Below are positions 1 to 64,000 of a stretch of DNA of 64,000 nt, in pieces. How positions within the stretch are numbered: position 1 is the stretch's first letter; the number at the start of each line of letters is the position of its first letter. Where the stretch lies: positions 1,706 through 65,705 of the forward strand of contig JBBDXQ010000108.1 in assembly GCA_040902265.1 (NCBI GenBank), given 5' to 3'. The notes below the pieces were generated by a model, which saw only the letters and a program-made list of their open reading frames with translations, was not told where the DNA came from and made no database searches. This DNA is from Anaerolineales bacterium. GTDB lineage: Bacteria > Chloroflexota > Anaerolineae > Anaerolineales > UBA11579. The position numbers and the translations under genes are program-made.

Positions 1-678
1 AGGCTCAAGCGGATCCAGCGCGCAATTCTGTCAGGTAAGTGGACGGAGATAGCGGATGCTGTATTTGTCCCAACGATGGAAGAGATTATTAATGCGACCC
101 GTGAATTTTGCGATCGAAATCATGCCTTCCTGGTCGTTAAGTCCCGGGCCAAGCAGAGAGATGCAGAATGTTTAAAAACTCAAGCTGACTTGTATTTATC
201 TGGTGAGGAGGATACGCATTATCCCGTTTTCACCTCTTACAAATTGCTGGCCATAGCCGATGTGTGCATCGGAGTGATGAGCATGTCGATGCTTGAGGCG
301 GCGGCCATGCAGGTTCCCGCCTGGAATATCTACGTGCCCAGTGCGGAACTGGACTACCCGCCCTCTCCGCTTTACCCAAAGCAAAAGCAATACCATCAGG
401 CCATCCTGTCCAAGGACCAAGAAGGGCCGTTTAATTATCCAGGTGTCATTACCAATATTGAGCCGCGTAACATCCTCAAATGGCTTCGCGAAAACGGGCT
501 GGACAACGCGCAAACTGACCCTCGGGCAGCGGCTACGTATGCCCAGAAATATTTAGGCATAACCGACAAGCCAAGCAGCGATCGAATTCTTGATTCTTTG
601 GAACTATTGCACTCATTCGCCAAAATGGAGCCCAAAGAGGAGGAACTCAAAAATGATGAAGTGGACCTGGCTGGGTAA
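1..678 (+). CDS. 3' part of a polysaccharide-biosynthesis protein (GT-B/capsule-synthesis-like C-terminal half); the 5' end lies outside the window
   Basis: Frame 1 is open from nt 1, with no stop before the first ATG at 76; stop TAA 676-678. 'YKLLAIADVCIGVMSMSMLEAAAMQVPAWNIY' has the same layout as the C-terminal halves of the GT-B-like ORFs at 33104, 43170 and 54937. By-eye only. Confidence 0.4.
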   Translation, partial: RLKRIQRAILSGKWTEIADAVFVPTMEEIINATREFCDRNHAFLVVKSRAKQRDAECLKTQADLYLSGEEDTHYPVFTSYKLLAIADVCIGVMSMSMLEAAAMQVPAWNIYVPSAELDYPPSPLYPKQKQYHQAILSKDQEGPFNYPGVITNIEPRNILKWLRENGLDNAQTDPRAAATYAQKYLGITDKPSSDRILDSLELLHSFAKMEPKEEELKNDEVDLAG

Positions 679-684
679 CCTGCG

Positions 685-1437
685 ATGAATAGGCTAATTT
701 CAAAGATCGTTGTGTTCTTCTCGCAAAGAATGAGGCTTTCTCATTACGAACGGCTGATTGTGAAGTTAATCCAGTATCGGGTCCGTACCCTGCCGCCAGC
801 GGAAGCACTGCGCTTCACATTCCGGCTAGAAGCGGCGTTATATGAGCTTGAAGGTCCTTTAGCTGTTAGATATAACGGGGGAAAGCATACTAAGCACCGC
901 CACACCGGCTACCACGATTTTTTTATCTCGCGCATCAAACCAGGAGAGTATGTTTTGGACGTTGGCTGCGGGATGGGAGATGTGGCTAATGATTTAGTAG
1001 AAAAAGCGCACGCTATTGTGGATGGCATTGATATAAATTCTGAAAACATCGCCGAAGCTAAAAGACGATACTCACATCCCAATCTGCACTTCATGGTCCA
1101 AGATGCGCAAACTTTGAAGATCGGAAAACCATATGATGCGATAGTGCTCTCTAACGTACTCGAACATTTAGACAACCGGCCAGAATTTTTACAGAGAATT
1201 ACTACGCTTACCAAAACAAGAAAGGTTTTCATTAGGGTCCCCTTATTTGAGCGCGATTGGCGCGTACCGCTTAAGAAGGAGCTGGAGGTTGAATGGCGAT
1301 TGGATCCGGACCACAAGACCGAATACACTCTTGAGGATTTTAATAAGGAGATAAGACAAGCCAGCCTTGAAGTAAAGCATATTGAACTGCGCTGGGGAGA
1401 GATTTGGTCAGAGCTAATGGCAGAGCAGGCGAAGTAG
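685..1437 (+). CDS. class I SAM-dependent methyltransferase
   Basis: 250-aa ORF. Motif I 'VLDVGCGMGDVA', then 'DGIDINSENIAEAKRR' and 'YDAIVLSNVLEHL' (Methyltransf_11/23-type layout). The next gene's ATG directly abuts its stop. Confidence 0.8.
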   Translation: MNRLISKIVVFFSQRMRLSHYERLIVKLIQYRVRTLPPAEALRFTFRLEAALYELEGPLAVRYNGGKHTKHRHTGYHDFFISRIKPGEYVLDVGCGMGDVANDLVEKAHAIVDGIDINSENIAEAKRRYSHPNLHFMVQDAQTLKIGKPYDAIVLSNVLEHLDNRPEFLQRITTLTKTRKVFIRVPLFERDWRVPLKKELEVEWRLDPDHKTEYTLEDFNKEIRQASLEVKHIELRWGEIWSELMAEQAK

Positions 1438-2427
1438 ATGCGCGTCTGTATTCCGGTTAGGTTTCTGCCTCAAGGTGGCGGTTTTTATTTTTTAGATGCG
1501 TTTAGTAATTATTTGCGCCAAATCGGTTGGGAAGTAACCCAAGATCTGGGGAGCAAATACGATGTGCTATTTACCAATCACTGGATGACACCGTATAGCG
1601 ATATCCTGCGCGCCATTCGACGGAATCCCAAGGTACGTATTGTGCAGCGCATTGACGGGGCGGCCCAAAACTATGGACGTCCTGCCGAGGCTGATGAGCG
1701 TCAGGCGCGGGTCAACACGATAGCGGATCTGACTATCTTTCAAAGCCAGTACGCGCGCGCCAGTACCCGCGAAATATTCCGGGTAATCAAGCAGGACGGC
1801 CCCATAATTTACAACCCAGTCGACCTATACACCTTTAGGTCTGGAGGCGAGCGGAAGCGGTTTTCCCGCCAGGCGCAGGTGGCAGCGGTGACCTGGAGTA
1901 CGAATTCATTCAAAGGCTTGGGGAAAATTTACGCCGTGGCTTCTTCGCACCCCGACGTCGATTTTGTGCTTTGCGGTAGCTTTAAGGATGCCCCCGATCT
2001 GCCAAACGTGCATAAATTAGGATTGTTGGATCGCAAAGAACTCGCTGTTGCCCTGCGCTCCTGCCAGGTGCTGTTGACTTTTTCGAAGAACGAAGCCTGC
2101 CCGAACCATGTTTTAGAAGCGATGGCCTGCGGGTTACCCGTACTTTACGAGGACAGCGGCGCTATGCGCGAAGTGATCAGCGAGTGTGGGTTTTCGGTAA
2201 CGGTCGAAAGTTTTGCGGATGGACTTGGCAAAGCCTTGGGTAAGCTGGAGGAGCTTTCCCGGGCGGCTCAGCAGCGGGCGCAGGAACTGTTCAACCCGAA
2301 TAAGAATTTTAACCAATACACGACTTCTATTCTGGAAGCAACCGCGCGCCGGACTCACATCCCTGCTTTTCGGCGTACCGCGATTGCCTGGGCGTATCCA
2401 GTGTTGCAACGTTTGGGGGTGGCGTGA
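1438..2427 (+). CDS. glycosyltransferase, GT4-like (GT-B fold)
   Basis: 329-aa ORF. C-terminal E-x7-E motif 'EACPNHVLEAMACGLPVLYEDSGAMREV'. Abuts the previous stop. Confidence 0.8.
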   Translation: MRVCIPVRFLPQGGGFYFLDAFSNYLRQIGWEVTQDLGSKYDVLFTNHWMTPYSDILRAIRRNPKVRIVQRIDGAAQNYGRPAEADERQARVNTIADLTIFQSQYARASTREIFRVIKQDGPIIYNPVDLYTFRSGGERKRFSRQAQVAAVTWSTNSFKGLGKIYAVASSHPDVDFVLCGSFKDAPDLPNVHKLGLLDRKELAVALRSCQVLLTFSKNEACPNHVLEAMACGLPVLYEDSGAMREVISECGFSVTVESFADGLGKALGKLEELSRAAQQRAQELFNPNKNFNQYTTSILEATARRTHIPAFRRTAIAWAYPVLQRLGVA

Positions 2428-3506
2428 TGCGTGCTATGGTCGCCAGCTTTCGTCGGTGGCTGCGAAAGCCGAATCAACCGGAGCTTTACTACATCGCCCC
2501 GGGGGTGAACTGGGTGCTCGATTGGGAGGCAAAATATATAACACGAGAAGTGGAAAAGCAATTTGGTTTGAAAGCCAGTATCTCTCGCTCGGTTAGCGGG
2601 CTCAGCGGCCAAATCATACATTGCGCCTCGTTATGGGAATTGACGGATTATGTGCAAAGCCGGTTAAGCAGGCGAAACGCGGTCGTCGGCACTATCTATC
2701 ACGGTCAAAAAGAGGACAAACAATTCCAAGGCGCTTTAGAGAAGGTGCTGGACAATAAGGGGAATTTTGTCAAGTTGCACACGGCCAGCCAAATTATGCA
2801 GGGACGCTTATTAGCTTGGGGTGTCCCTTCCGAAAAGGTTACCTTGATACCGGAAGGGGTCGATTTGAAAAACTTCTACCCGGTGACAAAAGACCAGAGG
2901 CTGAAAAAAAGAGAGCAATTGGGAATTCCGGCTGGGGCTTTCTGTATCGGCTCGTTTCATAAAGACGGGGTTGGAATGGGTGATGGAAATGATCCCAAGA
3001 TGATCAAGGGTCCGGACATCTTCTTAAAAGTGATTGAGGCCGTGAACAAACATCACCCGGTTTTTGTGCTGCTTAGCGCACCAGCCCGCGGTTATGTCAA
3101 ATCAGGGCTAGAGAACTTGGGGATTCAGTATCGCCATGTGGTGCTGGATGACTATTTACAAGTACCCAGCCTTTATCATGCGGCAGATCTTTACTTAATG
3201 ACCTCGCGAGAGGAGGGTGGGCCGAAAGCTGTACTTGAATCAATGGCAACCGGTATCCCCGTGGTGGCAACTCAGGTCGGGCTGGTCCCCGATGTAATCA
3301 TCGACGGTGAGACCGGTCTGTTGGCCGACAGCGAAGACATAGAAACCCTTGCGGGGCATGTACTCACACTGATTTCCCGGCTAGATTTACGGCAGAGGTT
3401 AGTGGAAGGCAGCCTAAAAAGTGTCCGGAAATATGATTGGCCACTAATTGCCACTCGTTACTATCATGAGATCTACGAACCTATATTGGCCGAGCTAGCC
3501 CATTAG
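2424..3506 (+). CDS. glycosyltransferase, GT4 family
   Basis: 360-aa ORF. 'SREEGGPKAVLESMATGIPVVATQVGLVPDVIIDGETGLL' is the classic GT4 E-x7-E plus G-x-G-L signature. Start is GTG 2424 or ATG 2427; both overlap the upstream TGA. Confidence 0.85.
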   Translation: MMRAMVASFRRWLRKPNQPELYYIAPGVNWVLDWEAKYITREVEKQFGLKASISRSVSGLSGQIIHCASLWELTDYVQSRLSRRNAVVGTIYHGQKEDKQFQGALEKVLDNKGNFVKLHTASQIMQGRLLAWGVPSEKVTLIPEGVDLKNFYPVTKDQRLKKREQLGIPAGAFCIGSFHKDGVGMGDGNDPKMIKGPDIFLKVIEAVNKHHPVFVLLSAPARGYVKSGLENLGIQYRHVVLDDYLQVPSLYHAADLYLMTSREEGGPKAVLESMATGIPVVATQVGLVPDVIIDGETGLLADSEDIETLAGHVLTLISRLDLRQRLVEGSLKSVRKYDWPLIATRYYHEIYEPILAELAH

Positions 3507-4619
3507 ATGACCGCGCAAAAATCGATTGAGTTGGTTTTGTTCTTTACCAGGGGCGTCTCCCTGCGCACCTGGGACGAAGCCGGTATGCTGGCGCGCGAAG
3601 TGGCCTTGTACCATAAGCTGCTTGAACACGGAGTGCGTGTGAGTTTCGTGACGTATGGGGATAGGAGCGAGCTTAACTATTCTGCTCAGATTCCCGGCAT
3701 CCGCATCGTAAACAATGGCTGGAGCCTGCCTACGCATTGGTACCAGCGTAAACTAGCACTACTACCGCCGCGGGGCAACGTGTTTAAGAGCAACCAGGTG
3801 GATGGTGCCGAGGTGGCGTTGGCCGCCGCTCGCCGGGCGGGTGGAAAATTCGTTGCCCGCTGCGGCTATTTATTGTCTGCGGTGCAGGCGCGCACTCATG
3901 GGCCGCAGGCAGCGGCTACCCAGAAAGCGCACCAGCTTGAGCAGCATGTGTTCTCCGGTGCTGATCGAGTCTGTGTGACCACGCCGGCCATGGCGCAGGC
4001 TATCCAGGAAAAATATAAAGTAGCCGAAAGCAAGATCTCGGTCGTGCCGAATTATGTAGAGATCGATCGCTTCCAACCACTTGAGCGCGAGCCTAACAAA
4101 ACATTGCGCATCGGCTTTGTGGGACGACTGGCCTGGGAGAAGAACCTCAACCTCTTGATCGAGGCCGCGGCTGGCTTGGACGTGGAACTATTACTAGTTG
4201 GCGAAGGCCCGCTGAAGGAGGAACTGGCTTCACTGGCGGCTAACACAAAGGTCAAGGTAAATTTTCTGGGGAGAATGCCCAATGTGGCGCTGCCCGATTT
4301 CCTCAATTCATGCGATGTGTTTGTGCTTCCCTCGCTATACGAGGGTCACCCGAAAGCTTTGCTAGAGGCCATGGCTTGCGGCCTGGCGGTGATCGGTACC
4401 CGCGTCCCCGGTATCCACGAGCTGATCGCGGATGGCGAGAATGGCTTGCTGTGCGAGCCAGATGCGTCCAGCCTGCGACAGGCGCTGGAGCGCTCCTTGG
4501 GGGATTCGGCGCTGCGGGTGCGTCTTGGCAGCCAAGCCCGCCTCACAGTGGAGCAGCATTTCGCGCTTGAGCGCATCGTTTCCCTCGAGCTGGGTATCCT
4601 TGCCAGCCTGGTTGCTTAG
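3507..4619 (+). CDS. glycosyltransferase, GT4 family
   Basis: 370-aa ORF. 'PSLYEGHPKALLEAMACGLAVIGTRVPGIHELIADGENGLL'. ATG directly follows the upstream TAG. Confidence 0.85.
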   Translation: MTAQKSIELVLFFTRGVSLRTWDEAGMLAREVALYHKLLEHGVRVSFVTYGDRSELNYSAQIPGIRIVNNGWSLPTHWYQRKLALLPPRGNVFKSNQVDGAEVALAAARRAGGKFVARCGYLLSAVQARTHGPQAAATQKAHQLEQHVFSGADRVCVTTPAMAQAIQEKYKVAESKISVVPNYVEIDRFQPLEREPNKTLRIGFVGRLAWEKNLNLLIEAAAGLDVELLLVGEGPLKEELASLAANTKVKVNFLGRMPNVALPDFLNSCDVFVLPSLYEGHPKALLEAMACGLAVIGTRVPGIHELIADGENGLLCEPDASSLRQALERSLGDSALRVRLGSQARLTVEQHFALERIVSLELGILASLVA

Positions 4620-4622
4620 CCA

Positions 4623-5642
4623 ATGCCCAAGGTCACGGTGTTAATGGCTGTGCACAACGGGGAACCCTATTTACCCCGCGCAATTGATAGCATCTTGGGG
4701 CAAAGATTTCGAGAGTTCGAATTTTTGATCATTGATGATGCTTCTTCAGATAATAGTCCCGCCATTGTTTCAAGCTATTTGGATGAGCGCGTGCGCATCA
4801 TTAGAAATAGAAAACAGCTTGGGCTATCGCGGTCGCTAAACAAGGGCATTGAGATGGCTAAAGGTGAATACATCGCGCGCATGGACCACGACGACATCAG
4901 TCTGCCGGATCGCTTGCAGCGCCAGTCCTCCTTTTTGGATACGCACGAAGACATCGATGTAGTGGGTAGTTGGGCGCAAACACTGGAGTTGAAACCAAAA
5001 ACCTGGCGCTATCCGACTTCGGACGAGGACATTCGCAGCGAGTTTGTTTTCAATTCATCGCTGGTGCATAGCTCTGTGATGTTACGTAAGGCAACTTTTG
5101 ATAAACACCAGCTGCGTTATGACGAGATCGTTACACGAGCTCAGGATTATGAGCTTTGGACCCGAGCTGCGCCTCAGGTTCGGTTCGCTAACTTGGGCTC
5201 GGTAATGGTCCAGTATCGTGTTCATTCCCTGCAGGTGGGGAATGTTTTTGGCAAGGAACAACAGTCGGTAGCCGAGAGGGTGCGGTTGCGTGAAATTGAG
5301 CGACTGGGCATCAAGGCAACTGTTGGCGAATTGAAACTGCACCATCAAGTTAGCAGATGGATCCTTCCCCAGGGTCGCGCCGATTTAGAGAACTTGGAAC
5401 GCTGGTTATTGAGGCTGCGCGCCGCAAACCAAAGCTCGAGCGCCTTTCCGCGACCCGCTTTTGAGCGAGCTCTTGAGAGGCGCTGGTGGGCGGCTTGCCG
5501 GGCTAATGCCGGTTTAGGCTTAAAGGCATGGCGCATCTATGCGAATTCGAGGATCGCCAAAGCAACCAATCGAGCCGTGTTGGACAAGTTACAGTTTTGG
5601 TTAAAAACGCTTCTAAGGGAGTTGGGATGGAGGCGGAGTTGA
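4623..5642 (+). CDS. glycosyltransferase, GT2 family (GT-A fold)
   Basis: 339-aa ORF. N-terminal 'VTVLMAVHNGEPYLPRAIDSILGQRFREFEFLIIDDASSDNS' and the D-x-D region 'ARMDHDDIS'. Confidence 0.85.
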   Translation: MPKVTVLMAVHNGEPYLPRAIDSILGQRFREFEFLIIDDASSDNSPAIVSSYLDERVRIIRNRKQLGLSRSLNKGIEMAKGEYIARMDHDDISLPDRLQRQSSFLDTHEDIDVVGSWAQTLELKPKTWRYPTSDEDIRSEFVFNSSLVHSSVMLRKATFDKHQLRYDEIVTRAQDYELWTRAAPQVRFANLGSVMVQYRVHSLQVGNVFGKEQQSVAERVRLREIERLGIKATVGELKLHHQVSRWILPQGRADLENLERWLLRLRAANQSSSAFPRPAFERALERRWWAACRANAGLGLKAWRIYANSRIAKATNRAVLDKLQFWLKTLLRELGWRRS

Positions 5643-6841
5643 CCCTGCGAAAAGTAGCCGTTGTGGCCTACTCTGCACCGCCGTATAGCACAGGAGGCGT
5701 GGCCAGCGCTCATTTTAATCTTTTCCGCTTGCTGCAGCGATCCGGACTAGAGGCGCGCCTATTCACGTTTGGCGAGGCAGGCTACGAGGATGGCCTGGAT
5801 GTGGTCCGGCGTGGCACCCCGCGGTGGTTGAATTCTCTGCTTCAAAAAATAATTGGCTTATTGTTTGCATTAATTCAGCCGGGAAAATCAGCTTACCAAA
5901 CTATGGATATCTTAAAATCGATCGTGGGGGCCACACGTATGAGCAGGGAAATTAAAAAGTACTCCCCAAATGTGATCGTGCTCTCGGATCATGGAGCGCC
6001 TGGGTTGATGCTTATGAAACCCAAAGGGACAAAGATCGTCCTGGTATCGCATCATAATCCTGCCCGATTTTTGTCTATTGCGGATGGGAATTATTCGAGA
6101 TTTGATACTCAAGTGGCATTAGGCTTGGAACAGCGCGTATTCTCGAAAGTGGACGCAGTGGTTTGCCCTTCCGCCTACATGAAGAGGTGGTTTGAAAAAA
6201 GCTATAAATACCCCGGGCCAGTGTCTGTAATCCCCAATGTGATCGACGAAAAATTGCTACTCGGGATACAGCCCCTGGACCTGCGTGCCCACTTCAATTT
6301 AGAGCAAAACTCCATAGTCATTTACATGCCATCAGCTGGGAGCTATTTAAAAGGTGCGGGCTTCATATTGGAGCTGATCCGTGAGATAGTCGCGCAGAGC
6401 AAGAATGCTATCGGCTTTTATGTGCCCGGAGATATCCCTTCAGGCTTATTGGATCAAGTTTCTGAGCTTCCCGATAAAGCGCGCCTTTGTTTCACCGGCC
6501 CTCTATCTTATGAGGAGCATATTGGTAATGTAAAGACCTGTTCATTTGGAATATCACCGTCGTTGATAGAAAATTACAGCATGGCCCTCCTGGAAGCTGT
6601 GCACTGCGGCGTGCCCATGCTGGCATTCGAAACCGGTGGGAATGCCGATATCATCCGATATGGCGAGAATGGATACCTGGTCCCCGAAGGCGATATCAAG
6701 TCCCTGAGCAAACTGGCGACTCAGCTGCTGGAATCAGGCAGGCTTAAAGCTTTACAGGAAAAGACAATGACATACAGCCAACTCCACCTCTCCAGTCAAA
6801 CAGCCTTGGATGCCTATTTGGAAATGATGAAATCGTTATGA
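5627..6841 (+). CDS. glycosyltransferase, GT4 family
   Basis: The track ORF begins at 5528, but ATG 5627 ('MEAELTLRKVAVVAYSAPPYSTGGVASAH') overlaps the upstream stop by 16 nt and starts the GT-B N-domain. C-terminal 'ENYSMALLEAVHCGVPMLAFETGGNADII..GENGYL'. Confidence 0.8.
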   Translation: MEAELTLRKVAVVAYSAPPYSTGGVASAHFNLFRLLQRSGLEARLFTFGEAGYEDGLDVVRRGTPRWLNSLLQKIIGLLFALIQPGKSAYQTMDILKSIVGATRMSREIKKYSPNVIVLSDHGAPGLMLMKPKGTKIVLVSHHNPARFLSIADGNYSRFDTQVALGLEQRVFSKVDAVVCPSAYMKRWFEKSYKYPGPVSVIPNVIDEKLLLGIQPLDLRAHFNLEQNSIVIYMPSAGSYLKGAGFILELIREIVAQSKNAIGFYVPGDIPSGLLDQVSELPDKARLCFTGPLSYEEHIGNVKTCSFGISPSLIENYSMALLEAVHCGVPMLAFETGGNADIIRYGENGYLVPEGDIKSLSKLATQLLESGRLKALQEKTMTYSQLHLSSQTALDAYLEMMKSL

Positions 6842-7869
6842 CCCGAGTGAGCTTTGGTATTTTGGCTTTAAATGCGAAACCCTTTTTGGAGTACAACCTG
6901 CGCGCCTTGTACCCGCTTGCGCATGAGATTATCGTGGTGGAAGGGGCGGTGCGGGCGGCCGCGTCCCTGGCTACGCCGGATGGGCATTCAACGGACGGCA
7001 CCGTTGAAATGGTTGCCGAATTTAAAAAGAAGCACGATCCTGAAAACAAACTGAGCATTGTCTTCGCGGAAGATCAGGGCTACACAGATGGATTTTGGCC
7101 GGAGAAGGACGAAATGTCTCGGGCTTATGCCCAACACCTGACCGGAGATTGGCTGTGGCAGGTTGATTCCGATGAGTTCTATCGTGAGCAAGACTTACAA
7201 GCAATATTGCGGATGATCGCGGAGAATCCCTCTATTTCGGCCATATCCTTTCCTTATCTCGAATTTTTCGGAAGTTTTCAGAGCCTTATAACTGGCTCCT
7301 GGCATTTATACGAACAGACACTGTGCCATCGTATCTTCCGCTGGGGTCCTGGTTACAGCTATTCGAACCACCGGCCGCCGACAGTGTTGGATGCAAGCGG
7401 GACAGATTTGCGCAAGAAGCATTGGATATCGGCTCCGAAAAACAAGACAGAACCTATTTACCTCTTCCACTATTCCTATGTATTCCCGAAGCAGGCACAA
7501 CAAAAGGTAGGCTATTACTCCAATGTGGAATGGACAACTAGCTTTCGGGGAAACAAACGTTGGTTCGAGGAGAGTTATCAGCAACTTAAGCGGCCTATGT
7601 TCCTCGGGGAGAAGGGCTGGCCGAATTTGCAATGGCTGGATGGGTACGACGGGCAGCATCCGGAAGCGATAATGACATTACGGTATGACCTTGATACAGG
7701 AAAAATCAAGGAGTCGTTACGTCCGACTCGAGATATCGAAAAACTGCTTAACTCGCCTCTGTACACCCTTCTGCGGGTGGTCGCGCGTGTTTTGTTAGCC
7801 GTATACTGGCCGATACGCACGGCCTGGAAGGCGGTCCGCAGGGGTTTAATTGTGGGGCAACATGGTTGA
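6838..7869 (+). CDS. putative GT-A-fold glycosyltransferase (GT2-like, divergent)
   Basis: 343-aa ORF with an ATGA overlap to the upstream gene. 'VSFGILALNAKPFLEYNLRAL..IIVVEGAV..DGHSTDGT' and the acidic 'WQVDSDEFY' (DxD-like). By-eye only. Confidence 0.5.
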   Translation: MTRVSFGILALNAKPFLEYNLRALYPLAHEIIVVEGAVRAAASLATPDGHSTDGTVEMVAEFKKKHDPENKLSIVFAEDQGYTDGFWPEKDEMSRAYAQHLTGDWLWQVDSDEFYREQDLQAILRMIAENPSISAISFPYLEFFGSFQSLITGSWHLYEQTLCHRIFRWGPGYSYSNHRPPTVLDASGTDLRKKHWISAPKNKTEPIYLFHYSYVFPKQAQQKVGYYSNVEWTTSFRGNKRWFEESYQQLKRPMFLGEKGWPNLQWLDGYDGQHPEAIMTLRYDLDTGKIKESLRPTRDIEKLLNSPLYTLLRVVARVLLAVYWPIRTAWKAVRRGLIVGQHG

Positions 7870-7930
7870 TCCAAGGATAGATGCCCACTTGTTGAAGCAG
7901 CCAGTGAAAGTACTGGGACGCTCCAATGGT

Positions 7931-7936
7931 TATAAT
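7931..7936 (+). promoter_or_regulatory. -10-like TATAAT box in the 111-nt gap upstream of the cupin/aminotransferase genes
   Basis: 'aatggtTATAATcgcc'. No convincing -35 seen. Confidence 0.3.
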
Positions 7937-7980
7937 CGCCGCCTGAGGGGTGGTAAGCCAGGGGAGCAAAGTTTGCGAGA

Positions 7981-8406
7981 TTGGAGCCTAACTTGGCGAT
8001 TGAACTAGTTGAATACAACGGTGTAAAGTATGCGGAGATCATTTGGGGAGATACGCGCGTAGCGAAGACCACCTTCTTCTCACCCCCTGAATCTTCGTTC
8101 CAATTCGGATTATTAGCCCATGAAGCAGGTTTTTCAGAACCTCCTCATTACCATAAACCGATCACTCGTACGATCAGCGATCTGCAGCAGATGTTCCTCG
8201 TACAACGCGGGGTGGTGGTCGTAGAGCTCTACAGTGACCAAGGAGATCTGCTGCGGGAGATCGAGATGCACGCAGGGGACGCCATTGTACTGATCCATGG
8301 GGTGCATGCACTGCGCGTCTTAGAGGATATGCAGAGCATCAGCATCAAGCAGGGGCCGTATTTGGGGGAAGAGCAGGACAAGATCTTCGTGGATGTGAAG
8401 AAATGA
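7981..8406 (+). CDS. cupin-fold protein (WbuC-like or sugar-nucleotide ketoisomerase-like)
   Basis: 141-aa ORF with a TTG start. 'PPHYHKP...LVQRGVVVVEL...GDAIVLIHGVHALRV...IKQGPY' is a two-His/beta-barrel cupin layout. Its stop overlaps the DegT gene start (ATGA). Confidence 0.55.
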   Translation: MEPNLAIELVEYNGVKYAEIIWGDTRVAKTTFFSPPESSFQFGLLAHEAGFSEPPHYHKPITRTISDLQQMFLVQRGVVVVELYSDQGDLLREIEMHAGDAIVLIHGVHALRVLEDMQSISIKQGPYLGEEQDKIFVDVKK

Positions 8407-9518
8407 TCCCGGTTTTTGAGCCCGTTATCAGCGAAGACGAGATCGAGATGGTGGTGGATGCGCTGCGCAAAGGCGAGGTTTCAGGCACTTTTGGCAGGTA
8501 CATAGAGGATTTTGAAGGCGAATTCGCTGCTTATGTGGGGTGCCAACATGGCATAGCGGTAAATAGCGGCACCTCCGCTCTCCACCTAGCTGTGGCAGCA
8601 TTGGACTTAAGGAAGGGTGACGAGGTGTTGGTGAGCGCCAGTACGAACATCGCCACTGCCCTCGCCGCGTTGCACAATGGCGTTGTGCCGGTCCCTGTTG
8701 ATTCTGAGCCTGTCACCTGGAACCTGGACCTCGACTTGATCGAAGGACTGATTACGCCACGCACGAAAGCGATCATCCCCGTGCACTTATACGGCCATCC
8801 GGTGGATATGGACCGCTTAATGGAGATAGCTTCAAGGAACAACTTGACAGTCATTGAAGATTGCGCCGAATCACATGGCGCCACGGTGCGAGGCCGTATG
8901 ACAGGCAGCTTTGGACACATGGCTTGCTTTAGTTTTTACGCCAACAAGGTCATCACTACTGGCGAAGGTGGCATGATCACCACCAACGATGCCGAGTTTG
9001 CCAAGCGCGTGCGCCTATTGCGCAACCTGGCGTTTACTGAGCCACGTTTTCGGCATGAGTTAGCCGGTTTTAATTTTCGGATGCCGGGTTTTGTGGCCGC
9101 TTTGGGGTTGGCGCAATTTCGCAAGATCGATAAGATCGTGGAAGAAAAGCGGCGCGTGGCCAAAGCCTATGTGCAGCGATTAGAAGGGGTACCAGGGCTG
9201 CAGGTGCCTACAGAGCTGGAATGGGCTAAGAATGTGTACTGGATGGTCGGTTTGGTAGTTAAACCGGAATTTGGTATTTCTCGCGATAAGCTGGCCGAGG
9301 TTTTGGCCGAGCGCGGCATCCAGACCCGCACCTTCTTTTGCCCCATGAACCAGCAGCCGGTGCTGCAAAATATGGATGGCTTCCGCGCGGTTGCCTGCCC
9401 CGTAGCCGACTCCCTCTGGGAAGACGGGCTTTACTTGCCCTCCACTTGGACGCTGGATGACGAAAAGATCGAATTTATCTGCAAGGCCATTCGACAAGCG
9501 CCGCAGTGGGAAGCTTGA
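8403..9518 (+). CDS. DegT/DnrJ/EryC1/StrS-family PLP-dependent sugar aminotransferase
   Basis: 371-aa ORF. 'GIAVNSGTSALHLAVAAL', 'VIEDCAESHGA', and 'FSFYANKVITTGEGGMITT', where the Lys is the PLP-binding lysine context. Confidence 0.9.
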   Translation: MIPVFEPVISEDEIEMVVDALRKGEVSGTFGRYIEDFEGEFAAYVGCQHGIAVNSGTSALHLAVAALDLRKGDEVLVSASTNIATALAALHNGVVPVPVDSEPVTWNLDLDLIEGLITPRTKAIIPVHLYGHPVDMDRLMEIASRNNLTVIEDCAESHGATVRGRMTGSFGHMACFSFYANKVITTGEGGMITTNDAEFAKRVRLLRNLAFTEPRFRHELAGFNFRMPGFVAALGLAQFRKIDKIVEEKRRVAKAYVQRLEGVPGLQVPTELEWAKNVYWMVGLVVKPEFGISRDKLAEVLAERGIQTRTFFCPMNQQPVLQNMDGFRAVACPVADSLWEDGLYLPSTWTLDDEKIEFICKAIRQAPQWEA

Positions 9519-9522
9519 ACAG

Positions 9523-10290
9523 ATGAGTTCCTACGTCGGCAAACATGCTGAGTATTACGATATCTTTTATCAGGACAAGCCTTATGGCAGGGAAGCAGTC
9601 CATTTGCACCAGCGTCTAAAGAAGTATTCGCATGGGGTCTGCAAGCGGTTATTGGAGTTGGCGTGCGGCACTGGCGGACATGCCTTCGAACTGGAAAAAT
9701 TGGGCTATGAAATTATAGCTACCGATTATTCCGAAGATCTGCTTGTAGTTGCTCGCCGCAAGGCAATTCTTGCAAATTCCCGTGTGAATTTCAGACTCCA
9801 AGATATGCGCAAGCTTTCCCTGGCAGAGGAACCCTTCGATGCGGCATATTGCCTGTTCGATTCGATCGGGTATGTGCAAACCAACGAAGCTCTGCACAAA
9901 GTGTTAACAGGAGTACACGCCCACTTGCGCGAAGCCGGTCTTTTCGTATTTGAGTTTTGGCATGCGGCAGCCATGCTGAAGAGCTTTGATCCCGTGCGTG
10001 AGCGAAGGTGGGTAATCCCTCAGGGGGAACTGGTCCGACGTGCCAGTACCAGGTTGGATGTGGAGAAGCAATTGGCCATCGTCACGTATGATATTAACCA
10101 GGTGAGCAGAAACGGCAATTCGGGTAATTTGCAAGAAACCCAGATTAATCGCTATTTTCTGGTCCAGGAAGTGGCTGCTTTGCTTGAAAGAGCTCATTTT
10201 GAGCCCCTGGAATTTTCCCGAGCGTACGAAGACGGAGCAATTATTGATGAGAGCACTTGGCATGTCCTGGCAGTAGCTCGGCGAACCTGA
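9523..10290 (+). CDS. class I SAM methyltransferase, TylM1/DesVI-like layout (possible amino-sugar N-methyltransferase)
   Basis: ATG 9523 lies 4 nt after the upstream stop; the track ORF's 22 extra codons overlap degT. 'YYDIFYQDKPYGREA', 'LLELACGTGGHAFEL', 'LQDMRKLSL..PFDAAYCLFDSIGYV', 'GLFVFEFWH' are collinear with sugar N,N-dimethyltransferases as I recall them. Confidence 0.7.
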   Translation: MSSYVGKHAEYYDIFYQDKPYGREAVHLHQRLKKYSHGVCKRLLELACGTGGHAFELEKLGYEIIATDYSEDLLVVARRKAILANSRVNFRLQDMRKLSLAEEPFDAAYCLFDSIGYVQTNEALHKVLTGVHAHLREAGLFVFEFWHAAAMLKSFDPVRERRWVIPQGELVRRASTRLDVEKQLAIVTYDINQVSRNGNSGNLQETQINRYFLVQEVAALLERAHFEPLEFSRAYEDGAIIDESTWHVLAVARRT

Positions 10291-10291
10291 G

Positions 10292-11479
10292 ATGAGAGTC
10301 GGCGTTTATTTCGACGAGTACCGCCCGGAGGATGGCGGCGCCTTTACTATGCAGGGAGACTTGTTGCAGGCCCTGTGCGCGCAGGCAGGTCAAAGCAGGC
10401 ATGAATTCTTGATCATTTCCAATCACAGCGAAGCCATTAAGGCAGTGGCGGAGAATGCCGGGCTGGACTGGATGCGATATCGCAGGCCCGGCTGGATTGA
10501 AAAGACCGCTGAGTTACTAGCCCGCATGCTGCCAAGTTTGCGCAGCCGCTTGCGCAGGCGCAGTTCGTTTGAGAAAAAGTTGCGCGGGCTAGGCGTCGAC
10601 TTCGTTTGGTTTGTCGGCCCACGGCCGCTCGACCTGGATCTGCCTTATTTGGCTGTTGTGCTAGACCTGCAACATCGCAAGCAACCCTGGTTCCCGGAAG
10701 TCAGTGAATACTCAGAATGGGAGACCCGCGAGCGACGCCTAGCGACTTTCCTGCGTAGGGCAGCTGCGGTAGTAGTGGGCACGCATGTTGGCAAAAACGA
10801 AGTGGCGCATTTTTTCCAGGTCCCTGAGGATCGCATCCACGTCCTCCCTCACCCCACCCCAGCGCAAGCATTGAAAGCAGGTACGCGTAAGCTCGCCTTA
10901 GATGCAAGTCTTGACATACCTCCTGGGTACTTGTTCTATCCAGCCCAGTTTTGGGCACATAAGAATCATGTCAACCTGCTCCTGGCGCTAAAGCAGTTGC
11001 GCGACAAAGGCCTGGTCATCCCCCTAGTGCTGGTCGGCTCAAATTTCGGTAACCTGCCCCACGTTCAAAGTACGATTATGGAACTAGGGCTCTTGGATCA
11101 AGTAAAAGTGTTGGGCTTCGTCGACTCACAAACCCTGATCAGCCTGTATCAAAACGCGCTAGCTCTTACCTATCTCAGTTTTTTTGGGCCTGAGAACCTC
11201 CCCCCTTTGGAAGCATTTGCATTGGGTTGCCCAGTAATCGCTGCTCGGGTGGATGGCGCCGAAGAACAACTGGGCGGCGCTGCGTTGCTGGTGGACCCGA
11301 CCAGCCCCACCGAGATTGCCGCCGCGATTCGCAAGGTGCATAGGGACAAGAAAAGACGCGCCTACCTGGTTGCAAAAGGAACCAAGCGTGCTAAAAGGTG
11401 GACAGCTATAGACTTCGTGCGAGGTGTCTTCGACATACTCGATCAGTTCGAGCCCATTCGCCGCACATGGAAGAAATAA
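10292..11479 (+). CDS. glycosyltransferase, GT4/GT1-like (mannosyltransferase-type layout)
   Basis: 395-aa ORF. 'YLFYPAQFWAHKNHVNLLLAL', 'LVLVGS', 'SFFGPENLPPLEAFALGCPVIAARVDGAEEQLG'. Confidence 0.8.
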   Translation: MRVGVYFDEYRPEDGGAFTMQGDLLQALCAQAGQSRHEFLIISNHSEAIKAVAENAGLDWMRYRRPGWIEKTAELLARMLPSLRSRLRRRSSFEKKLRGLGVDFVWFVGPRPLDLDLPYLAVVLDLQHRKQPWFPEVSEYSEWETRERRLATFLRRAAAVVVGTHVGKNEVAHFFQVPEDRIHVLPHPTPAQALKAGTRKLALDASLDIPPGYLFYPAQFWAHKNHVNLLLALKQLRDKGLVIPLVLVGSNFGNLPHVQSTIMELGLLDQVKVLGFVDSQTLISLYQNALALTYLSFFGPENLPPLEAFALGCPVIAARVDGAEEQLGGAALLVDPTSPTEIAAAIRKVHRDKKRRAYLVAKGTKRAKRWTAIDFVRGVFDILDQFEPIRRTWKK

Positions 11480-11506
11480 AATGTAGCCTGGCTTTCCTTA
11501 GTACGG

Positions 11507-11512
11507 CATAAT
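11507..11512 (+). promoter_or_regulatory. -10-like CATAAT box 6 nt upstream of ATG 11519 (possible leaderless transcript start)
   Basis: 'acggCATAATccccatATG'. No Shine-Dalgarno sequence between the box and the ATG. Confidence 0.3.
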
Positions 11513-11518
11513 CCCCAT

Positions 11519-12469
11519 ATGGCTTTCATTCCTACGTTGAGCGTGCTAACTTCGGTGTACCGGGGCGAAGAGCATTTGCGTTCCTTTTTTGACGAATTAA
11601 ACGCCCAAACCATCTTCCCTGAGCTCGAACTGGTCCTGGTTTTGAACGAGCCCAGTTCGAAGGAAACACAATTTGCCAGCCATTTTGCATCCCAATATCC
11701 GGAAGCTGTACAAGTCCTAACTGTTCCCAGACTGGAAACGCTTGGCGCCTCGTGGAACCGGGCCTGGCGTGCCGCTCGCGCCCCTTATCTGGCGTTGTGG
11801 AATGTGGACGATCGCCGCGTGGTCGATTCACTTCAGCGACAACTGGCTGCCTTAGAACAGGACTTGGACGCCATGCTTTGTTATGGGGACTATGTGTCCG
11901 TGGCTGGATATGGGAAGGAAGACGGTGTACGCCGCCAGACCCCATCGTATCAAGTTGACCATTTTCGTCGCTCCTTCGCACAAGGAGGTGCCTTTTGGCT
12001 TTTCCGCCATGAGGTTGAGGCGCAGATTGGTAATTTCGATGAACAGTTTCGGGTGGGCGCTGATATGGAATACTCCTTCCGCATGGCCGCCAAGGGATTG
12101 GTTATGATTCGATGCAATGGACTGCTCGGGTTCTTTACAGATGCAGCCCAGGGGTTAAGCACCCGTGAAGGCGCTAAAGAATCTGCCGTGGAGGCGACAG
12201 CCATACAGCTGCGGTATGGCGTGTTTGATAAAGTACGAAGGGAGTATCTTGATAAAGCTCGCATGATGCGAACGGATGCGATTAAAAATGCTGATGAGTG
12301 GATACCGCTGGTCAATTTCCTTCCGCAGCACGCCAATTATATTAATGCGAGAAAGCTGCTATGGGTTGTCGGTTCCGTACGAAACGCGGTTCGCGGAGGT
12401 TTGCAGAAAATAGGCATGTTGTCCCTATTGCATAAACTCCAGGCTAAGTATCTTAAACGAGATGTCTAG
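11519..12469 (+). CDS. glycosyltransferase, GT2-like
   Basis: 316-aa ORF. 'LSVLTSVYRGEEHLRSFFDELNAQT..LELVLVLNEPS' and 'LALWNVDDRR' (DxD-like). Confidence 0.7.
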   Translation: MAFIPTLSVLTSVYRGEEHLRSFFDELNAQTIFPELELVLVLNEPSSKETQFASHFASQYPEAVQVLTVPRLETLGASWNRAWRAARAPYLALWNVDDRRVVDSLQRQLAALEQDLDAMLCYGDYVSVAGYGKEDGVRRQTPSYQVDHFRRSFAQGGAFWLFRHEVEAQIGNFDEQFRVGADMEYSFRMAAKGLVMIRCNGLLGFFTDAAQGLSTREGAKESAVEATAIQLRYGVFDKVRREYLDKARMMRTDAIKNADEWIPLVNFLPQHANYINARKLLWVVGSVRNAVRGGLQKIGMLSLLHKLQAKYLKRDV

Positions 12470-13428
12470 TGCCCAGCCCGAGTGTTAGTGTAGTTATCCC
12501 CACGCGCAATCGCGCGCAATACATCACAAAGGCGCTCGATTCTGTATTTGCACAGACGTTTACCGATTACGAAGTTATTGTGGTGGACGATGGTTCGTCT
12601 GACACAACGCAGCAGATCCTAGCCCCTTATATCCGGGAGAAAAAAATCCAGTACCAGTTTCAAGAGCCATCGGGGGTGTCGGCTGCCCGGAATCGCGGCG
12701 TGAGGTTGGCGAAAGCGGCTTATATAGCCTTCCTTGATTCAGATGATATTTTTATGCCCATAAAGCTTGAGAAACAGATGTACTTGTTTCGGGACGATCC
12801 ACAACTGGGGTTTGTGCATTGTAGTTTCTCGAAATTTGATGATCAGGGACAGGACCTGGGTGTGCGGGACACTTCTCGGTTCCGCGGACGGATCTACCCA
12901 CAAATGCTGCATGAGTGGTCTGTGCTTATGGCTATGCCGTGCATGCTGATGCGCACAGAGGCCATCCTGGAGGTTGGTGGCTTTGATGAGAGGATGGTCT
13001 GGGCTGAGGATTTGGACCTGTGGCGGCGCATCGCCCGGCGATTCGCGGTTGGTGTCGTTGCCGAACCCCTGGTCCGCGTCCGTGTTCATTCAGGCTCAAC
13101 CAGCTTCGATCGCGGGAAAGGTGCCGTAGGGTTTGAGCGTTACCTGAAAAAAGCATTTGACGAAGACCCTGGTCTTTCTGCAATATTCAAGCGGCAAGCC
13201 AAGGGTCTCATGCACGCCAAGTTGGGCCAAAATCTTTTGGGAGAGGGCGGCTTGCAGGAGATGCACCAAGTCCGTCGTCATTGCCTGATAGCCCTGACCG
13301 CTTGGCCGCTTCAACTTGACGCCTTTGTGGGGTTGATCGCCTCATGGCTGCCGCGTGGGTTAAGGCGTAGGATGGTGGCTTGGCTGAGGCAGCGCCGTTA
13401 TCCGTCGACTAAAGTCGAACCGCTATAA
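12469..13428 (+). CDS. glycosyltransferase, GT2 family
   Basis: 319-aa ORF. The GTG start overlaps the upstream TAG by 1 nt. 'VSVVIPTRNRAQYITKALDSVFAQTFTDYEVIVVDDGSSDTT', 'AFLDSDDIF'. Confidence 0.85.
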   Translation: MPSPSVSVVIPTRNRAQYITKALDSVFAQTFTDYEVIVVDDGSSDTTQQILAPYIREKKIQYQFQEPSGVSAARNRGVRLAKAAYIAFLDSDDIFMPIKLEKQMYLFRDDPQLGFVHCSFSKFDDQGQDLGVRDTSRFRGRIYPQMLHEWSVLMAMPCMLMRTEAILEVGGFDERMVWAEDLDLWRRIARRFAVGVVAEPLVRVRVHSGSTSFDRGKGAVGFERYLKKAFDEDPGLSAIFKRQAKGLMHAKLGQNLLGEGGLQEMHQVRRHCLIALTAWPLQLDAFVGLIASWLPRGLRRRMVAWLRQRRYPSTKVEPL

Positions 13429-13429
13429 T
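13424..13429 (+). promoter_or_regulatory. -10-like TATAAT overlapping the stop codon of the upstream GT2 gene, 14 nt before ATG 13444
   Basis: 'gaaccgcTATAATcgcgctccaattccATG'. No SD in the short spacer. Confidence 0.25.
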
Positions 13430-13443
13430 CGCGCTCCAATTCC

Positions 13444-14601
13444 ATGAAACATAAAACGGAACCATTCTCAATCCTCTTCCTTGGATCTCAAATGGAAGTG
13501 GCCGGCGCACAGAGGGTTTTGCTCGCTCAGGCGCGCTGGTTCTACAAGCAGGGATACCCAGTTCAGGTGGTATTTTTTTATGACAAGCAAGGATTGGAAT
13601 CGTCCTGGCAAGCGGCCAATCCATTTCCAGTTCTCTCCTTGGTTGGTTGGAAGGAAAACACGCCTGTCCTTTTCAATATTCCCAAACTTGCCGGCGCGCT
13701 ATTTACTCTTTTTAAATTGCTAAGGAAAGACATCAAAGTCATCCTATCATTCACCCCGCATAGCAATTTGTTGGGGTTACCCATCGCCTGGTTGGCGCGC
13801 GTGCCTGCTCGTGTAGGCACCCACCACGGCTATATCCTGGGGGCATCGCGACTGTTTTCTTGGCTGCACGGCTGGCTCACCAATTCTCGTATCTGCAGCA
13901 TGTTGGTGGCTGTGTCTGCGCCAGTAGGCGAGCATGCGATAAAAATGGAAAAAGCAAAAAGCAGCAAGGTAATTGTCATCCAGAATGGTATTGAACCCTT
14001 GGAACAGAAACCGGGCGATAGGGAGCTGGTACGCAAACAGCTGGGGGTTCGGCTGGACGGACTCCTTCTGATCACTGTAGGGCGGCTCACTACCCAGAAA
14101 GGGCAGGACGTTCTGATAGAGGCGATTTCGCAAATTTCTTCTCTTTTCCCTCAAGCTCGCTTCGCTTTTGTGGGAGATGGCCCGCGGCGGTCCGCCTTAG
14201 AAGAAAAAGCGAAGCGCTTAGGAATCGATGGTCAAGTGCTTTTTCTCGGCGTCCGCGATGACGTGAGTAGTTTGCTGTACGCCTCCGATATTTTTATACA
14301 GCCCTCTTTATCGGAAGGCTTATCGCTCGCTTTTTTGGAAGCGCTTTTCGCAGGTTTACCAGTAGTGGTCACCAGGGTCGGTGGCGTTGCGGATGTGGTT
14401 GAGCATGGGCAGAGCGCCCTGCTGGTTCCCGCAGGCGACGCGGAAGAACTGGCCGCAGCCCTGGTGCGATTGCTTGGCGATGCGGCTTTACGACAGCGGC
14501 TGGCCCGGGCTGGCCAGGAACGCGCCGTTGCGAACCATGGCATCGAGAAAATGTGTCGGGCTTACGAAACACTGATGCAGGGGTTGTTGAATGCCTCTTA
14601 A
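13444..14601 (+). CDS. glycosyltransferase, GT4 family
   Basis: 385-aa ORF. 'QPSLSEGLSLAFLEALFAGLPVVVTRVGGVADVVEHGQSALLV'. Confidence 0.85.
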   Translation: MKHKTEPFSILFLGSQMEVAGAQRVLLAQARWFYKQGYPVQVVFFYDKQGLESSWQAANPFPVLSLVGWKENTPVLFNIPKLAGALFTLFKLLRKDIKVILSFTPHSNLLGLPIAWLARVPARVGTHHGYILGASRLFSWLHGWLTNSRICSMLVAVSAPVGEHAIKMEKAKSSKVIVIQNGIEPLEQKPGDRELVRKQLGVRLDGLLLITVGRLTTQKGQDVLIEAISQISSLFPQARFAFVGDGPRRSALEEKAKRLGIDGQVLFLGVRDDVSSLLYASDIFIQPSLSEGLSLAFLEALFAGLPVVVTRVGGVADVVEHGQSALLVPAGDAEELAAALVRLLGDAALRQRLARAGQERAVANHGIEKMCRAYETLMQGLLNAS

Positions 14602-16666
14602 AAAGAAAGCAAGTCGGGGAAAGTTCATATTAGAGAGAAAAGCCTTCGTGCTTGCTGGTGCCGGCTTGCTGGTAGTGTTGGCTGCCAGCGAATTGTTCAG
14701 CCTCGGCTGGGGTTCTGGAACTTGGCTGGGAAGGTTATCGGTTAAGTGGGCGCTAACTATCGCTCTGTTCTATTTGCCCCTCGCGACTTTACTGGTGCTA
14801 TTAACTATCGGTCTCTATGCTCCTGGCCGATTAAAAAGAACGCAAAAACGATTTCTCCGAATTCGGCAGAGTCTCGGGTTGTGGCGCTGGGCTTTGCTCG
14901 CCCCCTTCCTTATCTTCCTGCCATGGTTTGTTTTTTATTCAGCTTGGGGAGGCCTATTCATCGGTTTGTATTTCAGGGTGCTTCTATTTTTGATTGTTCT
15001 GGGGTTAGTTGCCGTTCTGCTGACAGATCATACGACCCAGCTGATTGAATGGCGATCTTTCCTTCTTGCTGGCCTCCTGCTGGGGGCGATCTTAGTGCTA
15101 GCCGAATCTTTTGTGCTGGTTACTGACTTCCCGTTCGCCCTGCACTGGTCAGAGGGCAATCGTCTTTGGGATTATTCGGTCAGCTTTGGCAGCGACCGCT
15201 TCAACTTTGCAGGCCCGGAGCCCATCTTCGTCTGGATCGATGCAGGGCGCCAGACCTTGTGGGGTTTGCCCTTCCTAATTCCCAACGTCCCCATATGGTT
15301 AGTGCGCTTTTGGAGCGCACTTCTGGTGACCGTACCATATGCCTTTCTCGGCTGGGCTGCCTTCAAGCCCGATGATAGCAAACGCGAATGGGTGGCAGTC
15401 GGATTGTGGTCGCTGATCTTCTTGAATCAAGGGCCGATCTATACACCGTTGGTATTAGCAGCCATACTGGTTGCGCTAACGCGGAGGAAGCCGATCTGGT
15501 TGGCGTTACCGCTCGTCTACTTGGCCGGACACTATGCTGGGCTGAGCCGCTTTACCTGGCGTTTTGCTCCCGCCATTTGGGCTGTGATACTGAGTTTTGG
15601 CGATTCGTCGCTGGCTCGGGGCGCAATAAGATGGCGTGATTGGCTGCGCGCGTTTGCCCTGGGTTTGGCAGGTATTTGGAGTAAAGGCCTTCCTATCCTG
15701 ATAGGAATCGTTCTCGGCCTTTCCCCTTTTTTGGCAAATGGAAATCTTGGGCCGGTTGAGCCTGGCGGTTCGGGTGGTTCGATAGAGACCCTCCAGGGAC
15801 TGCAAGCCGTTTCCATTCACCAGCCTTTCCTGTGGGAACGTCTTTTCCCTAATGACATATATGCGCCTGGAATTTTATTTGGTCTGGCCTTTGCCACGGT
15901 ACCGTTAATACTATTGATGATTAATTTGATCCAAAAGGGGCATTGGAAGACAGTCTTTTGGCAACAGGTGGCCATGGTGTTGGGCTTGGGGGCATTGCTG
16001 GTGGTTGGGGTCATAGCCAGCGCGAAAGTAGGCGGGGGCACAGATTTACACAATATGGATATGTTCCTGCTCGGCTTGGTGCTGGTGGCAGCTGTAGCCT
16101 GGGAAGGAGGCTTGGTCAATCGTCTCAATTCTCTCATTCGCGAGACAGCTACGCTGCGCTGGTTACTAGCTGCGATGATCCTGATCCCGGCCTTTTTACC
16201 CATGATTGAAGGCAAACCGCTTGAGCTGCCAACCCCCGAACGCACCCAGTTTGTACTTGCTCGCATTCAAAACAAAGTAATGTGTGCACGCCAGTTTGGA
16301 GAAGTGCTCTTCATGGACCAACGTCAACTTATTACCTTTGGATTAATGGGAGACCTACCTCTGGTCGATGAATACGAGAAGAAGTATGTGATGGACCAGG
16401 CTTTATCTAGTAATTCAGCCTACTTCGAAAAATTTCGAGAAGATCTGGCAATCGGTCGTTTCGCGTTGATAGTCACCGAACGCGAAGCGCTGCAATTCAA
16501 AGAGGCGGACCTGGAAAGCATAGGCGATGGCTTGATAGAAGAAAATAACGCCTGGGTCACCTGGGTCACGACCCCCTTGCTAGACTACTATGAATCGGTA
16601 AGCGAATTCAAAGACGCAGCTGTGGAAATGTTCATGCCCATCGAGCGTGATTTTGACTGTCCCTGA
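14591..16666 (+). CDS. polytopic membrane protein with a C-terminal soluble domain, function unknown (possible GT-C-like or polymerase-like)
   Basis: 691-aa ORF overlapping the upstream gene by 11 nt. More than 12 hydrophobic segments are followed by a roughly 140-aa hydrophilic tail ('CARQFGEVLFMDQRQLITFGLMGDLPLVDEYEKKYVMDQ...'). No family recognised. Confidence 0.5.
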   Translation: MPLKKKASRGKFILERKAFVLAGAGLLVVLAASELFSLGWGSGTWLGRLSVKWALTIALFYLPLATLLVLLTIGLYAPGRLKRTQKRFLRIRQSLGLWRWALLAPFLIFLPWFVFYSAWGGLFIGLYFRVLLFLIVLGLVAVLLTDHTTQLIEWRSFLLAGLLLGAILVLAESFVLVTDFPFALHWSEGNRLWDYSVSFGSDRFNFAGPEPIFVWIDAGRQTLWGLPFLIPNVPIWLVRFWSALLVTVPYAFLGWAAFKPDDSKREWVAVGLWSLIFLNQGPIYTPLVLAAILVALTRRKPIWLALPLVYLAGHYAGLSRFTWRFAPAIWAVILSFGDSSLARGAIRWRDWLRAFALGLAGIWSKGLPILIGIVLGLSPFLANGNLGPVEPGGSGGSIETLQGLQAVSIHQPFLWERLFPNDIYAPGILFGLAFATVPLILLMINLIQKGHWKTVFWQQVAMVLGLGALLVVGVIASAKVGGGTDLHNMDMFLLGLVLVAAVAWEGGLVNRLNSLIRETATLRWLLAAMILIPAFLPMIEGKPLELPTPERTQFVLARIQNKVMCARQFGEVLFMDQRQLITFGLMGDLPLVDEYEKKYVMDQALSSNSAYFEKFREDLAIGRFALIVTEREALQFKEADLESIGDGLIEENNAWVTWVTTPLLDYYESVSEFKDAAVEMFMPIERDFDCP

Positions 16667-19298
16667 AGTGAAGGTAAACAAAAAAATGCACACTGGTCGG
16701 GGATTGGGTCTTTTTCGCGGTTTCTTTTTATTGCCCGCCATTGAAGCGCTGCTTGCTATTGCACTGATATTTTTCATTCCCAGTGAGGGAAACCAGGCTT
16801 CATTTCTCGGTCTTTCCCTGGTCCGCTGGGTGTTTGTGGCAGGCTTGTTGGCACTGGGCTTATTGTGTACCATCTTTTTTTGGATGAATCAGAGCAGGCA
16901 TAAAGACTGGCCGGTGATTGAGAAAGTAATTCAGAATGGGATAAATCATCCATCAATCTATAGGTTGTTAATCGCCATCGCCCTTTTTCTTTCGGTAGGC
17001 GGGTTTTATCTGCTGCTACTTACATTCAAATTCACAGATGAATTTATGCAGCCTCTTCTTTTGCGCGTGTTTCCTCTTGTGCTCTGGTTGTTTCTCCTCA
17101 GTGTTCAAACCCTGGTCTTTTTCCCTCGACTTCGCTTTAGAACAAGGCAGAGAAGAACAAAAACTTGGCTGCCGGTCTTAATCGCTCTCGGCGCGATTGC
17201 TTTAATCGCCATCTTTATGGGAGTGACCGGTCTTGGCCTGCAACCCGACCGTACCGGCTGGGAGAATCCCGGCGTCCCGCTCTTGGCTATTCAGATCTTT
17301 TTTGCATGGGTGGGAGCTGGACTGTTGTATGCCCTTATCCATCTACTCGAAAAGCGCTTTGAATGGCGATTCTCGCGAGGTGACCAGTTAGCCGCCGTGG
17401 TGTTGTGGCTGTTGGCCATCTGGGTTTGGCAAACCCAACCACTTACGCCGACTTACTTCTCTCCCACCCCGCGGCCGCCCAACGCAGAGCTCTACCCTTA
17501 TTCGGATGCAGCTACGCACGACTTAGCAGCCCAGAAACTCCTTATTGGCGAAGGGTTTGGCGACGTCGTTGAAAAGCCTCTATATAGTTTTTTCCTGGCA
17601 GGTTTACATACACTGGTGGGTCAGGATTATGCCAACGTAGTAGCCGCCCAGGTTGTGGTACTGGCTCTTTTTCCGGCCTTGTTATATTTCCTGGCTGGCC
17701 AGCTTCATCACCGGTTTTCGGGGGCAATTCTGGCAGTTGCCATAATTTATAGAGAAGCGAATACTATCAACCTGTCGGGGGAGATCAATGTTTCTCATTC
17801 CAAGTTATTGATGACCGACCTGCCAGCTGCCCTGGGAATGGCCTTGCTCGTTTTGCTTCTATTGCGCTGGCTGGAATCAGATCGGCGTCTTCTACGGTGG
17901 CCGCTTTGGGTGGGAGCTGCGCTGGGCGCCTTTTTGCTTCTTCGCTCGCAGATCATCATTTTCTTGCCCCTCCTGCTGTTGCTCGCTTTTTGGCGAGGTG
18001 GAAAGTTGCTTCGGACCCGCGCCTTGTATGCTGGGTTGTTCCTTCTGGGATTCGCACTAACTGCGGTTCCCTGGATGTGGCGCAATTATCAACATACGGG
18101 TCAATTTGGATACTCACAACCTTTACAAGCGCTTTATTTGGCCAAGCAATACAGTCTGACGCCCGAGGAAGCCGATCCAGGTTTTCCTGAAGGCACGCGT
18201 GTTTCGGAATACGTTTCGCTGGGTTTTTCCAGGGTATTGCAATTCACCTTCAGCCATCCCGATGTAGTGGTGAGGTTTGCAAGCGCCCACTTCTTTCATA
18301 ATGAGCTATCTTCCTTTTTAGCCTTGCCGATGCGCTTTGATCTAGCGGACAAGGCAGTCACTTTTTACAATCTGCGGCCTTTTTGGATTGGGTCTGAAGG
18401 TCGCCTCTGGGAAGAGTGCTGTTCGTTGAACAGCTATCTCAGCGATACACCCTATTGGCAAAATTGGGATGGAATAATCCCTGACGATGCCTGGTTGCCC
18501 ATTTTTGTCAATACCCTCATTGTTTCAGTTGGCTTTTTAGCTGCATGGCGAAAAGTGGGCTGGCTGACTCTGGTGCCGGTGGGGGTCCACGTTTTTTACA
18601 ATTTCAGCACTGCCGTAGCGCGCGTATCGGGTTGGCGTTTGATCCTGCCAGTCGATTGGGTGCTGCTTCTTTTTTATTGTTTAGGCCTTGGTCAGCTTAC
18701 GTTGTGGGCTTGGACTTATTTCTTCGGCGCCAACCTGGCTGAACCCGCCCTGCCTAGCATTCGGTCAAAAAGCCGCGTGCCGGGGTGGCGTCAGCAAAAG
18801 CTGCCAGTTTTGGTAGCCAGCCTCTTGTTTGCGGGCCTGCTGCTTCCTGTGGCTGAAATCGCCGTCCCCGCCCGCTATGCGGATCTGGACACCGTAACTG
18901 CCGAAGTGGAGTGGCAAAGCTCCCAGTTAGCAGAACAAACCGGGCTGGATCTTTCGGCTTTTCTAGGACAACCAGGAGCCGTCCAGTTTTGGGGGCGAGC
19001 ACTATACCCGCGGTTTTACGCCGCAGGTACCGGAGAGCCGGGCGGTGATGGAACTGCTTTCAACATACAGCCATTTGCCAGGTTGGCGTTTTGGGTAGTG
19101 GGGCAGGGGAACAATCAGGTGGCTTTGCCGCTGGCTAGCCCTCCGGTTTTTCCGAACGCGGTGGATGTGATGGTCTTGGGTTGCGCGCATGAAAAATATT
19201 TTCGAGCTGCAGCTGTTGTGTTTCTTGAAGGCGAGTCGACCGACTTGTTATCCGATGATCCCTTCGCATTCCTGTGTTCTCCTACCGCGTCACCGTAG
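16647..19298 (+). CDS. large GT-C-like integral membrane protein (paralogue of 24209-26818)
   Basis: 883-aa ORF; start GTG 16647 or ATG 16686. Many TM segments. The conserved loop 'YPYSDAATHDLAAQKLLIGEGF' and the blocks 'ALFPALLYFLAGQLHHRFSG', 'SHSKLLMTDLPAAL' and 'ARVSGWRLILPVDW' are shared almost verbatim with the ORF at 24209. Confidence 0.6.
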   Translation: MILTVPEVKVNKKMHTGRGLGLFRGFFLLPAIEALLAIALIFFIPSEGNQASFLGLSLVRWVFVAGLLALGLLCTIFFWMNQSRHKDWPVIEKVIQNGINHPSIYRLLIAIALFLSVGGFYLLLLTFKFTDEFMQPLLLRVFPLVLWLFLLSVQTLVFFPRLRFRTRQRRTKTWLPVLIALGAIALIAIFMGVTGLGLQPDRTGWENPGVPLLAIQIFFAWVGAGLLYALIHLLEKRFEWRFSRGDQLAAVVLWLLAIWVWQTQPLTPTYFSPTPRPPNAELYPYSDAATHDLAAQKLLIGEGFGDVVEKPLYSFFLAGLHTLVGQDYANVVAAQVVVLALFPALLYFLAGQLHHRFSGAILAVAIIYREANTINLSGEINVSHSKLLMTDLPAALGMALLVLLLLRWLESDRRLLRWPLWVGAALGAFLLLRSQIIIFLPLLLLLAFWRGGKLLRTRALYAGLFLLGFALTAVPWMWRNYQHTGQFGYSQPLQALYLAKQYSLTPEEADPGFPEGTRVSEYVSLGFSRVLQFTFSHPDVVVRFASAHFFHNELSSFLALPMRFDLADKAVTFYNLRPFWIGSEGRLWEECCSLNSYLSDTPYWQNWDGIIPDDAWLPIFVNTLIVSVGFLAAWRKVGWLTLVPVGVHVFYNFSTAVARVSGWRLILPVDWVLLLFYCLGLGQLTLWAWTYFFGANLAEPALPSIRSKSRVPGWRQQKLPVLVASLLFAGLLLPVAEIAVPARYADLDTVTAEVEWQSSQLAEQTGLDLSAFLGQPGAVQFWGRALYPRFYAAGTGEPGGDGTAFNIQPFARLAFWVVGQGNNQVALPLASPPVFPNAVDVMVLGCAHEKYFRAAAVVFLEGESTDLLSDDPFAFLCSPTASP

Positions 19299-19315
19299 TT
19301 CGAACTCTCGAAAGG

Positions 19316-19321
19316 TATAAT
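19316..19321 (+). promoter_or_regulatory. -10-like TATAAT in the gap after the first GT-C paralogue
   Basis: 'aaaggTATAATTTTCAttgc'. The same 11-mer TATAATTTTCA recurs at 26829-26839, after the second paralogue. Confidence 0.3.
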
Positions 19322-19328
19322 TTTCATT

Positions 19329-19346
19329 GCGCCTCTTAAGAGGCGC
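19329..19346. promoter_or_regulatory. perfect 18-nt palindrome/hairpin (GCGCCTCTT|AAGAGGCGC) covering the SD-like AAGAGG of the radical-SAM gene
   Basis: Read directly: gcgcctcttaagaggcgc, followed by tcttattATG (ATG 19354). The right arm contains AAGAGG 10 nt upstream of the ATG. Confidence 0.5.
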
Positions 19347-19353
19347 TCTTATT

Positions 19354-20838
19354 ATGTCCATTACCCTGATCAATCCCAATCTAGTCGTACAACGCTCTGA
19401 CCCTTTTACCACCGGCATCGTATATATGCCCATCAGCCTGGCTTACCTGGCGGCTGCTCTGCGCGAGGCGGGCCGCGCGGTGCAGGTGATTGATGCCTAT
19501 GCGGACGCCCCGCGCCAGAACCATACGGATGGGGCTTTTATTTTCTTTGGAATAACTGTCAAGCAAATCACTGATCAGCTTCCTGATGATTTGGAGGCTG
19601 TATTTGTGTATGCGATTAATCTGACCAACCACCTATCCACATTGTCTATCGTAAGGGCGATAAAGGCATCTAGACCCAACATGCCGCTGGTTATCGTGGA
19701 AAATACCCAGGCGGTGACCGCCTATTCGCTATCAGAAGTGGCAGCCGAGTTTTACTTGGCAGGTGCGGATTACATTCTGACTGGCGAAGCGGAGTGGCGC
19801 GCAACCCAGTTACTAGACGCGATTGCCGCGGGTGCAAAGGAAGAAACTTTGCGCACCCTAGATGGGTTAGGAACTCCGAGACACTACAACCCACCTCAGG
19901 GGTTTTTTACTGAGTCGCAGCTTGACGCCCTGCCGTTGCCAGCTTGGGATCTATTTCCATTGGAAAATTATTGGGCTTTGCATTTTGCGCATGGACCAAT
20001 TTCGTCTCAGCGTTACCTACCCTTGCTCACGTCACGCGGCTGCCCCTACCCCTGCGGCTTCTGCGTAGTGCCTGCCACTAATAGACAAAAGTGGCGGCCG
20101 CGTTCGGCCGGCTCGGTGGTTGATGAAATTGAGCATTTCTACAAAACACTGGGCGTCGATGAGTTCCATATCGAAGACCTGGATCCCACCATTTCTGATA
20201 AGCGCATCCGCCAGATCTGTGCTGAGCTCATCCGGCGAGATCTGCACATCACTTGGAAGGTCGCCGCAGGTACCAAAGTCGAGACTATGCGTGACGAGGA
20301 AACCATTGACTTGATGGCAGCCGCGGGTTGCCGTTATATTTCGATTTCCCCAGAGACGGGTTCACCGCGCCTACTGAAACTGATGCGCAAGCCATTCAAC
20401 CTTGAGCACGCTGTGCGCCAGGTTAAACGCATGAATAAAGTAGGCATCCGATCCCAGGCGTGCTTCGTTTTGGGATACCCAGGCGAGACAGATGAAGACT
20501 TGCATCTGACCTGGGACCTGGTGAGAGACCTGACTCGCGTTGGTGTAGATGAGGTGGCGCTTTTCATTGTCACCCCGGTACCCGGTTCCGCGATTCACAA
20601 GCAATTCAGCGGCTACAACACTCTTTCCGAACTGAATTTCAGCCCCACCTGGCGCCAGGATTATGAGCGCCTTAATCGCTTCCGGGTGCGCTTGTATGCC
20701 CATTTTTTGTGGTGGAAATTGCGTTATCATCCGATTAAGTTGCTACGCCAACCGTTCAATTTCCTCAGGCGCCGATTTGAGACCAAGATGGAGATGGTGC
20801 CCTACCGGGCGCTTGTGTTGCGTTGGCTGGCGCGATGA
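19354..20838 (+). CDS. B12-binding-domain radical SAM enzyme
   Basis: ATG 19354 is preferred over TTG 19327. N-terminal Rossmann-like B12-type domain ('LAYLAAALREAGRAVQVIDAYAD'). Cluster motif 'LLTSRGCPYPCGFCVVP' (CX3CX2C). 'ISISPETGS' and 'FVLGYPGETDED' are TIM-barrel radical-SAM blocks. Confidence 0.85.
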   Translation: MSITLINPNLVVQRSDPFTTGIVYMPISLAYLAAALREAGRAVQVIDAYADAPRQNHTDGAFIFFGITVKQITDQLPDDLEAVFVYAINLTNHLSTLSIVRAIKASRPNMPLVIVENTQAVTAYSLSEVAAEFYLAGADYILTGEAEWRATQLLDAIAAGAKEETLRTLDGLGTPRHYNPPQGFFTESQLDALPLPAWDLFPLENYWALHFAHGPISSQRYLPLLTSRGCPYPCGFCVVPATNRQKWRPRSAGSVVDEIEHFYKTLGVDEFHIEDLDPTISDKRIRQICAELIRRDLHITWKVAAGTKVETMRDEETIDLMAAAGCRYISISPETGSPRLLKLMRKPFNLEHAVRQVKRMNKVGIRSQACFVLGYPGETDEDLHLTWDLVRDLTRVGVDEVALFIVTPVPGSAIHKQFSGYNTLSELNFSPTWRQDYERLNRFRVRLYAHFLWWKLRYHPIKLLRQPFNFLRRRFETKMEMVPYRALVLRWLAR

Positions 20839-21764
20839 AGGGTAGGGTAAAAGCAGCGGAAAAAAAAATAGCGGTGGCTATTCCTTGCCACAATGAAGCT
20901 GCCACTATTGCCAGTGTGGTTCGTGATTTTCGCAAGGCCCTTCCTAAAAGCAAGGTGTATGTCTATGACAATGCTTCTACGGATAATAGCGCCGCATTAG
21001 CTCGCAAAGCAGGTGGCCAGGTGCGCTATGTCTCAACGCTGGGTAAGGGCAATGTGTTGCGCGCTATCTTTGATGAGCTACAGGAAGATGTAGTGGTGTT
21101 GGCAGATGGGGACGCCACTTACTTGGCAGAGGAAGTTCATCAGCTAACCACCCCTGTTTTGAACGGGGTGGCAGACATGGTTGTTGGCGAACGGCTAACG
21201 GCTGTTTCGGACGACAGCATGAAACCTATCCATCAATTTGGAAATCGTTTGATCGTGGCTTACATCAATCGCTTGTTCGGGACAAAATACCGGGATGTAC
21301 TATCCGGTTACCGCGCTTTCAATCGGCGCTTCATCGAGAGCGTACCCGTGTTGACCGCAGGCTTCGAAGTAGAAAGCGAGATTACCTTGCAAGCCTTGGC
21401 GGAAGGCTTGCGCGTCGTTGAAGTGCCGGTCCACTATCGTGACCGCCCGAAGAACAGCCATTCCAAGCTGCGCCCCTTTGCAGATGGTTACCGCATTGTG
21501 CTAACCGCGGCCATCTTGTTGCGCGATCACCGTCCTTTGAGGCTGTTTGGGTCTATTGCGCTCGGCTTGTGGCTGTTGGCGCTGATCGCGGTCATCCTGC
21601 GTGTATTTAATTTTCTCGGGCAGACCGGGCTACCGGTAAACATACTGAACGGTGTTATCCTGCTGGGCTTGCCGACCGGTTTGATCGCCTTGGGTATCGG
21701 CCTTTCTTTGAACGCCATCAATACTCGCTTCCAAGAGATCAAAACATTTCTGCGCCGGCGTTAA
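20835..21764 (+). CDS. GT2 glycosyltransferase with C-terminal TM helices (polyprenyl-phosphate sugar synthase type; DPM1/GtrB/ArnC-like)
   Basis: ATG 20835 forms an ATGA overlap with the radical-SAM gene. 'IAVAIPCHNEAATIASVVRDF..VYVYDNASTDNS', 'VLADGDATY', 'SGYRAFNRRF', then two hydrophobic helices ('LRLFGSIALGLWLLALIAVIL', 'GVILLGLPTGLIALGIGLSL'). Confidence 0.8.
   Translation: MKGRVKAAEKKIAVAIPCHNEAATIASVVRDFRKALPKSKVYVYDNASTDNSAALARKAGGQVRYVSTLGKGNVLRAIFDELQEDVVVLADGDATYLAEEVHQLTTPVLNGVADMVVGERLTAVSDDSMKPIHQFGNRLIVAYINRLFGTKYRDVLSGYRAFNRRFIESVPVLTAGFEVESEITLQALAEGLRVVEVPVHYRDRPKNSHSKLRPFADGYRIVLTAAILLRDHRPLRLFGSIALGLWLLALIAVILRVFNFLGQTGLPVNILNGVILLGLPTGLIALGIGLSLNAINTRFQEIKTFLRRR
20860..20868 (+). 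repeat. A9 homopolymer tract inside the 5' end of the GT2 gene (codons 9-12)
   Basis: 'gcggAAAAAAAAAtagcg' encodes ..AEKKI... It is the longest homopolymer I noticed in a coding region here. Confidence 0.9.
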
Positions 21765-21765
21765 T

Positions 21766-22701
21766 GTGATGATCGAAAATCTCAATCAGTATCAGGCGTT
21801 GCTGGAAACCGTCCCCTGCAATCTGTGCGGAGCAGATGACTACGAGGTCATTTACCCGCCGCGCTATGAACTGGCTAAGCCTGAAGAGATTGCCAACACC
21901 TTCCGCTCCTCGGGTGACGAGGTGCTGATAGACCAACTGGTACGCTGCAAACGCTGTGGTCTGCAGTTCCTCAACCCGCGTCTGCGCGCCGATGTGGTCA
22001 TCGACGGGTATAGCGTTGGCAGCGACGAACTTTTCGTCTCGCAAGCCCTGGGGCGCGAGCGCACCTTCGCTAAATCGCTTAAGATGATCGAAGGTCTGTA
22101 TCCGCAGCGCGGACGTCTACTGGACATTGGGACCGCCGGAGGCTCATTTTTGGCTGTGGCCAGGAAGGCGGGCTGGGAAGTTGCCGGCTGTGAACCCAAC
22201 CGTTGGCTTTGCGAGTGGGCTAACCAGCACTATGACCTGAGCGTCGTCCCGGGGACCGTATTCGATATGCAACTGGCAGCAGCTTCCTTTGATGTGGTTA
22301 CTTTATGGGACGTGCTGGAGCACACTTCCGATCCCAAAGCCACACTGCAGGAATGTAAGCGAGTGCTGATGCAAAAGGGGCTTTTGGTGGTCAATTACCC
22401 TGACATTGCATCCCCGGTGAGCCGTGTGATGAGGCGCAAGTGGGTTTTCCTGTTGTCAGTCCATCTGTATTACTTTACTGGCAAAACCTTGCCGCTCATG
22501 CTGGAAGAATTGGGTTTCAAAGTCGTGCAACGCAGACGCCACTGGCAAACTCTTGAGCTGGGCTATATCTTGTTCCGCATGGAGGCTTATCTCAAGCCAA
22601 TCGCGCGCGTTTTTGGCTGGTTGGTGATATGGCTTGGGTTGGCTCACCTGCAAATACCCTATTGGATGGGCCAGAACCTGGTGATCGCCGAAAAGCAATA
22701 A
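21766..22701 (+). CDS. class I SAM methyltransferase with an N-terminal Cys4 zinc-ribbon
   Basis: 311-aa ORF. 'CNLCGADDYEV....CKRCGLQFLNP' (CxxC...CxxC), 'LLDIGTAGGSFLAVARKAGWEVAGCEPN', 'FDVVTLWDVLEHTSDP'. Confidence 0.75.
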   Translation: MMIENLNQYQALLETVPCNLCGADDYEVIYPPRYELAKPEEIANTFRSSGDEVLIDQLVRCKRCGLQFLNPRLRADVVIDGYSVGSDELFVSQALGRERTFAKSLKMIEGLYPQRGRLLDIGTAGGSFLAVARKAGWEVAGCEPNRWLCEWANQHYDLSVVPGTVFDMQLAAASFDVVTLWDVLEHTSDPKATLQECKRVLMQKGLLVVNYPDIASPVSRVMRRKWVFLLSVHLYYFTGKTLPLMLEELGFKVVQRRRHWQTLELGYILFRMEAYLKPIARVFGWLVIWLGLAHLQIPYWMGQNLVIAEKQ

Positions 22702-22729
22702 TCACAGTTATCATTCACAAACTAATTCA

Positions 22730-22757
22730 GCGGGCGGCTTCTGGCCGCCCGCTTGTT
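22730..22757 (+). terminator. intrinsic-terminator-like hairpin after the methyltransferase gene
   Basis: GCGGGCGGC-ttctg-GCCGCCCGC is a perfect 9-bp GC stem (10 bp with the flanking A:T). It is followed by TTGTT, so the U-tract is short and imperfect. Confidence 0.5.
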
Positions 22758-22768
22758 GGAGACCCAAA

Positions 22769-24190
22769 TTGGCAGATAAAAAGAAGATCGTTATTTTAGG
22801 CGCTGGGGTTGGCGGACTGGCTGCGGGCTACTTCTTGGCCCGCACCGGTAAATTCCAGGTGACCGTTTTGGAAAAAGAACCTGTTATCGGCGGTTTGTGC
22901 GCCAGTTTTGAGCATGATGGCTTTATTCTGGATTATGGCGCTCACAAGCTGTACTCGGTGATCCCTGGTGTGTTAGAGGAAGTGGTTTCTCTGATGGGCG
23001 AACGCCTGTTACGCCTGCCAAAGAAGAACCGCCTCTTCTTGGATGGCCACTTGGTGGATTACCCCTTGAAGTTGGGCAATCTGGCCAAGGTTCTTGGGCC
23101 GTTTCGCTTTCTGAAACTTGGGTTGGGATATGTTATTCAAATTATCGTAGGGGCCTTTAGGCGAGGCCAGCCGCGTTCTTATGAAGATTACATAATCCGC
23201 CGCTTCGGAACCCCCACTTACGAATTGGTGTTTAAGCCTCTGGCGGAAAAGGTTTGGGGAGACCCCGCCAGCTTGCATCCCGAGATGGCGCGCACGCGCT
23301 TGCCGGCATCCGGCGGGATGGACCTGATCCTAAAGTTGATTGGGTTACGCAAAGAGACTGCAACCACTAACGCAGAGTTCTTTTATTACCCGCGCACCGG
23401 GTTTGGCGATTGGCCACAGGCACTTGCCGAGGGGATACGTACATTCGGAGGCGAAGTGCTGACCTCAGTTAATGTGCGGGGTCTAGTGACATACGATGGT
23501 AAGGTGCAGAGTGTGTTACTAAACACCAGCGAGGAAACAAAAGAGCTCGACTGCGATTATTTAATTTCCTCCCTTCCCCTGCCCCTACTGGGGGGGATGG
23601 TTTTTGGCGAAAAGGACGTAGAGTTCAACCAAGCGGTAAAAGGGCTGCAATTCCGTCATTTAATCCTGGTCTATATTGACGTGAAACGCCCCCTGGTCTT
23701 GGCAGATCAATGGATATTTTTTCCTCAGCGCAATGTGATCTTTAGTCGTCTCTTTGAACAAAAACAAATGAACCCGGAATTGGGTCCAGCAGACCGAACG
23801 ATGATCACTGCCGATTTCACCGCGGATGAGGGTAGTGAATTATGGAAAGCCAGTGATGAAACGTTAGCCCAGCGCGTGGTTGATGGCCTAGTGCACACCG
23901 GGCTGATCAAGCGCGAAGAAGTGTTAAGCAGCCTGGTGATCCGCCGGCGTAACTTTTACCCGCGCTACGATCTGGCTTATGCTGAGAAGATGAAGCTGGT
24001 CAGTGACAGGTTGCGTTTGGTACCGAATCTGCTTACCACTGGACGCATCGGCATGTACAACTACAACAACTCAGACCATTGCGCTGATATGGGCCGCTTC
24101 ATCGCAGAGCAATTGGCCGCAGGTGAAGCGCCGCCTGAGATCTGGCGCGCGCTGGAGCAACGCGTCGCAGATTATAAGATCGTGGATTAA
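22769..24190 (+). CDS. FAD/NAD(P)-binding oxidoreductase (amine-oxidase/UDP-galactopyranose-mutase-like superfamily)
   Basis: 473-aa ORF. TTG start preceded by GGAG at a 7-nt spacing. 'KKIVILGAGVGGLAAGYFLA..VTVLEKEPVIGG' is a dinucleotide-binding fold. C-terminal 'LLTTGRIGMYNYNNSDHCADMG' resembles the GR-x-G-x-Y-x-Y block of UGM-type flavoenzymes. Confidence 0.7.
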   Translation: MADKKKIVILGAGVGGLAAGYFLARTGKFQVTVLEKEPVIGGLCASFEHDGFILDYGAHKLYSVIPGVLEEVVSLMGERLLRLPKKNRLFLDGHLVDYPLKLGNLAKVLGPFRFLKLGLGYVIQIIVGAFRRGQPRSYEDYIIRRFGTPTYELVFKPLAEKVWGDPASLHPEMARTRLPASGGMDLILKLIGLRKETATTNAEFFYYPRTGFGDWPQALAEGIRTFGGEVLTSVNVRGLVTYDGKVQSVLLNTSEETKELDCDYLISSLPLPLLGGMVFGEKDVEFNQAVKGLQFRHLILVYIDVKRPLVLADQWIFFPQRNVIFSRLFEQKQMNPELGPADRTMITADFTADEGSELWKASDETLAQRVVDGLVHTGLIKREEVLSSLVIRRRNFYPRYDLAYAEKMKLVSDRLRLVPNLLTTGRIGMYNYNNSDHCADMGRFIAEQLAAGEAPPEIWRALEQRVADYKIVD

Positions 24191-24208
24191 TTAAAGGCCA
24201 AGTGGGTC

Positions 24209-26818
24209 ATGGCAGCTAAGGTATCGTTTCCAATTTGGTATATAAATCTTTTTTTGTCCGCCTTTTTTGGTTGGTTATGCTTGGTCTGGCTGCTCAGTGC
24301 AGCCAGCGAGCCAGCCAGCGCGGTTGTGCTTGGTTATTCACTTGAACGCTTGGTGCTTGCCGCAATCTTGTTTGTTTCCGCGGCCGCATTTAGTTCCTTG
24401 GCGCTAATCAGTTGGCGTGATGGTTTCTGGCTAGAAAAAGTTAATCGTTTAGCAAAGTCAATCATCGTAAACGGCAGAAATGCCTGGCTAATCGGGGGAA
24501 TTGGATTGTCTGTACTCATCGTTTGCTGGATTCTGTTTTTCCTTTCGCCAGAGCGGACGATCATGTTGCTTGGTTCACTGTCCTTATATATAGAAAGGGT
24601 CAAACCACTATTGCTGTATGCGCTATTGCTAAGCTTGATCTGGTTGCCACAATTGTTGTTCATCCGTTTTGGTATTGATATCAAAGCTGTTGAAAACGAA
24701 CGCGATACCGTGCGACGAAGCTTTGCCATTTCTGTTGGGTTGCTGAGCGCTGCAGCTGTCATTGGCCTCGCCGGCCTTGGCTTGGGTTTTGATGCCACCG
24801 AATGGAATGCGCCAAATGCCCCATTATTAAGCGGCCAGATATTCATTAACCTACTGCTCGTCTTGTTGACGCTGGCGGCAGCCTTCGGGTTACGCAGTTG
24901 GATGAAGGGGAGGTCGCCTTACGCAGAACATCGGTTTGATCTGGCTTTGGCTGGTCTCGTTTGGTTCCTAGCTGCAGTCTTGTGGCTGGGGCAGCCAGCC
25001 GCACCTACTTACTACAATTCACCGGCTCTACCTCCCGCGGATCAAAGTTACCCTCTTTCGGATGCGTTCAACCATGATGTGATTGCAAACAATGTCCTGA
25101 TCGGCGAGGGATTCCGTTTTGGTGGGCAGGTGGCTATCCGCCGACCGGCTTATGTGCTGTTCTTGGCTGGGCTTGAGGGCATGCTCGGTGCTGATTATGC
25201 GGCAGTGGTAACCGTTCAAGTGATCTTACTGGCGCTTTTCCCCGCGTTGCTGTATTTGCTCGGCGCTAAACTGCATAGCCGCTTTACGGGCTTATTCCTG
25301 GCCGGGTTGATTATTTTGCGTGAAACCAACTCGATTGCCTTGGGTGATGTGATCAACACGTCACATGCCAAGTTGCTTATGGTCGATCTGCCCGCAGCAT
25401 TGATGACGGCTGCTGTGGCGTTCGCGGTAATCAGCTGGTTGAGCCGTCCTGCGCACAATCCGATAACTGCTTTCTTGGTAGGAGGCTTACTGGGCTTGGC
25501 TATCCTATTGCGCTCCCAAAACCTGACCTTGTTGCCCTTTATTGTCTTGCTGGCCTTACTTGTTTGGGGCTGGCGGGCAGCCTGGCGGCCTGTTTTATTG
25601 TTCACCCTCGGCGCGCTGCTTGTGGCCGCCCCGTGGATTGTGCGGAACCGAGTGCTGATTGGGCAATGGGTGATCGAAGATGCGGCCGTCTCCGGGTTCC
25701 TAGCCAACCGTTACAGCTTCACGCCTGGTACGTTTGGACTACCTTTTTTACAGGGGGAAAATGAAGGCGATTATTACGCACGCCAGATGGGTCACGTGCG
25801 TGAGTTCGCCTTGCAAAACCCGGGGTATGTGGCCAGTTTTGTGGCCGATAATTTTGTGCGCAACCAGATGGTTAATTTCATGGCTATGCCACTATCTTTA
25901 CAGCTTCGTGACGCGGAATCCCACGTGCGCCAATTGCCTTATTGGCCAAGCTGGGATGGGAGTTTGGCTTTCGAAAGTTATATTCCCGTGCTTGCTAACA
26001 TACTAATCATCGGGGTGGGGTTGGCCTCGGCCTGGAAACAAGCGCGCTGGGTAGGCTTGGTGCCTTTGTTCATCAATATTGGTTTCACATCCAATTTAGC
26101 CTTGGCCCGTGTTTCAGGTTGGCGTTACAACCTGCCTGTTGATTGGACGATGCTGTTTTATTATGCGCTTGGCGTAGGCCAGCTTTTCGTGTGGGGTTTG
26201 TTACTACTGGGCGGAGTGCGGTGGGCTAAGAATTTTCTGGCTAACCTGCAACCTGTAAAAGTTAAGAAAACTGATCGGCGAGTAAATGAGAGCCGTGTGC
26301 CCATTAGGAATTACGCTGCCGTTCTCATCGTGTTGCTCTTCGTAGGAGCATCTTTCTCGATCATCGAAGCGCTAAGTACATCGCGTTATACAGACGTCAC
26401 GCGCGAACAGGCAGCGGTTTTGCTGACCGAGACAGAAACGCAGAATGAAGCTGGTAAGCATCAACTGCTTGAGCTTTTGTCTGCAGGAAAGTTGGGGGTG
26501 TTTTCTGGACGAGCGCTTCACCCGCGTTATTTCGCGGCAGGTGAAGGCATTCCGGAGAGAGAGTTTGTATTGATTACCCCCTTAGATTTTGAGCGCTTAA
26601 CCTTTTACCTGCTTGGCCCGGACCCCGCCTCTGTCATTCTGCCCGTGGATGGTGTGCCAGCCAGTTTTCCCGCCAGTTCGAACGTGTTCGTATTCCATTG
26701 CGGTGATACATTGCAGGCAGCCGCCGTGATCATTGTTTACGAAGATAAATTGGCGAGGCTGATTATCTCCAATCGCTTAGTAGAGGGCTGCCCCAGCTTG
26801 ATTTCTCAGACCCCATAA
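24209..26818 (+). CDS. large GT-C-like integral membrane protein (paralogue of 16647-19298)
   Basis: 869-aa ORF. 'YPLSDAFNHDVIANNVLIGEGF', 'ALFPALLYLLGAKLHSRFTG', 'SHAKLLMVDLPAAL', 'ARVSGWRYNLPVDW', 'GRALHPRYFAAGEG' are all collinear with the 883-aa ORF. Confidence 0.6.
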   Translation: MAAKVSFPIWYINLFLSAFFGWLCLVWLLSAASEPASAVVLGYSLERLVLAAILFVSAAAFSSLALISWRDGFWLEKVNRLAKSIIVNGRNAWLIGGIGLSVLIVCWILFFLSPERTIMLLGSLSLYIERVKPLLLYALLLSLIWLPQLLFIRFGIDIKAVENERDTVRRSFAISVGLLSAAAVIGLAGLGLGFDATEWNAPNAPLLSGQIFINLLLVLLTLAAAFGLRSWMKGRSPYAEHRFDLALAGLVWFLAAVLWLGQPAAPTYYNSPALPPADQSYPLSDAFNHDVIANNVLIGEGFRFGGQVAIRRPAYVLFLAGLEGMLGADYAAVVTVQVILLALFPALLYLLGAKLHSRFTGLFLAGLIILRETNSIALGDVINTSHAKLLMVDLPAALMTAAVAFAVISWLSRPAHNPITAFLVGGLLGLAILLRSQNLTLLPFIVLLALLVWGWRAAWRPVLLFTLGALLVAAPWIVRNRVLIGQWVIEDAAVSGFLANRYSFTPGTFGLPFLQGENEGDYYARQMGHVREFALQNPGYVASFVADNFVRNQMVNFMAMPLSLQLRDAESHVRQLPYWPSWDGSLAFESYIPVLANILIIGVGLASAWKQARWVGLVPLFINIGFTSNLALARVSGWRYNLPVDWTMLFYYALGVGQLFVWGLLLLGGVRWAKNFLANLQPVKVKKTDRRVNESRVPIRNYAAVLIVLLFVGASFSIIEALSTSRYTDVTREQAAVLLTETETQNEAGKHQLLELLSAGKLGVFSGRALHPRYFAAGEGIPEREFVLITPLDFERLTFYLLGPDPASVILPVDGVPASFPASSNVFVFHCGDTLQAAAVIIVYEDKLARLIISNRLVEGCPSLISQTP

Positions 26819-26828
26819 CCCACCAAGC

Positions 26829-26834
26829 TATAAT
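26829..26834 (+). promoter_or_regulatory. -10-like TATAAT 9 nt upstream of ATG 26844 (possible near-leaderless start)
   Basis: 'caagcTATAATTTTCAatccATG'. No SD. Same 11-mer as at 19316. Confidence 0.35.
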
Positions 26835-26843
26835 TTTCAATCC

Positions 26844-28409
26844 ATGCCAAAACAAATAAGCCCACCAGTAATATTAAGAATGAATTTTCAAAATATTGGC
26901 GCAACTTTAGCCGGCCTGCTGCTACCATCATTCGTGTTGGCATGGATTTCCTCGCGCTTCACTGCAATATCTGGCTGGCCTTCTTTCTTTGCGATCCTCA
27001 TCGTTTGTGCCGTACTCTATTGGTTGGCCTGGCGCACTTTGCGCGCCGAGCCCCTGCCGCGCTGGTTGTTATGGCTGACGCTGATAGCGGCCCTATTGCG
27101 TCTGGCGCTTGGTGTCGTTTGGTTCATTGCATTGCCCGCTGGAGGCTACGAAACCGAGGTACAGCAAGCTGGCTATGTAATGGAGGATGCTTACAACCGC
27201 GACCAGGCTGCCTGGGAACTGGCGCAGTCTGACCAACCTTTGCTCGTTTCATTTCAAGGATACAGTTCCACAGACCAGTATGGTGGGTTGTTGTTTATGA
27301 GCGCCGCGGCCTATCGCTACCTGGGGGGAACGGAGCATCAACCACTGCTGGTGTTGAGCTTGGCCGCCTCTTTCTCATCGCTCGCAATTCCATTCACCTG
27401 GGCTTTTGGTCGACGCGTCTTTGGCGGCAAAGTGGCTCTCGGGGCGGCCTGGGGATTGGCTCTCTATCCGGAAGCAGTCTTGCTTGGTTCGTCCCAAATG
27501 CGAGAGGCTTTCACCGTCTGCCTCGTCCCGTTGGCAATCTATGGCCTCTTGCGCTTCCGCGAAAAACCGGATTGGCGCAATCTGGCGATATTAGTAGCCC
27601 CGATGGTTTTATCGATTCCGCTTACTTGGGCGTTCACGCCTTCATTTGTCCTGCTTCTGGCGCTCATGTATTTGGCGCTGGAGGATTGGCGCTGGCTGCA
27701 TTCGCCCAAAGCCTGGATTGCCTTGGCCTTACTGGCTCTTATTCTGGTTACCGGTTTCTTATTGTTTGTAGATCAAAATAGCCTATGGTTGGTGCAATCA
27801 GCTAAATGGCAGGCTTATGTCAGCGCTAACTCTTCGGGTTGGGTAGCGCGTCAATTTGAGCGCATGCCACTGTTCGCGCAGATTCCCTTTCTGGTGATAT
27901 ACGGCATCTTGCGTCCGTTGCTGCCAGCCGCCCTGGTGGCCAGCGGACCAATCATCTGGATGACGATCGGAATTTGGCGTGCCCTGGGCTGGACTGTATT
28001 GCTGGCACTGCTGCTCTATGGCAGCTATTTGGCCGTAAAAACCAAAAGTTGGCGTCAGGCTCCTGGAGCTCTGATATTAGCCAATTGGATAGTGATCCTC
28101 ACTACTTCTTATCGCGGTGGCGGTGACCTTTGGGATAGCCCGCGCTATCGAAGCGCTTTCGCAGCGGTACAGGTTCTACTGGCTTCCTGGGCCTGGTTTC
28201 AATATAGAGACACCAAGGATCCCTGGTTGCGCCGGGTGGCTGTCGGGGCCGCGTTGATAATGGGCTGGTTCGTGCCCTGGTATTTACGTCGCTACTCCAA
28301 TTTCGATTGGCCGATAGTTGAGCTTTATCAAGTGATTGGGTTGGGGGTGGCAAGCGCGGTCTTGTTTATCCTCTGGGACTGGATGGGGCCGAATAAGCAA
28401 ATGCCTTGA
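26844..28409 (+). CDS. polytopic membrane protein, unknown function (possibly GT-C-like)
   Basis: 521-aa ORF with about 12 or more hydrophobic segments. An acidic first loop is present ('ETEVQQAGYVMEDAYNRDQAAWELA'). No family recognised by eye. Confidence 0.5.
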   Translation: MPKQISPPVILRMNFQNIGATLAGLLLPSFVLAWISSRFTAISGWPSFFAILIVCAVLYWLAWRTLRAEPLPRWLLWLTLIAALLRLALGVVWFIALPAGGYETEVQQAGYVMEDAYNRDQAAWELAQSDQPLLVSFQGYSSTDQYGGLLFMSAAAYRYLGGTEHQPLLVLSLAASFSSLAIPFTWAFGRRVFGGKVALGAAWGLALYPEAVLLGSSQMREAFTVCLVPLAIYGLLRFREKPDWRNLAILVAPMVLSIPLTWAFTPSFVLLLALMYLALEDWRWLHSPKAWIALALLALILVTGFLLFVDQNSLWLVQSAKWQAYVSANSSGWVARQFERMPLFAQIPFLVIYGILRPLLPAALVASGPIIWMTIGIWRALGWTVLLALLLYGSYLAVKTKSWRQAPGALILANWIVILTTSYRGGGDLWDSPRYRSAFAAVQVLLASWAWFQYRDTKDPWLRRVAVGAALIMGWFVPWYLRRYSNFDWPIVELYQVIGLGVASAVLFILWDWMGPNKQMP

Positions 28410-28429
28410 GTCCAATCCACTGCAAGACT

Positions 28430-28455
28430 TGTTATAATTCAACTGTTGAATTATA
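28430..28455. promoter_or_regulatory. extended -10 (TGtTATAAT) embedded in a perfect 11-bp inverted repeat (TATAATTCAAC-t-GTTGAATTATA); candidate promoter/operator of the regulator gene
   Basis: Read directly: cttgtTATAATTCAACtGTTGAATTATAgag. It lies in the 36-nt gap between the membrane-protein gene and the wHTH gene. Confidence 0.5.
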
Positions 28456-28961
28456 GAGCCAGTGTGGATCCGAATATCGACACCTCCCGCGACATGCTCC
28501 TTTTGGAGCATATCGAAATCGATCCTGATGTAACACAGGCATCCCTCGCTGCGCTGTTGGGTATTGCCGTGGGCACGGTGAATTGGCACTTAAAACGCTT
28601 GGTGGCCAAAGGGTATGTGAAGGTAAAGCGAGCCCAGCGCCGCAAGTTACGCTATATCATCACGCCTCAAGGCCTCAGTCGCCGAGCCCGACTGACAGTG
28701 AATTATGTAGAGCATTCTATGCAGCTTTATCGCAAGACACGCCGACGAGTGGGCCAGTTGCTGGACGAAGTCAAAAGGGCCGGGTATCAGGGTGTGCACA
28801 TCGATAAACTCAACGGCGACCCCGAAGACATTGCAGATATCTGCAAATTGACCTGCCTTGAGCAGGGCATGCTCTTGTTGCCGGAGCAGGAACCCGGCCC
28901 AACTCTGCGAGTGCATGGCCACAAGGTGCAACTGGAATGGGAACCCATGCATGAGCGCTAA
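28446..28961 (+). CDS. MarR-type winged-helix regulator (EPS-locus-associated MarR subfamily)
   Basis: 171-aa ORF. 'LLLEHIEIDPDVTQASLAALLGIAVGTVNWHLKRLVAKGYVKVKRAQRRKLRYIITPQGLSRRARLT' matches my recollection of the EPS-associated MarR pattern (HTH, then a wing with ..KL.Y.LTP.G). Start is uncertain: TTG 28446, GTG 28464 or ATG 28494. Confidence 0.65.
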   Translation: MNYRASVDPNIDTSRDMLLLEHIEIDPDVTQASLAALLGIAVGTVNWHLKRLVAKGYVKVKRAQRRKLRYIITPQGLSRRARLTVNYVEHSMQLYRKTRRRVGQLLDEVKRAGYQGVHIDKLNGDPEDIADICKLTCLEQGMLLLPEQEPGPTLRVHGHKVQLEWEPMHER

Positions 28962-29988
28962 AAAGACAGGCAAACCGTCCGAAAGAGAGCACATTCTTAT
29001 CACCGGGGGAGCCGGTTATATCGGCTCCCTGCTGGCCGGCGAATTATTGAGGGCGGGCTACCGCGTAACCGTTCTCGACAAGCTCCTATTTGGCGGCGAC
29101 TCGTTGGTGAATTACCTGGCGGACCCCAATTTTTACTTTGCCAAAGTGGATGTCTGGGAGCCGCGGGCTTTGCGCGAAGTGTTCAAGGGCCAGAATCGGG
29201 CTCCAGACGCGGTGGTGCACCTGGCGGCTATTGTCGGGTTCCCCGCCTGCCAGGCAGTCGGCCGCCCCGTGGCGTGGCGTTACAACGTGGAAGCCACCCA
29301 GCACGTGTTCGAACAGGCCGAAGAACTGGGGACGAAGCGGTTCGTTTTCGCATCGACCTACAGCACGTATGGGCACTCTCAAAATGGTCATGTGGTCACC
29401 GAAGATTCACCACTCAATCCTCATTCTCTGTACGCCGAAACAAAAATTGCAGCCGAGGAAGCATTGCTCGGCCAAAAGAACGCTAACTGCGTTTCGCTGA
29501 TTTTCCGCCTGGCAACCTTATATGGCATTTCTCCGCGAACCCGTTTTGATCTGATCGTGAACCAATTTGTATTGGATGCGTACACAAAGCGAGAGCTGCT
29601 TATCTATCAGCGCGGCTATTCGCGCTCCTTCGTGCATGTGCGTGATGTGGTGGCCGGTTTTATATTGGGTTTGGAAGCTTCCGAAGCGAAAGTGCGCGGC
29701 CAGATCTTCAATTTGGGTACTGAGAAGGGCAACTACAGTAAAGATAAGATCGTCGAATTTGTGCTCAAGCGGCTGCCTGAAACTATGGTGCGCTATAAGG
29801 ACCTGACTTTTGGTGGCGACATGCGTGACATTAGCGTGTCGTTCGATAAGATAAGCCGCGAGCTTGGCTATAAGACTCAATTTAATGTTGATGATGGCGT
29901 GCGCGAAGTTCTGCACGCATTGCAAGAGGGGTTGATCAAGAATCCACAGGATGAACGATTTCGCAACGCCCAATTCATAGTCCGGTAG
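28951..29988 (+). CDS. NAD-dependent sugar-nucleotide epimerase/dehydratase (extended SDR)
   Basis: ATG 28951 ('MSAKKTGKPSEREHILITGGAGYIGS'). The track ORF's N-terminal 31 codons overlap the regulator gene and look non-coding. Catalytic 'ASTYSTYG...SLYAETKIAAE' (S...YxxxK). Confidence 0.8.
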   Translation: MSAKKTGKPSEREHILITGGAGYIGSLLAGELLRAGYRVTVLDKLLFGGDSLVNYLADPNFYFAKVDVWEPRALREVFKGQNRAPDAVVHLAAIVGFPACQAVGRPVAWRYNVEATQHVFEQAEELGTKRFVFASTYSTYGHSQNGHVVTEDSPLNPHSLYAETKIAAEEALLGQKNANCVSLIFRLATLYGISPRTRFDLIVNQFVLDAYTKRELLIYQRGYSRSFVHVRDVVAGFILGLEASEAKVRGQIFNLGTEKGNYSKDKIVEFVLKRLPETMVRYKDLTFGGDMRDISVSFDKISRELGYKTQFNVDDGVREVLHALQEGLIKNPQDERFRNAQFIVR

Positions 29989-30954
29989 GTGATGATGGTT
30001 GAGAACCAGTATTGGAATGGTAAACGAGTGACGGTAACCGGCGGGGGAGGCTTTCTGGGCTCTTTTATCGTCGAAAATTTGCGCGCCAGAGGTGCGAAGG
30101 AGATCTTCGTGCCACGTCGCAGGGATTATGACCTGGTGCAGACGGGCGAGATCAGCCGAATGCTGGACGCAGCTAACGCTGACGTGATCATTCATGCGGC
30201 TGCCCTGGCAGGTGGTATCGGCGTCAACCGGGAGCGACCGGCTGATTTTTTCTACACTAACTTGATGATGGGCGCTCCTTTGATGCACCAAGCATGGGAA
30301 CGCGGCGTGAAGAAGTTTGTCGCCCTCGGGACCATTTGCTCGTATCCCAAGTTCGCTCCAATACCATTTCGTGAAGAAGACCTTTGGGAAGGCTACCCGG
30401 AAGAGACCAATGCTCCTTACGGCCTGGCCAAAAAAATGCTGCTGGTGCAGGCCCAGGCTTATCGCCAGCAATATGGCTTCAATGCCATCTTCCTTTTACC
30501 AGTTAACCTCTACGGGCCTCGTGACAATTTTGACTTGGAAACGTCGCATGTGATTCCGGCTCTCATCCACAAATTTATTGAAGCTGAAGAACGGAAGGAT
30601 AAGCAGGTAGAACTTTGGGGCGATGGATCGCCAACCCGCGAATTCCTCTATGTGGAAGACGCCGCTGAGGGGGTGGTATTGGCCGCCGAACGCTTTGAAG
30701 GTAGTGAACCGGTAAACCTTGGGTCTGGCCGCGAGATCAGCATTAAAGACCTGGCTGAGATGATTGCTCGCCTTATCGGTTACGAAGGCGAGTTTGTTTG
30801 GAATACAGATAAGCCTAACGGCCAACCACGCCGCTTACTGGATGTGAGTCGCGCAGAGTCCTTCTTCGGATTCCGCGCGGGCACGGACTTCGAAGAAGGA
30901 TTGCGTAAAACCATCGAGTGGTATCGCCAGCATCGGAAAGTTGCCATCAAATGA
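29989..30954 (+). CDS. fcl: GDP-L-fucose synthase family (GDP-4-keto-6-deoxymannose 3,5-epimerase/4-reductase)
   Basis: 321-aa ORF, collinear with E. coli Fcl/WcaG as I recall it: '[12 protein letters not shown]', '[11 protein letters not shown]', '[26 protein letters not shown]', '[15 protein letters not shown]', '[14 protein letters not shown]'. Confidence 0.85.
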
Positions 30955-31817
30955 TCGATAGCAAAGCCTTGGCCGCGAAAGTAGAAGCGCCTACTGTGCT
31001 TATCAAACCGCAGCGCGGCTTGGTGGGTCTCGATTTACGTGAGCTGTTTCGCTTCCGTGAACTGATCTTTTTCCTCACCTGGCGGGATATTTTGGTGCGT
31101 TACAAGCAGACTTTGCTTGGCGGTACCTGGGCGATCGTGCAACCACTATTGCAAATGCTTATATTTAATGTGTTATTTGGTGACATTGCCGGGTTATCCA
31201 GCGGCGGCATCCCGCGTCCACTGTTTACCTATTCCGCCCTGCTTCCCTGGAACCTGTTCTCTACCGCTATTGGTGAAGCCGGACGTTCTCTGGTAACCAA
31301 TCGCAGTATGATCACCAAAGTCTACTTCCCGCGCGTGGTGGTGCCCCTGTCTTCGGTGCTTAGCGGCGTGGTGGACTTTGCGGTGGCTTTCGTCGTGCTG
31401 GCTGGGATGATGCTTTATTTCGGCGTCATGCCTACATCGGGGATTTGGGGCTTGCCATTTTATTTGTTGCTTTCGTTGGTAACCGCCCTGGGTGTAGGTC
31501 TTTGGCTCGCGGCGTTGAATGTGCATTACCGCGATGTGCGTCACATCATCCCCTTTCTAACCCAGTTCTGGATGCTCGCCACCCCTATTGCTTATGAAGC
31601 CAGCGAGATCTTTGAGCGCTTGCCGCAAGGACTTGAATGGCTTTATGCGTTAAATCCCATGGTGGGTGTGGTTGAAGGCTTTCGCAATGCCCTGGTGGGT
31701 ACACCGATCTTCTCTGCCGGTATGTTGTGGATCTCACTGATCACTTCATTCGTACTGCTTCTCACCGGTCTGATTTATTTCCGCCGAATGGAACGCACCT
31801 TTGCGGATGTCGTATAG
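30951..31817 (+). CDS. wzm: ABC-2-type polysaccharide export permease
   Basis: ATG 30951 forms an ATGA overlap with fcl. '[36 protein letters not shown]' is the ABC-2 signature start. Six hydrophobic segments. Confidence 0.8.
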
Positions 31818-31818
31818 C

Positions 31819-33102
31819 ATGAGCGAATACGCAATCAACGTCGAGGGGTTGGGCAAACGCTATCGCTTGGGTGGCAAGGTGGAGCGCTACCGCACATTGC
31901 GCGACTCGCTCAGCAGCGCGTTTTCATGGCCTGCGCGCATGTTAAAAGGCGAGCTGCGCCGAGGCGCGGAGACCATCTGGGCGTTGCGGGATATCTCTTT
32001 CCAAGTGCGCCAGGGGCAAGTGCTGGGTGTGATCGGTCGCAATGGCGCGGGAAAAAGCACGCTGTTGAAGATCCTCTCGCGGGTCACTGAACCCACCACT
32101 GGCTTTGCTGAAATCCATGGTCGGGTTGGGTCTTTGCTCGAAGTCGGCACAGGCTTCCACCCCGAATTAACCGGACGTGAAAATATTTACTTGAATGGCG
32201 CAGTTTTGGGAATGAAGCGCCGAGAAATTGCTGGCAAGTTCGATGAGATCGTGGATTTTTCCGGGGTTGCAAAATTCATCGATACAGCTGTGAAACATTA
32301 TTCCAGTGGCATGTACCTGCGCCTGGCATTTTCGGTAGCCGCCCACCTGGAGCCCGAGATACTAGTCGTGGATGAAGTACTGGCGGTCGGTGATGCTGAG
32401 TTCCAGCGCAAATGCCTTGGCAAGATGAGCGATGTGGCCGAGGCTGGCCGCACCGTGCTTTTTGTCAGCCACAACATGTCGGCTATATTACGCCTCACGG
32501 AAGAGTCGATCGTTTTGGAAAAAGGGGAGTTGGTTTTTCGAGCACCCACACGCCAGGCGGTTGACCACTATATGGCCTCCGGTCTTTCGCAGAGTGGCGA
32601 ACGGATTTGGCAGGCAAATGAAATACCTACTGACGCTGCCCCCTTTAAACCATTAGCCTTGCGCGTGCGCGATACCCAGGGAAGGGTGGTAGAAACAGTC
32701 CAGTCCCGCCAGCCGCTGGAAATTGAGATTGAATACGAAGTAGACAAACCGATTCAGGGATTGCGAGTAGGCGTTTATTTACAAACTATGCGCGGCGAAA
32801 CTGTGCTCACTTCGTTCGATACGGACGAGCCAGTCCAATATGAAAAATACGCCACGCGGCCTGCTGGCCGCTACCTCAGCCGCGCTGAAATACCCGCTGA
32901 CTTCCTTAACGAAGGACAGTACGTGCTTGGATTGAACGCGTCCTCCTTCCGTGTGCGTCGTTATTTTCAGGAAGAACGCGCCTTGGCGTTCGTGGTGGAT
33001 GCCATGGGAGCGCCTGGCATGCAATGGCCGGAACCACGTCAAGGGTTCGTTCGACCGAGGCTTGATTGGCGTATTGAACAAGTCCAAAGAGTCAAAGCTT
33101 AA
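31819..33102 (+). CDS. wzt: polysaccharide-export ABC ATPase with a C-terminal glycan-binding-type domain
   Basis: Walker A 'GRNGAGKSTLLKIL', signature 'YSSGMYLRLAFSVA', Walker B 'ILVVDEVLAVGD'. A further ~180 aa are beta-rich ('PLEIEIEYEVDKPIQGLRVGVYL...GQYVLGLNA'), like Wzt C-terminal carbohydrate-binding domains. Start is 31819, with 31801 or 31807 as alternatives. Confidence 0.85.
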   Translation: MSEYAINVEGLGKRYRLGGKVERYRTLRDSLSSAFSWPARMLKGELRRGAETIWALRDISFQVRQGQVLGVIGRNGAGKSTLLKILSRVTEPTTGFAEIHGRVGSLLEVGTGFHPELTGRENIYLNGAVLGMKRREIAGKFDEIVDFSGVAKFIDTAVKHYSSGMYLRLAFSVAAHLEPEILVVDEVLAVGDAEFQRKCLGKMSDVAEAGRTVLFVSHNMSAILRLTEESIVLEKGELVFRAPTRQAVDHYMASGLSQSGERIWQANEIPTDAAPFKPLALRVRDTQGRVVETVQSRQPLEIEIEYEVDKPIQGLRVGVYLQTMRGETVLTSFDTDEPVQYEKYATRPAGRYLSRAEIPADFLNEGQYVLGLNASSFRVRRYFQEERALAFVVDAMGAPGMQWPEPRQGFVRPRLDWRIEQVQRVKA

Positions 33103-33103
33103 G

Positions 33104-34693
33104 ATGCTGGCCGGGACAAGGATTAAACGTGTATTGGGCGAAGTGCCGCTGGCTGCCGAGCTGGACTGGGCGTTGCGTGGCCGCGGGGCACCGGTGGACG
33201 GTTTCAAGTTGGAGGAATTAAAGGCCTCTTTGCCTAACTGGTGCCGGCAAGTTAAAGACTCGCCTTTGCGCGACCAAAAGGGTTGCAAGGCGTTGGTATA
33301 TGCCACTCTCCACTATTGGATTAACCACGCTGCTCTGCTTTCCCTGGCGTTGGTAGGACAGGGTCATGAAACCACCCTGGCTTATTCGCCCTACGCTAAC
33401 TGGAAGAAGGCGATTACCAAGTTTGACCTGCGGCAGCGTGACGCTTACGCGCGCAAGGTGCTGAAACCGGCTGAGGAACTTATTAGTATTAAATCATTTT
33501 TGGCACCTGCCGATCGGCCTCTGCCCAGTTCACTGGCCGATGCGATCGAATCCGTGTCGATCATGGATGCGCAATACACCCTTCAAGTGGAGGAAGTGGA
33601 CAAGGGTAGTAACTTGTTTCAGCTCCGCCTGGAACGCAACAAAGCTGCTGCGGCTGCTGCCTTGACTTGGCTGCAGGCTGAAAGCCCGGACGTAGTCATC
33701 TTGCCCAATGGGCTGATCCTGGAATTTGGCGCGGTATTCTATGCAGCCCGCCACCTCAACATCCCGGTTGTCAGTTACGAATTCGGCGAGCAGCACGACC
33801 GTATTTGGCTTGCTCGAAATACCTCTGTTATGCATCAGGAGACTGAGGTCCTCTGGCGGGCAAAACAGGATGCGACCTTTGGCACGGAGCAACGTGCCCA
33901 GGTGCAGAAGTTATTCACCAGCCGTCAGGCAGCTGGGCTCTTCGGCTCGTTCTATCGCCGTTGGCAGAACCTTCCGGCTGAGGGTGCCGATGTGGTACGC
34001 TCTAAGTTGGGTTTAGACCACCGCCCGGTGGTCTTGCTGGCAGCCAATGTGATCGGTGATAGCCTTACGTTGGGGCGCGCTTCCTTCACAGGCGATATGA
34101 GTACCTGGCTGCAGCGCACGCTGGTCTTTTTCGCCGAACGCAAGGACGTGCAGTTCGTGCTGCGCGTCCATCCTGGAGAGCGCAACTTGCAAGGCCCTTC
34201 GGTGGCCGAGCTCGTTCACCAAGTGCTTGCTGAATTGCCCAACCACTTCCATGTGGTTGCAGCTGAGGATTCGATCAATACCTACGACTTAATTGCACTA
34301 GCTGACCTCGGCCTGGTCTACACCACCACAGTAGGTTTAGAAATGGCGATGAGCGGTTTGCCCGTCATCGTTGCAGGCCGAACCCACTACCGTGGCAAAG
34401 GTTTTACACTTGACCCCGCAAACTGGGAAGATTACTTTTCGGGACTGGAAGAAGCTCTACAGGATTTAGCAGCGGCAAAACTAAACCCGCACCAGATCGA
34501 CACAGCCTGGAGTTACGCCTACCGTTTCTTCTTCGATTATCCTCAACCCTTCCCCTGGCACCTATTGCATTTCTGGAAGGATGTTGAAACAACACCGTTA
34601 AGTAGCGTATTTTCGGAGCTGGGACAAAGCCAATTTGTTCGCACGTTTGATTATTTAGTGGGTCGCCCTTTCCCCTGGGAGAATCTGCAATGA
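33104..34693 (+). CDS. GT-B-like protein, capsule-synthesis (KpsC/KpsS, GT107-like) layout; paralogue of 54937-56526
   Basis: ATG 33104 lies 1 nt after the wzt stop; the track ORF's 51 upstream codons overlap wzt. 'VVLLAANVIGDSLT', 'VQFVLRVHPGE', 'LIALADLGLVYTTTVGLEMAMSGLPVIVAGRTHY' are collinear with 'VPVFTNVIFDTSQ', 'LFVIRAHPDE', 'LIQRAHFVMVYNSSIGLEASIMNKPVLCAGAARY' in the 54937 ORF. Confidence 0.5.
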   Translation: MLAGTRIKRVLGEVPLAAELDWALRGRGAPVDGFKLEELKASLPNWCRQVKDSPLRDQKGCKALVYATLHYWINHAALLSLALVGQGHETTLAYSPYANWKKAITKFDLRQRDAYARKVLKPAEELISIKSFLAPADRPLPSSLADAIESVSIMDAQYTLQVEEVDKGSNLFQLRLERNKAAAAAALTWLQAESPDVVILPNGLILEFGAVFYAARHLNIPVVSYEFGEQHDRIWLARNTSVMHQETEVLWRAKQDATFGTEQRAQVQKLFTSRQAAGLFGSFYRRWQNLPAEGADVVRSKLGLDHRPVVLLAANVIGDSLTLGRASFTGDMSTWLQRTLVFFAERKDVQFVLRVHPGERNLQGPSVAELVHQVLAELPNHFHVVAAEDSINTYDLIALADLGLVYTTTVGLEMAMSGLPVIVAGRTHYRGKGFTLDPANWEDYFSGLEEALQDLAAAKLNPHQIDTAWSYAYRFFFDYPQPFPWHLLHFWKDVETTPLSSVFSELGQSQFVRTFDYLVGRPFPWENLQ

Positions 34694-35550
34694 TCGACAG
34701 CGATCGCGATATCAAGCGACAGGTCCGTGAGTTTTATGATCGGGTTGGTTGGAAGGAGGTCTCCGAAGGTGTGTTCCAGAATGCGCGCTACGAAGACCTG
34801 CGTCCTGTTTCGCAGGAATATATCCATCGCTGCCACCAACGTGTGGCCCGCCACCTGGCTTCCAAAGGGCGCTTTTTTTTGGACGCTGGGTCGGGTCCCA
34901 TCCAGTATCCCGAATACATCGAATATTCAAAGGGGTACGATAAACGCGTATGTGCAGATGTTTCACACACCGCGCTGAAGGCTGCTCGCCAGCGCGTTGG
35001 TGACCATGGTTTGTTCGTCGTTGCTGATATTTCCAACTTACCTTTTTCCAGCGATGTCTTTGAGGGCATTGTCTCACTGCACACAATTCATCACTTGCCA
35101 CAAAACCAGCACGTGACAGCCTACGAGGAATTGCACAGAGTGTTGGCGAAGGGGTGCACCGCAGTGGTGGTCAATGGTTGGGATCATTCCCGCATGATGG
35201 GTTTTTTCAATCGCATCAAGCGTGTCATCCTGCGTACGCGCCATAGACGTTTTGGCCGAAAGCGCGGTATGTATGCCAACACAGCAGCTACCGCTTCACA
35301 GGAGGGGATTAAGGGAACATTCGTCGAGAAACACGATCCGGGCTGGTTAAAGCTGGCTCTGAACGGGCGCTTTGAGTATCGCGTCTTGGTCTGGCGCAGC
35401 GCCGGCACCAATTTCTTGCGCTTCTTTATTCGCGAGCGTTGGTTTGGTAGATATTTCCTGCGGTTACTCTTCCGACTGGAAGAACTCTTCCCACGATATT
35501 TTGGGGAAGTGGGCCGCTATCCCATGCTAGTGGTTACCAAGGCGAAATGA
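34690..35550 (+). CDS. class I SAM-dependent methyltransferase
   Basis: 286-aa ORF with an ATGA overlap. 'FFLDAGSGPIQYPEY', 'RVCADVSHTALKAARQR', 'FEGIVSLHTIHHL'. Confidence 0.7.
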   Translation: MIDSDRDIKRQVREFYDRVGWKEVSEGVFQNARYEDLRPVSQEYIHRCHQRVARHLASKGRFFLDAGSGPIQYPEYIEYSKGYDKRVCADVSHTALKAARQRVGDHGLFVVADISNLPFSSDVFEGIVSLHTIHHLPQNQHVTAYEELHRVLAKGCTAVVVNGWDHSRMMGFFNRIKRVILRTRHRRFGRKRGMYANTAATASQEGIKGTFVEKHDPGWLKLALNGRFEYRVLVWRSAGTNFLRFFIRERWFGRYFLRLLFRLEELFPRYFGEVGRYPMLVVTKAK

Positions 35551-36443
35551 ACCTGTTGGATTGGGAACTAAAAAGGAAGCGTGGTTTGGGCCACCTGTTC
35601 CGCAAAGCCACTTTGGCTCCTTGGCGGGCATGGCGGCGCTCCACCGCGTTCGCCCGCGCCCTTCCAAATTTCCTCATCATCGGAGCGCAGAAAGCTGGCA
35701 CCACCTCGCTTTACGGGTATTTGTCCCAGCATCACAATGTAATGTCACCCATGAAAAAAGAGATTCGTTACTTCGGCGAGAACTATTTCCAGGGTCCCAA
35801 TTGGTATCGGGCTCATTTTCCGTTCTCATTCAGGTTGGCTAATGGAAAAATGATTACCGGGGAATCTAGCCCTACGACCATTTTCCATCCGCTCGCCCAC
35901 GAGTGGGTGGCGGCTACAATACCCTCGGTTAAGCTGATCGCTTTGTTACGCGATCCAGTGGCGCGTGCTTTTTCTCATCACCAGATGAACTTGCGCTCGG
36001 GCCGCGATCAATTGCCTTTTGAGGTCGCCATCCAGAGAGAGGCCGAGCGGTTGGATGGCGCCTTGGAAGGCGTTCTAAATGGTGATGATGAAGCTGTGTT
36101 TCGCTATACCAGTTTCTCTTATTTGGCACGTGGGGACTATGAAACCCAACTGAAACGTTGGGTCCGCGTCTTTCCGAAAGAACAACTATTAATACTACAG
36201 AGTGAAGAATTATTTCAAAACCCTGCCCAGGCTTATCGTCGTGTCTTGGCCTTTCTTGGGCTTTCAATGATTGAATTACCAAGCTACGATGCGTTTAATC
36301 CTGGCCGATACGATGGGGAGATCCCACAAAAAAGCCGTAGTTTCCTGACGGAGTATTTTCGCGAGCCCAATCAACGCCTGGCCGAATTGCTGGGACAGGA
36401 TTTCAACTGGCAGCCCGCCGCCAGTCTTGTGGAGGTCTTATGA
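35547..36443 (+). CDS. PAPS-dependent sulfotransferase
   Basis: 298-aa ORF with an ATGA overlap. 5'-PSB loop 'FLIIGAQKAGTTSLYGYL', 'KEIRYF', and the 3'-PB region 'LIALLRDPVARAFSHHQM' give a carbohydrate-sulfotransferase-type layout. Confidence 0.85.
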   Translation: MNLLDWELKRKRGLGHLFRKATLAPWRAWRRSTAFARALPNFLIIGAQKAGTTSLYGYLSQHHNVMSPMKKEIRYFGENYFQGPNWYRAHFPFSFRLANGKMITGESSPTTIFHPLAHEWVAATIPSVKLIALLRDPVARAFSHHQMNLRSGRDQLPFEVAIQREAERLDGALEGVLNGDDEAVFRYTSFSYLARGDYETQLKRWVRVFPKEQLLILQSEELFQNPAQAYRRVLAFLGLSMIELPSYDAFNPGRYDGEIPQKSRSFLTEYFREPNQRLAELLGQDFNWQPAASLVEVL

Positions 36444-37447
36444 ATTGGAAAGAACAGGTTGTGCTCGTTACCGGAGGAACAGGTTCTTTCGGCAGGGAAT
36501 GCATTCGCATCTTGTTGGATGAATACAAACCCTCAAAGGTGATTGTCTTCAGCCGTGACGAGCTGAAGCAGCATGAAATGCGCGCAATGGGGTTCGACCA
36601 AGTCAATCTGCGCTACTTTATCGGTGACGTTCGTGACCTTGGCCGTTTGAAGCGCGCTATGGTTGGGGTGGATGTGGTATTACATGCCGCCGCCCTCAAA
36701 CAGGTGCCGGCATGCGAATACAACCCGATGGAAGCCATCAAGACTAATATTCTCGGCACGGCCAATGTGATCGAAGCCGCACTGGAAGCTGGTGTCAGCA
36801 AGGTGTTGGCGCTCAGCACCGACAAGGCAGTCAGCCCCGTGAACCTGTATGGCGCCACCAAACTGGCAGCGGAGAAGCTGACTGTGCAAAGCAACGCGTA
36901 TTCTGGCGATCAGCCCACGCGCTTCAGCTGCGTACGTTATGGCAACGTTATTGGCAGCCGCGGCTCGGTGGTGCCCATCTTCCTGCGCCAACGCGAAAAC
37001 GGTAAATTGAATATTACCGACAAACGTATGACCCGCTTTTGGCTTTCACTCGATCAAGGTGTCCGATTTGTGCTCAACTGCGTCGAGGTCATGCATGGCG
37101 GGGAAGTGTTTGTGCCCAAGTTGCCCAGCACCTCGATCTTGGAACTTGCCAAAGTTATTGCTCCCCTGGCCGAACTGGAAGAGATCGGCATTCGCCCTGG
37201 GGAAAAACTACACGAGGTGTTGATCTCAGAGGACGAAGCGCGCACCGCCGTCGAATTGAAGGACATGTACGTGATCCAGCCGGCGCTGGGACCTTGGTTT
37301 GTGCGCTCCTGGGATCAGAAAGGCAAATCTCTGCCCGATGGTTTTTATTATGCTAGCAACGAAAACCCACAAAAGTTAAACCCGGCGGAAATACTAAAAA
37401 TGGTAGCTCCCTATGAAGCCGAATTAAAAGCAGGCAATCTGGCGTGA
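36440..37447 (+). CDS. pseB: UDP-N-acetylglucosamine 4,6-dehydratase (inverting), PseB type
   Basis: 335-aa ORF, collinear with Campylobacter/Helicobacter PseB: 'VLVTGGTGSFG', 'VFSRDELKQHEMR', 'YFIGDVRD', 'HAAALKQVPACEYNPMEAIKTNILGT', 'LSTDKAVSPVNLYGATKLAAEKL', 'RYGNVIGSRGSVVP', 'MTRFWLSL', 'HGGEVFVPKLPS'. Confidence 0.9.
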   Translation: MNWKEQVVLVTGGTGSFGRECIRILLDEYKPSKVIVFSRDELKQHEMRAMGFDQVNLRYFIGDVRDLGRLKRAMVGVDVVLHAAALKQVPACEYNPMEAIKTNILGTANVIEAALEAGVSKVLALSTDKAVSPVNLYGATKLAAEKLTVQSNAYSGDQPTRFSCVRYGNVIGSRGSVVPIFLRQRENGKLNITDKRMTRFWLSLDQGVRFVLNCVEVMHGGEVFVPKLPSTSILELAKVIAPLAELEEIGIRPGEKLHEVLISEDEARTAVELKDMYVIQPALGPWFVRSWDQKGKSLPDGFYYASNENPQKLNPAEILKMVAPYEAELKAGNLA

Positions 37448-38382
37448 CGCGCATTCTTATCACCGGAGCTAGCGGGTTGCTCGGTGTCAATTTGGCACTC
37501 GAAGCCGCAAAGCGTTATGAAGTCATTGGGTTGGTGAATACTCAGTCTTTGCACAACCCCGGTTTCCAGACCCTACACACTGATCTACTTGACCTCGAAT
37601 TAATTCCCATGTTAATCGAAGAGACTATGCCCGATTGGGTAATCAATTGTGCCGCGCTGACTGATTTGGACACTTGCGAGCGCCAGCCGGAACTAGCCAA
37701 GCGTCTTAACACTGAGCTGCCTGGCCGCTTGGCTGCAGAAACAGCCAGGCGCAACCTGCGTTTTCTACAGGTTTCGAGCGATGCAGTATTCGATGGTGTT
37801 AAAGGCGATTACCGCGAAGAGGATGCGCCCAATCCACTCAGTACCTACGGGCGCACTAAGCGACTCGCCGAGTTGGCTGTGAAGGCAGCCCACCCGCAGG
37901 TGCTGATAGTGCGCCCCAACATATTTGGCTGGAGCGTGAGCGGCACCCACAGCTTGGCCGAGTTCTTCTTCAACAACCTTTCGACCGGAAAACCGATACA
38001 AGGGTTTACCGATCGGCAATTCTGCCCATTGTGGGTCAACCATCTCGCTGCGATTATGCTTGAATTAATGGAGAAAAATACGCGCGGGTTATTCCACACA
38101 GTCAGTTCCGACGCACTGACCAAGTATGAGTTCGGCGTAGCTATTGCTAATCGGTTTGGCCTGGACGCCGCCATGATCAAACCTACCAGTTCGGAATCTG
38201 GTGATGCGCTGGCGCCTCGTGCCCTCAATTTGAACTTGAAGACCACAAACTTGACCAAAGAACTCGGCCGCCGGCCGCCTAGTGTTGCAGCTGGCATCGA
38301 AGGACTTTTCCAGCAATACGTTACTGGTCACCGCAAACAACTTCGGGCAATGGCGGGTTCACCCGAGGCGATGAAAGGCTAA
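37444..38382 (+). CDS. RmlD-like NAD(P)H-dependent 4-keto-sugar reductase (dTDP-4-dehydrorhamnose reductase family)
   Basis: 312-aa ORF. The GTG start overlaps the pseB stop. 'ILITGASGLLG', 'VINCAALTDLDTCE', 'FLQVSSDAVFDG..GDYREEDAPNPLSTYGRTKRLAE' (S...YxxxK). Confidence 0.75.
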   Translation: MTRILITGASGLLGVNLALEAAKRYEVIGLVNTQSLHNPGFQTLHTDLLDLELIPMLIEETMPDWVINCAALTDLDTCERQPELAKRLNTELPGRLAAETARRNLRFLQVSSDAVFDGVKGDYREEDAPNPLSTYGRTKRLAELAVKAAHPQVLIVRPNIFGWSVSGTHSLAEFFFNNLSTGKPIQGFTDRQFCPLWVNHLAAIMLELMEKNTRGLFHTVSSDALTKYEFGVAIANRFGLDAAMIKPTSSESGDALAPRALNLNLKTTNLTKELGRRPPSVAAGIEGLFQQYVTGHRKQLRAMAGSPEAMKG

Positions 38383-38384
38383 GC

Positions 38385-39449
38385 ATGCAGATCGATATCC
38401 AGGGTAGGCAAGTCGGTATAAAGCATCCGACCTACTTCATTGCCGATATTGCCGCCAATCATGACGGCGACCTTAAACGCGCCGTGGAACTGATCCGCCT
38501 GGCCAAGGTGGCTGGGGCTGATGCGGCCAAGTTTCAAAACTTCCGTGCTCCCAAGATCGTTTCGGATTACGGTTTCAAAGCGCTGGGCGACCAACTCTCA
38601 CACCAGGCCAAGTGGGAAAAAAGTGTTTACGAGGTGTATGAAGACGCTTCGATACCCTTCGAATGGACGCCCACTCTAAAAGAGGCCTGCGATGAGGTTG
38701 GTATCCATTATTTCTCTTCCCCCTACGATTATGAAGCCATCGAAATGCTCGATCATTACGTGGCAGCGTATAAGGCGGGGTCCAGCCTGATATCCTGGCC
38801 GCAAGCCATCGTGCGTATGGCGCGGTTTGGCAAACCTGTCCTGATCGCCACCGGCGACTCAGACATGCTAGACGTTGAACGCGTGATGGCCATGGTGCTG
38901 CCAGTAAATAAGGCAATAGTTCTGATGCAATGCAACACGAACTACACAGCCAGCGAAGGCAATTATGACCACTTGCATCTCAATGTGCTCACGACCTACG
39001 CAACCCGGTGGCCGGGTGTGATCCTGGGCCTTTCCGACCATACCCAAAGCCCAGCACCGGTGGTTGGCGCTGTGGCCTTGGGTGCTCGTGTGATCGAGCG
39101 CCACTTTACCGACAGCAACAGTCGTGAAGGCCCCGACCATAAATTCGCGCTCAACCCGGATAATTGGGCGCACATGGTGGAGGAAGTTCGCATCTTGGAG
39201 CGCTCGCTTGGCTCCTCAGAAAAATTTGTGGCCGAGAATGAAAAAGAGACCTATATCGTCCAACGCCATTGCTTGCGGGCATCCCGGATGGTGAAGGCTG
39301 GGGAAATATTCACCGAAGATATGCTTGAAGTTTTACGGCCGGCTACCCCCGGCGCAATAATGGCCTGGGAGCTATCCCGGGTCCTGGGCAAAAAAGCGAT
39401 GACCGATCTCCCATTTGGTAAGGAACTTCGTTGGGAAGATTTAGACTAA
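38385..39449 (+). CDS. NeuB/PseI/LegI-family nonulosonic-acid synthase with a C-terminal SAF domain
   Basis: 354-aa ORF. 'PTYFIADIAANHDGDLKRAVELIRLAKVAGADAAKFQNF', 'GLSDHT', 'VIERHFT'. C-terminal 'RASRMVKAGEIFTEDMLEVLRP' is SAF/antifreeze-like. Confidence 0.85.
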   Translation: MQIDIQGRQVGIKHPTYFIADIAANHDGDLKRAVELIRLAKVAGADAAKFQNFRAPKIVSDYGFKALGDQLSHQAKWEKSVYEVYEDASIPFEWTPTLKEACDEVGIHYFSSPYDYEAIEMLDHYVAAYKAGSSLISWPQAIVRMARFGKPVLIATGDSDMLDVERVMAMVLPVNKAIVLMQCNTNYTASEGNYDHLHLNVLTTYATRWPGVILGLSDHTQSPAPVVGAVALGARVIERHFTDSNSREGPDHKFALNPDNWAHMVEEVRILERSLGSSEKFVAENEKETYIVQRHCLRASRMVKAGEIFTEDMLEVLRPATPGAIMAWELSRVLGKKAMTDLPFGKELRWEDLD

Positions 39450-39462
39450 CCCTGCCAGCCAA

Positions 39463-40530
39463 ATGAAAATTCTGTATTTCAGTCGCAGCTATACTCCGCA
39501 CGATTTTCGTTTCCTCTCGGCAATCGTTGAAGGCGGCCATCGCGCTTTTTTCCTGCGATCTCAGCATAGTAACTCTTCGCGTATTCCCCCATTACCCAAA
39601 GGCACCGAGGAGGTGGCGTGGTCTGGATTTCTCGAGCCGGTGATCGCGCAAGTAAAACCCGACCTGGTGCACGCTGGGCCGGTGCCGTCCTGCGGCTACT
39701 TGGCTGCCAGAAGCGGGTTCCACCCGCTCGTGCTCATGTCCTGGGGCTCAGACCTTTTGTGGGAGGCGCGCCGGAACCCATTTGTTCGTCTGCGGGCTAA
39801 GTATGCCCTGCCGCGCGCAGACGTTGTCATTGGGGATTGTGACGCAATGCGTAGAGTCGCGATGGATTATGGTGCACACTCCAGTCGTATAGCCGTTTTC
39901 CCATGGGGAGTTGACCTCAAGAGCTTCAATCCCAAGGGTGGCGACGGGGGTTGGCGCGCCCGCCTTGGCTGGCAGCAGAACGTTGTTCTATTACATTTGA
40001 GAACATGGGAACCGCTCTACGATCCCCTCACCGTTGCCAGGGCTTTTGCGCGCGCCGCCCGCCAAGAGCCGCGCCTGCGCCTACTAATGCCCGGCGCTGG
40101 CAGCCTGGCTGGCAAAATTACCAAAGTTTTTGAACAACACCAGGTTTTGGACCGCGTGCATTTTCCAGGCCAGCTAAATCACGACGAGCTTCCGCAGATC
40201 TTCCGGGCGGCTGATCTGTACCTTAGCGCTTCCCTAAGCGACGGTTCCTCTGTCTCTCTGATGGAAGCCTTAGCAAGCGGCCTGCCAGCCTTGGTTTCTG
40301 ATATTCTCGGAAACCGCGAATGGGTGCAGCCTGGTAAAGAAGGCTGGCTCTTCCTCGCAAAGGATGATGTCGTGCTGGCGGACCATATCCTGCGCTCAGT
40401 AGCCCAACCCGATCAGCTTAAGCTTATGGGCGGGTTGGCGCGAAAAACTGCAGAAACTCGCGCCGATTGGGCTCAAAACAAGCAGGCGTTATATAGTGCC
40501 TACCATCTAGCTCTTGAGACAGCAGGCTAG
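39463..40530 (+). CDS. glycosyltransferase, GT4-like
   Basis: 355-aa ORF. 'LSASLSDGSSVSLMEALASGLPALVSDILGNREWVQPGKEGWL'. Confidence 0.75.
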   Translation: MKILYFSRSYTPHDFRFLSAIVEGGHRAFFLRSQHSNSSRIPPLPKGTEEVAWSGFLEPVIAQVKPDLVHAGPVPSCGYLAARSGFHPLVLMSWGSDLLWEARRNPFVRLRAKYALPRADVVIGDCDAMRRVAMDYGAHSSRIAVFPWGVDLKSFNPKGGDGGWRARLGWQQNVVLLHLRTWEPLYDPLTVARAFARAARQEPRLRLLMPGAGSLAGKITKVFEQHQVLDRVHFPGQLNHDELPQIFRAADLYLSASLSDGSSVSLMEALASGLPALVSDILGNREWVQPGKEGWLFLAKDDVVLADHILRSVAQPDQLKLMGGLARKTAETRADWAQNKQALYSAYHLALETAG

Positions 40531-40531
40531 C

Positions 40532-41290
40532 ATGGTGTCCCGAGTGGTTGCCATAATCCAGGCCCGCATGGCATCCAGCCGCCTACCGGGCAAAGTACTG
40601 GCCGATCTGGGCGGCCAGCCCATGCTGGCTTGGGTGGTGCGCCGCGCTAGCCGTGCAAAAGGAATTGACCAGGTGGTAGTGGCCACCTCCATTGCTGCTG
40701 AAGACGATGCAGTGGTTGCCTTTTGCAAAGAACAGGACTATGCCTGTTCTCGCGGCAGCCTTTACGATGTGCTTGACCGCTTTCGGCAAGCTGCCCAGGA
40801 ATTCGATGCTGAAGTCATCGTGCGCCTAACAGGTGACTGCCCGCTGATTGATCCCGGCATGCTCGCTGATAATTTAAACACCTTCCTTAGCGCACAGCCC
40901 CCCTTGGATTTTGCTGCTAATCGTTTGCCGAGTGATCGGACCATCCCCATCGGGTTGGATGCAGAATTCTGCACCATGGCCGCTCTGGAAACTGCCTGGC
41001 GTGAAGCGCAGAAGGAGCATCAGCGTGAGCATGTGATGCCGTTCTTTTACGAGAACGCCGACCGTTTCCGTACCCTCCACATTAAGCACCACCCGAATGT
41101 CGGCAATTATCGCTGGACTGTTGATACGCCCGAAGACCTTGAACTTATGCGCAAAGTTGTCACTTATTTTTCGGACGATACATTTTCGTGGCAACAAGTC
41201 TTGGCCCTGTTTTATCAGCATCCTGACCTTGCCAGGATAAATGCTTCGGTAATGCATAAGAGCCAATACGACGTAGATGAACGCCAATGA
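40532..41290 (+). CDS. cytidylyltransferase of the SpsF/PseF (CTP_transf_3) type: CMP-ulosonic acid synthetase candidate
   Basis: ATG 40532 lies 1 nt after the upstream stop. 'VVAIIQARMASSRLPGKVLADLGGQPMLAWVVRR', 'VVVATS', 'VIVRLTGDCPLIDP'. Confidence 0.75.
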   Translation: MVSRVVAIIQARMASSRLPGKVLADLGGQPMLAWVVRRASRAKGIDQVVVATSIAAEDDAVVAFCKEQDYACSRGSLYDVLDRFRQAAQEFDAEVIVRLTGDCPLIDPGMLADNLNTFLSAQPPLDFAANRLPSDRTIPIGLDAEFCTMAALETAWREAQKEHQREHVMPFFYENADRFRTLHIKHHPNVGNYRWTVDTPEDLELMRKVVTYFSDDTFSWQQVLALFYQHPDLARINASVMHKSQYDVDERQ

Positions 41291-42195
41291 AAAAAATGAC
41301 CATTTTTTCCACCCCCAAACCTTTCGTAGATCCACATATCGTCACTATCCAGCGCAACGCCATCCAGTCTTGGCTGCAGATGGGAACTGATGTGGAAGTG
41401 ATATTAATTGGCGATGAGCATGGTATGGGCCAAGTATCTGCTGAGTTGCAGGTCACTCATCTGAAAGGCGTCAAACAGAATCATCATGGCACGCCTCTAG
41501 TGAGCTCGATCTTTCAGTTGGCGCGCGATAGGGCTCAGGCTGAACTATTGTTATTTGCCAATACTGATATGGTTTTGTTTCCGGAAACGCTTGAGCTTGC
41601 GCTCACGGTAGCACGGCAAAATGACGAATTTGTGCTTCTGGGGCAACGCTATGATTTGGATGTTGCGCACCAGATGGATTTCTCCTTAGGATGGCCAGAG
41701 CGTTTGCGCTCCGAAGTGAAATCCCGCGGTCGCTTGCATCCCCTGGGTGGCAGCGACTATTTCCTGTTTTCACGTCACCTGTACGCGCATATCCCTGATT
41801 TTGCCATTGGCCGCGCTGGTTGGGATAATTGGATGATATATAAAGCGGTAACCCAAAGTTGGCCGACGATCGACGCTACCCGCGATCTGATGGTTATTCA
41901 CCAAAACCATGGCTATGCTCATTTGATCGAGGAAAAAGACCATCAACGCCATCCCGAAACCTTCGCCAACGCTGAACTGGCCGGCGGGATGCGCAGGATG
42001 TATATGCTGCTTGACGTGAGCTACCTGTTGTTGGATGGTGAGATTCGCCGGGCTCCATGGAGCCTGGCCCGTTTCTTGCGCGGCCTGGAACGCTGGTTGC
42101 AGCCAAACGAATTGGTTGGCCGCGGCCCGCGCTGGCTTTTATTGCGCCAGGTACGCCGCCTGCGGCGAGCCCTGACACATTCGGAGGGACATTAA
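41287..42195 (+). CDS. hypothetical protein (possible GT-A-like fold)
   Basis: 302-aa ORF with an ATGA overlap. 'IFSTPKPFVDPHIVTIQRNAIQSWLQ', 'LLFANTDMVLF', 'GGSDYFLFSR'. Coding is supported by operon coupling and the length of the frame; function not recognised. Confidence 0.45.
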   Translation: MKKMTIFSTPKPFVDPHIVTIQRNAIQSWLQMGTDVEVILIGDEHGMGQVSAELQVTHLKGVKQNHHGTPLVSSIFQLARDRAQAELLLFANTDMVLFPETLELALTVARQNDEFVLLGQRYDLDVAHQMDFSLGWPERLRSEVKSRGRLHPLGGSDYFLFSRHLYAHIPDFAIGRAGWDNWMIYKAVTQSWPTIDATRDLMVIHQNHGYAHLIEEKDHQRHPETFANAELAGGMRRMYMLLDVSYLLLDGEIRRAPWSLARFLRGLERWLQPNELVGRGPRWLLLRQVRRLRRALTHSEGH

Positions 42196-43170
42196 ATGCG
42201 TGTGGGTCAAAACCCGATTAAGTCAGTAGGGAGTGTTGAGCCACCAGCCCTGGTTACTGTGGTGGTGTTCAGCTCCATCCCCTTCCTTAGCGGCTATTTC
42301 TCCGAGAGTTTGGATGTTCTCAAACTTTGTCTATCCAGTCTACGTCGGAATACACGCGGAGAATTCGATTTGATGCTCTTTGATAATGGTAGTTGTGCCG
42401 CGGTTCGCAAGTACCTAATCGCTGAGCAAGACAAGAATCGCATTCAATTTCTAATCCTATCCGCGCGTAATATCGGCAAACCGGCGGCCTGGAACGCAGC
42501 CCTTACCGCGGCTCCCGGCGAATATGTCGCATATGCCGATAGCGACGTCTATTTCAATCCAGGTTGGTTGAAGGCTAGCCTGGATACGTTGAAAGCCTTC
42601 CCCAAAGCCGGCATGGTGACCGCCATGCCTATGCTCATCCCCGAAACATATTCCACGGCGACAGTTAAATGGGCAAAAAAGAACCCTGAGATCAAGCTGG
42701 AACGTGGCCATTTGCTGCCTTGGGAGGATTTCTGGCGGCATGCCCGTAGCCTGGGTGACACCGAGCAGCAAGCCCGAGCCTTTTACCAAGCAAACCCGAT
42801 AGTGAGAATCACATACAAAAAGAAACGTTTCTTTGCCGGAGCAGCCCACTTCCAGTTCACTGCCAGGAAAACAGTCCTTCAGCGTGTGTTACCTATTCCT
42901 GCTGAGAAACCCATGGGTAGAGTGCGTTTACTGGATGAGGCGATCAACGCCGCTGGATACTTACGGCTTTGTACCGAGGACTGGCATGTCCAACACATGG
43001 GGAATTTGTTGCCTCAAGCTTCCGATTTGATCAGTCCTGTACAAGTTCCTGTCCAACGCGCCAAAAACCGCGGCAAAATTGCGAAAATCTGGCGCTGGGA
43101 GCCGATTCGCAAGCTATTGCAATGGATCTACGGCTGGAGTTTCGATCGCCTGCACCGTGGCGGATCGTGA
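42196..43170 (+). CDS. GT2-like glycosyltransferase
   Basis: 324-aa ORF abutting the upstream stop. 'VTVVVFSSIPFLSGYFSESLDVLKLCLSSLRRNT..LMLFDNGS', 'YADSDVYF'. Confidence 0.6.
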   Translation: MRVGQNPIKSVGSVEPPALVTVVVFSSIPFLSGYFSESLDVLKLCLSSLRRNTRGEFDLMLFDNGSCAAVRKYLIAEQDKNRIQFLILSARNIGKPAAWNAALTAAPGEYVAYADSDVYFNPGWLKASLDTLKAFPKAGMVTAMPMLIPETYSTATVKWAKKNPEIKLERGHLLPWEDFWRHARSLGDTEQQARAFYQANPIVRITYKKKRFFAGAAHFQFTARKTVLQRVLPIPAEKPMGRVRLLDEAINAAGYLRLCTEDWHVQHMGNLLPQASDLISPVQVPVQRAKNRGKIAKIWRWEPIRKLLQWIYGWSFDRLHRGGS

Positions 43171-44606
43171 TGGCTAAGCATCGCATTTTCATTAGCGCAG
43201 ATCATGGTCTGGCGATAGTATATTTTCTGCAAAGCGACGTACTTACTACTTTACTTGTAGATGATGTAGAAGTTGTGCTGCTCACCGACGACGCCCTTGC
43301 CGATCACATCCGCGAGCGATTTGGCCGGCCAGGCCTGACTATTGAGGGCCTTCGTTTATCGAAGGCCCAGGATTATTTCAAACAGGTTTCCCCTTCGCGC
43401 CAGTGGTGGCTGGATTTCTTGCGTCGTGCCGGTGCCTCCAACCAAATCAACCTCGAGGCAGTGGAAAGCTATGTCTCCCAGGTGAAAGCGGAAGCCAACC
43501 CCCGCCGCAAGCTGTTCTTCCCCTTGATGCAACTAGTGGTGGCCGTGTTGCGCCGCTCGCGCCAGGCGCGGTCGGCTTTGCTGGGTGCCCAGATGCGCTT
43601 CACTCCTAACCTCTACGCAGATCTCTTCGAAAAGTATCAGCCCGGCCTGGTAGTAGCCAGCACACCTGGCTGGCGTTTTGATCGATACCTTCTGCGTGAA
43701 GCCAATGCTCGCAATATCCCCACCGCTTCGGTAATTGTCGGTTGGGATAACAGCAGCAGTTATAGCTTGCCGGGCGCTCCCGTGGATTGGGTCACTTGCT
43801 GGTCGCAGATCCAAAAAGAAGAGCTGGAACATGGTTCCGACTGGTCTGCAGAGCGTGTCAATATCGGCGGTATCCCCATTTACGATGGCTATTTCAAAAA
43901 TGAATGGGTATTGTCCCGCGACCAATATTTCAAACAACATGGCCTGGACCCTAACCGGAAATTGATCTCATACGCCAGTAGCTTTATCACCTTTTCTCCC
44001 AATATTCAAAATATAGAAGCGCTTGCCGAATTAGTTTCCAGTAACAAACTAGCCGCGCCTAGCCAATTGCTGGTGCGTTTGCACCCCAACCATTTTATGG
44101 ATGTGCATCGCTTTGCTGCCGAGCGCGAAAAGATCCGCACCTTGGCCGAAAAGCTGCCACATGTTAACGTCGTCGAACCTGTGCCCCTAGGAGGCTCTTT
44201 GGGCTATTATTCGGGCGAGGACATGCCCGAGAAATCTTCGATGATGGCTTATTCTGATGTGTTTGTCACTGTCTATTCCACCATGGTGGTGGAAGCCGCT
44301 GTTCACCAGCGGCCGGTGGTGAGCGCTTGCATTGATTCAATTGTGGGGTGGCCTGGGAAATTCACCATACCGCTTTCACGCATCGGCGATTGGCCTACTC
44401 ATTCTCGTTTCCGCAATTCGGGAGCCGGCCGTGTCGTCTATACCAAGGCGGAGTTAGCAGACACCATAAATTTTTATCTGATCAATCCGCAAGCCGGGAA
44501 GGAAGAGCGCCGCGCTTTCATTGAGCGCGAATGTACTTTCACGGAGGGCAGCGCTGGCCGGCGCACCGGTGAATATCTGCTCTCCCGAATAGGGAAACGC
44601 GCATGA
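43170..44606 (+). CDS. GT-B-like polysaccharide biosynthesis protein of unknown specificity (distantly similar layout to 33104/54937)
   Basis: ATG 43170 shares 1 nt with the upstream TGA; the track ORF's 67 upstream codons overlap the GT2 gene. 'LISYASSF', 'LLVRLHPNHF', 'MAYSDVFVTVYSTMVVEAAVHQRPVVSA'. Confidence 0.45.
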   Translation: MAKHRIFISADHGLAIVYFLQSDVLTTLLVDDVEVVLLTDDALADHIRERFGRPGLTIEGLRLSKAQDYFKQVSPSRQWWLDFLRRAGASNQINLEAVESYVSQVKAEANPRRKLFFPLMQLVVAVLRRSRQARSALLGAQMRFTPNLYADLFEKYQPGLVVASTPGWRFDRYLLREANARNIPTASVIVGWDNSSSYSLPGAPVDWVTCWSQIQKEELEHGSDWSAERVNIGGIPIYDGYFKNEWVLSRDQYFKQHGLDPNRKLISYASSFITFSPNIQNIEALAELVSSNKLAAPSQLLVRLHPNHFMDVHRFAAEREKIRTLAEKLPHVNVVEPVPLGGSLGYYSGEDMPEKSSMMAYSDVFVTVYSTMVVEAAVHQRPVVSACIDSIVGWPGKFTIPLSRIGDWPTHSRFRNSGAGRVVYTKAELADTINFYLINPQAGKEERRAFIERECTFTEGSAGRRTGEYLLSRIGKRA

Positions 44607-45625
44607 GCAGCCGCCTTTGGCGGGCCTGGCGCTTGCTATTCAGTGGTCAGCTGGACCCCAGCGGCCAGCGCCAGATACCACCGATCAATAGCGAAGACTT
44701 GGCGGAGATCAAGCAATTCTTCCCCATGCCGAAATTCTTCATCTTTGGCCATGCTCGCTCAGGCACCACGCTATTGGCCCGCCTGATCCGCTTGCACCCC
44801 GATGTGCATTGCAATTGGCAGGCCCATTTTTTTACACGCCAGCCATTGCTAAGTGGAATGCTGGCAAGCTCAAAATTCGAAGCTTGGCTCTCACGCCCCA
44901 GCAACCGCTGGAACCGCGGCCGTGATTTGTCGCCGGTGGCTCTGCGTGCCATGAGTGACTACATCCTTGAGCGTGATGCAGTGCGCGAGGGAAAATCTGT
45001 GGTTGGGGACAAGAGCCCTAATGTTCTACTTGGAGGCCAGGCTGTTCGCGAAGCGCACCGCATTTATCCAGACGCTGCGTTGATCTACATCGTCCGTGAT
45101 GGCCGCGATACGTTGATCTCCCATCGTTTCCAGAATTTTATTGACGGGGCTCAGTTCCTTGCGCGCGCTGATTTGAAATTGCGCGATTCATTTGCCAGTA
45201 ATCCGGAACCCTTCTTTTCGGGCAAACGCTCTGTGTTCACCCCCCAGATACTTAAGAAAATGGCAAAGAGCTGGGCAGAAAACGTATCTGATACCGATCG
45301 ACTTGGACACCAACTTTATAGTGAACGCTATTTTTCGCTTCGTTACGAAGACCTTGTGGCACGTCCCTATGACATGTTGTCAAAAGTGTGGACCTTTCTC
45401 GGTGTGAACCCGGATACACTGGAGCCGCGCGTCAATCAGGAAATGGCTCAGAATCCTGATGCCGACTGGCAGAACAAAAAAGCTCCCGATCTGGCCGCAG
45501 CCTTGGAAAAGGGTAAGCGCGGTTCGTGGAAGCAGTTGTTCACCGAAGACGATAAGAGACTATTTAAAAAAGTCGCCGGAGACCAGTTGGTCACCTGGGG
45601 TTACGAGCAAAACCAGGATTGGTGA
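44603..45625 (+). CDS. sulfotransferase-family protein
   Basis: 340-aa ORF with an ATGA overlap. P-loop-like PSB 'FFIFGHARSGTTLLARLIRLHPDV', 'LIYIVRDGRDTLISHRF', 'LRYEDLV', C-terminal 'KGKRGSWKQLFT'. Confidence 0.75.
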   Translation: MSSRLWRAWRLLFSGQLDPSGQRQIPPINSEDLAEIKQFFPMPKFFIFGHARSGTTLLARLIRLHPDVHCNWQAHFFTRQPLLSGMLASSKFEAWLSRPSNRWNRGRDLSPVALRAMSDYILERDAVREGKSVVGDKSPNVLLGGQAVREAHRIYPDAALIYIVRDGRDTLISHRFQNFIDGAQFLARADLKLRDSFASNPEPFFSGKRSVFTPQILKKMAKSWAENVSDTDRLGHQLYSERYFSLRYEDLVARPYDMLSKVWTFLGVNPDTLEPRVNQEMAQNPDADWQNKKAPDLAAALEKGKRGSWKQLFTEDDKRLFKKVAGDQLVTWGYEQNQDW

Positions 45626-45626
45626 G

Positions 45627-46613
45627 ATGAAAATCCTCATTTCTGGGTTTGGCTCGATTGGGCGAAGGCACTTCCGCAATCTCAAGTCTTTAGGTGAGCG
45701 AGATATCTTGTTCCACCGCACCGGTTTCAGCCAGCTTCCCAACGAGGAGTTGGCCGGGCTGACCGTGGAAAACGACTTGGCGGCTGCATTGGGTCGCAAG
45801 CCAGACGCAGTGATCGTAGCGAATCCCACCGCCTTGCACTTGGACGTAGCCATTCCCGCGGCAAACGCAGGGTGCGCCTTGTTTTTGGAAAAACCGATCT
45901 CGCACAACATTGACAGAGTTGCTGAGTTGGAACGAGCGGCGAGAGCCAGTGGCAGTCGCCTGCTTGTCGGTTTTCAGTATCGCTTTCATCCCGGTTTGCA
46001 AAAGGCTTACGAATTCATCGCCTCGGGTGAGTTGGGCAAACCACTTTCCGCTCGTGCTCACTGGGGCGAATTCCTACCTAGCTGGCATCCTTGGGAAGAC
46101 TATCGCCGGGGCTATAGCGCCCGCAGTGATCTGGGCGGCGGGGTTGTGCTCACCCTGTGCCACCCCTTCGATTATTTGCGCATGTTGCTGGGTGATGTGG
46201 CCTCTGTGTGGGCTTCAACAGCTCACAGCGGCGAATTGGATATTGATGTGGAAGACCAGGCTGAGATCGGGCTGGAGTTCGAAAGCGGAGCGTTGGGTTC
46301 GATACATTTGGATTATCTGCAAAAGCCCGGTTCCCATTGGCTGGAAGTTACCTGCGCTCACGGCGCATTGCGACTTGACTTCAGTAGTAACCTACTCAAA
46401 ATTACTCGCTCTTCGAGCAGCGGCGAACAAGAGTTCCCCGCACCAGTTGGCTTTGAGCGCAACGACCTGTTCCTGGCACAAATGCGCCATTTCATTGAAG
46501 TCGCTAAAGGGGAAACGCAGCCAAAGTGTACGTTGACCGATGGGCGGAAAGCGCTGGAACTCGCTCTGGCGGTACACGCCTCGGCAGTAGAGGGGCATAA
46601 AGTTATCCCCTAG
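45627..46613 (+). CDS. Gfo/Idh/MocA-family NAD(P)-dependent sugar oxidoreductase
   Basis: ATG 45627 lies 1 nt after the upstream stop. 'MKILISGFGSIGRRHFRNL', 'AVIVANPTALH', 'LFLEKPISHN' (EKP motif). Confidence 0.85.
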   Translation: MKILISGFGSIGRRHFRNLKSLGERDILFHRTGFSQLPNEELAGLTVENDLAAALGRKPDAVIVANPTALHLDVAIPAANAGCALFLEKPISHNIDRVAELERAARASGSRLLVGFQYRFHPGLQKAYEFIASGELGKPLSARAHWGEFLPSWHPWEDYRRGYSARSDLGGGVVLTLCHPFDYLRMLLGDVASVWASTAHSGELDIDVEDQAEIGLEFESGALGSIHLDYLQKPGSHWLEVTCAHGALRLDFSSNLLKITRSSSSGEQEFPAPVGFERNDLFLAQMRHFIEVAKGETQPKCTLTDGRKALELALAVHASAVEGHKVIP

Positions 46614-46614
46614 A

Positions 46615-48228
46615 TCATTTCTGAGGCGGGATTAGATCCCAGAGGATGCTTTCAGATCCCTCGCGGAAGTAATAGGGGATGCCGTCGATCACATAAAGCT
46701 GGTAAGTCACTAAATAAGGCGCAAACTGCTCATCAGTATTTTCCCAGATCTGCGCAACCACATCCGGTTGTAAGATCCCGATCGAATACGCATAGTCCCA
46801 TTTGTTGTGCCCAGGGCGATAGCTGCCTGGCTCAAATAAACTGGAATTGATATGCACAGGCCCGCGAGCGATGATGGCGTCGTTCTTCCCCAACAGGTCG
46901 ATACTGGTGCGTTCTGAGAAGTATGGGATATTTCCAGCAGTCACTACGGCAATCGTCGCGTTTTGTGTAGTTACTGCTTTCAAAGCTAATCCCATCAAGC
47001 TGTAGCGTTCTACACTTTCAGCGAACACCGGCTTCTCGACTAAAGTCCACTTAGCGATGCCATCATTGACTAGGAGCGTATTGAAGCTAAACAGGCTGAA
47101 AATGCAGAACGCAGCCAGAAAAACACTTGCGACAGGAGTTGCCAAAGCCATCTTTTTCCACCCGGTGCTCAAGAGTAGGTCATGAATGTAGCCCAAAGTA
47201 TGAGTGAACAGAATGAAGAAAAGAGGCATAACCGCCGCGATAAAGCGGTTAGCGCCACCTATATGCTCCCAAGCATCACCCCCAACGTAGATGCTATAAG
47301 CCACCTGGCTCAGAAATACCGCAAAGAGCGGCCAGAGAATTTTTCTCTTATCTAGTGATGGCAGGGTCAGCGGGATGGCGAACAAAACCCAATTGGACGC
47401 CCAAACAAAATCCCAGAAGCGGCGTAAACCAATGCTGAGGCGTAAAAGCAATGAGACGCCACCAAGCTTCAGGTAATAGGTATTTGGCAACCAATCCCCA
47501 TAGTAGTTAATTCGAAACAAGGTGAGCGTGCCCAGGACAAATGCAACTGCCCCAAGCCCCCAGATCAAGTGTTCTTTGCGGCGCTTGGGGTCGATCCATG
47601 CAAATGCAGCCGTGGCAGCCAGGGCAGGCGCAGCCGCATCCATGCGCAGCAGGACCCCCAGGCCGAAAAGCACAGCCATCCACGGTGAAAAGATATTCCG
47701 TTTGAACGCCCTCACCCCAAGCAGTAAAGCGGAGCTAAGCAACAAAGCTTCTAATCCCACCTCCATTCCCTGTAGGCTCCAATTATTGAGCGGAAAGTAG
47801 AAGGCGGTGAAGAAAGCCGCCAGCAAAGGTACGAACTTGTTATTTGTCAGTTCCTCAGCCAACCATTTGACAACCGCCAGATTGAGGAGCAAAAAAAGTA
47901 AGCTGATTAACTTCACATAAAGACTGGTTTGGGCTAACGGGATAGGAAGCACATGGATTCCAGCCATTAGTAGCACCCATAATGGGTTGCTAAAGCCTTC
48001 AACCCTTTCTCCCCCTGCATTCCATACCAGACCCTGACCCTGCGCCAGATTTTTTGCATACTGCATCGAGATCATGGCGTCATCAAACAAGGCGTGTATT
48101 TGTGTCCCTTCGGCAAAGACAACAGTGCGTTGGATAAACGCCCAGCCATACAACGCGAAGACCACGAGCAGTAGCACAAAGAGGATTTGTTGCCAGTTGG
48201 GCGGTTTCATATAATAGTCATTGTTCAA
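46615..48228 (-). CDS. GT-C-like polytopic membrane protein (tandem paralogue 1)
   Basis: 537-aa ORF. 'ALFDDAMISMQYAKNLAQGQGLVWNAGGERVEGFSNPLWVL' follows TM1; about 11 or more TM segments; a C-terminal soluble domain carries 'AVVTAGNIPYFSER' and 'RPGHNKWDY'. Near-identical blocks occur in the adjacent ORF. Confidence 0.6.
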   Translation of the reverse strand: MNNDYYMKPPNWQQILFVLLLVVFALYGWAFIQRTVVFAEGTQIHALFDDAMISMQYAKNLAQGQGLVWNAGGERVEGFSNPLWVLLMAGIHVLPIPLAQTSLYVKLISLLFLLLNLAVVKWLAEELTNNKFVPLLAAFFTAFYFPLNNWSLQGMEVGLEALLLSSALLLGVRAFKRNIFSPWMAVLFGLGVLLRMDAAAPALAATAAFAWIDPKRRKEHLIWGLGAVAFVLGTLTLFRINYYGDWLPNTYYLKLGGVSLLLRLSIGLRRFWDFVWASNWVLFAIPLTLPSLDKRKILWPLFAVFLSQVAYSIYVGGDAWEHIGGANRFIAAVMPLFFILFTHTLGYIHDLLLSTGWKKMALATPVASVFLAAFCIFSLFSFNTLLVNDGIAKWTLVEKPVFAESVERYSLMGLALKAVTTQNATIAVVTAGNIPYFSERTSIDLLGKNDAIIARGPVHINSSLFEPGSYRPGHNKWDYAYSIGILQPDVVAQIWENTDEQFAPYLVTYQLYVIDGIPYYFREGSESILWDLIPPQK

Positions 48229-49852
48229 TTTTGCTTTTTACCAGCTCCCACAGCACATGTTCAGAATCAACCCGGATGAATAGCGGGAAACCGTCGATCT
48301 CGAAGTATTCATATCCCCCCGCCTCCAAATAAGGCGCCATCTCGCGACTGCTGCCCCAGATTTGCGCCACAATATCCGGGCTGAGCTCGACGATCGAGCG
48401 CTGGTAGTCCCACTTGTTGTGCCCCGGCCGGAAAACTTCTTCCACGTTGTCAAACGATCCACCGCTTTCGTGCGGCTGACTGCGGGCGATCACCTTGTCA
48501 CTTTTGCCCAACATGTCGATGCCGGCTCGTTCGGCGAAATAGATGATGTTGCCGGCAGTTACCACCGCGATCTGCGCCTGATCGTCCGTGATCTTGTTGA
48601 TCAGCAAACCCAGGGTCGCATAGCGTTGTGTCCCGGCTACAAAGATCGGCCGCTTGAGTGTGGCCCACTTGGCGAAGGCGTCGTTTTCCTTGATCACATT
48701 GAAACTGAACAGGCTGGCGGCCACAAACGCAGCCAGCAAGGCCTGGCTGACCAAGGAGGTCCAGCCACCACCCGGCCTTAATCCGGTCAAGAGGCGGCGC
48801 AGCTTGTCGGCGGATTGCACAAATAATAAAAAGAACAGGGGCATGGCCAGGGCGATGAAACGGTTCGCCCCGCCTTTGTGCTCCCAGGCATCCCCGCCAA
48901 CATAAATACTGTAGGCTACCTGGCCTAGCAGTAAGCCGAACAGCAATAACGTGGGTATATCAGGCCAGAGTAGTAAGAGCAACAAGGGTAGGACAACCAA
49001 GAACCAACCCGAGTCCCAAATGAAATCAAGAAATACTGAAAAACCGCGTTGCAACCGGTCACCCAAGGGGATACCAACGATCTTCAAGTAATAGGTATTC
49101 GGCAGCCATTCACCGTAATACCAATAACGTAGGGTGGTCTGCCCCACTAGAGAGAAAGCCAGTAACCCAAATCCCCAAATCAGGTGGCCTCTTCGAAGCC
49201 TAGGATCTTTCCACGCAAAAAACACGGTCATCACGACCAGCGGCACCACCATGTCGATACGCACCAAGGTCCCTACCGCCAATAGTACATAGGGCCATGG
49301 CGAAAAAGCGGCCATTTTCCAGCTTCTTAAGGCCAGCCAGACTGACGTGCTCAATATCAAAGCCAATAACCCCACTTCCATGCCTTGCAGGCTCCAGTTG
49401 TTCAAGTGGAAATAAAAGGCAGTCAGGAAAACCGCCAGCAAGGGAGCTAAAAAGCTTTTAAGAGATTGCCTTGCGATTGCCCAGACCACCAACAGGTTAG
49501 CCAACAAAAACACAGCCCCGCTAACTTGCACAGCCAGGCTAACTTGCGAACTAGCGATCGGGAATAAATGGAATAAGGCCATGTAGAGTACCCACAGCGG
49601 GTTGCTAAACCCCTCCACTCTTTCACCGCCACCATTCCAAACCATGCCTTCTCCGTCTGCCAGGTTGCGGGCGTATTGCATGGAGATCATGGCGTCGTCG
49701 AAGAGCGCATAGTATCGTTGCCCATCCACTTCAAAACTGGTGCGCTCGATGAAACGAAAAGAATACACCGAAAAGGCGGTTAAAACCGCAACTAAGCCCA
49801 CCAGGCTGAGAAGCATGGTGTTTTTCGGCGTAAACTGCGGCGGTTTTATCAT
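48218..49852 (-). CDS. GT-C-like polytopic membrane protein (tandem paralogue 2)
   Basis: 544-aa ORF overlapping its downstream paralogue by 11 nt. 'ALFDDAMISMQYARNLADGEGMVWNGGGERVEGFSNPLWVL', 'YSIYVGGDAWEHKGGANRFIA', 'AVVTAGNIIYFAER', 'RPGHNKWDY'. Confidence 0.6.
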   Translation of the reverse strand: MIKPPQFTPKNTMLLSLVGLVAVLTAFSVYSFRFIERTSFEVDGQRYYALFDDAMISMQYARNLADGEGMVWNGGGERVEGFSNPLWVLYMALFHLFPIASSQVSLAVQVSGAVFLLANLLVVWAIARQSLKSFLAPLLAVFLTAFYFHLNNWSLQGMEVGLLALILSTSVWLALRSWKMAAFSPWPYVLLAVGTLVRIDMVVPLVVMTVFFAWKDPRLRRGHLIWGFGLLAFSLVGQTTLRYWYYGEWLPNTYYLKIVGIPLGDRLQRGFSVFLDFIWDSGWFLVVLPLLLLLLWPDIPTLLLFGLLLGQVAYSIYVGGDAWEHKGGANRFIALAMPLFFLLFVQSADKLRRLLTGLRPGGGWTSLVSQALLAAFVAASLFSFNVIKENDAFAKWATLKRPIFVAGTQRYATLGLLINKITDDQAQIAVVTAGNIIYFAERAGIDMLGKSDKVIARSQPHESGGSFDNVEEVFRPGHNKWDYQRSIVELSPDIVAQIWGSSREMAPYLEAGGYEYFEIDGFPLFIRVDSEHVLWELVKSKIEQ

Positions 49853-49861
49853 GTGGGTGGC

Positions 49862-49867
49862 ATTATA
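49862..49867 (-). promoter_or_regulatory. -10-like TATAAT (minus strand) 9 nt upstream of the ATG at 49852 (possible near-leaderless start)
   Basis: The minus strand reads gTATAATgccacccacATG. No SD in the spacer. Confidence 0.35.
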
Positions 49868-49969
49868 TACATTGGTTTCATCGAATTGTTCTCCAAAAGA
49901 AAATAATTAAATATCACGTGGAGGGGTGGCTGCATATTCAAGGTGATGACGGCTATCTTGGTGTTAAAT

Positions 49970-49977
49970 CCCCCCCC
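49970..49977. repeat. C8/G8 homopolymer tract in the divergent intergenic region
   Basis: 'gttaaatCCCCCCCCtctacc', read directly. Confidence 0.9.
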
Positions 49978-50106
49978 TCTACCAGGGAGTATTAAAGCAC
50001 GGAATCGTGAATTCCAGCTCGTATTGGGCTCTTTGTCAAGGGTCGCAGGGCCTTCATACTAAGCTGAGTTGTTAATACGCGCTCAATACACGTTTGCTTT
50101 TCTTCA

Positions 50107-50115
50107 TGGTATTAT
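50107..50115 (+). promoter_or_regulatory. extended -10-like element (TGgTATTAT) upstream of sat-cysC
   Basis: 'tcttcaTGgTATTATttcc'. No good -35 at a 17-nt spacing. Confidence 0.35.
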
Positions 50116-50133
50116 TTCCTAAGCACCCCCTTG

Positions 50134-50161
50134 ACAGCCTGCTTATTAAGCAGGCTGTTTT
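50134..50161 (+). promoter_or_regulatory. perfect 12-bp inverted repeat (ACAGCCTGCTTA-t-TAAGCAGGCTGT) followed by TTTTAT in the sat-cysC leader; attenuator-type hairpin or operator
   Basis: Read directly. Its left edge overlaps a TTGACA hexamer (50131-50136). SD GGAG (50187-50190) and ATG 50196 follow. Confidence 0.45.
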
Positions 50162-50195
50162 ATGCCGTGTAAAAAACCACTGTATTGGAGCATAA

Positions 50196-51953
<1,758 letters not shown>

Positions 51954-51956
51954 TTA

Positions 51957-51974
51957 GGGGCAGAGATCTGCCCC
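51957..51974 (+). promoter_or_regulatory. intercistronic GC hairpin (GGGGCAGA-ga-TCTGCCCC) with no U-tract
   Basis: Read directly, between the sat-cysC stop (51953) and the SDR start (51980). Confidence 0.3.
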
Positions 51975-51979
51975 GACAA

Positions 51980-52801
51980 ATGGCAAACCTGGCGAAGTCC
52001 TTTGACTTGAGTGGCCGCGTCGCCGTGGTGACCGGTGGCGCCGGTCTGCTCGGACGCCAGTTTTGCACCACTTTAGTTGAGGCAGGCGCTGCTGTGCTTG
52101 TGGCCGATGTGAATAGCGCGTCGGCTGAGCAAGTCGCCAAAGACCTTATCGCCGCCGGGCACACCGCCGCAGCCCACCCAACAGACGTTGGCGATCTGGC
52201 TTCAGTGCAGGCCATGGCTGTGGCTGCCATCCAGCTGTTTGGCCGCCTCGACATCCTGGTGAACAGCGCCGCACTCGATCCCAAATTCGACCAGGCCAGC
52301 CAAGCTAAACACAACACCGCTTTCGAAGAGTATCCGCTCCTGGCTTGGGAAGCTGCCATGAGGGTCAACCTTACCGGTGCATTCCTTTGCTCTCAGGTTG
52401 CAATCCGCCCCATGCTTGAGCAAGGCAGCGGGGTCATTGTTAACATCTGCTCCACGTACGGTCTTGGGGGTCCGGACCAACGCATTTATCAGAAACCCGG
52501 AATCGCCGCACAATACAAACCGGTCGACTATACCGTGACCAAGGCCGGTATCCTCGGCCTGACAAAATACCTGGCTACCTATTATGGCGACAAGAACATT
52601 CGCGTCAATGCGCTCACCCCTGGCGGCGTCTTCAACGCCCACGATGAGGAATTTACCAAAGCCTATTCTGCTCGCACGGTGTTGGGCCGCATGGCCGAGC
52701 CTTCTGAGATGAACGGCGCTCTGCTATTCCTGGCTTCCGATGCGTCTAGCTACATGACAGGAGCTAACCTGGTAGTTGACGGCGGATGGACGGCGTGGTG
52801 A
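51980..52801 (+). CDS. classical short-chain dehydrogenase/reductase (FabG/gluconate-5-dehydrogenase-like)
   Basis: 273-aa ORF. 'VAVVTGGAGLLGRQF', 'NSAA', 'YTVTKAGILGLTKYLA' (YxxxK), 'IRVNALTPGGV'. Confidence 0.85.
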   Translation: MANLAKSFDLSGRVAVVTGGAGLLGRQFCTTLVEAGAAVLVADVNSASAEQVAKDLIAAGHTAAAHPTDVGDLASVQAMAVAAIQLFGRLDILVNSAALDPKFDQASQAKHNTAFEEYPLLAWEAAMRVNLTGAFLCSQVAIRPMLEQGSGVIVNICSTYGLGGPDQRIYQKPGIAAQYKPVDYTVTKAGILGLTKYLATYYGDKNIRVNALTPGGVFNAHDEEFTKAYSARTVLGRMAEPSEMNGALLFLASDASSYMTGANLVVDGGWTAW

Positions 52802-54036
52802 GCCCCAAACAACCCGAGGTGCTTGCCATCGTGCCGGCTCGGGGCGGCTCGAAAAGCATCCCGCGCAAGAACGCGCAGCCCTTTCTTGGCCATCCACTGG
52901 TAGCTTTCAGCATTGCCGCCGGGCTCCAGTCAAAAAGCGTCGGCAGGGTCATTGTCTCGACAGATGACGAAGCGTTGGCAGAACTTGCCCGCCATTACGG
53001 CGCGGAAACGCCATTCTTGCGGCCTACCGAGTATGCCCAGGACGACTCGCCGGATCTGCCGGCTTTCCAGCATGCACTGCGCTGGCTGGCCAAGAATGAA
53101 AAGTACCGGCCTGATATCGTGGTTCAATTGCGCCCTACCTCGCCATTGCGTCCCAGAGACCTGGTGGACCGCTCCGTAGAGACATTGTTAGCGCATAATG
53201 AAGCGGATTCCGTGCGCGGCGTTGCTCCCGCCGGACAGAATCCCTACAAGATGTGGACTATTTCAAAAGAAGGTGGCATGCAGCCCCTGTTGAAAACAAG
53301 GGGACTGGCTGAACCCTACAATGCTCCGCGCCAGGCTTTGCCGCTTACCTATTGGCAGACCGGTCATATCGATGCGATACGCACACACACCATATTGAAG
53401 AAGGGCAGCATGAGCGGAGAAGTGATTTGGCCGGTACTGATCGATCCGCGTTACGCGGTGGATATCGATACACTAAACGATTGGCGTCGCGCTGAATGGC
53501 TGGCTGCCTCCGGCGAACTCGACATGGTCCGCCCGGGTTCCGCCCCGCGTCCACTGCCCAGCCAGGTCAAATTACTCGTCATGGATTTTGACGGGGTGCT
53601 TACGGATAACCGCGTCTGGGTTAATGAAGTAGGCAACGAGCAAGTGGCTGCCAACCGCAGTGATGGCCTGGGGGTCAAAATGCTGCTCAAAGCCGGAGTG
53701 ACTGTGCTGGTCATCTCGATGGAGGAGAATCCCGTCGTGGCTCGCCGCTGTGAGAAATTGGGCATTTCTTATAAAAAAGGGATTGCCAATAAAGGCCCGC
53801 TCTTGCAAGAGATCCTGGCCGAGCGTTCTGTTTCCGCGAATGAAGCTGTTTTCCTTGGCAACGATATTAACGACCTGCCATGTTTCCCGCTGGTGGCCTG
53901 CGGCGTTGCGGTTGCGGATGCGCATCCCGAAGTGATCCGAAAAGCGGATCTTGTGCTGGGCAAGCGCGGCGGTCAGGGCGCCGTGCGCGAACTGTGCGAC
54001 TTGATCCTGGCGAATAACTCCAAGGAGATTAAATGA
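52786..54036 (+). CDS. fusion protein: acylneuraminate-type cytidylyltransferase (N-terminal) plus KdsC/YrbI-type HAD sugar-phosphate phosphatase (C-terminal)
   Basis: 416-aa ORF. N-terminal 'LAIVPARGGSKSIPRKN', 'VIVSTDD', 'VVQLRPTSPLR'. C-terminal 'LLVMDFDGVLTDNRVWV', 'DGLGVKML', 'VFLGNDINDLP', 'GGQGAVRELCDLIL'. Confidence 0.8.
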   Translation: MDGVVSPKQPEVLAIVPARGGSKSIPRKNAQPFLGHPLVAFSIAAGLQSKSVGRVIVSTDDEALAELARHYGAETPFLRPTEYAQDDSPDLPAFQHALRWLAKNEKYRPDIVVQLRPTSPLRPRDLVDRSVETLLAHNEADSVRGVAPAGQNPYKMWTISKEGGMQPLLKTRGLAEPYNAPRQALPLTYWQTGHIDAIRTHTILKKGSMSGEVIWPVLIDPRYAVDIDTLNDWRRAEWLAASGELDMVRPGSAPRPLPSQVKLLVMDFDGVLTDNRVWVNEVGNEQVAANRSDGLGVKMLLKAGVTVLVISMEENPVVARRCEKLGISYKKGIANKGPLLQEILAERSVSANEAVFLGNDINDLPCFPLVACGVAVADAHPEVIRKADLVLGKRGGQGAVRELCDLILANNSKEIK

Positions 54037-54905
54037 CGCGTGAGCTACGTATTGGAAAGCAGATGGTCGGGGATGGGCATCCCACCTACATTGTGGGCGA
54101 GATCGGCATCAATCACAATGGCGATATTGAAATAGCCAAGCAGTTGATCGACCTGGCCAAATGGGCAGGTGCAAATGCGGTCAAATTTCAAAAACGCACT
54201 CCCGAACTGGCCGTCCCCGCCGACCAGAAAGATAAAATGCGCGAGACACCCTGGGGATACATCAGCTATTTGGAGTATCGTCACAAAGTGGAGTTTGGCG
54301 AAACGCAATACCGCCAGATCGATGCCCACTGCAAGCAGAAGGGATTGGATTGGTTTGTCTCCGTTTGGGATGAGGGGTCTGTGGACTTCATGGAAGCCTT
54401 TGACACCCCATGCTACAAAGTACCTTCCGCATCGCTGACGGATAGCAGTTTGCTTAAACACCTAAGGAGGACGGGCAAACCAATCGTAGTATCCACCGGC
54501 ATGTCCACCATGGAACAGATCAGAGCCGCTGTGGATCTGGTCGGATTGGATAACCTGATGCTGACTCATACCACCAGCACCTACCCCTGTGAACCGGAGG
54601 AGCTGAATTTAAGAATGATCACCACCTTGCGCCAGGCCTTCCCAGTACCAGTTGGCTATTCTGGGCACGAAGTCGGTCTGGTCATCTCGGCTGTGGCAGT
54701 GGCTATGGGCGCTTGCCTGGTGGAACGTCATATCACTCTGGACCGAGCCATGTGGGGCAGCGACCAGGCAGCTTCAGTGGAGCCAGGCGGTTTACAGCGC
54801 CTGGTGAAGTACATCCGCGTCACGGAGCAAGCCTTGGGGGATGGGGAAAAACGTGTCTACGATAGCGAAAAGCCTTCGCTACAAAAATTACGGCGAGTCC
54901 AATAA
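54033..54905 (+). CDS. NeuB-family ulosonic-acid synthase lacking the SAF domain
   Basis: 290-aa ORF with an ATGA overlap. 'PTYIVGEIGINHNGDIEIAKQLIDLAKWAGANAVKFQKR', 'YKVPSASLTD', 'GYSGHEVG', 'LVERHITLDR'. It ends about 60 aa short of the SAF-containing paralogue at 38385. Confidence 0.8.
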   Translation: MTRELRIGKQMVGDGHPTYIVGEIGINHNGDIEIAKQLIDLAKWAGANAVKFQKRTPELAVPADQKDKMRETPWGYISYLEYRHKVEFGETQYRQIDAHCKQKGLDWFVSVWDEGSVDFMEAFDTPCYKVPSASLTDSSLLKHLRRTGKPIVVSTGMSTMEQIRAAVDLVGLDNLMLTHTTSTYPCEPEELNLRMITTLRQAFPVPVGYSGHEVGLVISAVAVAMGACLVERHITLDRAMWGSDQAASVEPGGLQRLVKYIRVTEQALGDGEKRVYDSEKPSLQKLRRVQ

Positions 54906-54936
54906 CGCATGAGCGTCCAGCGGGCGCACAGTTAAC

Positions 54937-56526
54937 TTGTTCGAGCGCATAACTTCCAAGATCCTAGGGCTGGTAAGCAATCGGCGCATTGCGGAGTTGG
55001 CCCGCGCCGTAGCCCAACGAGCCGCCCCGACTCCCGTCGCGCCAGCGGTCATCTTCTTCAACGCTTCTGCACGGCTCGGCCACCTCAGCCAGAATGCCGC
55101 CTTTTCACTTCTGGCTGCCTGGGGCTTGCGTCTGGCGGGCGTGCGCGTAATCCACTTCGTTTGCAACCGCGGCATGAGCCGCTGCGTGTTGGGCACCAAT
55201 CCTGACGACCCAACCCAGCCGCCTCCCTGCGCGGTTTGCGTGGCGCAATCCCAGCGATTGTATGCCCATGCGGATTCCCGTTGGTTCGAGTTTAGAAAAG
55301 AAGCCCAATTAGCCGAAGAATTGAAGGACCTGTCCCTTGCAGACCTCAAAAAATTCGCTCACAATGGATGGCCGTTGGGGGAGCTAGTGCTGCCCGGGCT
55401 TCGCTGGACTTTACGGCGCCATCACCTAGTAAATGACGAAGCCACGCGGTACCTCTATAAGCAATACATACTCTCCGCCTTCAATGTGGGTAGGGAATTC
55501 GAGAAACTGCTCGATGAGGAAGAGCCTCCACTCGCGGTAGTCCTTTTCAATGGCCTTATGTATCCCGAAGCTATGGCTGGCTGGCTGGCGCAACAGCGCA
55601 GCTTGCGCGTCATCACACATGAAGTAGCGCTGCTGCCGTTGTCTGCTTTTTTCACTGAAGGGCAGGCTACTGCATATCCAATGGAGATCCCTGCCGATTT
55701 CCACCTATCTCCAGAACAAAACGATCAGCTAGATCACTACCTTGAGGCTCGCCTTCAAGGCCAATTCACGATGGCTGGCATTCAGTTCTGGCCGGAGATG
55801 CAAGCACCGGACGCCAACTTTCTTACTAAAGCTGCCCAATTCAAAAAGATCGTGCCGGTGTTCACCAATGTGATCTTCGACACCAGCCAGGTGCACGCCA
55901 ATACGCTCTTTCCCCATATGTTCGCCTGGTTGGATGAAGTGCGCGAACTAATTAAGACGCATCCCGACACCCTTTTCGTAATCCGCGCCCATCCTGATGA
56001 AATGCGGCCTGGCACCCGCAAGCAAAGCCGCGAGAGTGTTGGCGGTTGGGTGCAACACAATGGTTTGGAAAAGCAGGCCAACGTGACCTTTGTGGGCTCG
56101 GATGTTTATCTAAGCTCTTACGCACTGATCCAACGTGCTCACTTTGTGATGGTTTACAACTCTTCGATCGGCTTGGAAGCCTCGATCATGAATAAGCCGG
56201 TGTTGTGCGCCGGCGCAGCGCGCTACACTTCTTATCCAACTGTGTTTTACCCCAACTCCACCGCCGCGTATCTAAAAACAGCTCAAGAGTTCTTGCGAGC
56301 GGAAAAAATGGAGCAGCCCCCCGAGTTTGTTGCAGAGGCGCGCCGCGTCCTGTATTTTCAGCTCTTTCGAACCGCCTTGCCTTTCAATGGTTATCTGCAG
56401 GCGCATACTCGTATGGGCTATGTCCATCTCAATTCATTCTCTTTCGACGATCTTCTTCCACAAAATTCGTCTGCCATGCGTGCCATATATGCCGGTGTTG
56501 TAAACGGCGACTCTTTTCTGGTATAA
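54937..56526 (+). CDS. GT-B-like protein, capsule-synthesis (KpsC/KpsS, GT107-like) layout; paralogue of 33104-34693
   Basis: 529-aa ORF with an apparent TTG start and no in-frame ATG for 78 codons. See the collinear blocks listed for 33104. A Cys cluster 'FVCNRGMSRCVLG...PPCAVCVAQ' near the N-terminus is absent from the paralogue. Confidence 0.5.
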   Translation: MFERITSKILGLVSNRRIAELARAVAQRAAPTPVAPAVIFFNASARLGHLSQNAAFSLLAAWGLRLAGVRVIHFVCNRGMSRCVLGTNPDDPTQPPPCAVCVAQSQRLYAHADSRWFEFRKEAQLAEELKDLSLADLKKFAHNGWPLGELVLPGLRWTLRRHHLVNDEATRYLYKQYILSAFNVGREFEKLLDEEEPPLAVVLFNGLMYPEAMAGWLAQQRSLRVITHEVALLPLSAFFTEGQATAYPMEIPADFHLSPEQNDQLDHYLEARLQGQFTMAGIQFWPEMQAPDANFLTKAAQFKKIVPVFTNVIFDTSQVHANTLFPHMFAWLDEVRELIKTHPDTLFVIRAHPDEMRPGTRKQSRESVGGWVQHNGLEKQANVTFVGSDVYLSSYALIQRAHFVMVYNSSIGLEASIMNKPVLCAGAARYTSYPTVFYPNSTAAYLKTAQEFLRAEKMEQPPEFVAEARRVLYFQLFRTALPFNGYLQAHTRMGYVHLNSFSFDDLLPQNSSAMRAIYAGVVNGDSFLV

Positions 56527-56533
56527 GACTCGC

Positions 56534-56791
56534 ATGGTCTCAAAAACAGAGGAGAGCGGTCTGTTGGAGGAATTGCGCAGCCTGATGGCTGAAATTTTCC
56601 ATGTGGACGCAGACCAGATCGGTGTTGAAGCTCAATTGGGTGAATTGCCGCAATGGGATTCCTTGACGCATATGGACTTAATGGTTGCGCTTGAATCGGC
56701 TTTTGGTATAGAGATCACTGCTGAAACTATTAGCCAGCTCACCAGCCTTCCGTCAATCTGGGCTTACATTCAAAGTCAGCAGCATGCCTGA
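56534..56791 (+). CDS. acyl/aminoacyl carrier protein
   Basis: 85-aa ORF. 'LGELPQWDSLTHMDLMVALESAFGIEI' is a DSL phosphopantetheine-attachment context in a four-helix ACP-sized protein. Confidence 0.75.
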   Translation: MVSKTEESGLLEELRSLMAEIFHVDADQIGVEAQLGELPQWDSLTHMDLMVALESAFGIEITAETISQLTSLPSIWAYIQSQQHA

Positions 56792-57971
56792 GCACAGCTT
56801 CTCTGCACAGGCAGCTGTCCCGGCACACCTGCGCTCCCAGGTGCAAGCCAAATTGGCCTTTGTCGATGAGAATATCGCAGGCGCTTCCATCTCTGCTGAT
56901 GGCAGCACGGTTAGCTTGCAATTGCGATCCATGGTTCCCAAACAGATCCTTGGGGAGCTGGAAGCCAAAGTGCAAAATGTGGTGACTGAAATGACTAAGG
57001 GGGCAGTGCCGCCCAAGATAGAGGTTCTGGAAGATCACCTGCAGCGCAGTCTCCCTTACGCCATCGACCCCATGCCAGGCTTGCTGTCCAGCGGCGAGGT
57101 CAGCCGCGAGCATACCGGCATATATAGCCTCGGCGCCAATCTCACGCGCCTTATTGCGGTATTTGAGTCTTATTTTTTGGAGCTGGCAACTGAATTTTCA
57201 GCCCTTCCGCAACGTTTTCCGGCGCTCATTTCTGCCGAAAAATTGGGGCGCGTCAATTATTTTCGTGCCTTCCCTCATTCGCTCACCTTCGCCACCCACT
57301 TACGTGAAGACCTGCATGTGATCAACGACTTTGCTGAACATGCCAAATACGAAATCGAAGGATTGAACGCACCCCCAGCCTCCTTCTCCAAGATCCAGGC
57401 GCTGCTTTCCCCCGCGGTGTGTTATCACCTCTATTTCAGCCTGGCTGACAAGCCCCTGCCGGGGGGCCAATTAGCTGCCACGGCGGTGGGACATTGCTTT
57501 CGCTACGAATCCAGCAACTTGAACACCTTGGAGCGCATGTGGGATTTCACCATGCGCGAGATCATATTCGTGGGACCGCCGGATTTCGTGCTGCAAAACC
57601 GAGAGCGTGCTCGCCAGCAGGTCGCTCTGTACCTTGAACGTCTTGGCTTGGCCTATAAAGTAGAAAGCGCCAATGATCCTTTCTTTGTCGGCGAATTTCG
57701 CAGGCAAGCTGCCTTCCAGAATGCATTTCAGCTCAAATATGAAATTCGCGCCAGCCTGCCCTTTAAGCATGACACCTTGGCGGTGGGCTCCTACAACTAT
57801 CACCAGGATTTCTTTGGTCGCCACCTTGGCATCACGCTGCCGGATGGCAAACCGGCCCACACCGGCTGCGTCGCATTCGGTTTGGAGCGTCTGGCCTATG
57901 CCTTCGTTTGCCAATTCGGTTTAGAGCCGGCTGGCTGGCCTGCCCACGTTCGTGAGGCATGGAATGGCTAA
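56784..57971 (+). CDS. amino acid--[acyl-carrier-protein] ligase (class-II aaRS / atypical SerRS catalytic-core homologue)
   Basis: 395-aa ORF overlapping the ACP gene by 8 nt. 'GHCFRYES' (motif-2-like fRxE), 'MREIIFVG', 'HTGCVAFGLERLAYAF' (motif-3-like). Candidate Zn ligands are Cys ('SPAVCYHLY'), Glu ('FRYE') and Cys ('HTGC'). No tRNA-binding N-terminal coiled coil is evident. Confidence 0.7.
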   Translation: MPEHSFSAQAAVPAHLRSQVQAKLAFVDENIAGASISADGSTVSLQLRSMVPKQILGELEAKVQNVVTEMTKGAVPPKIEVLEDHLQRSLPYAIDPMPGLLSSGEVSREHTGIYSLGANLTRLIAVFESYFLELATEFSALPQRFPALISAEKLGRVNYFRAFPHSLTFATHLREDLHVINDFAEHAKYEIEGLNAPPASFSKIQALLSPAVCYHLYFSLADKPLPGGQLAATAVGHCFRYESSNLNTLERMWDFTMREIIFVGPPDFVLQNRERARQQVALYLERLGLAYKVESANDPFFVGEFRRQAAFQNAFQLKYEIRASLPFKHDTLAVGSYNYHQDFFGRHLGITLPDGKPAHTGCVAFGLERLAYAFVCQFGLEPAGWPAHVREAWNG

Positions 57972-58440
57972 GCTCTCTGTGCGCCAGGCAGAGGCAGAAG
58001 ACTTAGCGGCAGTTGCCGCGGCTTGGACCAAACTGCAAGTGTTACATCGCAGTCTGGGGTTGGCTTTCACTTTTCCTCCAGATGCGGCCGAACAATGGCT
58101 GGCTTCCTTTCAGCGCACCTTGGGTCGCTTCAGCTTCTTATGGGTGATCGGACCTTTAGGACAACCGGACGCTTTTTTATTAGCCCGCATCAAACAAAGC
58201 CCTGCTTTTCTGGGTGGTGTCCAGGTCGGGGAGATCAGCGATCTCTATGTAGCCAATAGCCTGCGCGGTTCCGGCGCGGGGACCGCGTTGGCCAAAACGG
58301 CCATGCGTAAATTCCAGGAGCTCGGCTTGCATTCAGTGGAGGTGCAGGTGCTAGCTGGCAACGAGTCGGGGTTGGCTTTCTGGGTCAAGCTGGGTTTCGC
58401 GCAAGACCTTTCCCTGGTGCGTAAAGTGTTGAAGGCCTGA
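57964..58440 (+). CDS. GNAT-family N-acyltransferase
   Basis: ATG 57964 overlaps the ligase stop. 'ISDLYVANSLRGSGAGTALAKTAMRKFQELGLHSVEVQVLAGNESGLAFWVKLGF' is the acyl-CoA-binding R/Q-x-x-G-x-G/A motif. Confidence 0.75.
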   Translation: MAKLSVRQAEAEDLAAVAAAWTKLQVLHRSLGLAFTFPPDAAEQWLASFQRTLGRFSFLWVIGPLGQPDAFLLARIKQSPAFLGGVQVGEISDLYVANSLRGSGAGTALAKTAMRKFQELGLHSVEVQVLAGNESGLAFWVKLGFAQDLSLVRKVLKA

Positions 58441-58441
58441 G

Positions 58442-59221
58442 ATGCCGTTTCCAGAATTGACTCATTCCGAATTAATCCAGACGCTGGAATCAGTGGGCGT
58501 GCTACCCGGCGACGGGGTGCTGGTGCATTCGGCTTTGCAATTGCTGGGCAAGCCAAACGGTGGCCTGCAAATGGTGTTCGATGCCATCGTCGAGGTGATC
58601 GGACCCACAGGCACACTGGCGGTGCCGACTTTCCCCTTCACCTTCAGCCGCGGTCTGGATTACGATCCGCTTACCACACCTTCGCAAGGCATGGGTGCTT
58701 TCTCGGAGTTCGTCCGCCAAGTTCCGCAGGCGCTCCGCACCACCCATCCTATGCAGCCTGTTGCTCTGGTCGGTGGGCATGCTGCCGATCTGGCCCAACG
58801 CGATACGCTATCCGCGTTCGATGACGGCTCGGCGTTCGACCGCATGTTGCAATTGGGCTTCAAGATGCTGTTACTAGGCGCGGATATCCAGGCCGCTTCT
58901 ATCGTTCATTACTCCGAGCAGCGTGCTGCAGTCCCCTACCGCTATTGGAAAGATTTCACCGGGCGCGTAAAGGTGGGCGATGCATGGAAAACGAAAACCT
59001 ACCGCATGTTCGTGCGCGACCTGGATCTGGATGCGCAACTCAAGCTCACGCCCATTCAGAGGACATTAGAAGCTGAAGGCTTGTGGCGTACCACGAAGCT
59101 GAACTTTGGCGAAGTAGCCTGTTGCCCCCTTACCGCATTTGTGGCAGCGGCCGACGAATTACTGGCTGCCAACCCTTGGGTGCTGGTGACCAACAGACCA
59201 CGGCAGGTGGCAGACAGCTGA
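58442..59221 (+). CDS. AAC(3)-family (Antibiotic_NAT fold) N-acyltransferase homologue
   Basis: 259-aa ORF. 'LPGDGVLVHSALQLLGKPNGGLQMVFDAIVEVIGPTGTLAVPTF', 'MGAFSEF', 'RTTHPMQPVALVG', 'SIVHYSEQ' are typical aminoglycoside 3-N-acetyltransferase-family blocks. Confidence 0.8.
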   Translation: MPFPELTHSELIQTLESVGVLPGDGVLVHSALQLLGKPNGGLQMVFDAIVEVIGPTGTLAVPTFPFTFSRGLDYDPLTTPSQGMGAFSEFVRQVPQALRTTHPMQPVALVGGHAADLAQRDTLSAFDDGSAFDRMLQLGFKMLLLGADIQAASIVHYSEQRAAVPYRYWKDFTGRVKVGDAWKTKTYRMFVRDLDLDAQLKLTPIQRTLEAEGLWRTTKLNFGEVACCPLTAFVAAADELLAANPWVLVTNRPRQVADS

Positions 59222-59222
59222 G

Positions 59223-60539
59223 ATGTCCACCATGATGGAGTTGATCGAGGAACTCTGGTTCCTCAAACGCGACCTCGTCTCTGAAGGGTACGACCGCGCC
59301 TTGGAACGCCTGGCCGCTGAGCTTCCCATGACCATCCACGAGTTCGCCTCGGGGGCAAATGTTTGGACCTGGACAATTCCAGACGCCTGGACTTGCCACG
59401 AAGCTTATTTGGAAACATTGGACGGCAAACGCCTGATCGACGTGGCAGATCACCCCCTCCATGTCGTTTCGTATTCCCTGCCCTTCGAGGGCGAAGTCAG
59501 TCGGCAAGAATTGCTGCAGCACTTACATGTGCATGCGCATCTTCCGGATGCCATTCCGTATGTATTCAAGGTCTACCAGCGTGACTGGGGTCTGTGCGCC
59601 TCGCAAAAGCTCCGTGATTCTCTCAAGGACGAGCGCTACCGTGTAGTTATCCGCACGGAATTCACCCCCGGTGTTCTCAAGGTCGGTGAGGTGCTGGTCT
59701 CCGGCGAGCGTGAAGAGTCTTTCATGGTCGCCGCTCATCTAGACCACCCAGCCATGGTCAACGATGACCTTTCCGGAGTTGTGGTTGAATTGGAAGCCGC
59801 TCGGCAACTTCTGGCCGGTCCCAAACCGTATTACAGCTATCGATTTCTCTTTCTGCCAGAGACGCTGGGGTCCATCGCCTATCTCAGCAGCCACGAACAC
59901 CTGATCCCCGGCATGCTTGGCGGTCTCTTCCTCGAAATGCTGGGCAATGATGCTGTGCACGCCTTGCAGACTTCATTTCTGGCTGGGAGCGCGGCTGACA
60001 TCTGCCTGGTGGCAGCCCTACGTGGTGTCGAGCCAGGCGCTTACGTGGGCGCTTACCGTACCATCATTGATAACGACGAACGCCAATTTAATGCCCCTGG
60101 AGTGCGGGTACCCATGCTTTCGCTTTCTCGCGTTGTGGATGCCTACCTACCAGCCTCGCGTTTTTACCCTTACCCTGAGTACCATTCCAGCCTGGACTCG
60201 CCCGCCATCATCTCTACTGAGCGCTTGGAATCTTCTGTTCAGCTGGTGCTCGAACTCCTCTCCGCATTTGATCGTAATCGCTACATCGTCAACCGCTTCA
60301 AAGGCGAGGTCTTTGCCACTGGGTATGGCCTCTGGGTGGACTATAGGACGGATTCTGCCGCTCACAAACTCCGTTTCGAAATCATGGATCGCTGCGATGG
60401 CACCCGCCGTCCAGCCGATATCGCTCATGAACTTGGTTTGTCTTTTCAGCAAGTTTGGGAGCTTATAGAAATCTTGCTGGAGAAAGATCTGGTATTTCTC
60501 AGTCAGTCCCCGCAGCCGACTGACCCGCATCTCGCCTAA
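59223..60539 (+). CDS. DUF4910/DUF2172 aminopeptidase-like (M28-like) protein with a C-terminal winged helix
   Basis: 438-aa ORF. 'IHEFASGANVWTWTIPDAWTCHEAYLETLDGKRLIDVADHPLHVVSYSLPFEG..ELLQHLH..PDAIPYVFKVYQRDWGLC' fits the family pattern as I recall it. The C-terminal 'RRPADIAHELGLSFQQVWELIEILLEKDLVFL' is wHTH-like. Confidence 0.7.
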   Translation: MSTMMELIEELWFLKRDLVSEGYDRALERLAAELPMTIHEFASGANVWTWTIPDAWTCHEAYLETLDGKRLIDVADHPLHVVSYSLPFEGEVSRQELLQHLHVHAHLPDAIPYVFKVYQRDWGLCASQKLRDSLKDERYRVVIRTEFTPGVLKVGEVLVSGEREESFMVAAHLDHPAMVNDDLSGVVVELEAARQLLAGPKPYYSYRFLFLPETLGSIAYLSSHEHLIPGMLGGLFLEMLGNDAVHALQTSFLAGSAADICLVAALRGVEPGAYVGAYRTIIDNDERQFNAPGVRVPMLSLSRVVDAYLPASRFYPYPEYHSSLDSPAIISTERLESSVQLVLELLSAFDRNRYIVNRFKGEVFATGYGLWVDYRTDSAAHKLRFEIMDRCDGTRRPADIAHELGLSFQQVWELIEILLEKDLVFLSQSPQPTDPHLA

Positions 60540-60541
60540 CT

Positions 60542-61402
60542 ATGTCGCTGATCGCCGAAGTTAAACAACCTTTCAAACTGGTGCGCTGGCGCCTGCGGCG
60601 CGCCCAGGCCGCCCGCCGTTGGGGAGCAGCGCAATTGCAGCGCACACCCGCCGTCATCGGCAACGCAATTCCCAAGTCCGGTTCCCATCTGCTAATCCAG
60701 GTCCTGCTGGGCCTCACCCGCCTGGGTCCCTTTGTGGATCCTGGTATGCCCCCAATCAACCGCTCGGCCAGCAATCGCAATCTACCTCAAGCCAGCATCG
60801 TGGCGAACTTGGGTCGTCTGCGCCCGGGGGATATCACCTATTGCTATCTGCATGCTCGCCAACCCTTCCTGGCTGAACTAGCTCGACCAGGCAAGGCTGC
60901 CTTCTTTATTTATCGTGACCCGCGCGACATGATCGTCTCTCAAGTATTTTATGCTACCAATATGCACCCCCATCATGGTATGCATGACTATTACAACAAA
61001 CTATCCACCATGGAAGAACGTCTTAACGCCGCCATCCAGGGAGTGCACAGACCTGGTGCGCAACTCTCTTCCATCCGTGCCAAATTTGAGTCTTACCTAG
61101 GCTGGCTGGATCAACCCGAAGTACTTGGTTTGCGCTACGAAGACCTGGTCCGCGAGCGCTCAGCTACTGTGGGCAGTATCCTCGACCATTTGGCAGGGCG
61201 TGGCCTTCAACTGCAGTTGTCGCGCGCCGAAGCTATTGCCACCCTAGATGCATCCGTTTCGCCTGCCGCCTCAGGTACCTTTCGCCGCGGCCAGCCCGGC
61301 GAATGGCGCCAGCACTTCACTGCCAACAATATTCGCCTATTCAAAGTGTCCGCCGGCGATTTGCTGCAGCGCCTTGGTTACGAGCAAAGTGATCGATGGT
61401 GA
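60542..61402 (+). CDS. sulfotransferase (Sulfotransfer_1-like), tandem paralogue 1
   Basis: 286-aa ORF. 'IGNAIPKSGSHLLIQVL' (5'-PSB), 'FFIYRDPRDMIVSQVFY' (3'-PB), 'LRYEDLV', 'FRRGQPGEWRQHFT'. Confidence 0.8.
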   Translation: MSLIAEVKQPFKLVRWRLRRAQAARRWGAAQLQRTPAVIGNAIPKSGSHLLIQVLLGLTRLGPFVDPGMPPINRSASNRNLPQASIVANLGRLRPGDITYCYLHARQPFLAELARPGKAAFFIYRDPRDMIVSQVFYATNMHPHHGMHDYYNKLSTMEERLNAAIQGVHRPGAQLSSIRAKFESYLGWLDQPEVLGLRYEDLVRERSATVGSILDHLAGRGLQLQLSRAEAIATLDASVSPAASGTFRRGQPGEWRQHFTANNIRLFKVSAGDLLQRLGYEQSDRW

Positions 61403-62253
61403 GCCCAGGATTGATGACGCGGCTTGCTCGCCGCAGCATCCGACGCAGGAGCGCCCAGCAAGCCTATCCTCAGATCCCGATGTCCCAAATGCCCATCCTG
61501 TTTGGGAATTCTTTTCCCAAGAGCGGCACGCACTTGCTTACCCAGATCCTGGCGGGCTTCACCCGGCTGGGTCCGGTGGTTGATAGTGGCCTACAGGCGG
61601 TACTAACCTTTGAAGGCGAAAGTGGCCAGCCTCGCTCGCTGAGCGCCATCCTCGCTGACCTGGCGCGTTTACAATCCGGTGATATCGGCTATGGACATTT
61701 ACATGCCGTTCCCGCAGTAGTCCAGGCTTTATGCCGTGCTGGCGTAGCGCCTTATTTCATCTACCGCGATCCGCGAGACGTGGTGGTTTCACACGTCTTT
61801 TATGTCACCGAAATTAATAACCATCACATCCATCACGATTACTACGTCAACGACTTGAAGGATTTCGACCAACGGCTGGAAGTTAGTATTCTGGGCCGGC
61901 CGGAATTGGAACCTCCATTCCCGGATATCCGCGCCCGTTTTGAACCTTATTTACCCTGGCTGGGTCGCTCTGAAGTACTCTCTTTGCGCTATGAGGATCT
62001 GCTAGAGAATACCTTCGCTGAACTGGGTAGCATCCTGGACCATGCAGGGAGCCAAGGTTTTGTTCATCCTTTCGAACGCTCCGAGGCCATCGGCATCCTT
62101 GCCCAAAGTATCAAGCCTGAAGAATCGCCCACTTTTCGCAAGGGCCAGCCCGGTGGTTGGCAGCAGCACTTCACACCCCGTCATAAAGCTCTATTCAAGC
62201 AAGTCACTGGCGACCTGTTGATGCGCTTGGGTTACCAGAAACAGAACTGGTAA
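61396..62253 (+). CDS. sulfotransferase (Sulfotransfer_1-like), tandem paralogue 2
   Basis: 285-aa ORF overlapping paralogue 1 by 7 nt. 'FGNSFPKSGTHLLTQIL', 'YFIYRDPRDVVVSHVFY', 'LRYEDLL', 'FRKGQPGGWQQHFT'. Confidence 0.8.
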   Translation: MVSPGLMTRLARRSIRRRSAQQAYPQIPMSQMPILFGNSFPKSGTHLLTQILAGFTRLGPVVDSGLQAVLTFEGESGQPRSLSAILADLARLQSGDIGYGHLHAVPAVVQALCRAGVAPYFIYRDPRDVVVSHVFYVTEINNHHIHHDYYVNDLKDFDQRLEVSILGRPELEPPFPDIRARFEPYLPWLGRSEVLSLRYEDLLENTFAELGSILDHAGSQGFVHPFERSEAIGILAQSIKPEESPTFRKGQPGGWQQHFTPRHKALFKQVTGDLLMRLGYQKQNW

Positions 62254-62262
62254 GATTTACCC

Positions 62263-63237
62263 ATGCCCGCCAAGCAGGCCAATAAACCTCTAGTCTCCAT
62301 CATTATCCGCGCCTTCAATGAGCAAAAACATCTCGGCAAGCTGCTGGAAGTAATTAAGCAACAAACTTTTCGCCGCTACGAGATCGTCCTGGTTGACTCA
62401 GGGTCCACCGACCGTACTCTGGCAATTGCTGCCAGCTATCCGGTCAAGATCCTGCATATCAAGCCCGGGGATTTCACCTTTGGCCGCTCACTGAACCTCG
62501 GCTTGCGTGCTGCCCGCGGCCGCCTGGTCGTCGTGGCCAGTGCCCATGTGCAACCCTTGAGCCGGGATTGGCTCAAGCAGCTTGTTGCCCCTTTCGAAGA
62601 CCCCAAAGTAGCCGTGGCCTATGGTAAACAGCGGGGCGGGGCTGTCAGCCGCTTCTCAGAAACTCAACACTTCCTACGCTGGTTTCCCCAGCGCTCCAAC
62701 TTGGACCAACCCAGCGCCTACTGCAACAACGCCAACCTGGCATTGCGTCGCTCCCTGTGGAAGAAGCAGCCCTTCAACGAGACCCTAACCGGACTTGAGG
62801 ATCTGGCCTGGGCTTCGGTCTGGCGCGAGCGGGGTTACAAGGTAGCTTACGTGGCTGAAGCTGGGGTGACTCATATCCATGAGGAAAGCTCCGCCCAGAT
62901 CATCAACCGGCACCGCCGGGAGGCGATCGCACTTAAACGCATCCTGCCATCCAGCCGCTTTACCTTGTGGCATTTTGTCAGCCTGTTCCTGCATTCCACT
63001 TATTCCGATTTTGGCGCGGCCCTCCGCCAGCGGGCGTTTTTCCGCCAGGTTCTCGGGATCATCTCTTTTCGTTTCCTTCAATACCTGGGTACCTACCGTG
63101 GTTACCGCGACGCAGTGGCTCCCAGTGCCAAACTGAAGCAGGTCTTCTACTATCCACCAGGATCCCTTGAAGACCGTTCGCAGCAAACCAACACCAAGTC
63201 CATTAAGGAACAGAGCCGCAAGTCGGCAAAAGCATGA
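62263..63237 (+). CDS. glycosyltransferase, GT2 family
   Basis: 324-aa ORF. 'VSIIIRAFNEQKHLGKLLEVIKQQTFRRYEIVLVDSGSTDRT', 'GLEDLAWA'. Confidence 0.85.
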   Translation: MPAKQANKPLVSIIIRAFNEQKHLGKLLEVIKQQTFRRYEIVLVDSGSTDRTLAIAASYPVKILHIKPGDFTFGRSLNLGLRAARGRLVVVASAHVQPLSRDWLKQLVAPFEDPKVAVAYGKQRGGAVSRFSETQHFLRWFPQRSNLDQPSAYCNNANLALRRSLWKKQPFNETLTGLEDLAWASVWRERGYKVAYVAEAGVTHIHEESSAQIINRHRREAIALKRILPSSRFTLWHFVSLFLHSTYSDFGAALRQRAFFRQVLGIISFRFLQYLGTYRGYRDAVAPSAKLKQVFYYPPGSLEDRSQQTNTKSIKEQSRKSAKA

Positions 63238-63917
63238 TCGCCAACCCTCCTCGCATTGTCGCCCTGGTACCTATGCGCGATCGTTCTGAGCGCGTGGTCG
63301 GCAAAAACTATCGTCCACTGGCAGGCTGGCCGCTGTTTCACCACATCCTGCGAGCCTTGCAAGCCTGCCCAGAAATCGCTGATATCGCGGTGGATACGGA
63401 CAGCCCGACCATCAAGCAGGGATTGGCTGACCATTTCCCCCATGTGTTGGTGCTAGACCGGCCTGAGTCTCTGCGCGGTGGCGAAGTTCCCATGAATGCA
63501 GTCTTGTTGCACGACACGGAACTGGTACCTGCCGACTTCTATTTGCAAACCCACAGCACAAACCCGCTGCTTCGCCCCCAAACCATCAGCGCCGCAATCC
63601 TGGCATTCGTTGCCAATACCGCCGCCAAGGATTCGCTATTCGGTGTCACCGAGATGCATTCCCGCCTCTATGATCAAGAGGGTCGCGCCATCAACCACAA
63701 TCCGCGCGAACTGCTGCGCACCCAGGATCTGCCTCCGGTGTATGAGGAGAATTCCTGCCTCTATATTTTCACCCGGGACAATTTGCAAAAAAATGGCCAT
63801 CGCATTGGACAATCTCCACTCTTGTTCCCTGTGCCGCGCGACGAGGCTTGGGATATCGACGAGGAACTAGATTTTCTCCTGGTGGATTTTCTCATGCGCC
63901 AGCGTCCCGCAGTCTAA
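63234..63917 (+). CDS. acylneuraminate-cytidylyltransferase-family protein (third CMP-sugar synthetase candidate)
   Basis: 227-aa ORF with an ATGA overlap. 'IVALVPMRDRSERVVGKNYRPLAGWPLFHHIL', 'IAVDTDS', 'YLQTHSTNPLLRP'. Confidence 0.75.
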   Translation: MIANPPRIVALVPMRDRSERVVGKNYRPLAGWPLFHHILRALQACPEIADIAVDTDSPTIKQGLADHFPHVLVLDRPESLRGGEVPMNAVLLHDTELVPADFYLQTHSTNPLLRPQTISAAILAFVANTAAKDSLFGVTEMHSRLYDQEGRAINHNPRELLRTQDLPPVYEENSCLYIFTRDNLQKNGHRIGQSPLLFPVPRDEAWDIDEELDFLLVDFLMRQRPAV

Positions 63918-63924
63918 GATCCCC

Positions 63925-64000
63925 ATGTCCCGTATTGTCTTGCTCTCCGCTCCTTATATGCTGGTCAACCCAGATCGCTACCAGCCTCTGTTTGCCCATT
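63925..64000 (+). CDS. 5' end of a further gene, truncated by the window edge; unknown function
   Basis: ATG 63925 lies 7 nt after the upstream stop. The frame is open to nt 64000 ('MSRIVLLSAPYMLVNPDRYQPLFAH'). Too short to classify. Confidence 0.3.
   Translation, partial: MSRIVLLSAPYMLVNPDRYQPLFAH

Follow-up and report, generated by a model that had tools for sequence, protein, structure and literature searches.

The open reading frame at positions 19354-20838 (+ strand) of the window, a 64,000-nt stretch from a metagenome-assembled Anaerolineales genome, encodes a radical SAM enzyme of 494 aa with class-B-like architecture, which probably tailors a lipid-carried sugar for decoration of the cell surface. 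On balance, we favor a reading in which the gene is part of a self-contained four-gene cassette (radical SAM enzyme, glycosyltransferase GT2, zinc-ribbon methyltransferase and a flavoenzyme similar to UDP-galactopyranose mutase, UGM) that supplies a lipid-linked sugar donor, tailored by radical chemistry and methylated, for extracytoplasmic decoration. The enzyme falls in a distinct clade without a characterized member, marked by the motif EN(T/S)QAVTAY, and its use of vitamin B12, as judged from sequence and structural model, is doubtful. No published description of a cassette of radical SAM enzyme, GT2, methyltransferase and flavoenzyme was found in the literature.

The reading frame extends from ATG 19354 to TGA 20838. 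An in-frame TTG at 19327 offers an alternative start, but homologues start at the ATG instead. Since the exact protein has already been recorded (P0001, from an NCBI Anaerolineales MAG) and thousands of homologues exist, among them orthologues that are 44-87% identical, the frame is not a product of chance. The stop codon (TGA 20836-20838) and the start codon of the GT2 gene (ATG 20835-20837) share the ATGA overlap reported in the initial annotation. The CPYPCGFC cluster noted there lies at residues 230-237 (20041-20064, + strand) and is a canonical [4Fe-4S]-binding CX3CX2C motif, whose three cysteines (C230, C234 and C237) do not vary among 41 orthologues. Pfam Radical_SAM (PF04055) matches with 78.5 bits, above the gathering threshold of 29.5.

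The protein is a member of the radical SAM superfamily with class-B architecture, consisting of a Rossmann-like N-terminal domain (aa ~1-165; 19354-19848, + strand), a core that forms a partial TIM barrel, and a helical tail. In the AlphaFold2 model (pLDDT 88.6, pTM 0.90) residues 1-160 form five parallel strands alternating with helices; the N-terminal domain contains no cysteine. Foldseek matches the barrel to radical SAM cores with a probability of 1.0, and the best PDB matches are AprD4 (TM-score 0.68), TsrM, MgmA and OxsB. The conserved three-helix tail (aa 431-494; 20644-20835, + strand) is clade-specific, with a net charge of +12 and 13 aromatic residues, a composition that suggests binding to the membrane or to an anionic substrate. 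A DUF4070 tail, considered in the initial annotation, was not detected; Pfam returned Radical_SAM and, both below their cut-offs, His_biosynth and B12-binding.

None of the curated NCBIfam thresholds was reached by the protein. The highest score was that of the Sden_1168 model (NF038361; 144.3 bits, cut-off 575), and the others were those of BchE (TIGR02026; 117.2 bits, cut-off 481), ApyD (112 bits), HpnJ (TIGR03471; 101.6 bits over residues 76-418, cut-off 577.6), the PhpK group (TIGR04479; 93.6 bits, cut-off 600) and AprD4 (NF033070; 84.6 bits, cut-off 500). Carotenoid, hopanoid, arsenosugar and mycofactocin contexts, to which weak matches pointed, were rejected, the supporting genes being absent; hpn genes in particular were found neither in the window nor in related loci.

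B12-like domains occur in a very large and mostly unassigned group of radical SAM enzymes, in which telling the true cobalamin users is a practical problem. The cobalamin-type N-terminal domain of the initial annotation is borne out by the Rossmann-like fold and by distant homology, but not by the Pfam B12-binding model (PF02310), which scores 18.3 bits against a cut-off of 32.1 with an alignment that ends at residue 114, just upstream of the GG region. About one third of the orthologues have a precomputed PF02310 match. MgmA, TokK and CysS, three cobalamin binders of known structure, were each verified to carry a GG motif after strand 4. In the clade no motif of the GG(x)H type was found; EN(T/S)QAVTAY occurs instead throughout, here as ENTQAVTAY (aa 116-124; 19699-19725, + strand) in place of the class-B 'GG.H.T', with about seven extra family residues at this region in one of the two alignments made. 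Compared by sequence with the solved structures, whether as a single sequence or as a profile, the N-terminal domain gave no match and just the core aligned; the GG comparison was therefore made via canonical paralogues from related loci.

Invariance extends to all three loops at the ligand-binding edge of the Rossmann sheet, namely those after strand 1 (D16, T19, T20, G21, Y24 and P26), after strand 3 (A87-I88-(N89)-L90-T91-(N92)-H93, where N89 and N92 are conserved in at least 90% of the sequences) and after strand 4 (E116-N117-T118-Q119-A120-V121). His93 is at the position where TokK, TsrM and OxsB have the residue under the cobalt (position taken from PMC13331322). The nearest relatives with a GG motif are 36-45% identical, so that cobalamin binding could be retained. 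On the other hand, AprD4 and ArsL lie within the B12 radical SAM sequence network, yet without bound cobalamin (PMC12931638). With PF02310 below threshold, the GG motif replaced and AprD4, which binds no cobalamin, as the closest structure, cobalamin dependence is doubtful; C-methylation is thus one of several candidate chemistries, dehydration to a keto sugar and ring contraction being possible as well.

The downstream GT2 (20835-21764, + strand) is of the polyprenyl-phosphate hexose synthase type. It is matched best by AglJ, ArnC and dolichol-phosphate mannose synthase (DPMS) and has two C-terminal membrane helices, which supports the lipid-phosphate sugar synthase proposed at first; the AglJ model itself reaches 216.8 bits, below its cut-off of 325. 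The third gene (21766-22701, + strand; likely start ATG 21769, giving 310 aa) encodes a class I SAM methyltransferase whose N-terminus bears a CxxC...CxxC zinc ribbon. When its AlphaFold2 model was compared over the full length by Foldseek, it came closest to the NDP-ketosugar C3-methyltransferases MtmC, KijD1 and TcaB9 (TM-score ~0.60, versus 0.42-0.47 for generic methyltransferases), which have the same combination of N-terminal zinc ribbon and Rossmann methyltransferase domain; a sequence match to 4rv9 covers residues 15-257. However, identity to these enzymes is 15-16%, the protein is about 100 residues shorter at the C-terminus than the TcaB9 type, and neither Methyltransf_13 nor Methyltransf_14 was detected in it by Pfam. 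The fourth gene (22769-24190, + strand) encodes a FAD-dependent protein like the eukaryote-type UDP-galactopyranose mutases (PRK07208 group), which aligns over its full length with the UGM of A. fumigatus and keeps most of the active-site residues.

Gene order was compared in 39 orthologue loci from more than ten phyla, each with at least 4 kb of downstream sequence, and partners were counted by tblastn. The zinc-ribbon methyltransferase is the most constant partner (37 of the 39 loci); the DPM-like polyprenyl-phosphate sugar synthase GT2 is found in 35 loci and the UGM-like flavoenzyme in 25. Two layouts recur. The order radical SAM enzyme, GT2, methyltransferase and flavoenzyme is present in 24 loci from five phyla. 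Eleven loci from other phyla combine the radical SAM enzyme and methyltransferase with a beta-phosphoglucomutase-like HAD protein, a GlmU-like nucleotidyltransferase, a YvcK-like domain fused to a GT2, and a further GT2. For the second layout an F420-like phospho-transfer, by analogy with CofC/CofD, was rejected; the CofD-like domain is best matched by the UDP-GlcNAc-binding type of YvcK, and the nucleotidyltransferase is GlmU-like. One relative, P0243, is a natural fusion of radical SAM enzyme and GT2. Seeming fusions of GT2 and radical SAM enzyme in L041, L044 and L051 were discarded as pairs of BLAST matches in different frames, the L044 sequence also containing a run of N. The placement within a glycosylation cassette, as initially annotated, thus reflects a functional tie to the radical SAM gene. 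In Nitrospirota, canonical class-B radical SAM genes are inserted within the cassette, which shows class-B radical SAM chemistry at work on the pathway in those loci.

The cassette is flanked by membrane glycosyltransferases. Upstream lie a polytopic membrane protein with ~13 membrane helices and no family match in profile scans (14591-16666, + strand), conserved at this place in Anaerolineales, and a GT-C glycosyltransferase of the PMT_2 family with 883 aa and ~13 membrane helices (16647-19298, + strand). Downstream follow a GT-C paralogue of the latter (24209-26818, + strand; 869 aa, ~16-18 membrane helices), which falls in the same BLAST cluster, and another PMT_2 enzyme of 521 aa (26844-28409, + strand). 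GT-C genes are also near the cassette in most other loci, and the loci of other phyla contain PMT_2 or YfhO-like proteins. Wzm and Wzt, the latter with a Wzt_C domain, are encoded downstream of the cassette. The region from 14.5 to 28.4 kb holds neither a small multi-helix ORF nor free intergenic space, and no gene of the cassette stood out as a dedicated flippase (GtrA-like or MATE).

Among lipid-phosphate sugar donors delivered by GT-C enzymes, epimerization or deformylation before transfer is known; to our knowledge, there is no report of their tailoring by radical chemistry. The pairing of a polyprenyl-phosphate sugar synthase with GT-C enzymes is shared with GtrA/B/C, ArnC/ArnT and the pentofuranose systems (Kelly et al. 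2024), and three-component systems with auxiliary enzymes that tailor the lipid-linked donor are a known precedent (PMC11127046). Among the published systems, however, none was found that combines a radical SAM enzyme with both a TcaB9-like methyltransferase and a UGM-like flavoenzyme.

From the domain content, fold, motif replacement, synteny and fusion observed here we infer a substrate, an order of steps and a chemistry as follows. A nucleotide hexose would be isomerized by the UGM-like enzyme, probably to the furanose. The radical SAM enzyme would tailor the hexose, with removal of an H atom by the 5'-deoxyadenosyl radical as the first event, and the methyltransferase would then methylate the tailored sugar. 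The GT2 would load the sugar onto polyprenyl phosphate (these four steps may occur in any order), and the neighboring GT-C enzymes would transfer it outside the membrane to a glycan exported by an ABC transporter. If confirmed, the pathway would imply unusual methylated or branched surface sugars in Chloroflexota, Planctomycetota, Nitrospirota, Omnitrophota and other phyla, and would provide a compact four-gene cassette for glycoengineering.

As for the radical step, we tentatively suggest by analogy that it proceeds as in AprD4, without cobalamin, to give a keto or deoxy-keto sugar, in which the TcaB9-like methyltransferase would C-methylate the carbon beside the carbonyl; direct cobalamin-dependent C-methylation is nearly as likely. 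AprD4 (PDB 6FD2), a radical SAM 1,2-diol dehydratase from the apramycin pathway, ranks first by sequence (E 5.8e-20) as well as by fold, combines a Rossmann-like N-terminal domain with a radical SAM core, has the same GCPYPC at the start of its cluster motif, and acts on a sugar without cobalamin (PMC12931638). The two proteins differ in that they are only ~21% identical, in the cluster motif (CPYPCRFYC, i.e. CX3CX3C, in AprD4 versus CX3CX2C here) and in that AprD4 is not encoded beside GT2 and GT-C enzymes. AprD4 works in an antibiotic pathway on a free pseudodisaccharide, together with the reductase AprD3. Three observations run against an AprD4-like route in the present enzyme: a reductase is not a consistent member of the cassette, the spacing of the cluster cysteines differs as just described, and the top NCBIfam scores belong to cobalamin-dependent methylases and cyclases (Sden_1168 144, BchE 117 and ApyD 112, versus 85 for AprD4). 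The glycan setting of the initial annotation is supported, C-methylation being one candidate chemistry among several.

For the clade as a whole, one possible history, which we put forward with reserve, begins with a cobalamin-dependent class-B ancestor whose cofactor pocket was rebuilt, cobalamin being either lost or held in a new way via His93; such an enzyme and the TcaB9-like methyltransferase would jointly produce, directly for a polyprenyl-phosphate donor, a sugar that is C-branched, deoxy or altered in its ring. If this is true, radical chemistry would join three-component surface glycosylation in more than ten mostly uncultivated phyla. The clade also offers a clean natural test of cobalamin use, because GG is kept in close relatives, a different motif is fixed here and the gene context is fully conserved.

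Several other explanations were weighed against the preferred one. The enzyme may be a true cobalamin-dependent class-B methylase, in which methylcobalamin methylates an unactivated sugar carbon and a further methyl group, bound to O or N, comes from the class I methyltransferase; we hold this to be possible rather than probable. It shares the three-part architecture of the cobalamin-dependent class-B enzymes (TsrM, TokK, CysS, MgmA, OxsB and the Sden_1168/PhpK P-methylases; Foldseek probability 1.0), its best NCBIfam matches are in this group, and the class-B models align from residue ~24, i.e. inside the N-terminal domain. The Rossmann-like domain has been kept with its invariant edge loops, including His93 beneath the corrin position (PMC13331322), the nearest sister clades have the canonical GG motif, and canonical class-B genes were inserted into the Nitrospirota cassettes. 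The invariant ENTQAVTAY where MgmA, TokK and CysS have GG, the sub-threshold PF02310 score and a closest structure that binds no cobalamin all argue against it. So do the results for the window, across whose 64 kb neither a cobalamin riboswitch nor another known RNA was detected, and in which no cobalamin genes were present among the ORFs of at least 150 aa scanned up to 46.6 kb, a set that leaves out one overlapped ORF per strand. A ring contraction or rearrangement, which would turn a polyprenyl-phosphate hexose into a carbocyclic or ring-contracted head group for subsequent O-methylation, appears unlikely. Its pathway logic has a model in HpnJ, which makes the hopanoid cyclitol ether, and in calditol synthase (Cds), both of them radical SAM enzymes with a proposed role in remodeling hexoses that a glycosyltransferase has put on a lipid beforehand (PMC13459092); a substrate located at the surface of the membrane would be in keeping with the cationic, aromatic tail, and the UGM-like partner itself belongs to a ring-size-changing type. 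Yet the HpnJ score is far under its cut-off and is not the best match, and the hopanoid or archaeal tetraether lipid context of these enzymes is absent; moreover, the donor of a GT-C enzyme has to be a glycosidic phosphate, and the same transfer would be impossible with a carbocycle.

Modification of the polyprenyl carrier, which the initial annotation had offered as a second option, or of another membrane lipid, for instance by methylation or cross-linking of isoprenoid chains, is conceivable but improbable. Many class-B-like enzymes do act on lipids (HpnP, HpnR, Gmm and the ladderane enzymes; PMC13459092), polyprenyl phosphate is the acceptor of the GT2, and the charged, aromatic tail would fit here too. 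The constant partners, however, resemble enzymes of sugar-nucleotide metabolism (the TcaB9-like methyltransferase, the UGM-like flavoenzyme, the beta-phosphoglucomutase-like HAD protein, the GlmU-like nucleotidyltransferase and the YvcK-like UDP-sugar-binding domain), and genes for isoprenoid synthesis were not found in the cassettes. The remaining alternative takes the adjacency as incidental and assigns the enzyme to peptide maturation or to cofactor or tetrapyrrole synthesis. JGI annotations do call orthologues 'anaerobic Mg-protoporphyrin IX monomethyl ester cyclase' or 'YgiQ', and the BchE model gives 117 bits, but against a cut-off of 481, and genes for tetrapyrroles or peptide precursors are absent nearby. 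Because GT2 and methyltransferase accompany the gene in 35-37 of the 39 loci, in more than ten phyla and not in one genome, and because P0243 joins it to a GT2 in a single protein, incidental adjacency is effectively refuted and its probability is minimal.

Within the Anaerolineales, conserved elements precede the radical SAM gene that opens the cassette. A GGTATAAT box (19314-19321, + strand), similar to a -10 promoter element, recurs at a fixed position in the window and seven other Anaerolineales loci (L001, L002, L003, L005, L006, L047 and L049), and the intergenic sequence around it has diverged among these eight loci. On the strength of this conservation the box is a putative promoter element; having no good -35 element, it was missed by the consensus promoter scan. 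The perfect 18-nt palindrome GCGCCTCTTAAGAGGCGC (19329-19346, + strand) forms a stem-loop located 8 nt upstream of the ATG, the 3' arm of which carries AAGAGG, similar to a ribosome-binding site. Its stem, GCGCCTC/GAGGCG(C/T), is conserved in the window and in the same seven loci and its loop is variable; the palindrome probably acts as a stem-loop of the 5' untranslated region. In Anaerolineales the cassette would thus appear to have a promoter-like element of its own. A GC-rich hairpin of 10 bp (22729-22753, no strand assigned) is located in the intergenic gap between the methyltransferase and flavoenzyme genes.

The radical SAM gene runs from the ATG at 19354 to the TGA at 20838 on the forward strand and encodes an enzyme of 494 aa, which carries a canonical CX3CX2C cluster (CPYPCGFC, residues 230-237) and matches the Pfam Radical_SAM model with 78.5 bits (cut-off 29.5). 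Its stop codon and the start of the following GT2 gene share the ATGA at 20835-20838; reading frame, cluster and overlap are thus as described in the initial annotation. An identical protein is recorded in an NCBI Anaerolineales metagenome-assembled genome (homologue P0001), homologues number in the thousands, and identity ranges from 66 to 100% among the 120 orthologue clusters listed. None of the curated NCBIfam models reached its cut-off, including those for the Sden_1168 P-methylase (144 bits, cut-off 575), BchE (117 bits, cut-off 481), ApyD (112 bits, cut-off 750), HpnJ (102 bits, cut-off 578) and AprD4 (85 bits, cut-off 500). A confident AlphaFold2 model (pLDDT 88.6, pTM 0.90) predicts a Rossmann-like N-terminal domain ahead of a radical SAM core, with three helices at the C-terminus. 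Among PDB folds, AprD4 matched best (TM-score 0.68), followed by TsrM, MgmA, OxsB, MiaB, TokK and CysS; sequence alignment to the solved structures covers the core only. A DUF4070 tail, considered initially, was absent in the Pfam scan. The final 64 residues have a net charge of +12 and contain 13 aromatic residues, a tail that would suit an anionic or membrane-surface substrate.

Up to 46.6 kb the window is a single co-directional glycan island with many GT4 and GT2 glycosyltransferases, methyltransferases, one sugar aminotransferase and an export-route ABC transporter (Wzm and a Wzt with a Wzt_C domain). The radical SAM gene lies between a GT-C gene of the PMT_2 family (16647-19298, 883 aa) and the GT2 gene (20835-21764), whose product has two C-terminal membrane helices and best matches AglJ, ArnC and dolichol-phosphate mannose synthase. 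Next come genes for a zinc-ribbon class I methyltransferase (21766-22701) and an FAD protein (22769-24190), then for a second large GT-C, a paralogue of the PMT_2 protein (24209-26818, 869 aa), and a third GT-C (26844-28409). Like the 883-aa and 869-aa proteins, a protein of 691 aa encoded further upstream (14591-16666) is a very large polytopic membrane protein. It and the 869-aa protein have no Pfam or NCBIfam match and may represent diverged GT-C enzymes or polymerases. A strong GC-rich 10-bp hairpin lies between the methyltransferase and FAD genes (22729-22753) and lacks a T-run on the + strand.

Upstream of the radical SAM ATG, a GGTATAAT box (19314-19321) precedes a stem-loop, GCGCCTC-loop-GAGGCG(C/T) (19329-19346), whose 3' arm includes the ribosome-binding-site-like AAGAGG. 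The window shares the box and the stem-loop, the latter with a constant stem and a variable loop, with seven relatives in Anaerolineales, which suggests that the radical SAM gene may open its own transcription unit. Several of these relatives have a small extra methyltransferase gene between the radical SAM and GT2 genes, so that the ATGA junction is specific to the genome of the window and the neighborhood is not. This extra gene encodes a Methyltransf_23 protein of about 210 aa (related locus L003, 11482-12114; also L005, L007 and L049); the window lacks it and the two genes overlap.

The structure model of the methyltransferase (pLDDT 88.0) gave its best full-length matches, zinc ribbon included, to the NDP-ketosugar C3-methyltransferases MtmC, KijD1 and TcaB9 (TM-score about 0.60, versus 0.42-0.47 to generic methyltransferases), although the protein is shorter than these and only 15-16% identical to them. 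The FAD protein aligns over its entire length with eukaryote-type UDP-galactopyranose mutase and keeps the GGH-loop His, Trp/Arg, Tyr, Tyr and Asn-x-Asp-His positions, with one Arg replaced by Lys; these positions have functional roles in UDP-galactopyranose mutase from A. fumigatus.

Scanning one genome per species yielded 53 related loci, whose taxon labels were taken from metagenome bins and may be wrong in places, in Chloroflexota, Cyanobacteria, Planctomycetota, Nitrospirota, Omnitrophota, Bdellovibrionota, Alphaproteobacteria, Nitrospinota, Elusimicrobiota, Myxococcota, Magnetococcales, Desulfobulbaceae, Synergistaceae, Actinomycetota and one Woesearchaeote. In 39 loci an orthologue of at least 40% identity is followed by 4 kb or more of sequence; 37 of these loci have the methyltransferase, 35 a DPM-like GT2 and 25 the FAD protein (identity at least 40%). 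The layout radical SAM-GT2-methyltransferase-FAD protein (Type A) occurs in 24 loci. In the 11 Type B loci the radical SAM and methyltransferase genes are followed by genes for a beta-phosphoglucomutase-family HAD protein, a GlmU-like sugar-1-phosphate nucleotidyltransferase, a YvcK-like UDP-sugar-binding domain fused to an AglJ-like GT2, and a second AglJ-like GT2. PMT_2 or YfhO-like membrane proteins adjoin the cassette in several phyla, and in one homologue (P0243, 801 aa) the radical SAM enzyme (54% identity, with ENTQAVTAY) is naturally fused to a DPM-like GT2. The linkage therefore extends to many phyla, and the adjacency is not confined to the genome of the window. Nitrospirota cassettes (L024, 7162-8658 and 9716-11128; also L025 and L045) contain two canonical class-B radical SAM genes (GG.HPT) and thus encode three radical SAM enzymes. 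In Omnitrophota and Planctomycetota (L036, 14715-18037; L020; L052) a further methyltransferase gene and one for a SPASM-domain radical SAM protein come after the cassette, with a YfhO-like membrane protein also downstream in L036 and L020. Giant proteins of 1,300-2,600 aa (homologues P0285, P0293, P0305, P0315, P0317 and others) contain between two and four class-B-like radical SAM modules in tandem, and these modules are related to the family described here.

The cassette most likely makes a tailored sugar on polyprenyl phosphate, which GT-C enzymes would transfer, outside the membrane, onto the ABC-exported glycan. This fits the three-component scheme already known, where auxiliary enzymes are able to modify the lipid-linked donor (PMC11127046). 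The Pfam B12-binding score of the radical SAM enzyme (18.3 bits) is below the cut-off of 32.1, with an alignment that stops short of the GG region, and EN(T/S)QAVTAY, invariant across the whole clade, takes the place after strand 4 that is GG.HPT in canonical class-B paralogues from related loci and GGP in the solved cobalamin binders MgmA, TokK and CysS. Together with the precedent of AprD4 and ArsL homologues, which according to a recent review fall within the B12 radical SAM similarity network yet bind no cobalamin (PMC12931638), this argues against binding. In favor of it, the nearest GG-motif relatives are still 36-45% identical over the full length in an exhaustive search, in which the clade accounts for about 45 of the 150 best clusters (50% identity), and the N-domain loops following strands 1, 3 and 4 are invariant in orthologues; in solved enzymes cobalamin packs against the sheet edge formed by these loops. 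His93 of the clade, aligned opposite a Trp in GG-type relatives, also points this way, as its loop corresponds to that supplying the residue beneath cobalt in TokK, TsrM and OxsB (PMC13331322). The whole 64-kb window contained no cobalamin riboswitch, and the ORFs scanned as far as 46.6 kb included no cobalamin genes. On balance, we place cobalamin dependence a little short of an even chance.

A cobalamin-free, AprD4-like route is only slightly preferred: hydrogen-atom abstraction by the enzyme would turn the sugar into a keto or deoxy-keto form, and the TcaB9-like methyltransferase would C-methylate the position adjacent to the carbonyl. Such a route would account for the strict pairing between the radical SAM and methyltransferase genes, and also for the lack of a sugar 4,6-dehydratase as a constant cassette member. 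Direct cobalamin-dependent C-methylation by the radical SAM enzyme is nearly as likely. Two other readings are less likely: contraction of the sugar ring, as has been proposed for HpnJ and calditol synthase (PMC13459092), and a change to the carrier lipid. No publication on this cassette or clade was found. Each component is of a known kind; what is new is their combination and the fixed change of motif in the B12-like domain.

At 35547-41290 and 44603-45625 the glycan island carries nonulosonic-acid genes (PseB-like, RmlD-like, NeuB and CMP-transferase) and two sulfotransferase genes, which suggests a sulfated glycan with a sialic-acid-like sugar in an Anaerolineales bacterium. A winged-helix (MarR-like) regulator ORF (28446-28961) overlaps the annotated start of an epimerase/dehydratase ORF (28858-29988) by about 100 nt, and the true start of the latter probably lies further downstream. 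Many Chloroflexota loci keep this pair of genes downstream of the cassette.

Follow-up and report, generated by a model that had tools for sequence, protein, structure and literature searches.

Proposed cap-gated glycan export in Anaerolineales

To our knowledge, cap-gated export, which pairs a terminator with a carbohydrate-binding domain (CBD) on Wzt, is described in a few systems from proteobacteria, Aquifex and Geobacillus, and the caps we know of so far are methyl, methyl-phosphate and Kdo. Precedents for the methyl type are found in Aquifex aeolicus, E. coli O8 and the Geobacillus S-layer glycans. In KpsC/KpsS-type enzymes, an HP motif touches the CMP phosphate; the other KpsC motif, QxxxD, carries the nucleophile (D160 in KpsC-N). 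Anaerolineales are abundant in the environment and in wastewater, and their envelope chemistry is little known.

In Klebsiella pneumoniae O12 and Raoultella terrigena, chain growth is halted, and export permitted, by an ulosonic acid at the non-reducing end (PMC11231755, PMC12887879), and known terminators bear a coiled-coil molecular ruler (PMC11231755). In Aquifex, WzmWzt recognises a methylated Man/Rha cap, the product of a methyltransferase, at a site between CBD and NBD. KpsS1 (GT118) of Acinetobacter baumannii and Tanf_01245 and BFO_1060 of Tannerella forsythia are KpsS-/TagB-like GT-B enzymes with an HP motif; KpsS1 and the T. forsythia Pse/Leg transferases are encoded beside genes for the synthesis of a CMP-nonulosonic acid (CMP-NulO) and attach NulO as the terminal residue (PMC12887879, PMC5420450). 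Additionally, the wb cluster of Aeromonas salmonicida A450 carries a 216-aa sulfotransferase-domain ORF between wzt and wbbB, a gene of the Kdo-terminator type, and no sulfate was found in its O-antigen (PMC4483657).

Here, we examine a locus from an Anaerolineales bacterium (Chloroflexota) that we read, with a probability of roughly 0.5, as the part of a large envelope-glycan gene island, conserved across Anaerolineales, that completes and exports the chain, and in which a KpsC/KpsS-like protein (CS1) would add a NulO cap that is read by Wzt.

Locus organization

The window, meaning the whole 64-kb stretch of DNA analysed, carries wzm, wzt, CS1, a methyltransferase gene (MT) and a sulfotransferase gene (ST1) on the + strand. 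Pfam assignments and coordinates bear out the five-gene order of the original prediction: Wzm, Wzt with a Wzt_C domain, KpsC/KpsS-like GT-B protein, SAM methyltransferase, sulfotransferase.

28446-28961, + strand: MarR/HTH_24 regulator, opening the conserved block (Pfam; same position in nearly all related loci)
28951-29988, + strand: SDR sugar epimerase/dehydratase, GalE/GDP-Man-dehydratase-like (Pfam; below NCBIfam cut-offs; conserved synteny)
29989-30954, + strand: GDP-L-fucose-synthase-like SDR (NCBIfam NF047922, 306.8 bits against a cut-off of 500)
30951-31817, + strand: Wzm, ABC-2 permease (ABC2_membrane PF01061, 76.6 bits)
31819-33102, + strand: Wzt, ABC ATPase with C-terminal CBD (ABC_tran PF00005 and Wzt_C PF14524)
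32602-33099, + strand: Wzt_C-type beta-sandwich domain, about residues 262-427 (AlphaFold2, PF14524)
33104-34693, + strand: CS1, KpsC/KpsS-like GT-B that may transfer NulO from its CMP form and terminate the chain (PF05159, Foldseek, motifs)
34690-35550, + strand: MT, class I SAM methyltransferase that almost always accompanies CS1 (Methyltransf_11 PF08241)
35547-36443, + strand: ST1, PAPS-type carbohydrate sulfotransferase, accessory insertion between MT and PseB (Sulfotransfer_1 PF00685)

The GDP-L-fucose-synthase-like gene overlaps wzm by ATGA. Stop/start overlaps had been predicted for all three genes after wzt; 4-nt ATGA overlaps do join CS1/MT and MT/ST1, as well as ST1 and the next gene, whereas wzt and CS1 are separated by a 1-nt spacer (TAA 33100-33102, ATG 33104). 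The wzt start is most likely ATG 31819, giving 427 aa as in its orthologues.

The Wzt carbohydrate-binding domain

Together with the ABC-2 permease, Wzt forms the pair of Wzt/TagH-type NBD and permease seen in cap-dependent O-polysaccharide ABC transporters. Its sequence matches A. aeolicus Wzt (8dku) at E 6e-66 and TarH/TagH at E 1e-46 to 1e-48, and Foldseek aligns its model best with full-length 8dku (E 2.4e-36) over ~398 columns, against ~250 columns for NBD-only structures. Wzt_C (PF14524) scores 34.2 bits in Wzt, above the cut-off of 30.4, as foreseen, and is annotated in nearly all of 120 orthologues. The predicted beta-rich extension is genuine, at ~165-175 residues rather than 180: AlphaFold2 renders residues about 262-423 as all-beta (pLDDT mostly 80-96), and this model, along with the full-length alignment to 8dku, supports a carbohydrate-binding beta-sandwich.

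The A. aeolicus WzmWzt is the closest solved homologue of Wzt, CBD included, and differs from it in the binding pocket, where Aquifex I299/L300/N313 correspond to V319/Y320/D336. Across 82 orthologues, CBD columns are conserved at a mean of 72%, and eight Arg are conserved at 90% or more. We count this richness in Arg, together with Y320 and D336 in place of L300 and N313, in favor of an anionic ligand, and infer from the conservation of the pocket-equivalent residues that the CBD may recognise a non-reducing-end cap.

CS1, a KpsC/KpsS-like glycosyltransferase

CS1 is a 529-aa protein with a single catalytic module (AlphaFold2 pLDDT 93). It scores 27.3 bits against Capsule_synth (PF05159; gathering cut-off 20), over profile positions 133-275 (the C-terminal half) only, and 53/60 members of its family match this profile at E<0.01. 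The top Foldseek match of the model is KpsC (6mgb); the target-normalised TM is 0.47-0.53 for KpsC entries and at most 0.38 for other GT-B folds, yet by E-value KpsC, though best, is barely apart from generic GT-B folds. Sequence similarity to KpsC is likewise marginal, with a PDB match at E 0.06 and a profile search that does no better.

Two motifs are invariant in the CS1 family: N315-V-I-G-D319, on strand one of the C-terminal Rossmann domain, and, 37 residues later, H356-P357, which aligns to the VHP of KpsC. The former would correspond to Q156-T-F-N-D160 of KpsC-N in a by-eye match anchored on the HMMER alignment of the next helix; since NVIGD sits at the equivalent strand end, the Asp is present and the Gln is swapped for Asn. 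Profile score, KpsC as top structural match and ulosonic-acid-transferase motifs all uphold the earlier proposals of Capsule_synth/GT107 affinity and of a KpsC/KpsS-like GT-B at 33104, and CS1 is likely a retaining KpsC/KpsS/KpsS1-like GT-B with putative CMP-ulosonic-acid-transferase motifs. On the curated NulO-transferase model NF046086 (the Tannerella BFO_1060 model), CS1 stays below the cut-off of 200 bits at 31.9, its paralogue CS2 scoring 37.8 and a TagF-like protein 35.8; we count these hits, weak as they are, toward the assignment of CS1. The CS1 model shows no long coiled coil, its helices reaching about 24 residues at most (AlphaFold2), and this speaks against CS1 as a terminator of the known kind. 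MT is a single domain of 286 aa with a basic tail.

Conservation of the module and the role of the methyltransferase

Relatives at species level (80 in the comparison set) place Wzt upstream of CS1 in 77/77 loci, directly adjacent in 72, and the order Wzt-CS1-MT recurs in about 70 other species-level genomes, an arrangement far beyond chance. The Wzt-CS pairing is kept even at 32-40% CS1 identity on contigs of 34-38% GC (L127, Wzt-CS; L128, Wzm-Wzt-MT-CS), where both CBDs retain R316, Y320, D334, D336, R347, W403, R407 and W417. Its survival in such distant low-GC homologues supports a coupling of cap and export, and the tight order-wide linkage fits the terminator/export-coupling module first proposed.

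MT, which possibly methylates the cap, directly follows CS1 in 70/75 species representatives. It is missing beside CS1 in six loci: L024, which keeps a full-length CBD; L033, L049, L076 and L127, which keep the Wzt-CS pairing; and L075, which has no sequence upstream of CS1. In L128, a methyltransferase lies between Wzt and CS and has no detectable homology to that of the window, so MT is less constant than CS1.

These patterns bear on a second reading, in which MT alone O-methylates a terminal neutral sugar, Wzt reads the methyl group, and the NulO added by CS1 sits at another site: on a branch, inside the repeat unit or in an adaptor. MT alone could make such a cap because the nearest solved Wzt, that of Aquifex, binds 3-O-methyl-mannose/rhamnose (PMC9445017); the frequency of MT after CS1, its intercalated position in L128 and the GDP-6-deoxyhexose-type SDR genes directly upstream of wzm point the same way. 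However, the CBD persists where MT is missing (L024), the methyltransferase of L128 is unrelated by any detectable homology, and the Arg-rich CBD has pocket-equivalent residues unlike the Aquifex methyl pocket. We regard both the methyl cap and the displaced NulO as rather unlikely.

The probable nonulosonic-acid donor

A gene set that would make a CMP-activated NulO begins immediately after ST1, and a second set lies further downstream.

36440-37447, + strand: PseB, UDP-GlcNAc 4,6-dehydratase (inverting) (TIGR03589, 466 bits, above the cut-off of 407.75)
37444-38382, + strand: RmlD-like 4-reductase (PF04321; TIGR01214 182 bits, below cut-off)
38385-39449, + strand: NeuB1, NeuB-family nonulosonic acid synthase (PF03102, 205.7 bits; NeuB/PseI models below cut-off)
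39463-40530, + strand: GT4-family protein inside the NulO gene set (Pfam; conserved position)
40514-41290, + strand: CMP-ulosonic-acid cytidylyltransferase, KdsB/PseF-like (PF02348, 123.7 bits)
51980-56526, + strand: second NulO set, comprising an SDR, a cytidylyltransferase-HAD phosphatase fusion, NeuB2 and CS2
54937-56526, + strand: CS2, paralogue of CS1 (motifs NVIFD and RAHP)

The PseB-reductase-NeuB-GT4-cytidylyltransferase set lies downstream of CS1 in 60/60 loci, and NeuB2 adjoins CS2 in 17/19 metagenome loci with enough upstream sequence. Among distant CS1 homologues, P0143 (L126) falls within a legionaminic-acid-like cluster and P0152 (L128) adjoins NeuB and a cytidylyltransferase, which puts both beside CMP-NulO biosynthesis genes. 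Because the CS1 family adjoins NulO genes in several independent contexts, its ulosonic acid is likely a NulO rather than Kdo, and the donor is most likely the product of the genes just downstream. This CS1-adjacent pathway includes no aminotransferase and no recognisable PseG or NeuC; with PseB and a reductase present and the aminotransferase absent, the cap may be a 7-hydroxy, pseudaminic-acid-like sugar not described before. In the original idea of a modified terminal ulosonic acid, the sugar is refined to a NulO, and sulfation (see below) is not supported.

CS1 could instead act as KpsS/KpsC do, priming the lipid acceptor with an ulosonic acid at the reducing end, on which the polymer would then grow, while the CBD reads something else. 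Its Capsule_synth membership, KpsC as best structural match, the HP motif in common with KpsC and the NxxxD likened to its QxxxD suit this role, but the transporter is a Wzm/Wzt with CBD rather than KpsMT, KpsM/T/E/D are absent from the 64-kb window, and the sugar genes near CS1 are NeuB-type, not KdsA. Moreover, CS1 has one catalytic module where KpsC has two, and this reading does not account for Wzt and CS staying strictly side by side in such dissimilar genomes. We hold a reducing-end linker to be decidedly doubtful.

Sulfation

44603-45625, + strand: ST2, a second sulfotransferase, conserved in closer relatives (Pfam)
50196-51953, + strand: bifunctional ATP sulfurylase/APS kinase, for PAPS supply (Pfam; same neighbour in L002 and L089-L104)

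ST1 scores 57.9 bits against PF00685 (Pfam cut-off 22) and matches heparan-sulfate 3-OST and NDST at E 1e-20 to 1e-21 and bacterial 3rnl at E 3e-25. According to the original prediction, it would sulfate the terminal ulosonic acid, and the Wzt CBD would read the sulfate. ST1 is indeed coupled in translation to its neighbours MT and PseB, occupies this slot again in L005-L007, is echoed in L059 by two sulfotransferases independently inserted between CS1 and MT, and accompanies a CBD in which conserved Arg abound. Against this, the MT-PseB slot holds ST1 in 1/75 species representatives and no ST1-like gene in the other 74/75; among the loci compared, only the window, L005, L006 and L007 have it there, with L059 rearranged. 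The window CBD is 89% identical to those of ST1-less L004/L008, compared with 84% and 75% to ST1-bearing L007 and L006, no CBD column sets the ST1-bearing loci apart, and the conserved Arg are equally present in ST1-less genomes; by sequence, the Wzt CBD tracks phylogeny and not ST1 presence. Furthermore, the window encodes four sulfotransferases, ST1 included, which together with the PAPS synthase argues that sulfation is general to the glycan island and not cap-specific. A sulfate-reading CBD is thus highly improbable; ST1 is an accessory gene, and the sulfated terminator is probably not real.

A processive role for CS1, making a NulO homopolymer or NulO-rich repeat in the manner of polysialyltransferases or of KpsC, which itself polymerises Kdo (PMC10148158), instead of a single addition, would suit a conserved core with few other glycosyltransferases (GT4, GT2, the TagF-like protein and a 302-aa protein of unknown type), but is very unlikely: a Wzt with a CBD points to a separate signal at the chain end, and the operon-like array contains, upstream, ~15 more glycosyltransferases and GT-C proteins.

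Proposed mechanism and comparison with known systems

Beyond the gene identities, folds, motifs and synteny established here, our preferred reading would place the NulO at the non-reducing end, in the cap position. A glycan would be assembled on a polyprenol carrier in the cytoplasm, and CS1 would take its donor from the CMP-activated NulO that the downstream five-gene set would produce. The adjacent SAM methyltransferase would modify the terminal residue, and binding of this anionic cap by the Wzt_C domain would license Wzm-Wzt to export the finished chain. ST1 would be lineage-specific, placing one more sulfate at some site of the glycan, dispensable for recognition. Overall, the locus probably represents a new form of the established cap-dependent ABC export, with a NulO, possibly methylated, as the probable cap.

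In WbbB (GT99), the beta-Kdo terminator paired with a Wzt-CBM, a modified GT-B dependent on a CMP-ulosonic acid is likewise encoded with a CBD-bearing Wzt. In contrast to WbbB, which ranks only 31 in Foldseek for the CS1 model, CS1 stands alone without fused polymerase modules or a coiled-coil ruler, its probable donor is a nine-carbon NulO and not Kdo, and its host belongs to the Chloroflexota instead of being a proteobacterium with LPS. KpsC/KpsS (GT107, retaining beta-Kdo) have in common with CS1 the Pfam match, the best structural match, the HP motif and, in the by-eye match, an Asp four residues after Gln/Asn on the equivalent strand; CS1 departs from them by its NxxxD in place of QxxxD, its marginal similarity, a large, unrelated N-terminal half, another transporter partner and the lack of a Kdo-linker context. 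In T. forsythia UB4, a methyltransferase gene separates the Leg locus from the transferase, which resembles the CS1 neighbourhood, but CS1 is far below the cut-off of the BFO_1060 model, KpsS1 is likened by description, and the KpsS1 and Tannerella systems use Wzx/Wzy or protein O-glycosylation without a CBD-gated ABC transporter. The sulfotransferase-domain ORF of A. salmonicida A450 is shorter than ST1 and comparable by gene position and domain alone.

Implications

We tentatively suggest that the Wzt CBD reads a NulO cap, maybe 7-hydroxy pseudaminic-acid-like, maybe O-methylated and sulfated in a few lineages, on a polymer that would be an order-wide, heavily sulfated envelope glycan. If true, no NulO chain terminator would have been described before, nor any cap-gated ABC exporter in Chloroflexota, and the cap logic would be carried by a nine-carbon sialic-acid-like sugar and be fixed throughout an order. 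CS1 would then define a new family of glycosyltransferases, with GT107, GT99 and GT118 as relatives (KpsS1 of the latter compared by description), giving a function to a large family of "hypothetical proteins" with >4,000 cluster representatives. The Wzt CBD, CS1 and MT would form a well-defined, testable module, and the sialylated and sulfated polymers reported from granular sludge could then possibly be traced to Anaerolineales.

Organization and conservation of the export module

The window is a near-continuous array of plus-strand glycan genes that spans 76-46613 and resumes at 50196. By the names of near-identical database proteins, it belongs to an Anaerolineales bacterium of the phylum Chloroflexota. 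The five products originally listed for its export region are exactly those assigned by Pfam:

30951-31817, +, Wzm, ABC permease (ABC2_membrane)
31819-33102, +, Wzt, ABC ATPase (ABC_tran and Wzt_C, the latter at 34.2 bits against a cut-off of 30.4)
33104-34693, +, CS1, KpsC/KpsS-like GT-B protein (Capsule_synth, 27.3 bits against a cut-off of 20, covering the C-terminal half of the profile only)
34690-35550, +, MT, SAM methyltransferase (Methyltransf_11)
35547-36443, +, ST1, sulfotransferase (Sulfotransfer_1)

The wzt gene starts at ATG 31819 and encodes 427 aa, as in its orthologues. The tight coupling proposed for the genes after wzt is real, with ATGA overlaps at CS1/MT, at MT/ST1 and between ST1 and the next gene; the count of three stop/start overlaps following wzt was slightly off, because a 1-nt spacer separates wzt from CS1.

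Placing the window proteins by tblastn on loci from 80 species representatives (Anaerolineales, Anaerolineae or Chloroflexota MAGs) and seven further loci from protein look-ups reveals a near-invariant order: MarR, two SDRs, Wzm, Wzt, CS1, MT, PseB, reductase, NeuB, GT4, cytidylyltransferase, an unassigned protein and GT2. The conserved block spans ~17 kb (28446-45625 in the window; loci L001-L087, from ~80 species-level Anaerolineales/Chloroflexota genomes) and carries an unassigned 302-aa protein, GT2, a TagF-like protein and the sulfotransferase ST2 at its 3' end. Wzt is 64-91% identical across these loci, one of which (L045) bears the label Anaerolinea thermophila. Such a block is more suggestive of a core envelope polymer than of a serotype-variable antigen.

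The otherwise plus-strand island is broken by two tandem polytopic membrane proteins:

46615-48228, -, membrane protein of 537 aa
48218-49852, -, membrane protein of 544 aa

Both share the motif "ALFDDAMISMQYA", and neither has a Pfam match. In three other genomes (L023, 12413-14041; L077, 12703-14310; L033, 11926-13557), homologues with 43-47% identity occupy the MT/PseB slot, and L098, L100 and L104 have none between GFO and the PAPS synthase; the pair may represent a GT-C-like family, so far undescribed, whose members change position within the cluster. Among the genes further upstream, at 14591-28409, are several for very large membrane proteins (691, 883, 869 and 521 aa; two have PMT_2/GT-C matches), one for a radical-SAM protein (19327-20838) and one for a UDP-galactopyranose-mutase-like flavoprotein (22769-24190). 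This region recalls the extracytoplasmic elaboration of glycans, as seen for mycobacterial arabinogalactan.

The Wzt carbohydrate-binding domain

The top PDB sequence matches of Wzt are the full-length Aquifex aeolicus Wzt structures 8dku and 7k2t (E 6e-66), with an alignment extending well into the carbohydrate-binding domain (CBD). In an AlphaFold2 model from 50 orthologues, residues ~262 to 423 are all-beta (pLDDT mostly 80-96), and Foldseek aligns the model with full-length Aquifex Wzt over ~398 columns (E 2.4e-36), compared with ~250 columns for NBD-only structures. With this all-beta region and the Aquifex alignment, the beta-sandwich originally proposed for the C-terminal extension stands, and the extension is a CBD of the Wzt_C type.

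Conservation of the CBD among 82 orthologues is unusually high (column mean 0.73, versus 0.83 in the NBD), and their alignment retains eight Arg at 90% conservation or more, plus W264, W403, W417, Y320, D334 and D336. Three cap-pocket residues of Aquifex Wzt, I299, L300 and N313 (PMC9445017), lie within the alignable part and correspond to V319, Y320 and D336. This conservation, together with the altered pocket-equivalent residues, points to a pocket region maintained in the clade yet chemically unlike the methyl-mannose pocket.

Linkage of Wzt and CS1

Wzt lies upstream of CS1 in 77/77 loci and is adjacent in 72, and MT directly follows CS1 in 70/75. Synteny within one order could reflect simple inheritance, which makes distant loci the informative cases. 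For example, L127, on a 34%-GC contig, encodes a 64%-identical Wzt followed directly by a 40%-identical CS1 homologue. L128 (Logan SRR14865928 contig, GC 38%; 800-12010), from an unrelated low-GC organism, reads NeuB, MT, cytidylyltransferase, NTP-transferase, Wzm, Wzt (Wzt_C), MT, CS, GT2 and Wzy_C. Both CBDs keep R316, Y320, D334, D336, R347, W403, R407 and W417. A CBD lineage travelling with a CS-type transferase across such distance is, we infer, the best available evidence that CS1 makes the ligand of the CBD. Moreover, since the Wzy_C protein beside Wzt-CS in L128 is a WaaL-like ligase, the same module apparently serves a ligase-dependent glycan there, presumably LPS or an S-layer glycan.

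The main rival is a methyl cap as in Aquifex or E. coli O8, for which MT, nearly always present beside CS1, would be the candidate enzyme. MT is absent from that position in L024, L075, L033, L049, L076 and L127; L024 nonetheless retains a full-length CBD, and L033, L049, L076 and L127 retain the Wzt-CS pairing (not readable in L075, which has no sequence upstream of CS1). Additionally, the L128 MT has no detectable homology to that of the window. These gaps and this unrelated methyltransferase favour the product of CS1 over a methyl group as the constant determinant; the methyl cap stays the leading alternative, at low probability. The PDB matches of MT are to generic class I methyltransferases only and do not point to a substrate.

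CS1 as a candidate nonulosonic acid transferase

CS1 belongs to a very large family annotated just as "hypothetical": it gives >4,300 matches in 90% clusters, and clustering at 50% identity leaves 4,208 representatives. Its AlphaFold2 model is a confident two-Rossmann GT-B fold (pLDDT 93.3, pTM 0.91). Foldseek against the PDB places Thermosulfurimonas KpsC first (6mgb, E 8e-9), and KpsC entries give the highest target-normalised TM-scores (0.47-0.53); generic GT-B folds follow closely in E-value, and WbbB ranks 31st. In sequence, CS1 resembles KpsC only marginally (E 0.06), yet the HMMER alignment spans the HP motif. A profile from 60 CS1 orthologues searched against PDB sequences brought no gain over the single-sequence KpsC match, returning spurious beta-lactamase matches.

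Residues invariant among 60 CS1 orthologues include N315-V-I-G-D319 and R354-x-H356-P357. In KpsC, the nucleophile lies within "IVLVVDQTFND160", ~32 residues ahead of "VKVHP" (PMC10148158); the CS1 counterpart is "VVLLAANVIGD319", with the HP motif 37 residues further on, and the paralogue CS2 has "NVIFD ... RAHP". The NxxxD and QxxxD motifs were matched by visual inspection, with the helix that separates them from the HP motif, as aligned by HMMER, serving as anchor in place of a superposition. From these aligned motifs, CS1 appears to carry the Asp/HP catalytic signature of retaining CMP-ulosonic-acid transferases, with Asn replacing Gln. Intact-mass MS has served to test KpsC D160N and WbbB D232N for covalent sugar adducts.

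A Kdo transferase in the strict KpsC/KpsS sense is rejected, as CS1 has no Kps partners and the nearby synthases are of the NeuB rather than the KdsA type. Passing the Pfam Capsule_synth threshold does not make CS1 a GT107 member, since both the Kps context and the Kdo donor are lacking. CS1, CS2 and the TagF-like neighbour also give weak, far sub-threshold matches to the NCBIfam BFO_1060 family, which includes the Tannerella forsythia Pse/Leg-derivative transferases with genetically shown terminal nonulosonic acid (NulO) addition (PMC5420450); with a score so far below the cut-off, CS1 is not to be placed in that family.

Genomic context points to the donor. The five genes directly 3' of ST1 encode PseB (equivalog, 466 bits, over cut-off), an RmlD-like reductase, a NeuB-family synthase, a GT4 and a KdsB/PseF-like cytidylyltransferase, which is a NulO rather than a Kdo pathway. 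CS1 and this set occur together in 60/60 loci. The window holds a second such set:

51980-56526, +, second NulO set (loci L088-L117): SDR, cytidylyltransferase-HAD fusion, short NeuB (NeuB2) and, directly following, CS2

The HAD domain of the fusion is KdsC/Kdn-9-P-phosphatase-like. CS2 (529 aa) is 22% identical to CS1 and shares its NxxxD and HP motifs, and the NeuB2-CS2 adjacency is kept in 17/19 metagenome loci with enough upstream sequence (45-75% identity). Furthermore, one CS1 homologue (33% identity) sits inside a legionaminic-acid-like cluster of NeuB, Epimerase_2, CBS-NTP-transferase, dehydratase and DegT, and another (32%) adjoins NeuB and a cytidylyltransferase. The link between CS-family and NulO genes thus recurs in several independent contexts, and CS1 is therefore assigned as a probable CMP-NulO transferase (about 0.65).

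The NulO pathway at 36440-41290 contains no aminotransferase, acetyltransferase, PseG or NeuC. If it is one pathway, its product would be a 5-acetamido-3,5,9-trideoxy (7-hydroxy) nonulosonic acid, of which we know no description; alternatively, PseB and the reductase yield a separate 6-deoxy-HexNAc. A DegT aminotransferase lies far upstream of the NulO genes, at 8403-9518. On the 3' side of CS2, 56784-60539 encodes a class II tRNA-synthetase-core-like protein (under the Pfam cut-off), a GNAT, an aminoglycoside-3-N-acetyltransferase-like protein and a DUF4910/M28-like protein; these four genes are co-conserved with CS2 in metagenome loci and may add N-acyl or aminoacyl groups to the second NulO or to an amino sugar. 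A third cytidylyltransferase (CTP_transf_3, 63234-63917) follows a GT2 (62263-63237) at the window edge, past which the glycan island continues.

Probable sulfation of the island product

The window encodes four sulfotransferases and a PAPS synthase:

35547-36443, +, sulfotransferase ST1
44603-45625, +, sulfotransferase ST2
50196-51953, +, bifunctional ATP-sulfurylase/APS-kinase (PAPS synthase)
60542-61402, +, sulfotransferase
61396-62253, +, sulfotransferase

ST1 is a bona fide carbohydrate sulfotransferase, matching heparan-sulfate 3-OST/NDST (E ~1e-21) and the bacterial structure 3rnl (E 3e-25). ST1 and ST2 are rejected as recent paralogues, with just 23% identity over the PAPS-binding region. 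Queried as a single protein against genome contigs, ST1 gave no match, and its relatives were obtained by homologous-protein search.

The original suggestion was that the cap read by Wzt could be a terminal ulosonic acid, methylated and/or sulfated. ST1 is missing from L001-L004 and, more broadly, from its slot in 74/75 species representatives; ST1 relatives occupy the slot only in three close relatives (L005-L007, 53-73% identity), themselves found with the ST1 query. Elsewhere the MT/PseB slot is taken by a gene for a Nudix protein, a GIY-YIG protein or a sensor, or by one for a membrane protein on the reverse strand. ST1 is outside the conserved module. L059 carries two distinct sulfotransferases between CS1 and MT rather than after MT (3465-5478), one of 352 aa and one of 286 aa that is 41% identical to ST1; they represent an independent acquisition beside the CS1/MT pair. 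Moreover, the window CBD is 89% identical to those of the ST1-less L004 and L008, versus 84% and 75% for the ST1-bearing L007 and L006, and the CBD alignment has no columns specific to ST1-bearing loci. With the slot mostly lacking ST1, a CBD that does not co-vary and three other sulfotransferases in the window, the sulfated cap finds no support, and a sulfate-reading CBD is very unlikely.

Sulfation looks instead like a general trait of the island, whose product is probably heavily sulfated, with ST1 a lineage-specific extra decoration. Sialylated and sulfated polymers are on record in granular-sludge EPS (PMC10483923). In Aeromonas salmonicida, a sulfotransferase-domain ORF is wedged between wzt and the Kdo-terminator gene, and no sulfate is known in the O-antigen (PMC4483657).

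Relation to known systems

In its logic, the Anaerolineales module follows the polymerase-terminator-CBD scheme known from E. coli O8/O9a, Klebsiella O12/O4/O7 and Aquifex (PMC11231755, PMC9445017). However, the CS1 model is without the coiled-coil ruler of those systems, the candidate terminator being a stand-alone KpsC/KpsS-like protein. Their caps are Kdo, methyl or methyl-phosphate, whereas the Anaerolineales cap is probably a NulO; and while they vary by serotype, the Anaerolineales system is fixed across a Chloroflexota order. Of the earlier interpretation, the candidate export-coupling module and the putative ulosonic-acid transferase are retained, and the sulfate on the cap loses its support. 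Conservation across the order and a probable NulO cap make this system worth experiment.

Follow-up and report, generated by a model that had tools for sequence, protein, structure and literature searches.

Gene content of the locus

Within the window, that is, the whole 64-kb stretch of DNA analysed, five genes between positions 36440 and 41290 are tightly coupled. They encode PseB, an RmlD-family reductase, a NeuB-family synthase that also carries SAF, a GT4 protein and a cytidylyltransferase of the SpsF-like kind. These genes and their relevant neighbours are as follows.

30918-31817, + strand: Wzm permease (ABC2_membrane)
31801-33102, + strand: Wzt ATPase with Wzt_C (ABC_tran, Wzt_C)
32951-34693, + strand: Capsule_synth protein (KpsC/KpsS-like; PF05159), with a weak BFO_1060-family match (BFO_1060 domain)
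34690-35550, + strand: SAM methyltransferase (Methyltransf_11)
35547-36443, + strand: sulfotransferase (Sulfotransfer_1)
36440-37447, + strand: PseB, UDP-GlcNAc 5-inverting 4,6-dehydratase (TIGR03589, Polysacc_synt_2)
37444-38382, + strand: RmlD-family NAD(P)H 4-ketoreductase, putative enzyme of step 2 (RmlD_sub_bind, motifs, synteny)
38385-39449, + strand: NeuB-family nonulosonate synthase with SAF domain, QCNTNY-motif clade (Pfam, NJ tree)
39463-40530, + strand: GT4 (GT-B fold) protein (Glycos_transf_1, Glyco_transf_4)
40532-41290, + strand: SpsF-like CTP_transf_3 cytidylyltransferase, putative CMP-nonulosonate maker
41287-42195, + strand: conserved 302-aa protein coupled to the cytidylyltransferase, family unmatched
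42196-43170, + strand: GT2 (Glycos_transf_2)
42969-44606, + strand: TagF-like/BFO_1060-like ORF (Glyphos_transf, BFO_1060)
58442-59221, + strand: AAC(3)-like N-acetyltransferase (Pfam, NCBIfam)
59223-60539, + strand: DUF4910/DUF2172/M28-like protein (Pfam, NCBIfam)

The order of the five genes, as the original prediction had given it, is borne out by the ORF positions and fits the Pfam and NCBIfam assignments, and the junctions (overlaps or gaps of 1-13 nt) confirm the tight coupling. Read directly from the sequence, the PseB and reductase genes share a GTGA overlap, a 2-nt gap separates reductase and synthase, and a 13-nt gap separates synthase and GT4. The gap between GT4 and cytidylyltransferase is 1 nt if the latter starts at ATG 40532, the gene call on an identical Logan contig, which is more likely the true start than the TTG at 40514 in the ORF list. 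ATGA overlaps tie the module to the sulfotransferase gene on one side and to the gene at 41287 on the other, and are also found at both junctions of the methyltransferase-sulfotransferase pair coupled to the module. The Capsule_synth and TagF-like proteins probably start near 33100 and 43170 and not at 32951 and 42969, respectively.

Enzyme families of the module

The Pfam search covered 57 long ORFs across the window, 30 of which were also compared with NCBIfam. The dehydratase reaches 466.1 bits on TIGR03589 (cut-off 407.75) and 328.6 bits on Polysacc_synt_2, against 244 bits on the FnlA profile (cut-off 730); by these scores it is a true PseB equivalog, not an enzyme of the FnlA/WbvB type. 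The reductase matches RmlD_sub_bind with 200.8 bits and the rmlD equivalog with 182.4 bits, under the cut-off of 224.05. Its GxxGxxG, S-S/T-D and YxxxK motifs are intact and are kept in five cassette orthologues, and among its PDB matches archaeal RmlD (116 bits) and human MAT2B (111 bits) score above bacterial RmlD.

The synthase (Pfam NeuB 205.7 bits, plus SAF) lies below both equivalog cut-offs, with 245.5 bits on NeuB_NnaB (399.65) and 223.8 bits on PseI (340.25). PseI 8h2c, NeuB 1xuu and SpsE 1vli (143 bits) are roughly equidistant from it, and an NJ tree, which carries no support values, puts it in a clade apart from PseI, NeuB and SpsE that is marked by a QCNTNY motif. Its phylogenetic placement, a point raised by the original prediction, is thus separate from the known clades sampled. 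The catalytic columns are conserved, and so is R314, which we take to be the N-acetyl-binding residue of N. meningitidis NeuB (1XUZ structure); a 2-acetamido sugar is therefore expected as substrate, and the enzyme would condense PEP with a 2-acetamido hexose.

The GT4 protein (Glycos_transf_1, 77 bits) has its best PDB matches in GtfA/Gtf1, BshA, MshA and TarM, GT4 enzymes that use UDP-GlcNAc, and is a candidate either for hydrolysing UDP-6-deoxy-L-AltNAc, in the manner of PseG, or for transferring 6-deoxy-L-AltNAc. The cytidylyltransferase scores 123.7 bits on CTP_transf_3 and 39.7 bits on PseF (cut-off 205.7). The 302-aa protein that follows has no match in Pfam, NCBIfam or PDB.

Pfam and NCBIfam profiles found no PseC, PseH, PseG, NeuC or LegG in the module or the 64-kb window. 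No PseG-like or NeuC-like domain occurs among the 57 ORFs searched with Pfam or the 30 searched with NCBIfam, in keeping with the earlier remark that no PseG-type hydrolase is recognisable, and no UDP-sugar 2-epimerase was found with the genes of the locus.

The surrounding genes suggest an exported glycan. The Capsule_synth protein (PF05159, 27 bits, cut-off 20; BFO_1060 domain, 31.5 bits) is a candidate CMP-nonulosonate transferase, BFO_1060 being homologous to T. forsythia Pse/Leg transferases (PMC5420450). Downstream, the GT2 is a further transferase, and the TagF-like protein (Glyphos_transf, 27 bits; BFO_1060 domain, 35 bits) is a second candidate for a nonulosonate transferase or polymerase. 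Wzm/Wzt, with the Wzt_C domain binding carbohydrate, would be the ABC exporter of the glycan, the methyltransferase and sulfotransferase are probable tailoring enzymes, and the AAC(3)-like and DUF4910 proteins probably tailor the nonulosonate. A GFO oxidoreductase is also encoded in the window, at 45459.

Distribution of the cassette

Of 62 Chloroflexota species loci, 60 have the reductase as the gene immediately preceding the synthase, and the full PseB-reductase-synthase order is present in 56. GT4 follows the synthase in 58 of the 62, and the Capsule_synth gene precedes the module in 55. In most Chloroflexota loci the 302-aa protein is found 3' of the cytidylyltransferase, and in most related loci the methyltransferase sits between the Capsule_synth gene and PseB; the position of Wzm/Wzt and the GT2 and TagF-like genes are kept as well. 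The order GT4-NAT-DUF4910-cytidylyltransferase is seen in 29/62 loci, so that the pair located at 58442-60539 in the window is inside the module in about half of the related genomes.

The reductase is likewise the gene immediately before the synthase in 43 of 53 diverse metagenome loci. The same cassette is found in flagellin glycosylation islands of Lysinibacillus and Paenibacillus, next to a Maf transferase (Maf proteins transfer nonulosonic acids to flagellin), as a five-gene set in a Neisseriaceae MAG, and in one unassigned contig. The Lysinibacillus PseB and cytidylyltransferase share 59.5% and 38% identity, respectively, with those of the window, and that cassette has no GT4 orthologue. 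A PseH-like GNAT (68.8 bits, cut-off 93.1) is present in the Firmicutes-type and Neisseriaceae cassettes, following the synthase in the former. The arrangement is therefore a conserved, uncharacterised cassette and not a local oddity: it recurs in hundreds of Chloroflexota and in Firmicutes, and its retention across dozens of independent genomes is far beyond chance.

Predicted pathway and product

Since the window holds no NeuC, LegG, PseC, PseH or PseG, the synthase substrate can only come from PseB and the reductase. We consider it fairly probable, judging from the comparative evidence, that the gene set makes a 7-hydroxy mono-amino 9-deoxy nonulosonate, a nine-carbon sugar akin to sialic acid. 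The most likely product would be a CMP-activated 5-acetamido-3,5,9-trideoxy-non-2-ulosonic acid, in which a C7 hydroxyl replaces the second amino group of pseudaminic acid. The five genes and the flanking transferases would then form a self-contained pathway.

In the first step PseB, whose family assignment is firm, would act on UDP-GlcNAc as established for PseB enzymes. The RmlD-like SDR would next reduce C4, giving, with the known stereochemistry of RmlD, UDP-6-deoxy-L-AltNAc, which corresponds exactly to the pseudaminic acid precursor but for its 4-hydroxy group. UDP would be released in a third step, the foremost candidate for this being the GT4 whose gene comes immediately after that of the synthase. 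The synthase, with its conserved catalytic residues and N-acetyl-binding Arg, would join the free 2-acetamido hexose to PEP, and the SpsF-like enzyme would convert the product to the CMP-sugar. Finally, the genomic context suggests that the Capsule_synth and TagF-like proteins may add the nonulosonate to a methylated, sulfated glycan for export by Wzm/Wzt. By our own Fischer-projection bookkeeping, the L-altro hexose would give the C5-C7 configuration of an L-gluco nonulosonate.

This reading is the best one because of the family assignments and intact active sites, which support each enzymatic step, the conserved cassette, the distinct synthase clade, the separate supply route of the second NeuB in the window, and the match with the annotation and O-antigen of Fusobacterium nucleatum, the last two described below. 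Some observations speak against it. No UDP-sugar hydrolase is recognisable among the window ORFs and GT4 is not kept in Firmicutes-type cassettes; the PseH-like GNAT encoded in cassettes of Firmicutes, Neisseriaceae and F. nucleatum could point to an amine as substrate; a minority of related cassettes have an aminotransferase domain alongside the reductase; and the window holds a DegT aminotransferase at 8403 and the AAC(3)-like N-acetyltransferase at 58442.

Other roles for the reductase

We regard as unlikely that the end product is a standard or nearly standard 5,7-diamino nonulosonate (pseudaminic or fusaminic type) and that the RmlD-like protein has another role, although the PseH-like GNAT, DegT 8403, the AAC(3)-like N-acetyltransferase and the GFO oxidoreductase at 45459 would suit this. 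The amino group would then be introduced by an aminotransferase encoded elsewhere, be it DegT 8403 or an enzyme beyond the window, or by oxidation and transamination at a late stage. In C. beijerinckii a PseC has been predicted to be encoded apart from the Pse cluster (PMC13317340). In a minority of related cassettes there is a divergent DegT or a fusion of CTP_transf_3 with Aminotran_3, often with adjoining AKR, SDR or GFO oxidoreductases. These cassettes still have the reductase, so that it does not in every case simply take the place of an aminotransferase. However, their DegT family is far from PseC (194-227 bits on that profile), the substrate-site columns of the synthase are identical with and without a nearby aminotransferase, and the reductase, which accompanies the synthase more constantly than any other partner, would be left without a function. 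DegT 8403 is unlikely to stand in for PseC: it scores 274.8 bits against a PseC cut-off of 423.5 and shares only 28-36% identity with the cassette-associated DegTs, and any DegT lies within ~10 kb in only 1 of the 62 Chloroflexota loci. The original prediction had named service by this protein as a case against itself, and that case now appears unlikely.

Decidedly less credible is that PseB and the reductase only make UDP-6-deoxy-L-AltNAc as a donor for GT4, the synthase substrate coming from elsewhere. The GT4 and its solved relatives, the lack of a recognisable hydrolase in the window and the presence of 6-deoxy-L-AltNAc in the F. nucleatum O-antigen, as given in a cited title, are consistent with it. 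Against it, the reductase-synthase adjacency persists without GT4 in the Maf-associated flagellin islands, the Neisseriaceae five-gene set and metagenome loci generally, the 64 kb encode neither NeuC nor LegG nor anything else that could supply the synthase, and the conserved R314 leads one to expect a 2-acetamido sugar. Of the two readings offered originally, between which no choice was made, the one that has the synthase use the 4-hydroxy hexose is favoured by the cross-phylum adjacency, by the lack of any other precursor-supplying enzyme in the module and by F. nucleatum, whereas the other, a WbvB/WbvR-like QuiNAc/RhaNAc route, fails as worded on the FnlA score and the missing 2-epimerase. 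In a weaker form, compatible with the preferred nonulosonate pathway, GT4 could also use UDP-6-deoxy-L-AltNAc directly as donor.

Very improbable is a 7-keto reductase or C4 epimerase acting at the nine-carbon level, or a non-catalytic NADP-binding synthase partner, as MAT2B is for MAT2A: the near-equal MAT2B and archaeal RmlD scores, the tight coupling to the synthase gene in every lineage and the difference at C4 between fusaminic (gluco) and pseudaminic (manno) acids in our stereochemical bookkeeping would fit, but the full S/T-Y-K triad and dinucleotide motif are conserved, roles of this kind are not, to our knowledge, on record for the RmlD-like family, and the 7-keto reductase variant would yield the same product as the preferred pathway.

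Comparison with known systems

In F. nucleatum ATCC 25586, FN1683 is annotated as a GNAT, FN1684 as NeuB with SAF, FN1685 as dTDP-4-dehydrorhamnose reductase and FN1686 as CTP_transf_3, without NeuC (PMC4045943, Table 4); the likeness to the window is one of published domain annotation. From a title cited in PMC7371886, the O-antigen of this strain contains 6-deoxy-L-AltNAc and a 5-amino-3,5,9-trideoxy-nonulosonic acid. It is the only known producer of a sugar of this kind, and its chemistry is exactly what PseB, a 4-reductase and the synthase would yield. There are differences: the GNAT adjoins the synthase where the window has GT4, the F. nucleatum sugar bears an acetimidoyl group on N5, unlike the predicted product, and the operon has been interpreted as serving Neu5Ac synthesis, a link to the trideoxy sugar not being found in the literature consulted.

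The CMP-Pse pathway of C. jejuni and H. pylori (PseB, PseC, PseH, PseG, PseI, PseF) shares with the window the PseB equivalog as first enzyme, the NeuB-SAF synthase fold and the sequence from UDP-GlcNAc through a 6-deoxy-L-altro hexose to PEP condensation and CMP activation. In the window, however, PseB is followed by the RmlD-family reductase and not by PseC, PseH and PseG, the synthase and cytidylyltransferase fall under the PseI and PseF cut-offs in a clade of their own, and the predicted product has 7-OH in place of 7-NHAc.

WbvB/WbvR/WbvD of Vibrio cholerae O37 and FnlA/B/C provide routes to UDP-L-RhaNAc, UDP-L-QuiNAc and UDP-L-FucNAc, and likewise combine a UDP-GlcNAc 4,6-dehydratase with a 4-ketoreductase, WbvR being RmlD-like. 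Unlike these, the window has a dehydratase of the PseB type, no 2-epimerase, and a reductase welded to a nonulosonate synthase. With a PseB-type dehydratase C3 epimerisation is not expected, and the product would therefore be altro, not rhamno or talo.

The synthase and cytidylyltransferase are annotated as SpsE-like and SpsF-like by the sources, after the synthase SpsE and cytidylyltransferase SpsF of the legionaminic acid genes (sps) of Bacillus subtilis (PMC7439481). In either system the glycans concerned are surface glycans other than LPS, in bacteria of monoderm type. Further enzymes of the sps route are the aminotransferase SpsC, the acetyltransferase SpsD and the hydrolase-like SpsG, and SpsE is no nearer to the window synthase than are NeuB or PseI.

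The window contains a second NeuB, at 54033, with a fused KdsC-type phosphatase, a cytidylyltransferase domain and a Capsule_synth-like protein. By its domain content this is an independent ulosonate module, with a separate supply route via the fused phosphatase.

A reductase in the place of PseC

The five genes at 36440-41290 lie in a plus-strand glycan locus that makes up most of the 64 kb, in a MAG of the Anaerolineales (Chloroflexota). Pfam and NCBIfam scores bear out the gene order of the original prediction, as follows.

Genes of the module
36440-37447, plus strand: PseB (TIGR03589, 466.1 bits against a cut-off of 407.75)
37444-38382, plus strand: RmlD-family SDR (RmlD_sub_bind, PF04321, 200.8 bits)
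38385-39449, plus strand: NeuB synthase (Pfam NeuB, 205.7 bits) with a SAF domain
39463-40530, plus strand: GT4 protein
40532-41290, plus strand: CTP_transf_3 cytidylyltransferase, N-terminus KdsB-like

Their translational coupling likewise holds, the junctions read from the sequence being ATGA/GTGA overlaps or gaps of 1-13 nt, with 2 nt between reductase and synthase. The module shares with the canonical CMP-pseudaminic acid pathway a PseB above its equivalog cut-off; however, its synthase and cytidylyltransferase fall under the PseI (223.8 versus 340.25) and PseF (39.7 versus 205.7) cut-offs, and the synthase also scores below that of NeuB_NnaB (245.5 versus 399.65). No PseC is found in the module, the sole DegT of the window (at 8403) scoring 274.8 against a PseC cut-off of 423.5, and the module lacks a GNAT that could serve as PseH; the window GNAT at 57952 reaches only 21.2 against 93.1. 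The absence of a PseG-type hydrolase, noticed originally from the sequence, was confirmed among the window ORFs scanned with Pfam and NCBIfam, where neither PseG nor Glyco_tran_28_C gave a match at E <= 1e-3. The reductase has the RmlD_sub_bind fold, GxxGxxG motif and S/T-Y-K catalytic residues of RmlD, but it scores below the rmlD equivalog cut-off (TIGR01214, 182.4 versus 224.05), and Pfam scans of the window named no RmlA, RmlB or RmlC family.

We consider it fairly probable that these genes represent a widespread variant of pseudaminic-type synthesis, with a 4-ketoreductase standing in for amination and acetylation; a CMP-5-acetamido-3,5,9-trideoxy-nonulosonate is predicted as the product. 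The 4-keto group of the PseB product would be reduced by the RmlD-like SDR in place of the PseC and PseH steps. By our own Fischer-projection derivation, an RmlD-type reduction converts the L-arabino-4-ulose into 6-deoxy-L-AltNAc, the counterpart of the pseudaminic acid precursor with a hydroxyl at C4.

Nonulosonic acids shape the recognition of bacterial surfaces by phages, lectins and immune receptors, and to our knowledge genome-based prediction sorts them into the Neu, Leg and Pse types only. If the proposed pathway is correct, the cassette (PseB, RmlD-like reductase, NeuB-clade synthase and SpsF-like CTP_transf_3 cytidylyltransferase) would define a fourth genome-predictable type, and genes would be assigned to the single known trideoxy nonulosonate, which comes from Fusobacterium nucleatum, a species associated with colorectal cancer whose LPS is bound by Siglec-7. 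The trideoxy type would then be no curiosity, given a cassette in >500 Chloroflexota species genomes and many flagellin glycosylation islands, and 7-hydroxy analogues of pseudaminic acid would become accessible chemoenzymatically with a short set of enzymes. Culturable carriers of the cassette are Lysinibacillus, Paenibacillus and Anaerolinea thermophila.

Active sites and clade of the synthase

An alignment of five cassette reductases showed that the GxxGxxG, S-S/T-D and YxxxK motifs are all kept. The synthase shares the domain architecture of NeuB-family enzymes (PF03102 plus SAF) and all of their catalytic and metal columns, namely K53, Q55, K129, S132, Y186, H215, E234, H236 and D247 in N. 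meningitidis NeuB numbering. Also kept is R314 of the SAF domain, which is reported to contact the N-acetyl group in the 1XUZ structure. Judged by these residues, both the reductase and the synthase look functional.

Phylogenetic placement of the synthase, a check proposed with the original prediction, put it in a clade of its own kind: in a neighbour-joining tree without support values, the window synthase, those of other Anaerolineales and a Firmicutes-type family form one clade, outside which lie PseI (8h2c), NeuB (1xuu) and SpsE (1vli). The phmmer scores of the window synthase against these three are 152, 143 and 143 bits, respectively. The clade carries the signature E25D, S154A, N184T and I185N, resulting in the motif QCNTNY, and has Gly or Ser at a column occupied by Phe in PseI and Tyr in SpsE. 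This Phe/Tyr column and position 184 are treated as pathway-discriminating in PMC7371886.

Conservation of the cassette in Chloroflexota

Scanning the GTDB species genomes with a 7-sequence synthase alignment retrieved at least 579 confirmed synthase relatives among at least 600 pattern matches, the best 80 of which are all from Chloroflexota, with 65-85% identity. Among the 62 Chloroflexota loci with enough flanking sequence, the reductase directly precedes the synthase in 60, the order PseB-reductase-synthase is found in 56, and the synthase is followed by the GT4 gene in 58. The GT4 gene is directly followed by the cytidylyltransferase in 26 loci and by an AAC(3)-like acetyltransferase and a DUF4910 protein in 29; a DegT of whatever kind lies within ~10 kb in just one locus. 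The conserved order extends beyond the module, with Wzm, Wzt (including Wzt_C), a Capsule_synth-like protein and a methyltransferase preceding it, and an unknown 302-aa protein, a GT2, a TagF-like protein, a sulfotransferase and a GFO oxidoreductase on its 3' side.

The cassette outside Chloroflexota

An exhaustive search recovered a graded synthase clade at 40-55% identity, scoring over generic NeuB relatives. A Lysinibacillus synthase (WP_036123328.1) is 52% identical to that of the window, and the other proteins of its cassette show identities of 59.5% (PseB), 38% (cytidylyltransferase) and 32% (reductase). The Lysinibacillus and Paenibacillus cassettes share with the window an RmlD-like gene directly 5' of a QCNTNY-clade synthase, together with PseB and an SpsF-like CTP_transf_3 protein. 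They differ in the gene directly 3' of the synthase, which is a GT4 in Chloroflexota but a PseH-like GNAT (68.8 versus a cut-off of 93.1; unrelated to the GT4) in Firmicutes, Neisseriaceae and, by annotation, F. nucleatum.

In Lysinibacillus the genes run flagellin, Maf, DUF8042, PseB (545 bits), CTP_transf_3, RmlD-like reductase, synthase, PseH-like GNAT, methyltransferase, Glyco_trans_1_2 protein, FlaG and FliD; the context is a flagellin glycosylation island, with no aminotransferase within 10 kb of the cassette. Paenibacillus lutimineralis has flagellin, DUF8042, Maf, PseB, SDR, RmlD-like reductase, synthase, GNAT, AKR, SDR and CTP_transf_3. A Neisseriaceae MAG encodes PseB followed by the RmlD-like reductase, synthase, GNAT and CTP_transf_3, and an unassigned contig PseB, CTP_transf_3, RmlD-like reductase and synthase. 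Among the matches listed, synthases with 61-86% identity to that of Lysinibacillus come from many Bacillales, Lachnospiraceae and two methanogens, the archaeal homologues being those of Methanomethylovorans and Methanolobus. The only names attached to the clusters of 20 distant representatives are Lysinibacillus, a gammaproteobacterium and Bacteroidales.

A metagenome set of 80 loci gave a similar arrangement. Of its 53 loci with at least 900 bp upstream of the synthase, 43 have the reductase directly upstream (33 found by script and 10 as overlapping stop-to-stop ORFs), and PseB is present in 9/11 loci that have at least 3 kb on both sides. Literature searches found nothing on nonulosonates in Anaerolineae or on Lysinibacillus flagellin.

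Substrate of the synthase

Two products had originally been proposed for PseB and the reductase, a 4-hydroxy hexose that feeds the synthase and a separate 6-deoxy-hexosamine donor made by a WbvB/WbvR-type route. We prefer the former on the grounds of flagellin-island context, stereochemistry, the lack of another supplier in the window and the separate supply logic of the second NeuB (54033). Maf proteins are described in published abstracts as flagellin nonulosonic-acid transferases, and because of this activity a flagellin island needs a nonulosonate donor; in the Maf-type islands, no sugar-modifying enzymes other than PseB and the reductase could supply the synthase. Nor does the window synthase have a NeuC, LegG, PseC, PseH or PseG to serve it anywhere in the 64 kb.

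Three features call for caution: no shared candidate for the release of UDP stands out, the GT4 and the GNAT that follow the synthase being unrelated; the Firmicutes-type cassettes contain the GNAT, yet no aminotransferase is nearby; and a minority of cassettes do have a DegT or a CTP_transf_3-Aminotran_3 fusion, although the reductase is still kept. The cassette-associated DegTs score 194-227 against the PseC cut-off of 423.5 and are thus not PseC equivalogs; their identity to a Bacteroidales DegT, encoded alongside a synthase where both PseB and the reductase are lacking, is 49-66%. The DegT and fusion genes usually lie beside AKR, SDR or GFO oxidoreductases, and the synthases next to them do not group together; in their substrate-site columns they match the synthases that have no such neighbour. 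We infer that amination after the synthase step, or of something else, fits better than a PseC-like step. The DegT family of the cassettes is frequently paired with an aldo-keto reductase, which suggests that the ulosonate is what becomes oxidised and transaminated.

This distinct DegT family travels with wider-clade synthases in L091 (a Bacteroidales metagenome contig), L094, L108, L116, L158 and L164; the Bacteroidales DegT adjoins a gene for a WaaA-like Kdo transferase, and neither PseB nor the reductase is present there. Fusions of CTP_transf_3 and Aminotran_3 of ~685 aa occur beside clade synthases in nine further loci (L090, L097, L103, L113, L117, L119, L154, L172 and L173).

A literal WbvB/WbvR/WbvD or FnlABC model of the 6-deoxy-hexosamine alternative was rejected, since both the FnlA-type dehydratase and the 2-epimerase are missing: the dehydratase at 36440 scores 244.4 against the FnlA cut-off of 730 (TIGR04130), and no Epimerase_2 (UDP-sugar 2-epimerase) domain is found in the window. 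The DegT at 8403 was rejected as the PseC of the module on its score, its 28-36% identity to the cassette-associated family and the rarity of DegT genes in the Chloroflexota loci. It sits 28 kb upstream among glycosyltransferase genes. In this segment (8403-10290) a SAM methyltransferase is coupled to the DegT, which also falls below the LegC cut-off; the pair probably forms a branch of its own, leading to an N-methylated amino sugar.

The preferred hydroxy-sugar pathway has a possible counterpart in F. nucleatum. One trideoxy nonulosonate is known according to PMC7371886, which cites Vinogradov et al. In F. nucleatum ATCC 25586, Table 4 of PMC4045943 lists FN1683 as a GNAT, FN1684 as NeuB plus SAF, FN1685 as a dTDP-4-dehydrorhamnose reductase and FN1686 as NeuB/CTP_transf_3; the accompanying text gives NeuC as absent and interprets the operon as Neu5Ac synthesis. 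By this published domain annotation, the set and order of domains are those of the Firmicutes-type cassette, and in these sources the strain is the same as that of the trideoxy sugar. Our literature searches found no paper joining this sugar to the FN1683-FN1686 annotation and no gene assignment for any trideoxy nonulosonate. Fusobacterium proteins were absent from the best 120 matches to the Lysinibacillus and Neisseriaceae synthases.

A broader reading can be sketched, which is unlikely to hold in all of its parts together. Anaerolineales, many Firmicutes flagella and some methanogens would display 7-hydroxy-9-deoxy nonulosonates as an unassigned sialic-acid-like class made by the cassette; the Chloroflexota GT4-fold protein, recruited to a new task, would be a UDP-6-deoxy-L-AltNAc hydrolase of a novel type; and the methylated or sulfated nonulosonate would be a cap or repeat read by the Wzt carbohydrate-binding domain for export. 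In cassettes with an aminotransferase, the hydroxy precursor would be oxidised and transaminated late to yield fusaminic-type diamino sugars, which would amount to a second, PseC-free route to diamino nonulosonates.

Transfer, export and other genes of the locus

Weak matches to the BFO_1060 family were obtained for the Capsule_synth-like proteins Kps1 (32951; 31.5 bits) and Kps2 (54937; 37.8 bits), which both pass the Pfam Capsule_synth threshold, and for the TagF-like protein (about 43170-44606; 35 bits). PMC5420450 describes BFO_1060 as homologous to Tannerella forsythia pseudaminic and legionaminic acid transferases, and on these matches plausible CMP-nonulosonate transferases flank the module. 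PDB sequence searches with Kps1, the TagF-like protein and the 302-aa protein returned nothing significant (best KpsC, E = 0.066).

At 30918-34693, as in nearly all related loci, Wzm and Wzt with Wzt_C are immediately succeeded by the gene for the Capsule_synth-like protein and then by the nonulosonate module. In beta-Kdo-capped O-antigens a chain-terminating cap is recognised for export; by analogy, the place directly after Wzm/Wzt offers the lead that the transporter might recognise this sugar as a cap at the chain end.

Another ulosonate module, independent of the first, lies at 50196-56526. Its genes encode an ATP sulfurylase/APS kinase fusion (PAPS synthase), an SDR, a fusion of a PseF-like cytidylyltransferase with a KdsC-family phosphatase (112.5 versus 106.95), a 290-aa NeuB lacking a SAF domain (54033) and Kps2. 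This NeuB has its own supply logic in the KdsC-type fusion and its own Capsule_synth-like protein, and the module resembles a route of the Kdn-9-P or Neu-9-P type.

The AAC(3)-like N-acetyltransferase and DUF4910/DUF2172/M28-like protein of the window (58442-60539) lie 17 kb downstream of the module, whereas in 29 of 62 other Chloroflexota loci (e.g. L013, L017 and L122) the pair stands between the GT4 and cytidylyltransferase genes; it may remodel the nonulosonate N-acyl group. Directly upstream of it, a class-II aminoacyl-tRNA-synthetase-like protein (56784-58440) resembles amino acid-[acyl-carrier-protein] ligases (170 bits versus a cut-off of 357) and has a small GNAT alongside, which hints at aminoacyl decoration of a sugar. 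Four sulfotransferases (35547, 44603, 60542 and 61396) and the PAPS synthase (50196) in one Chloroflexota glycan locus imply a heavily sulfated surface polymer. At the window edge, a third CTP_transf_3 cytidylyltransferase (63234-63917) matches PseF weakly (47.9 bits), and a further ulosonate pathway may continue beyond that edge. Finally, a B12-binding radical SAM methyltransferase-like gene is located amid glycosyltransferases at 19327-20838.
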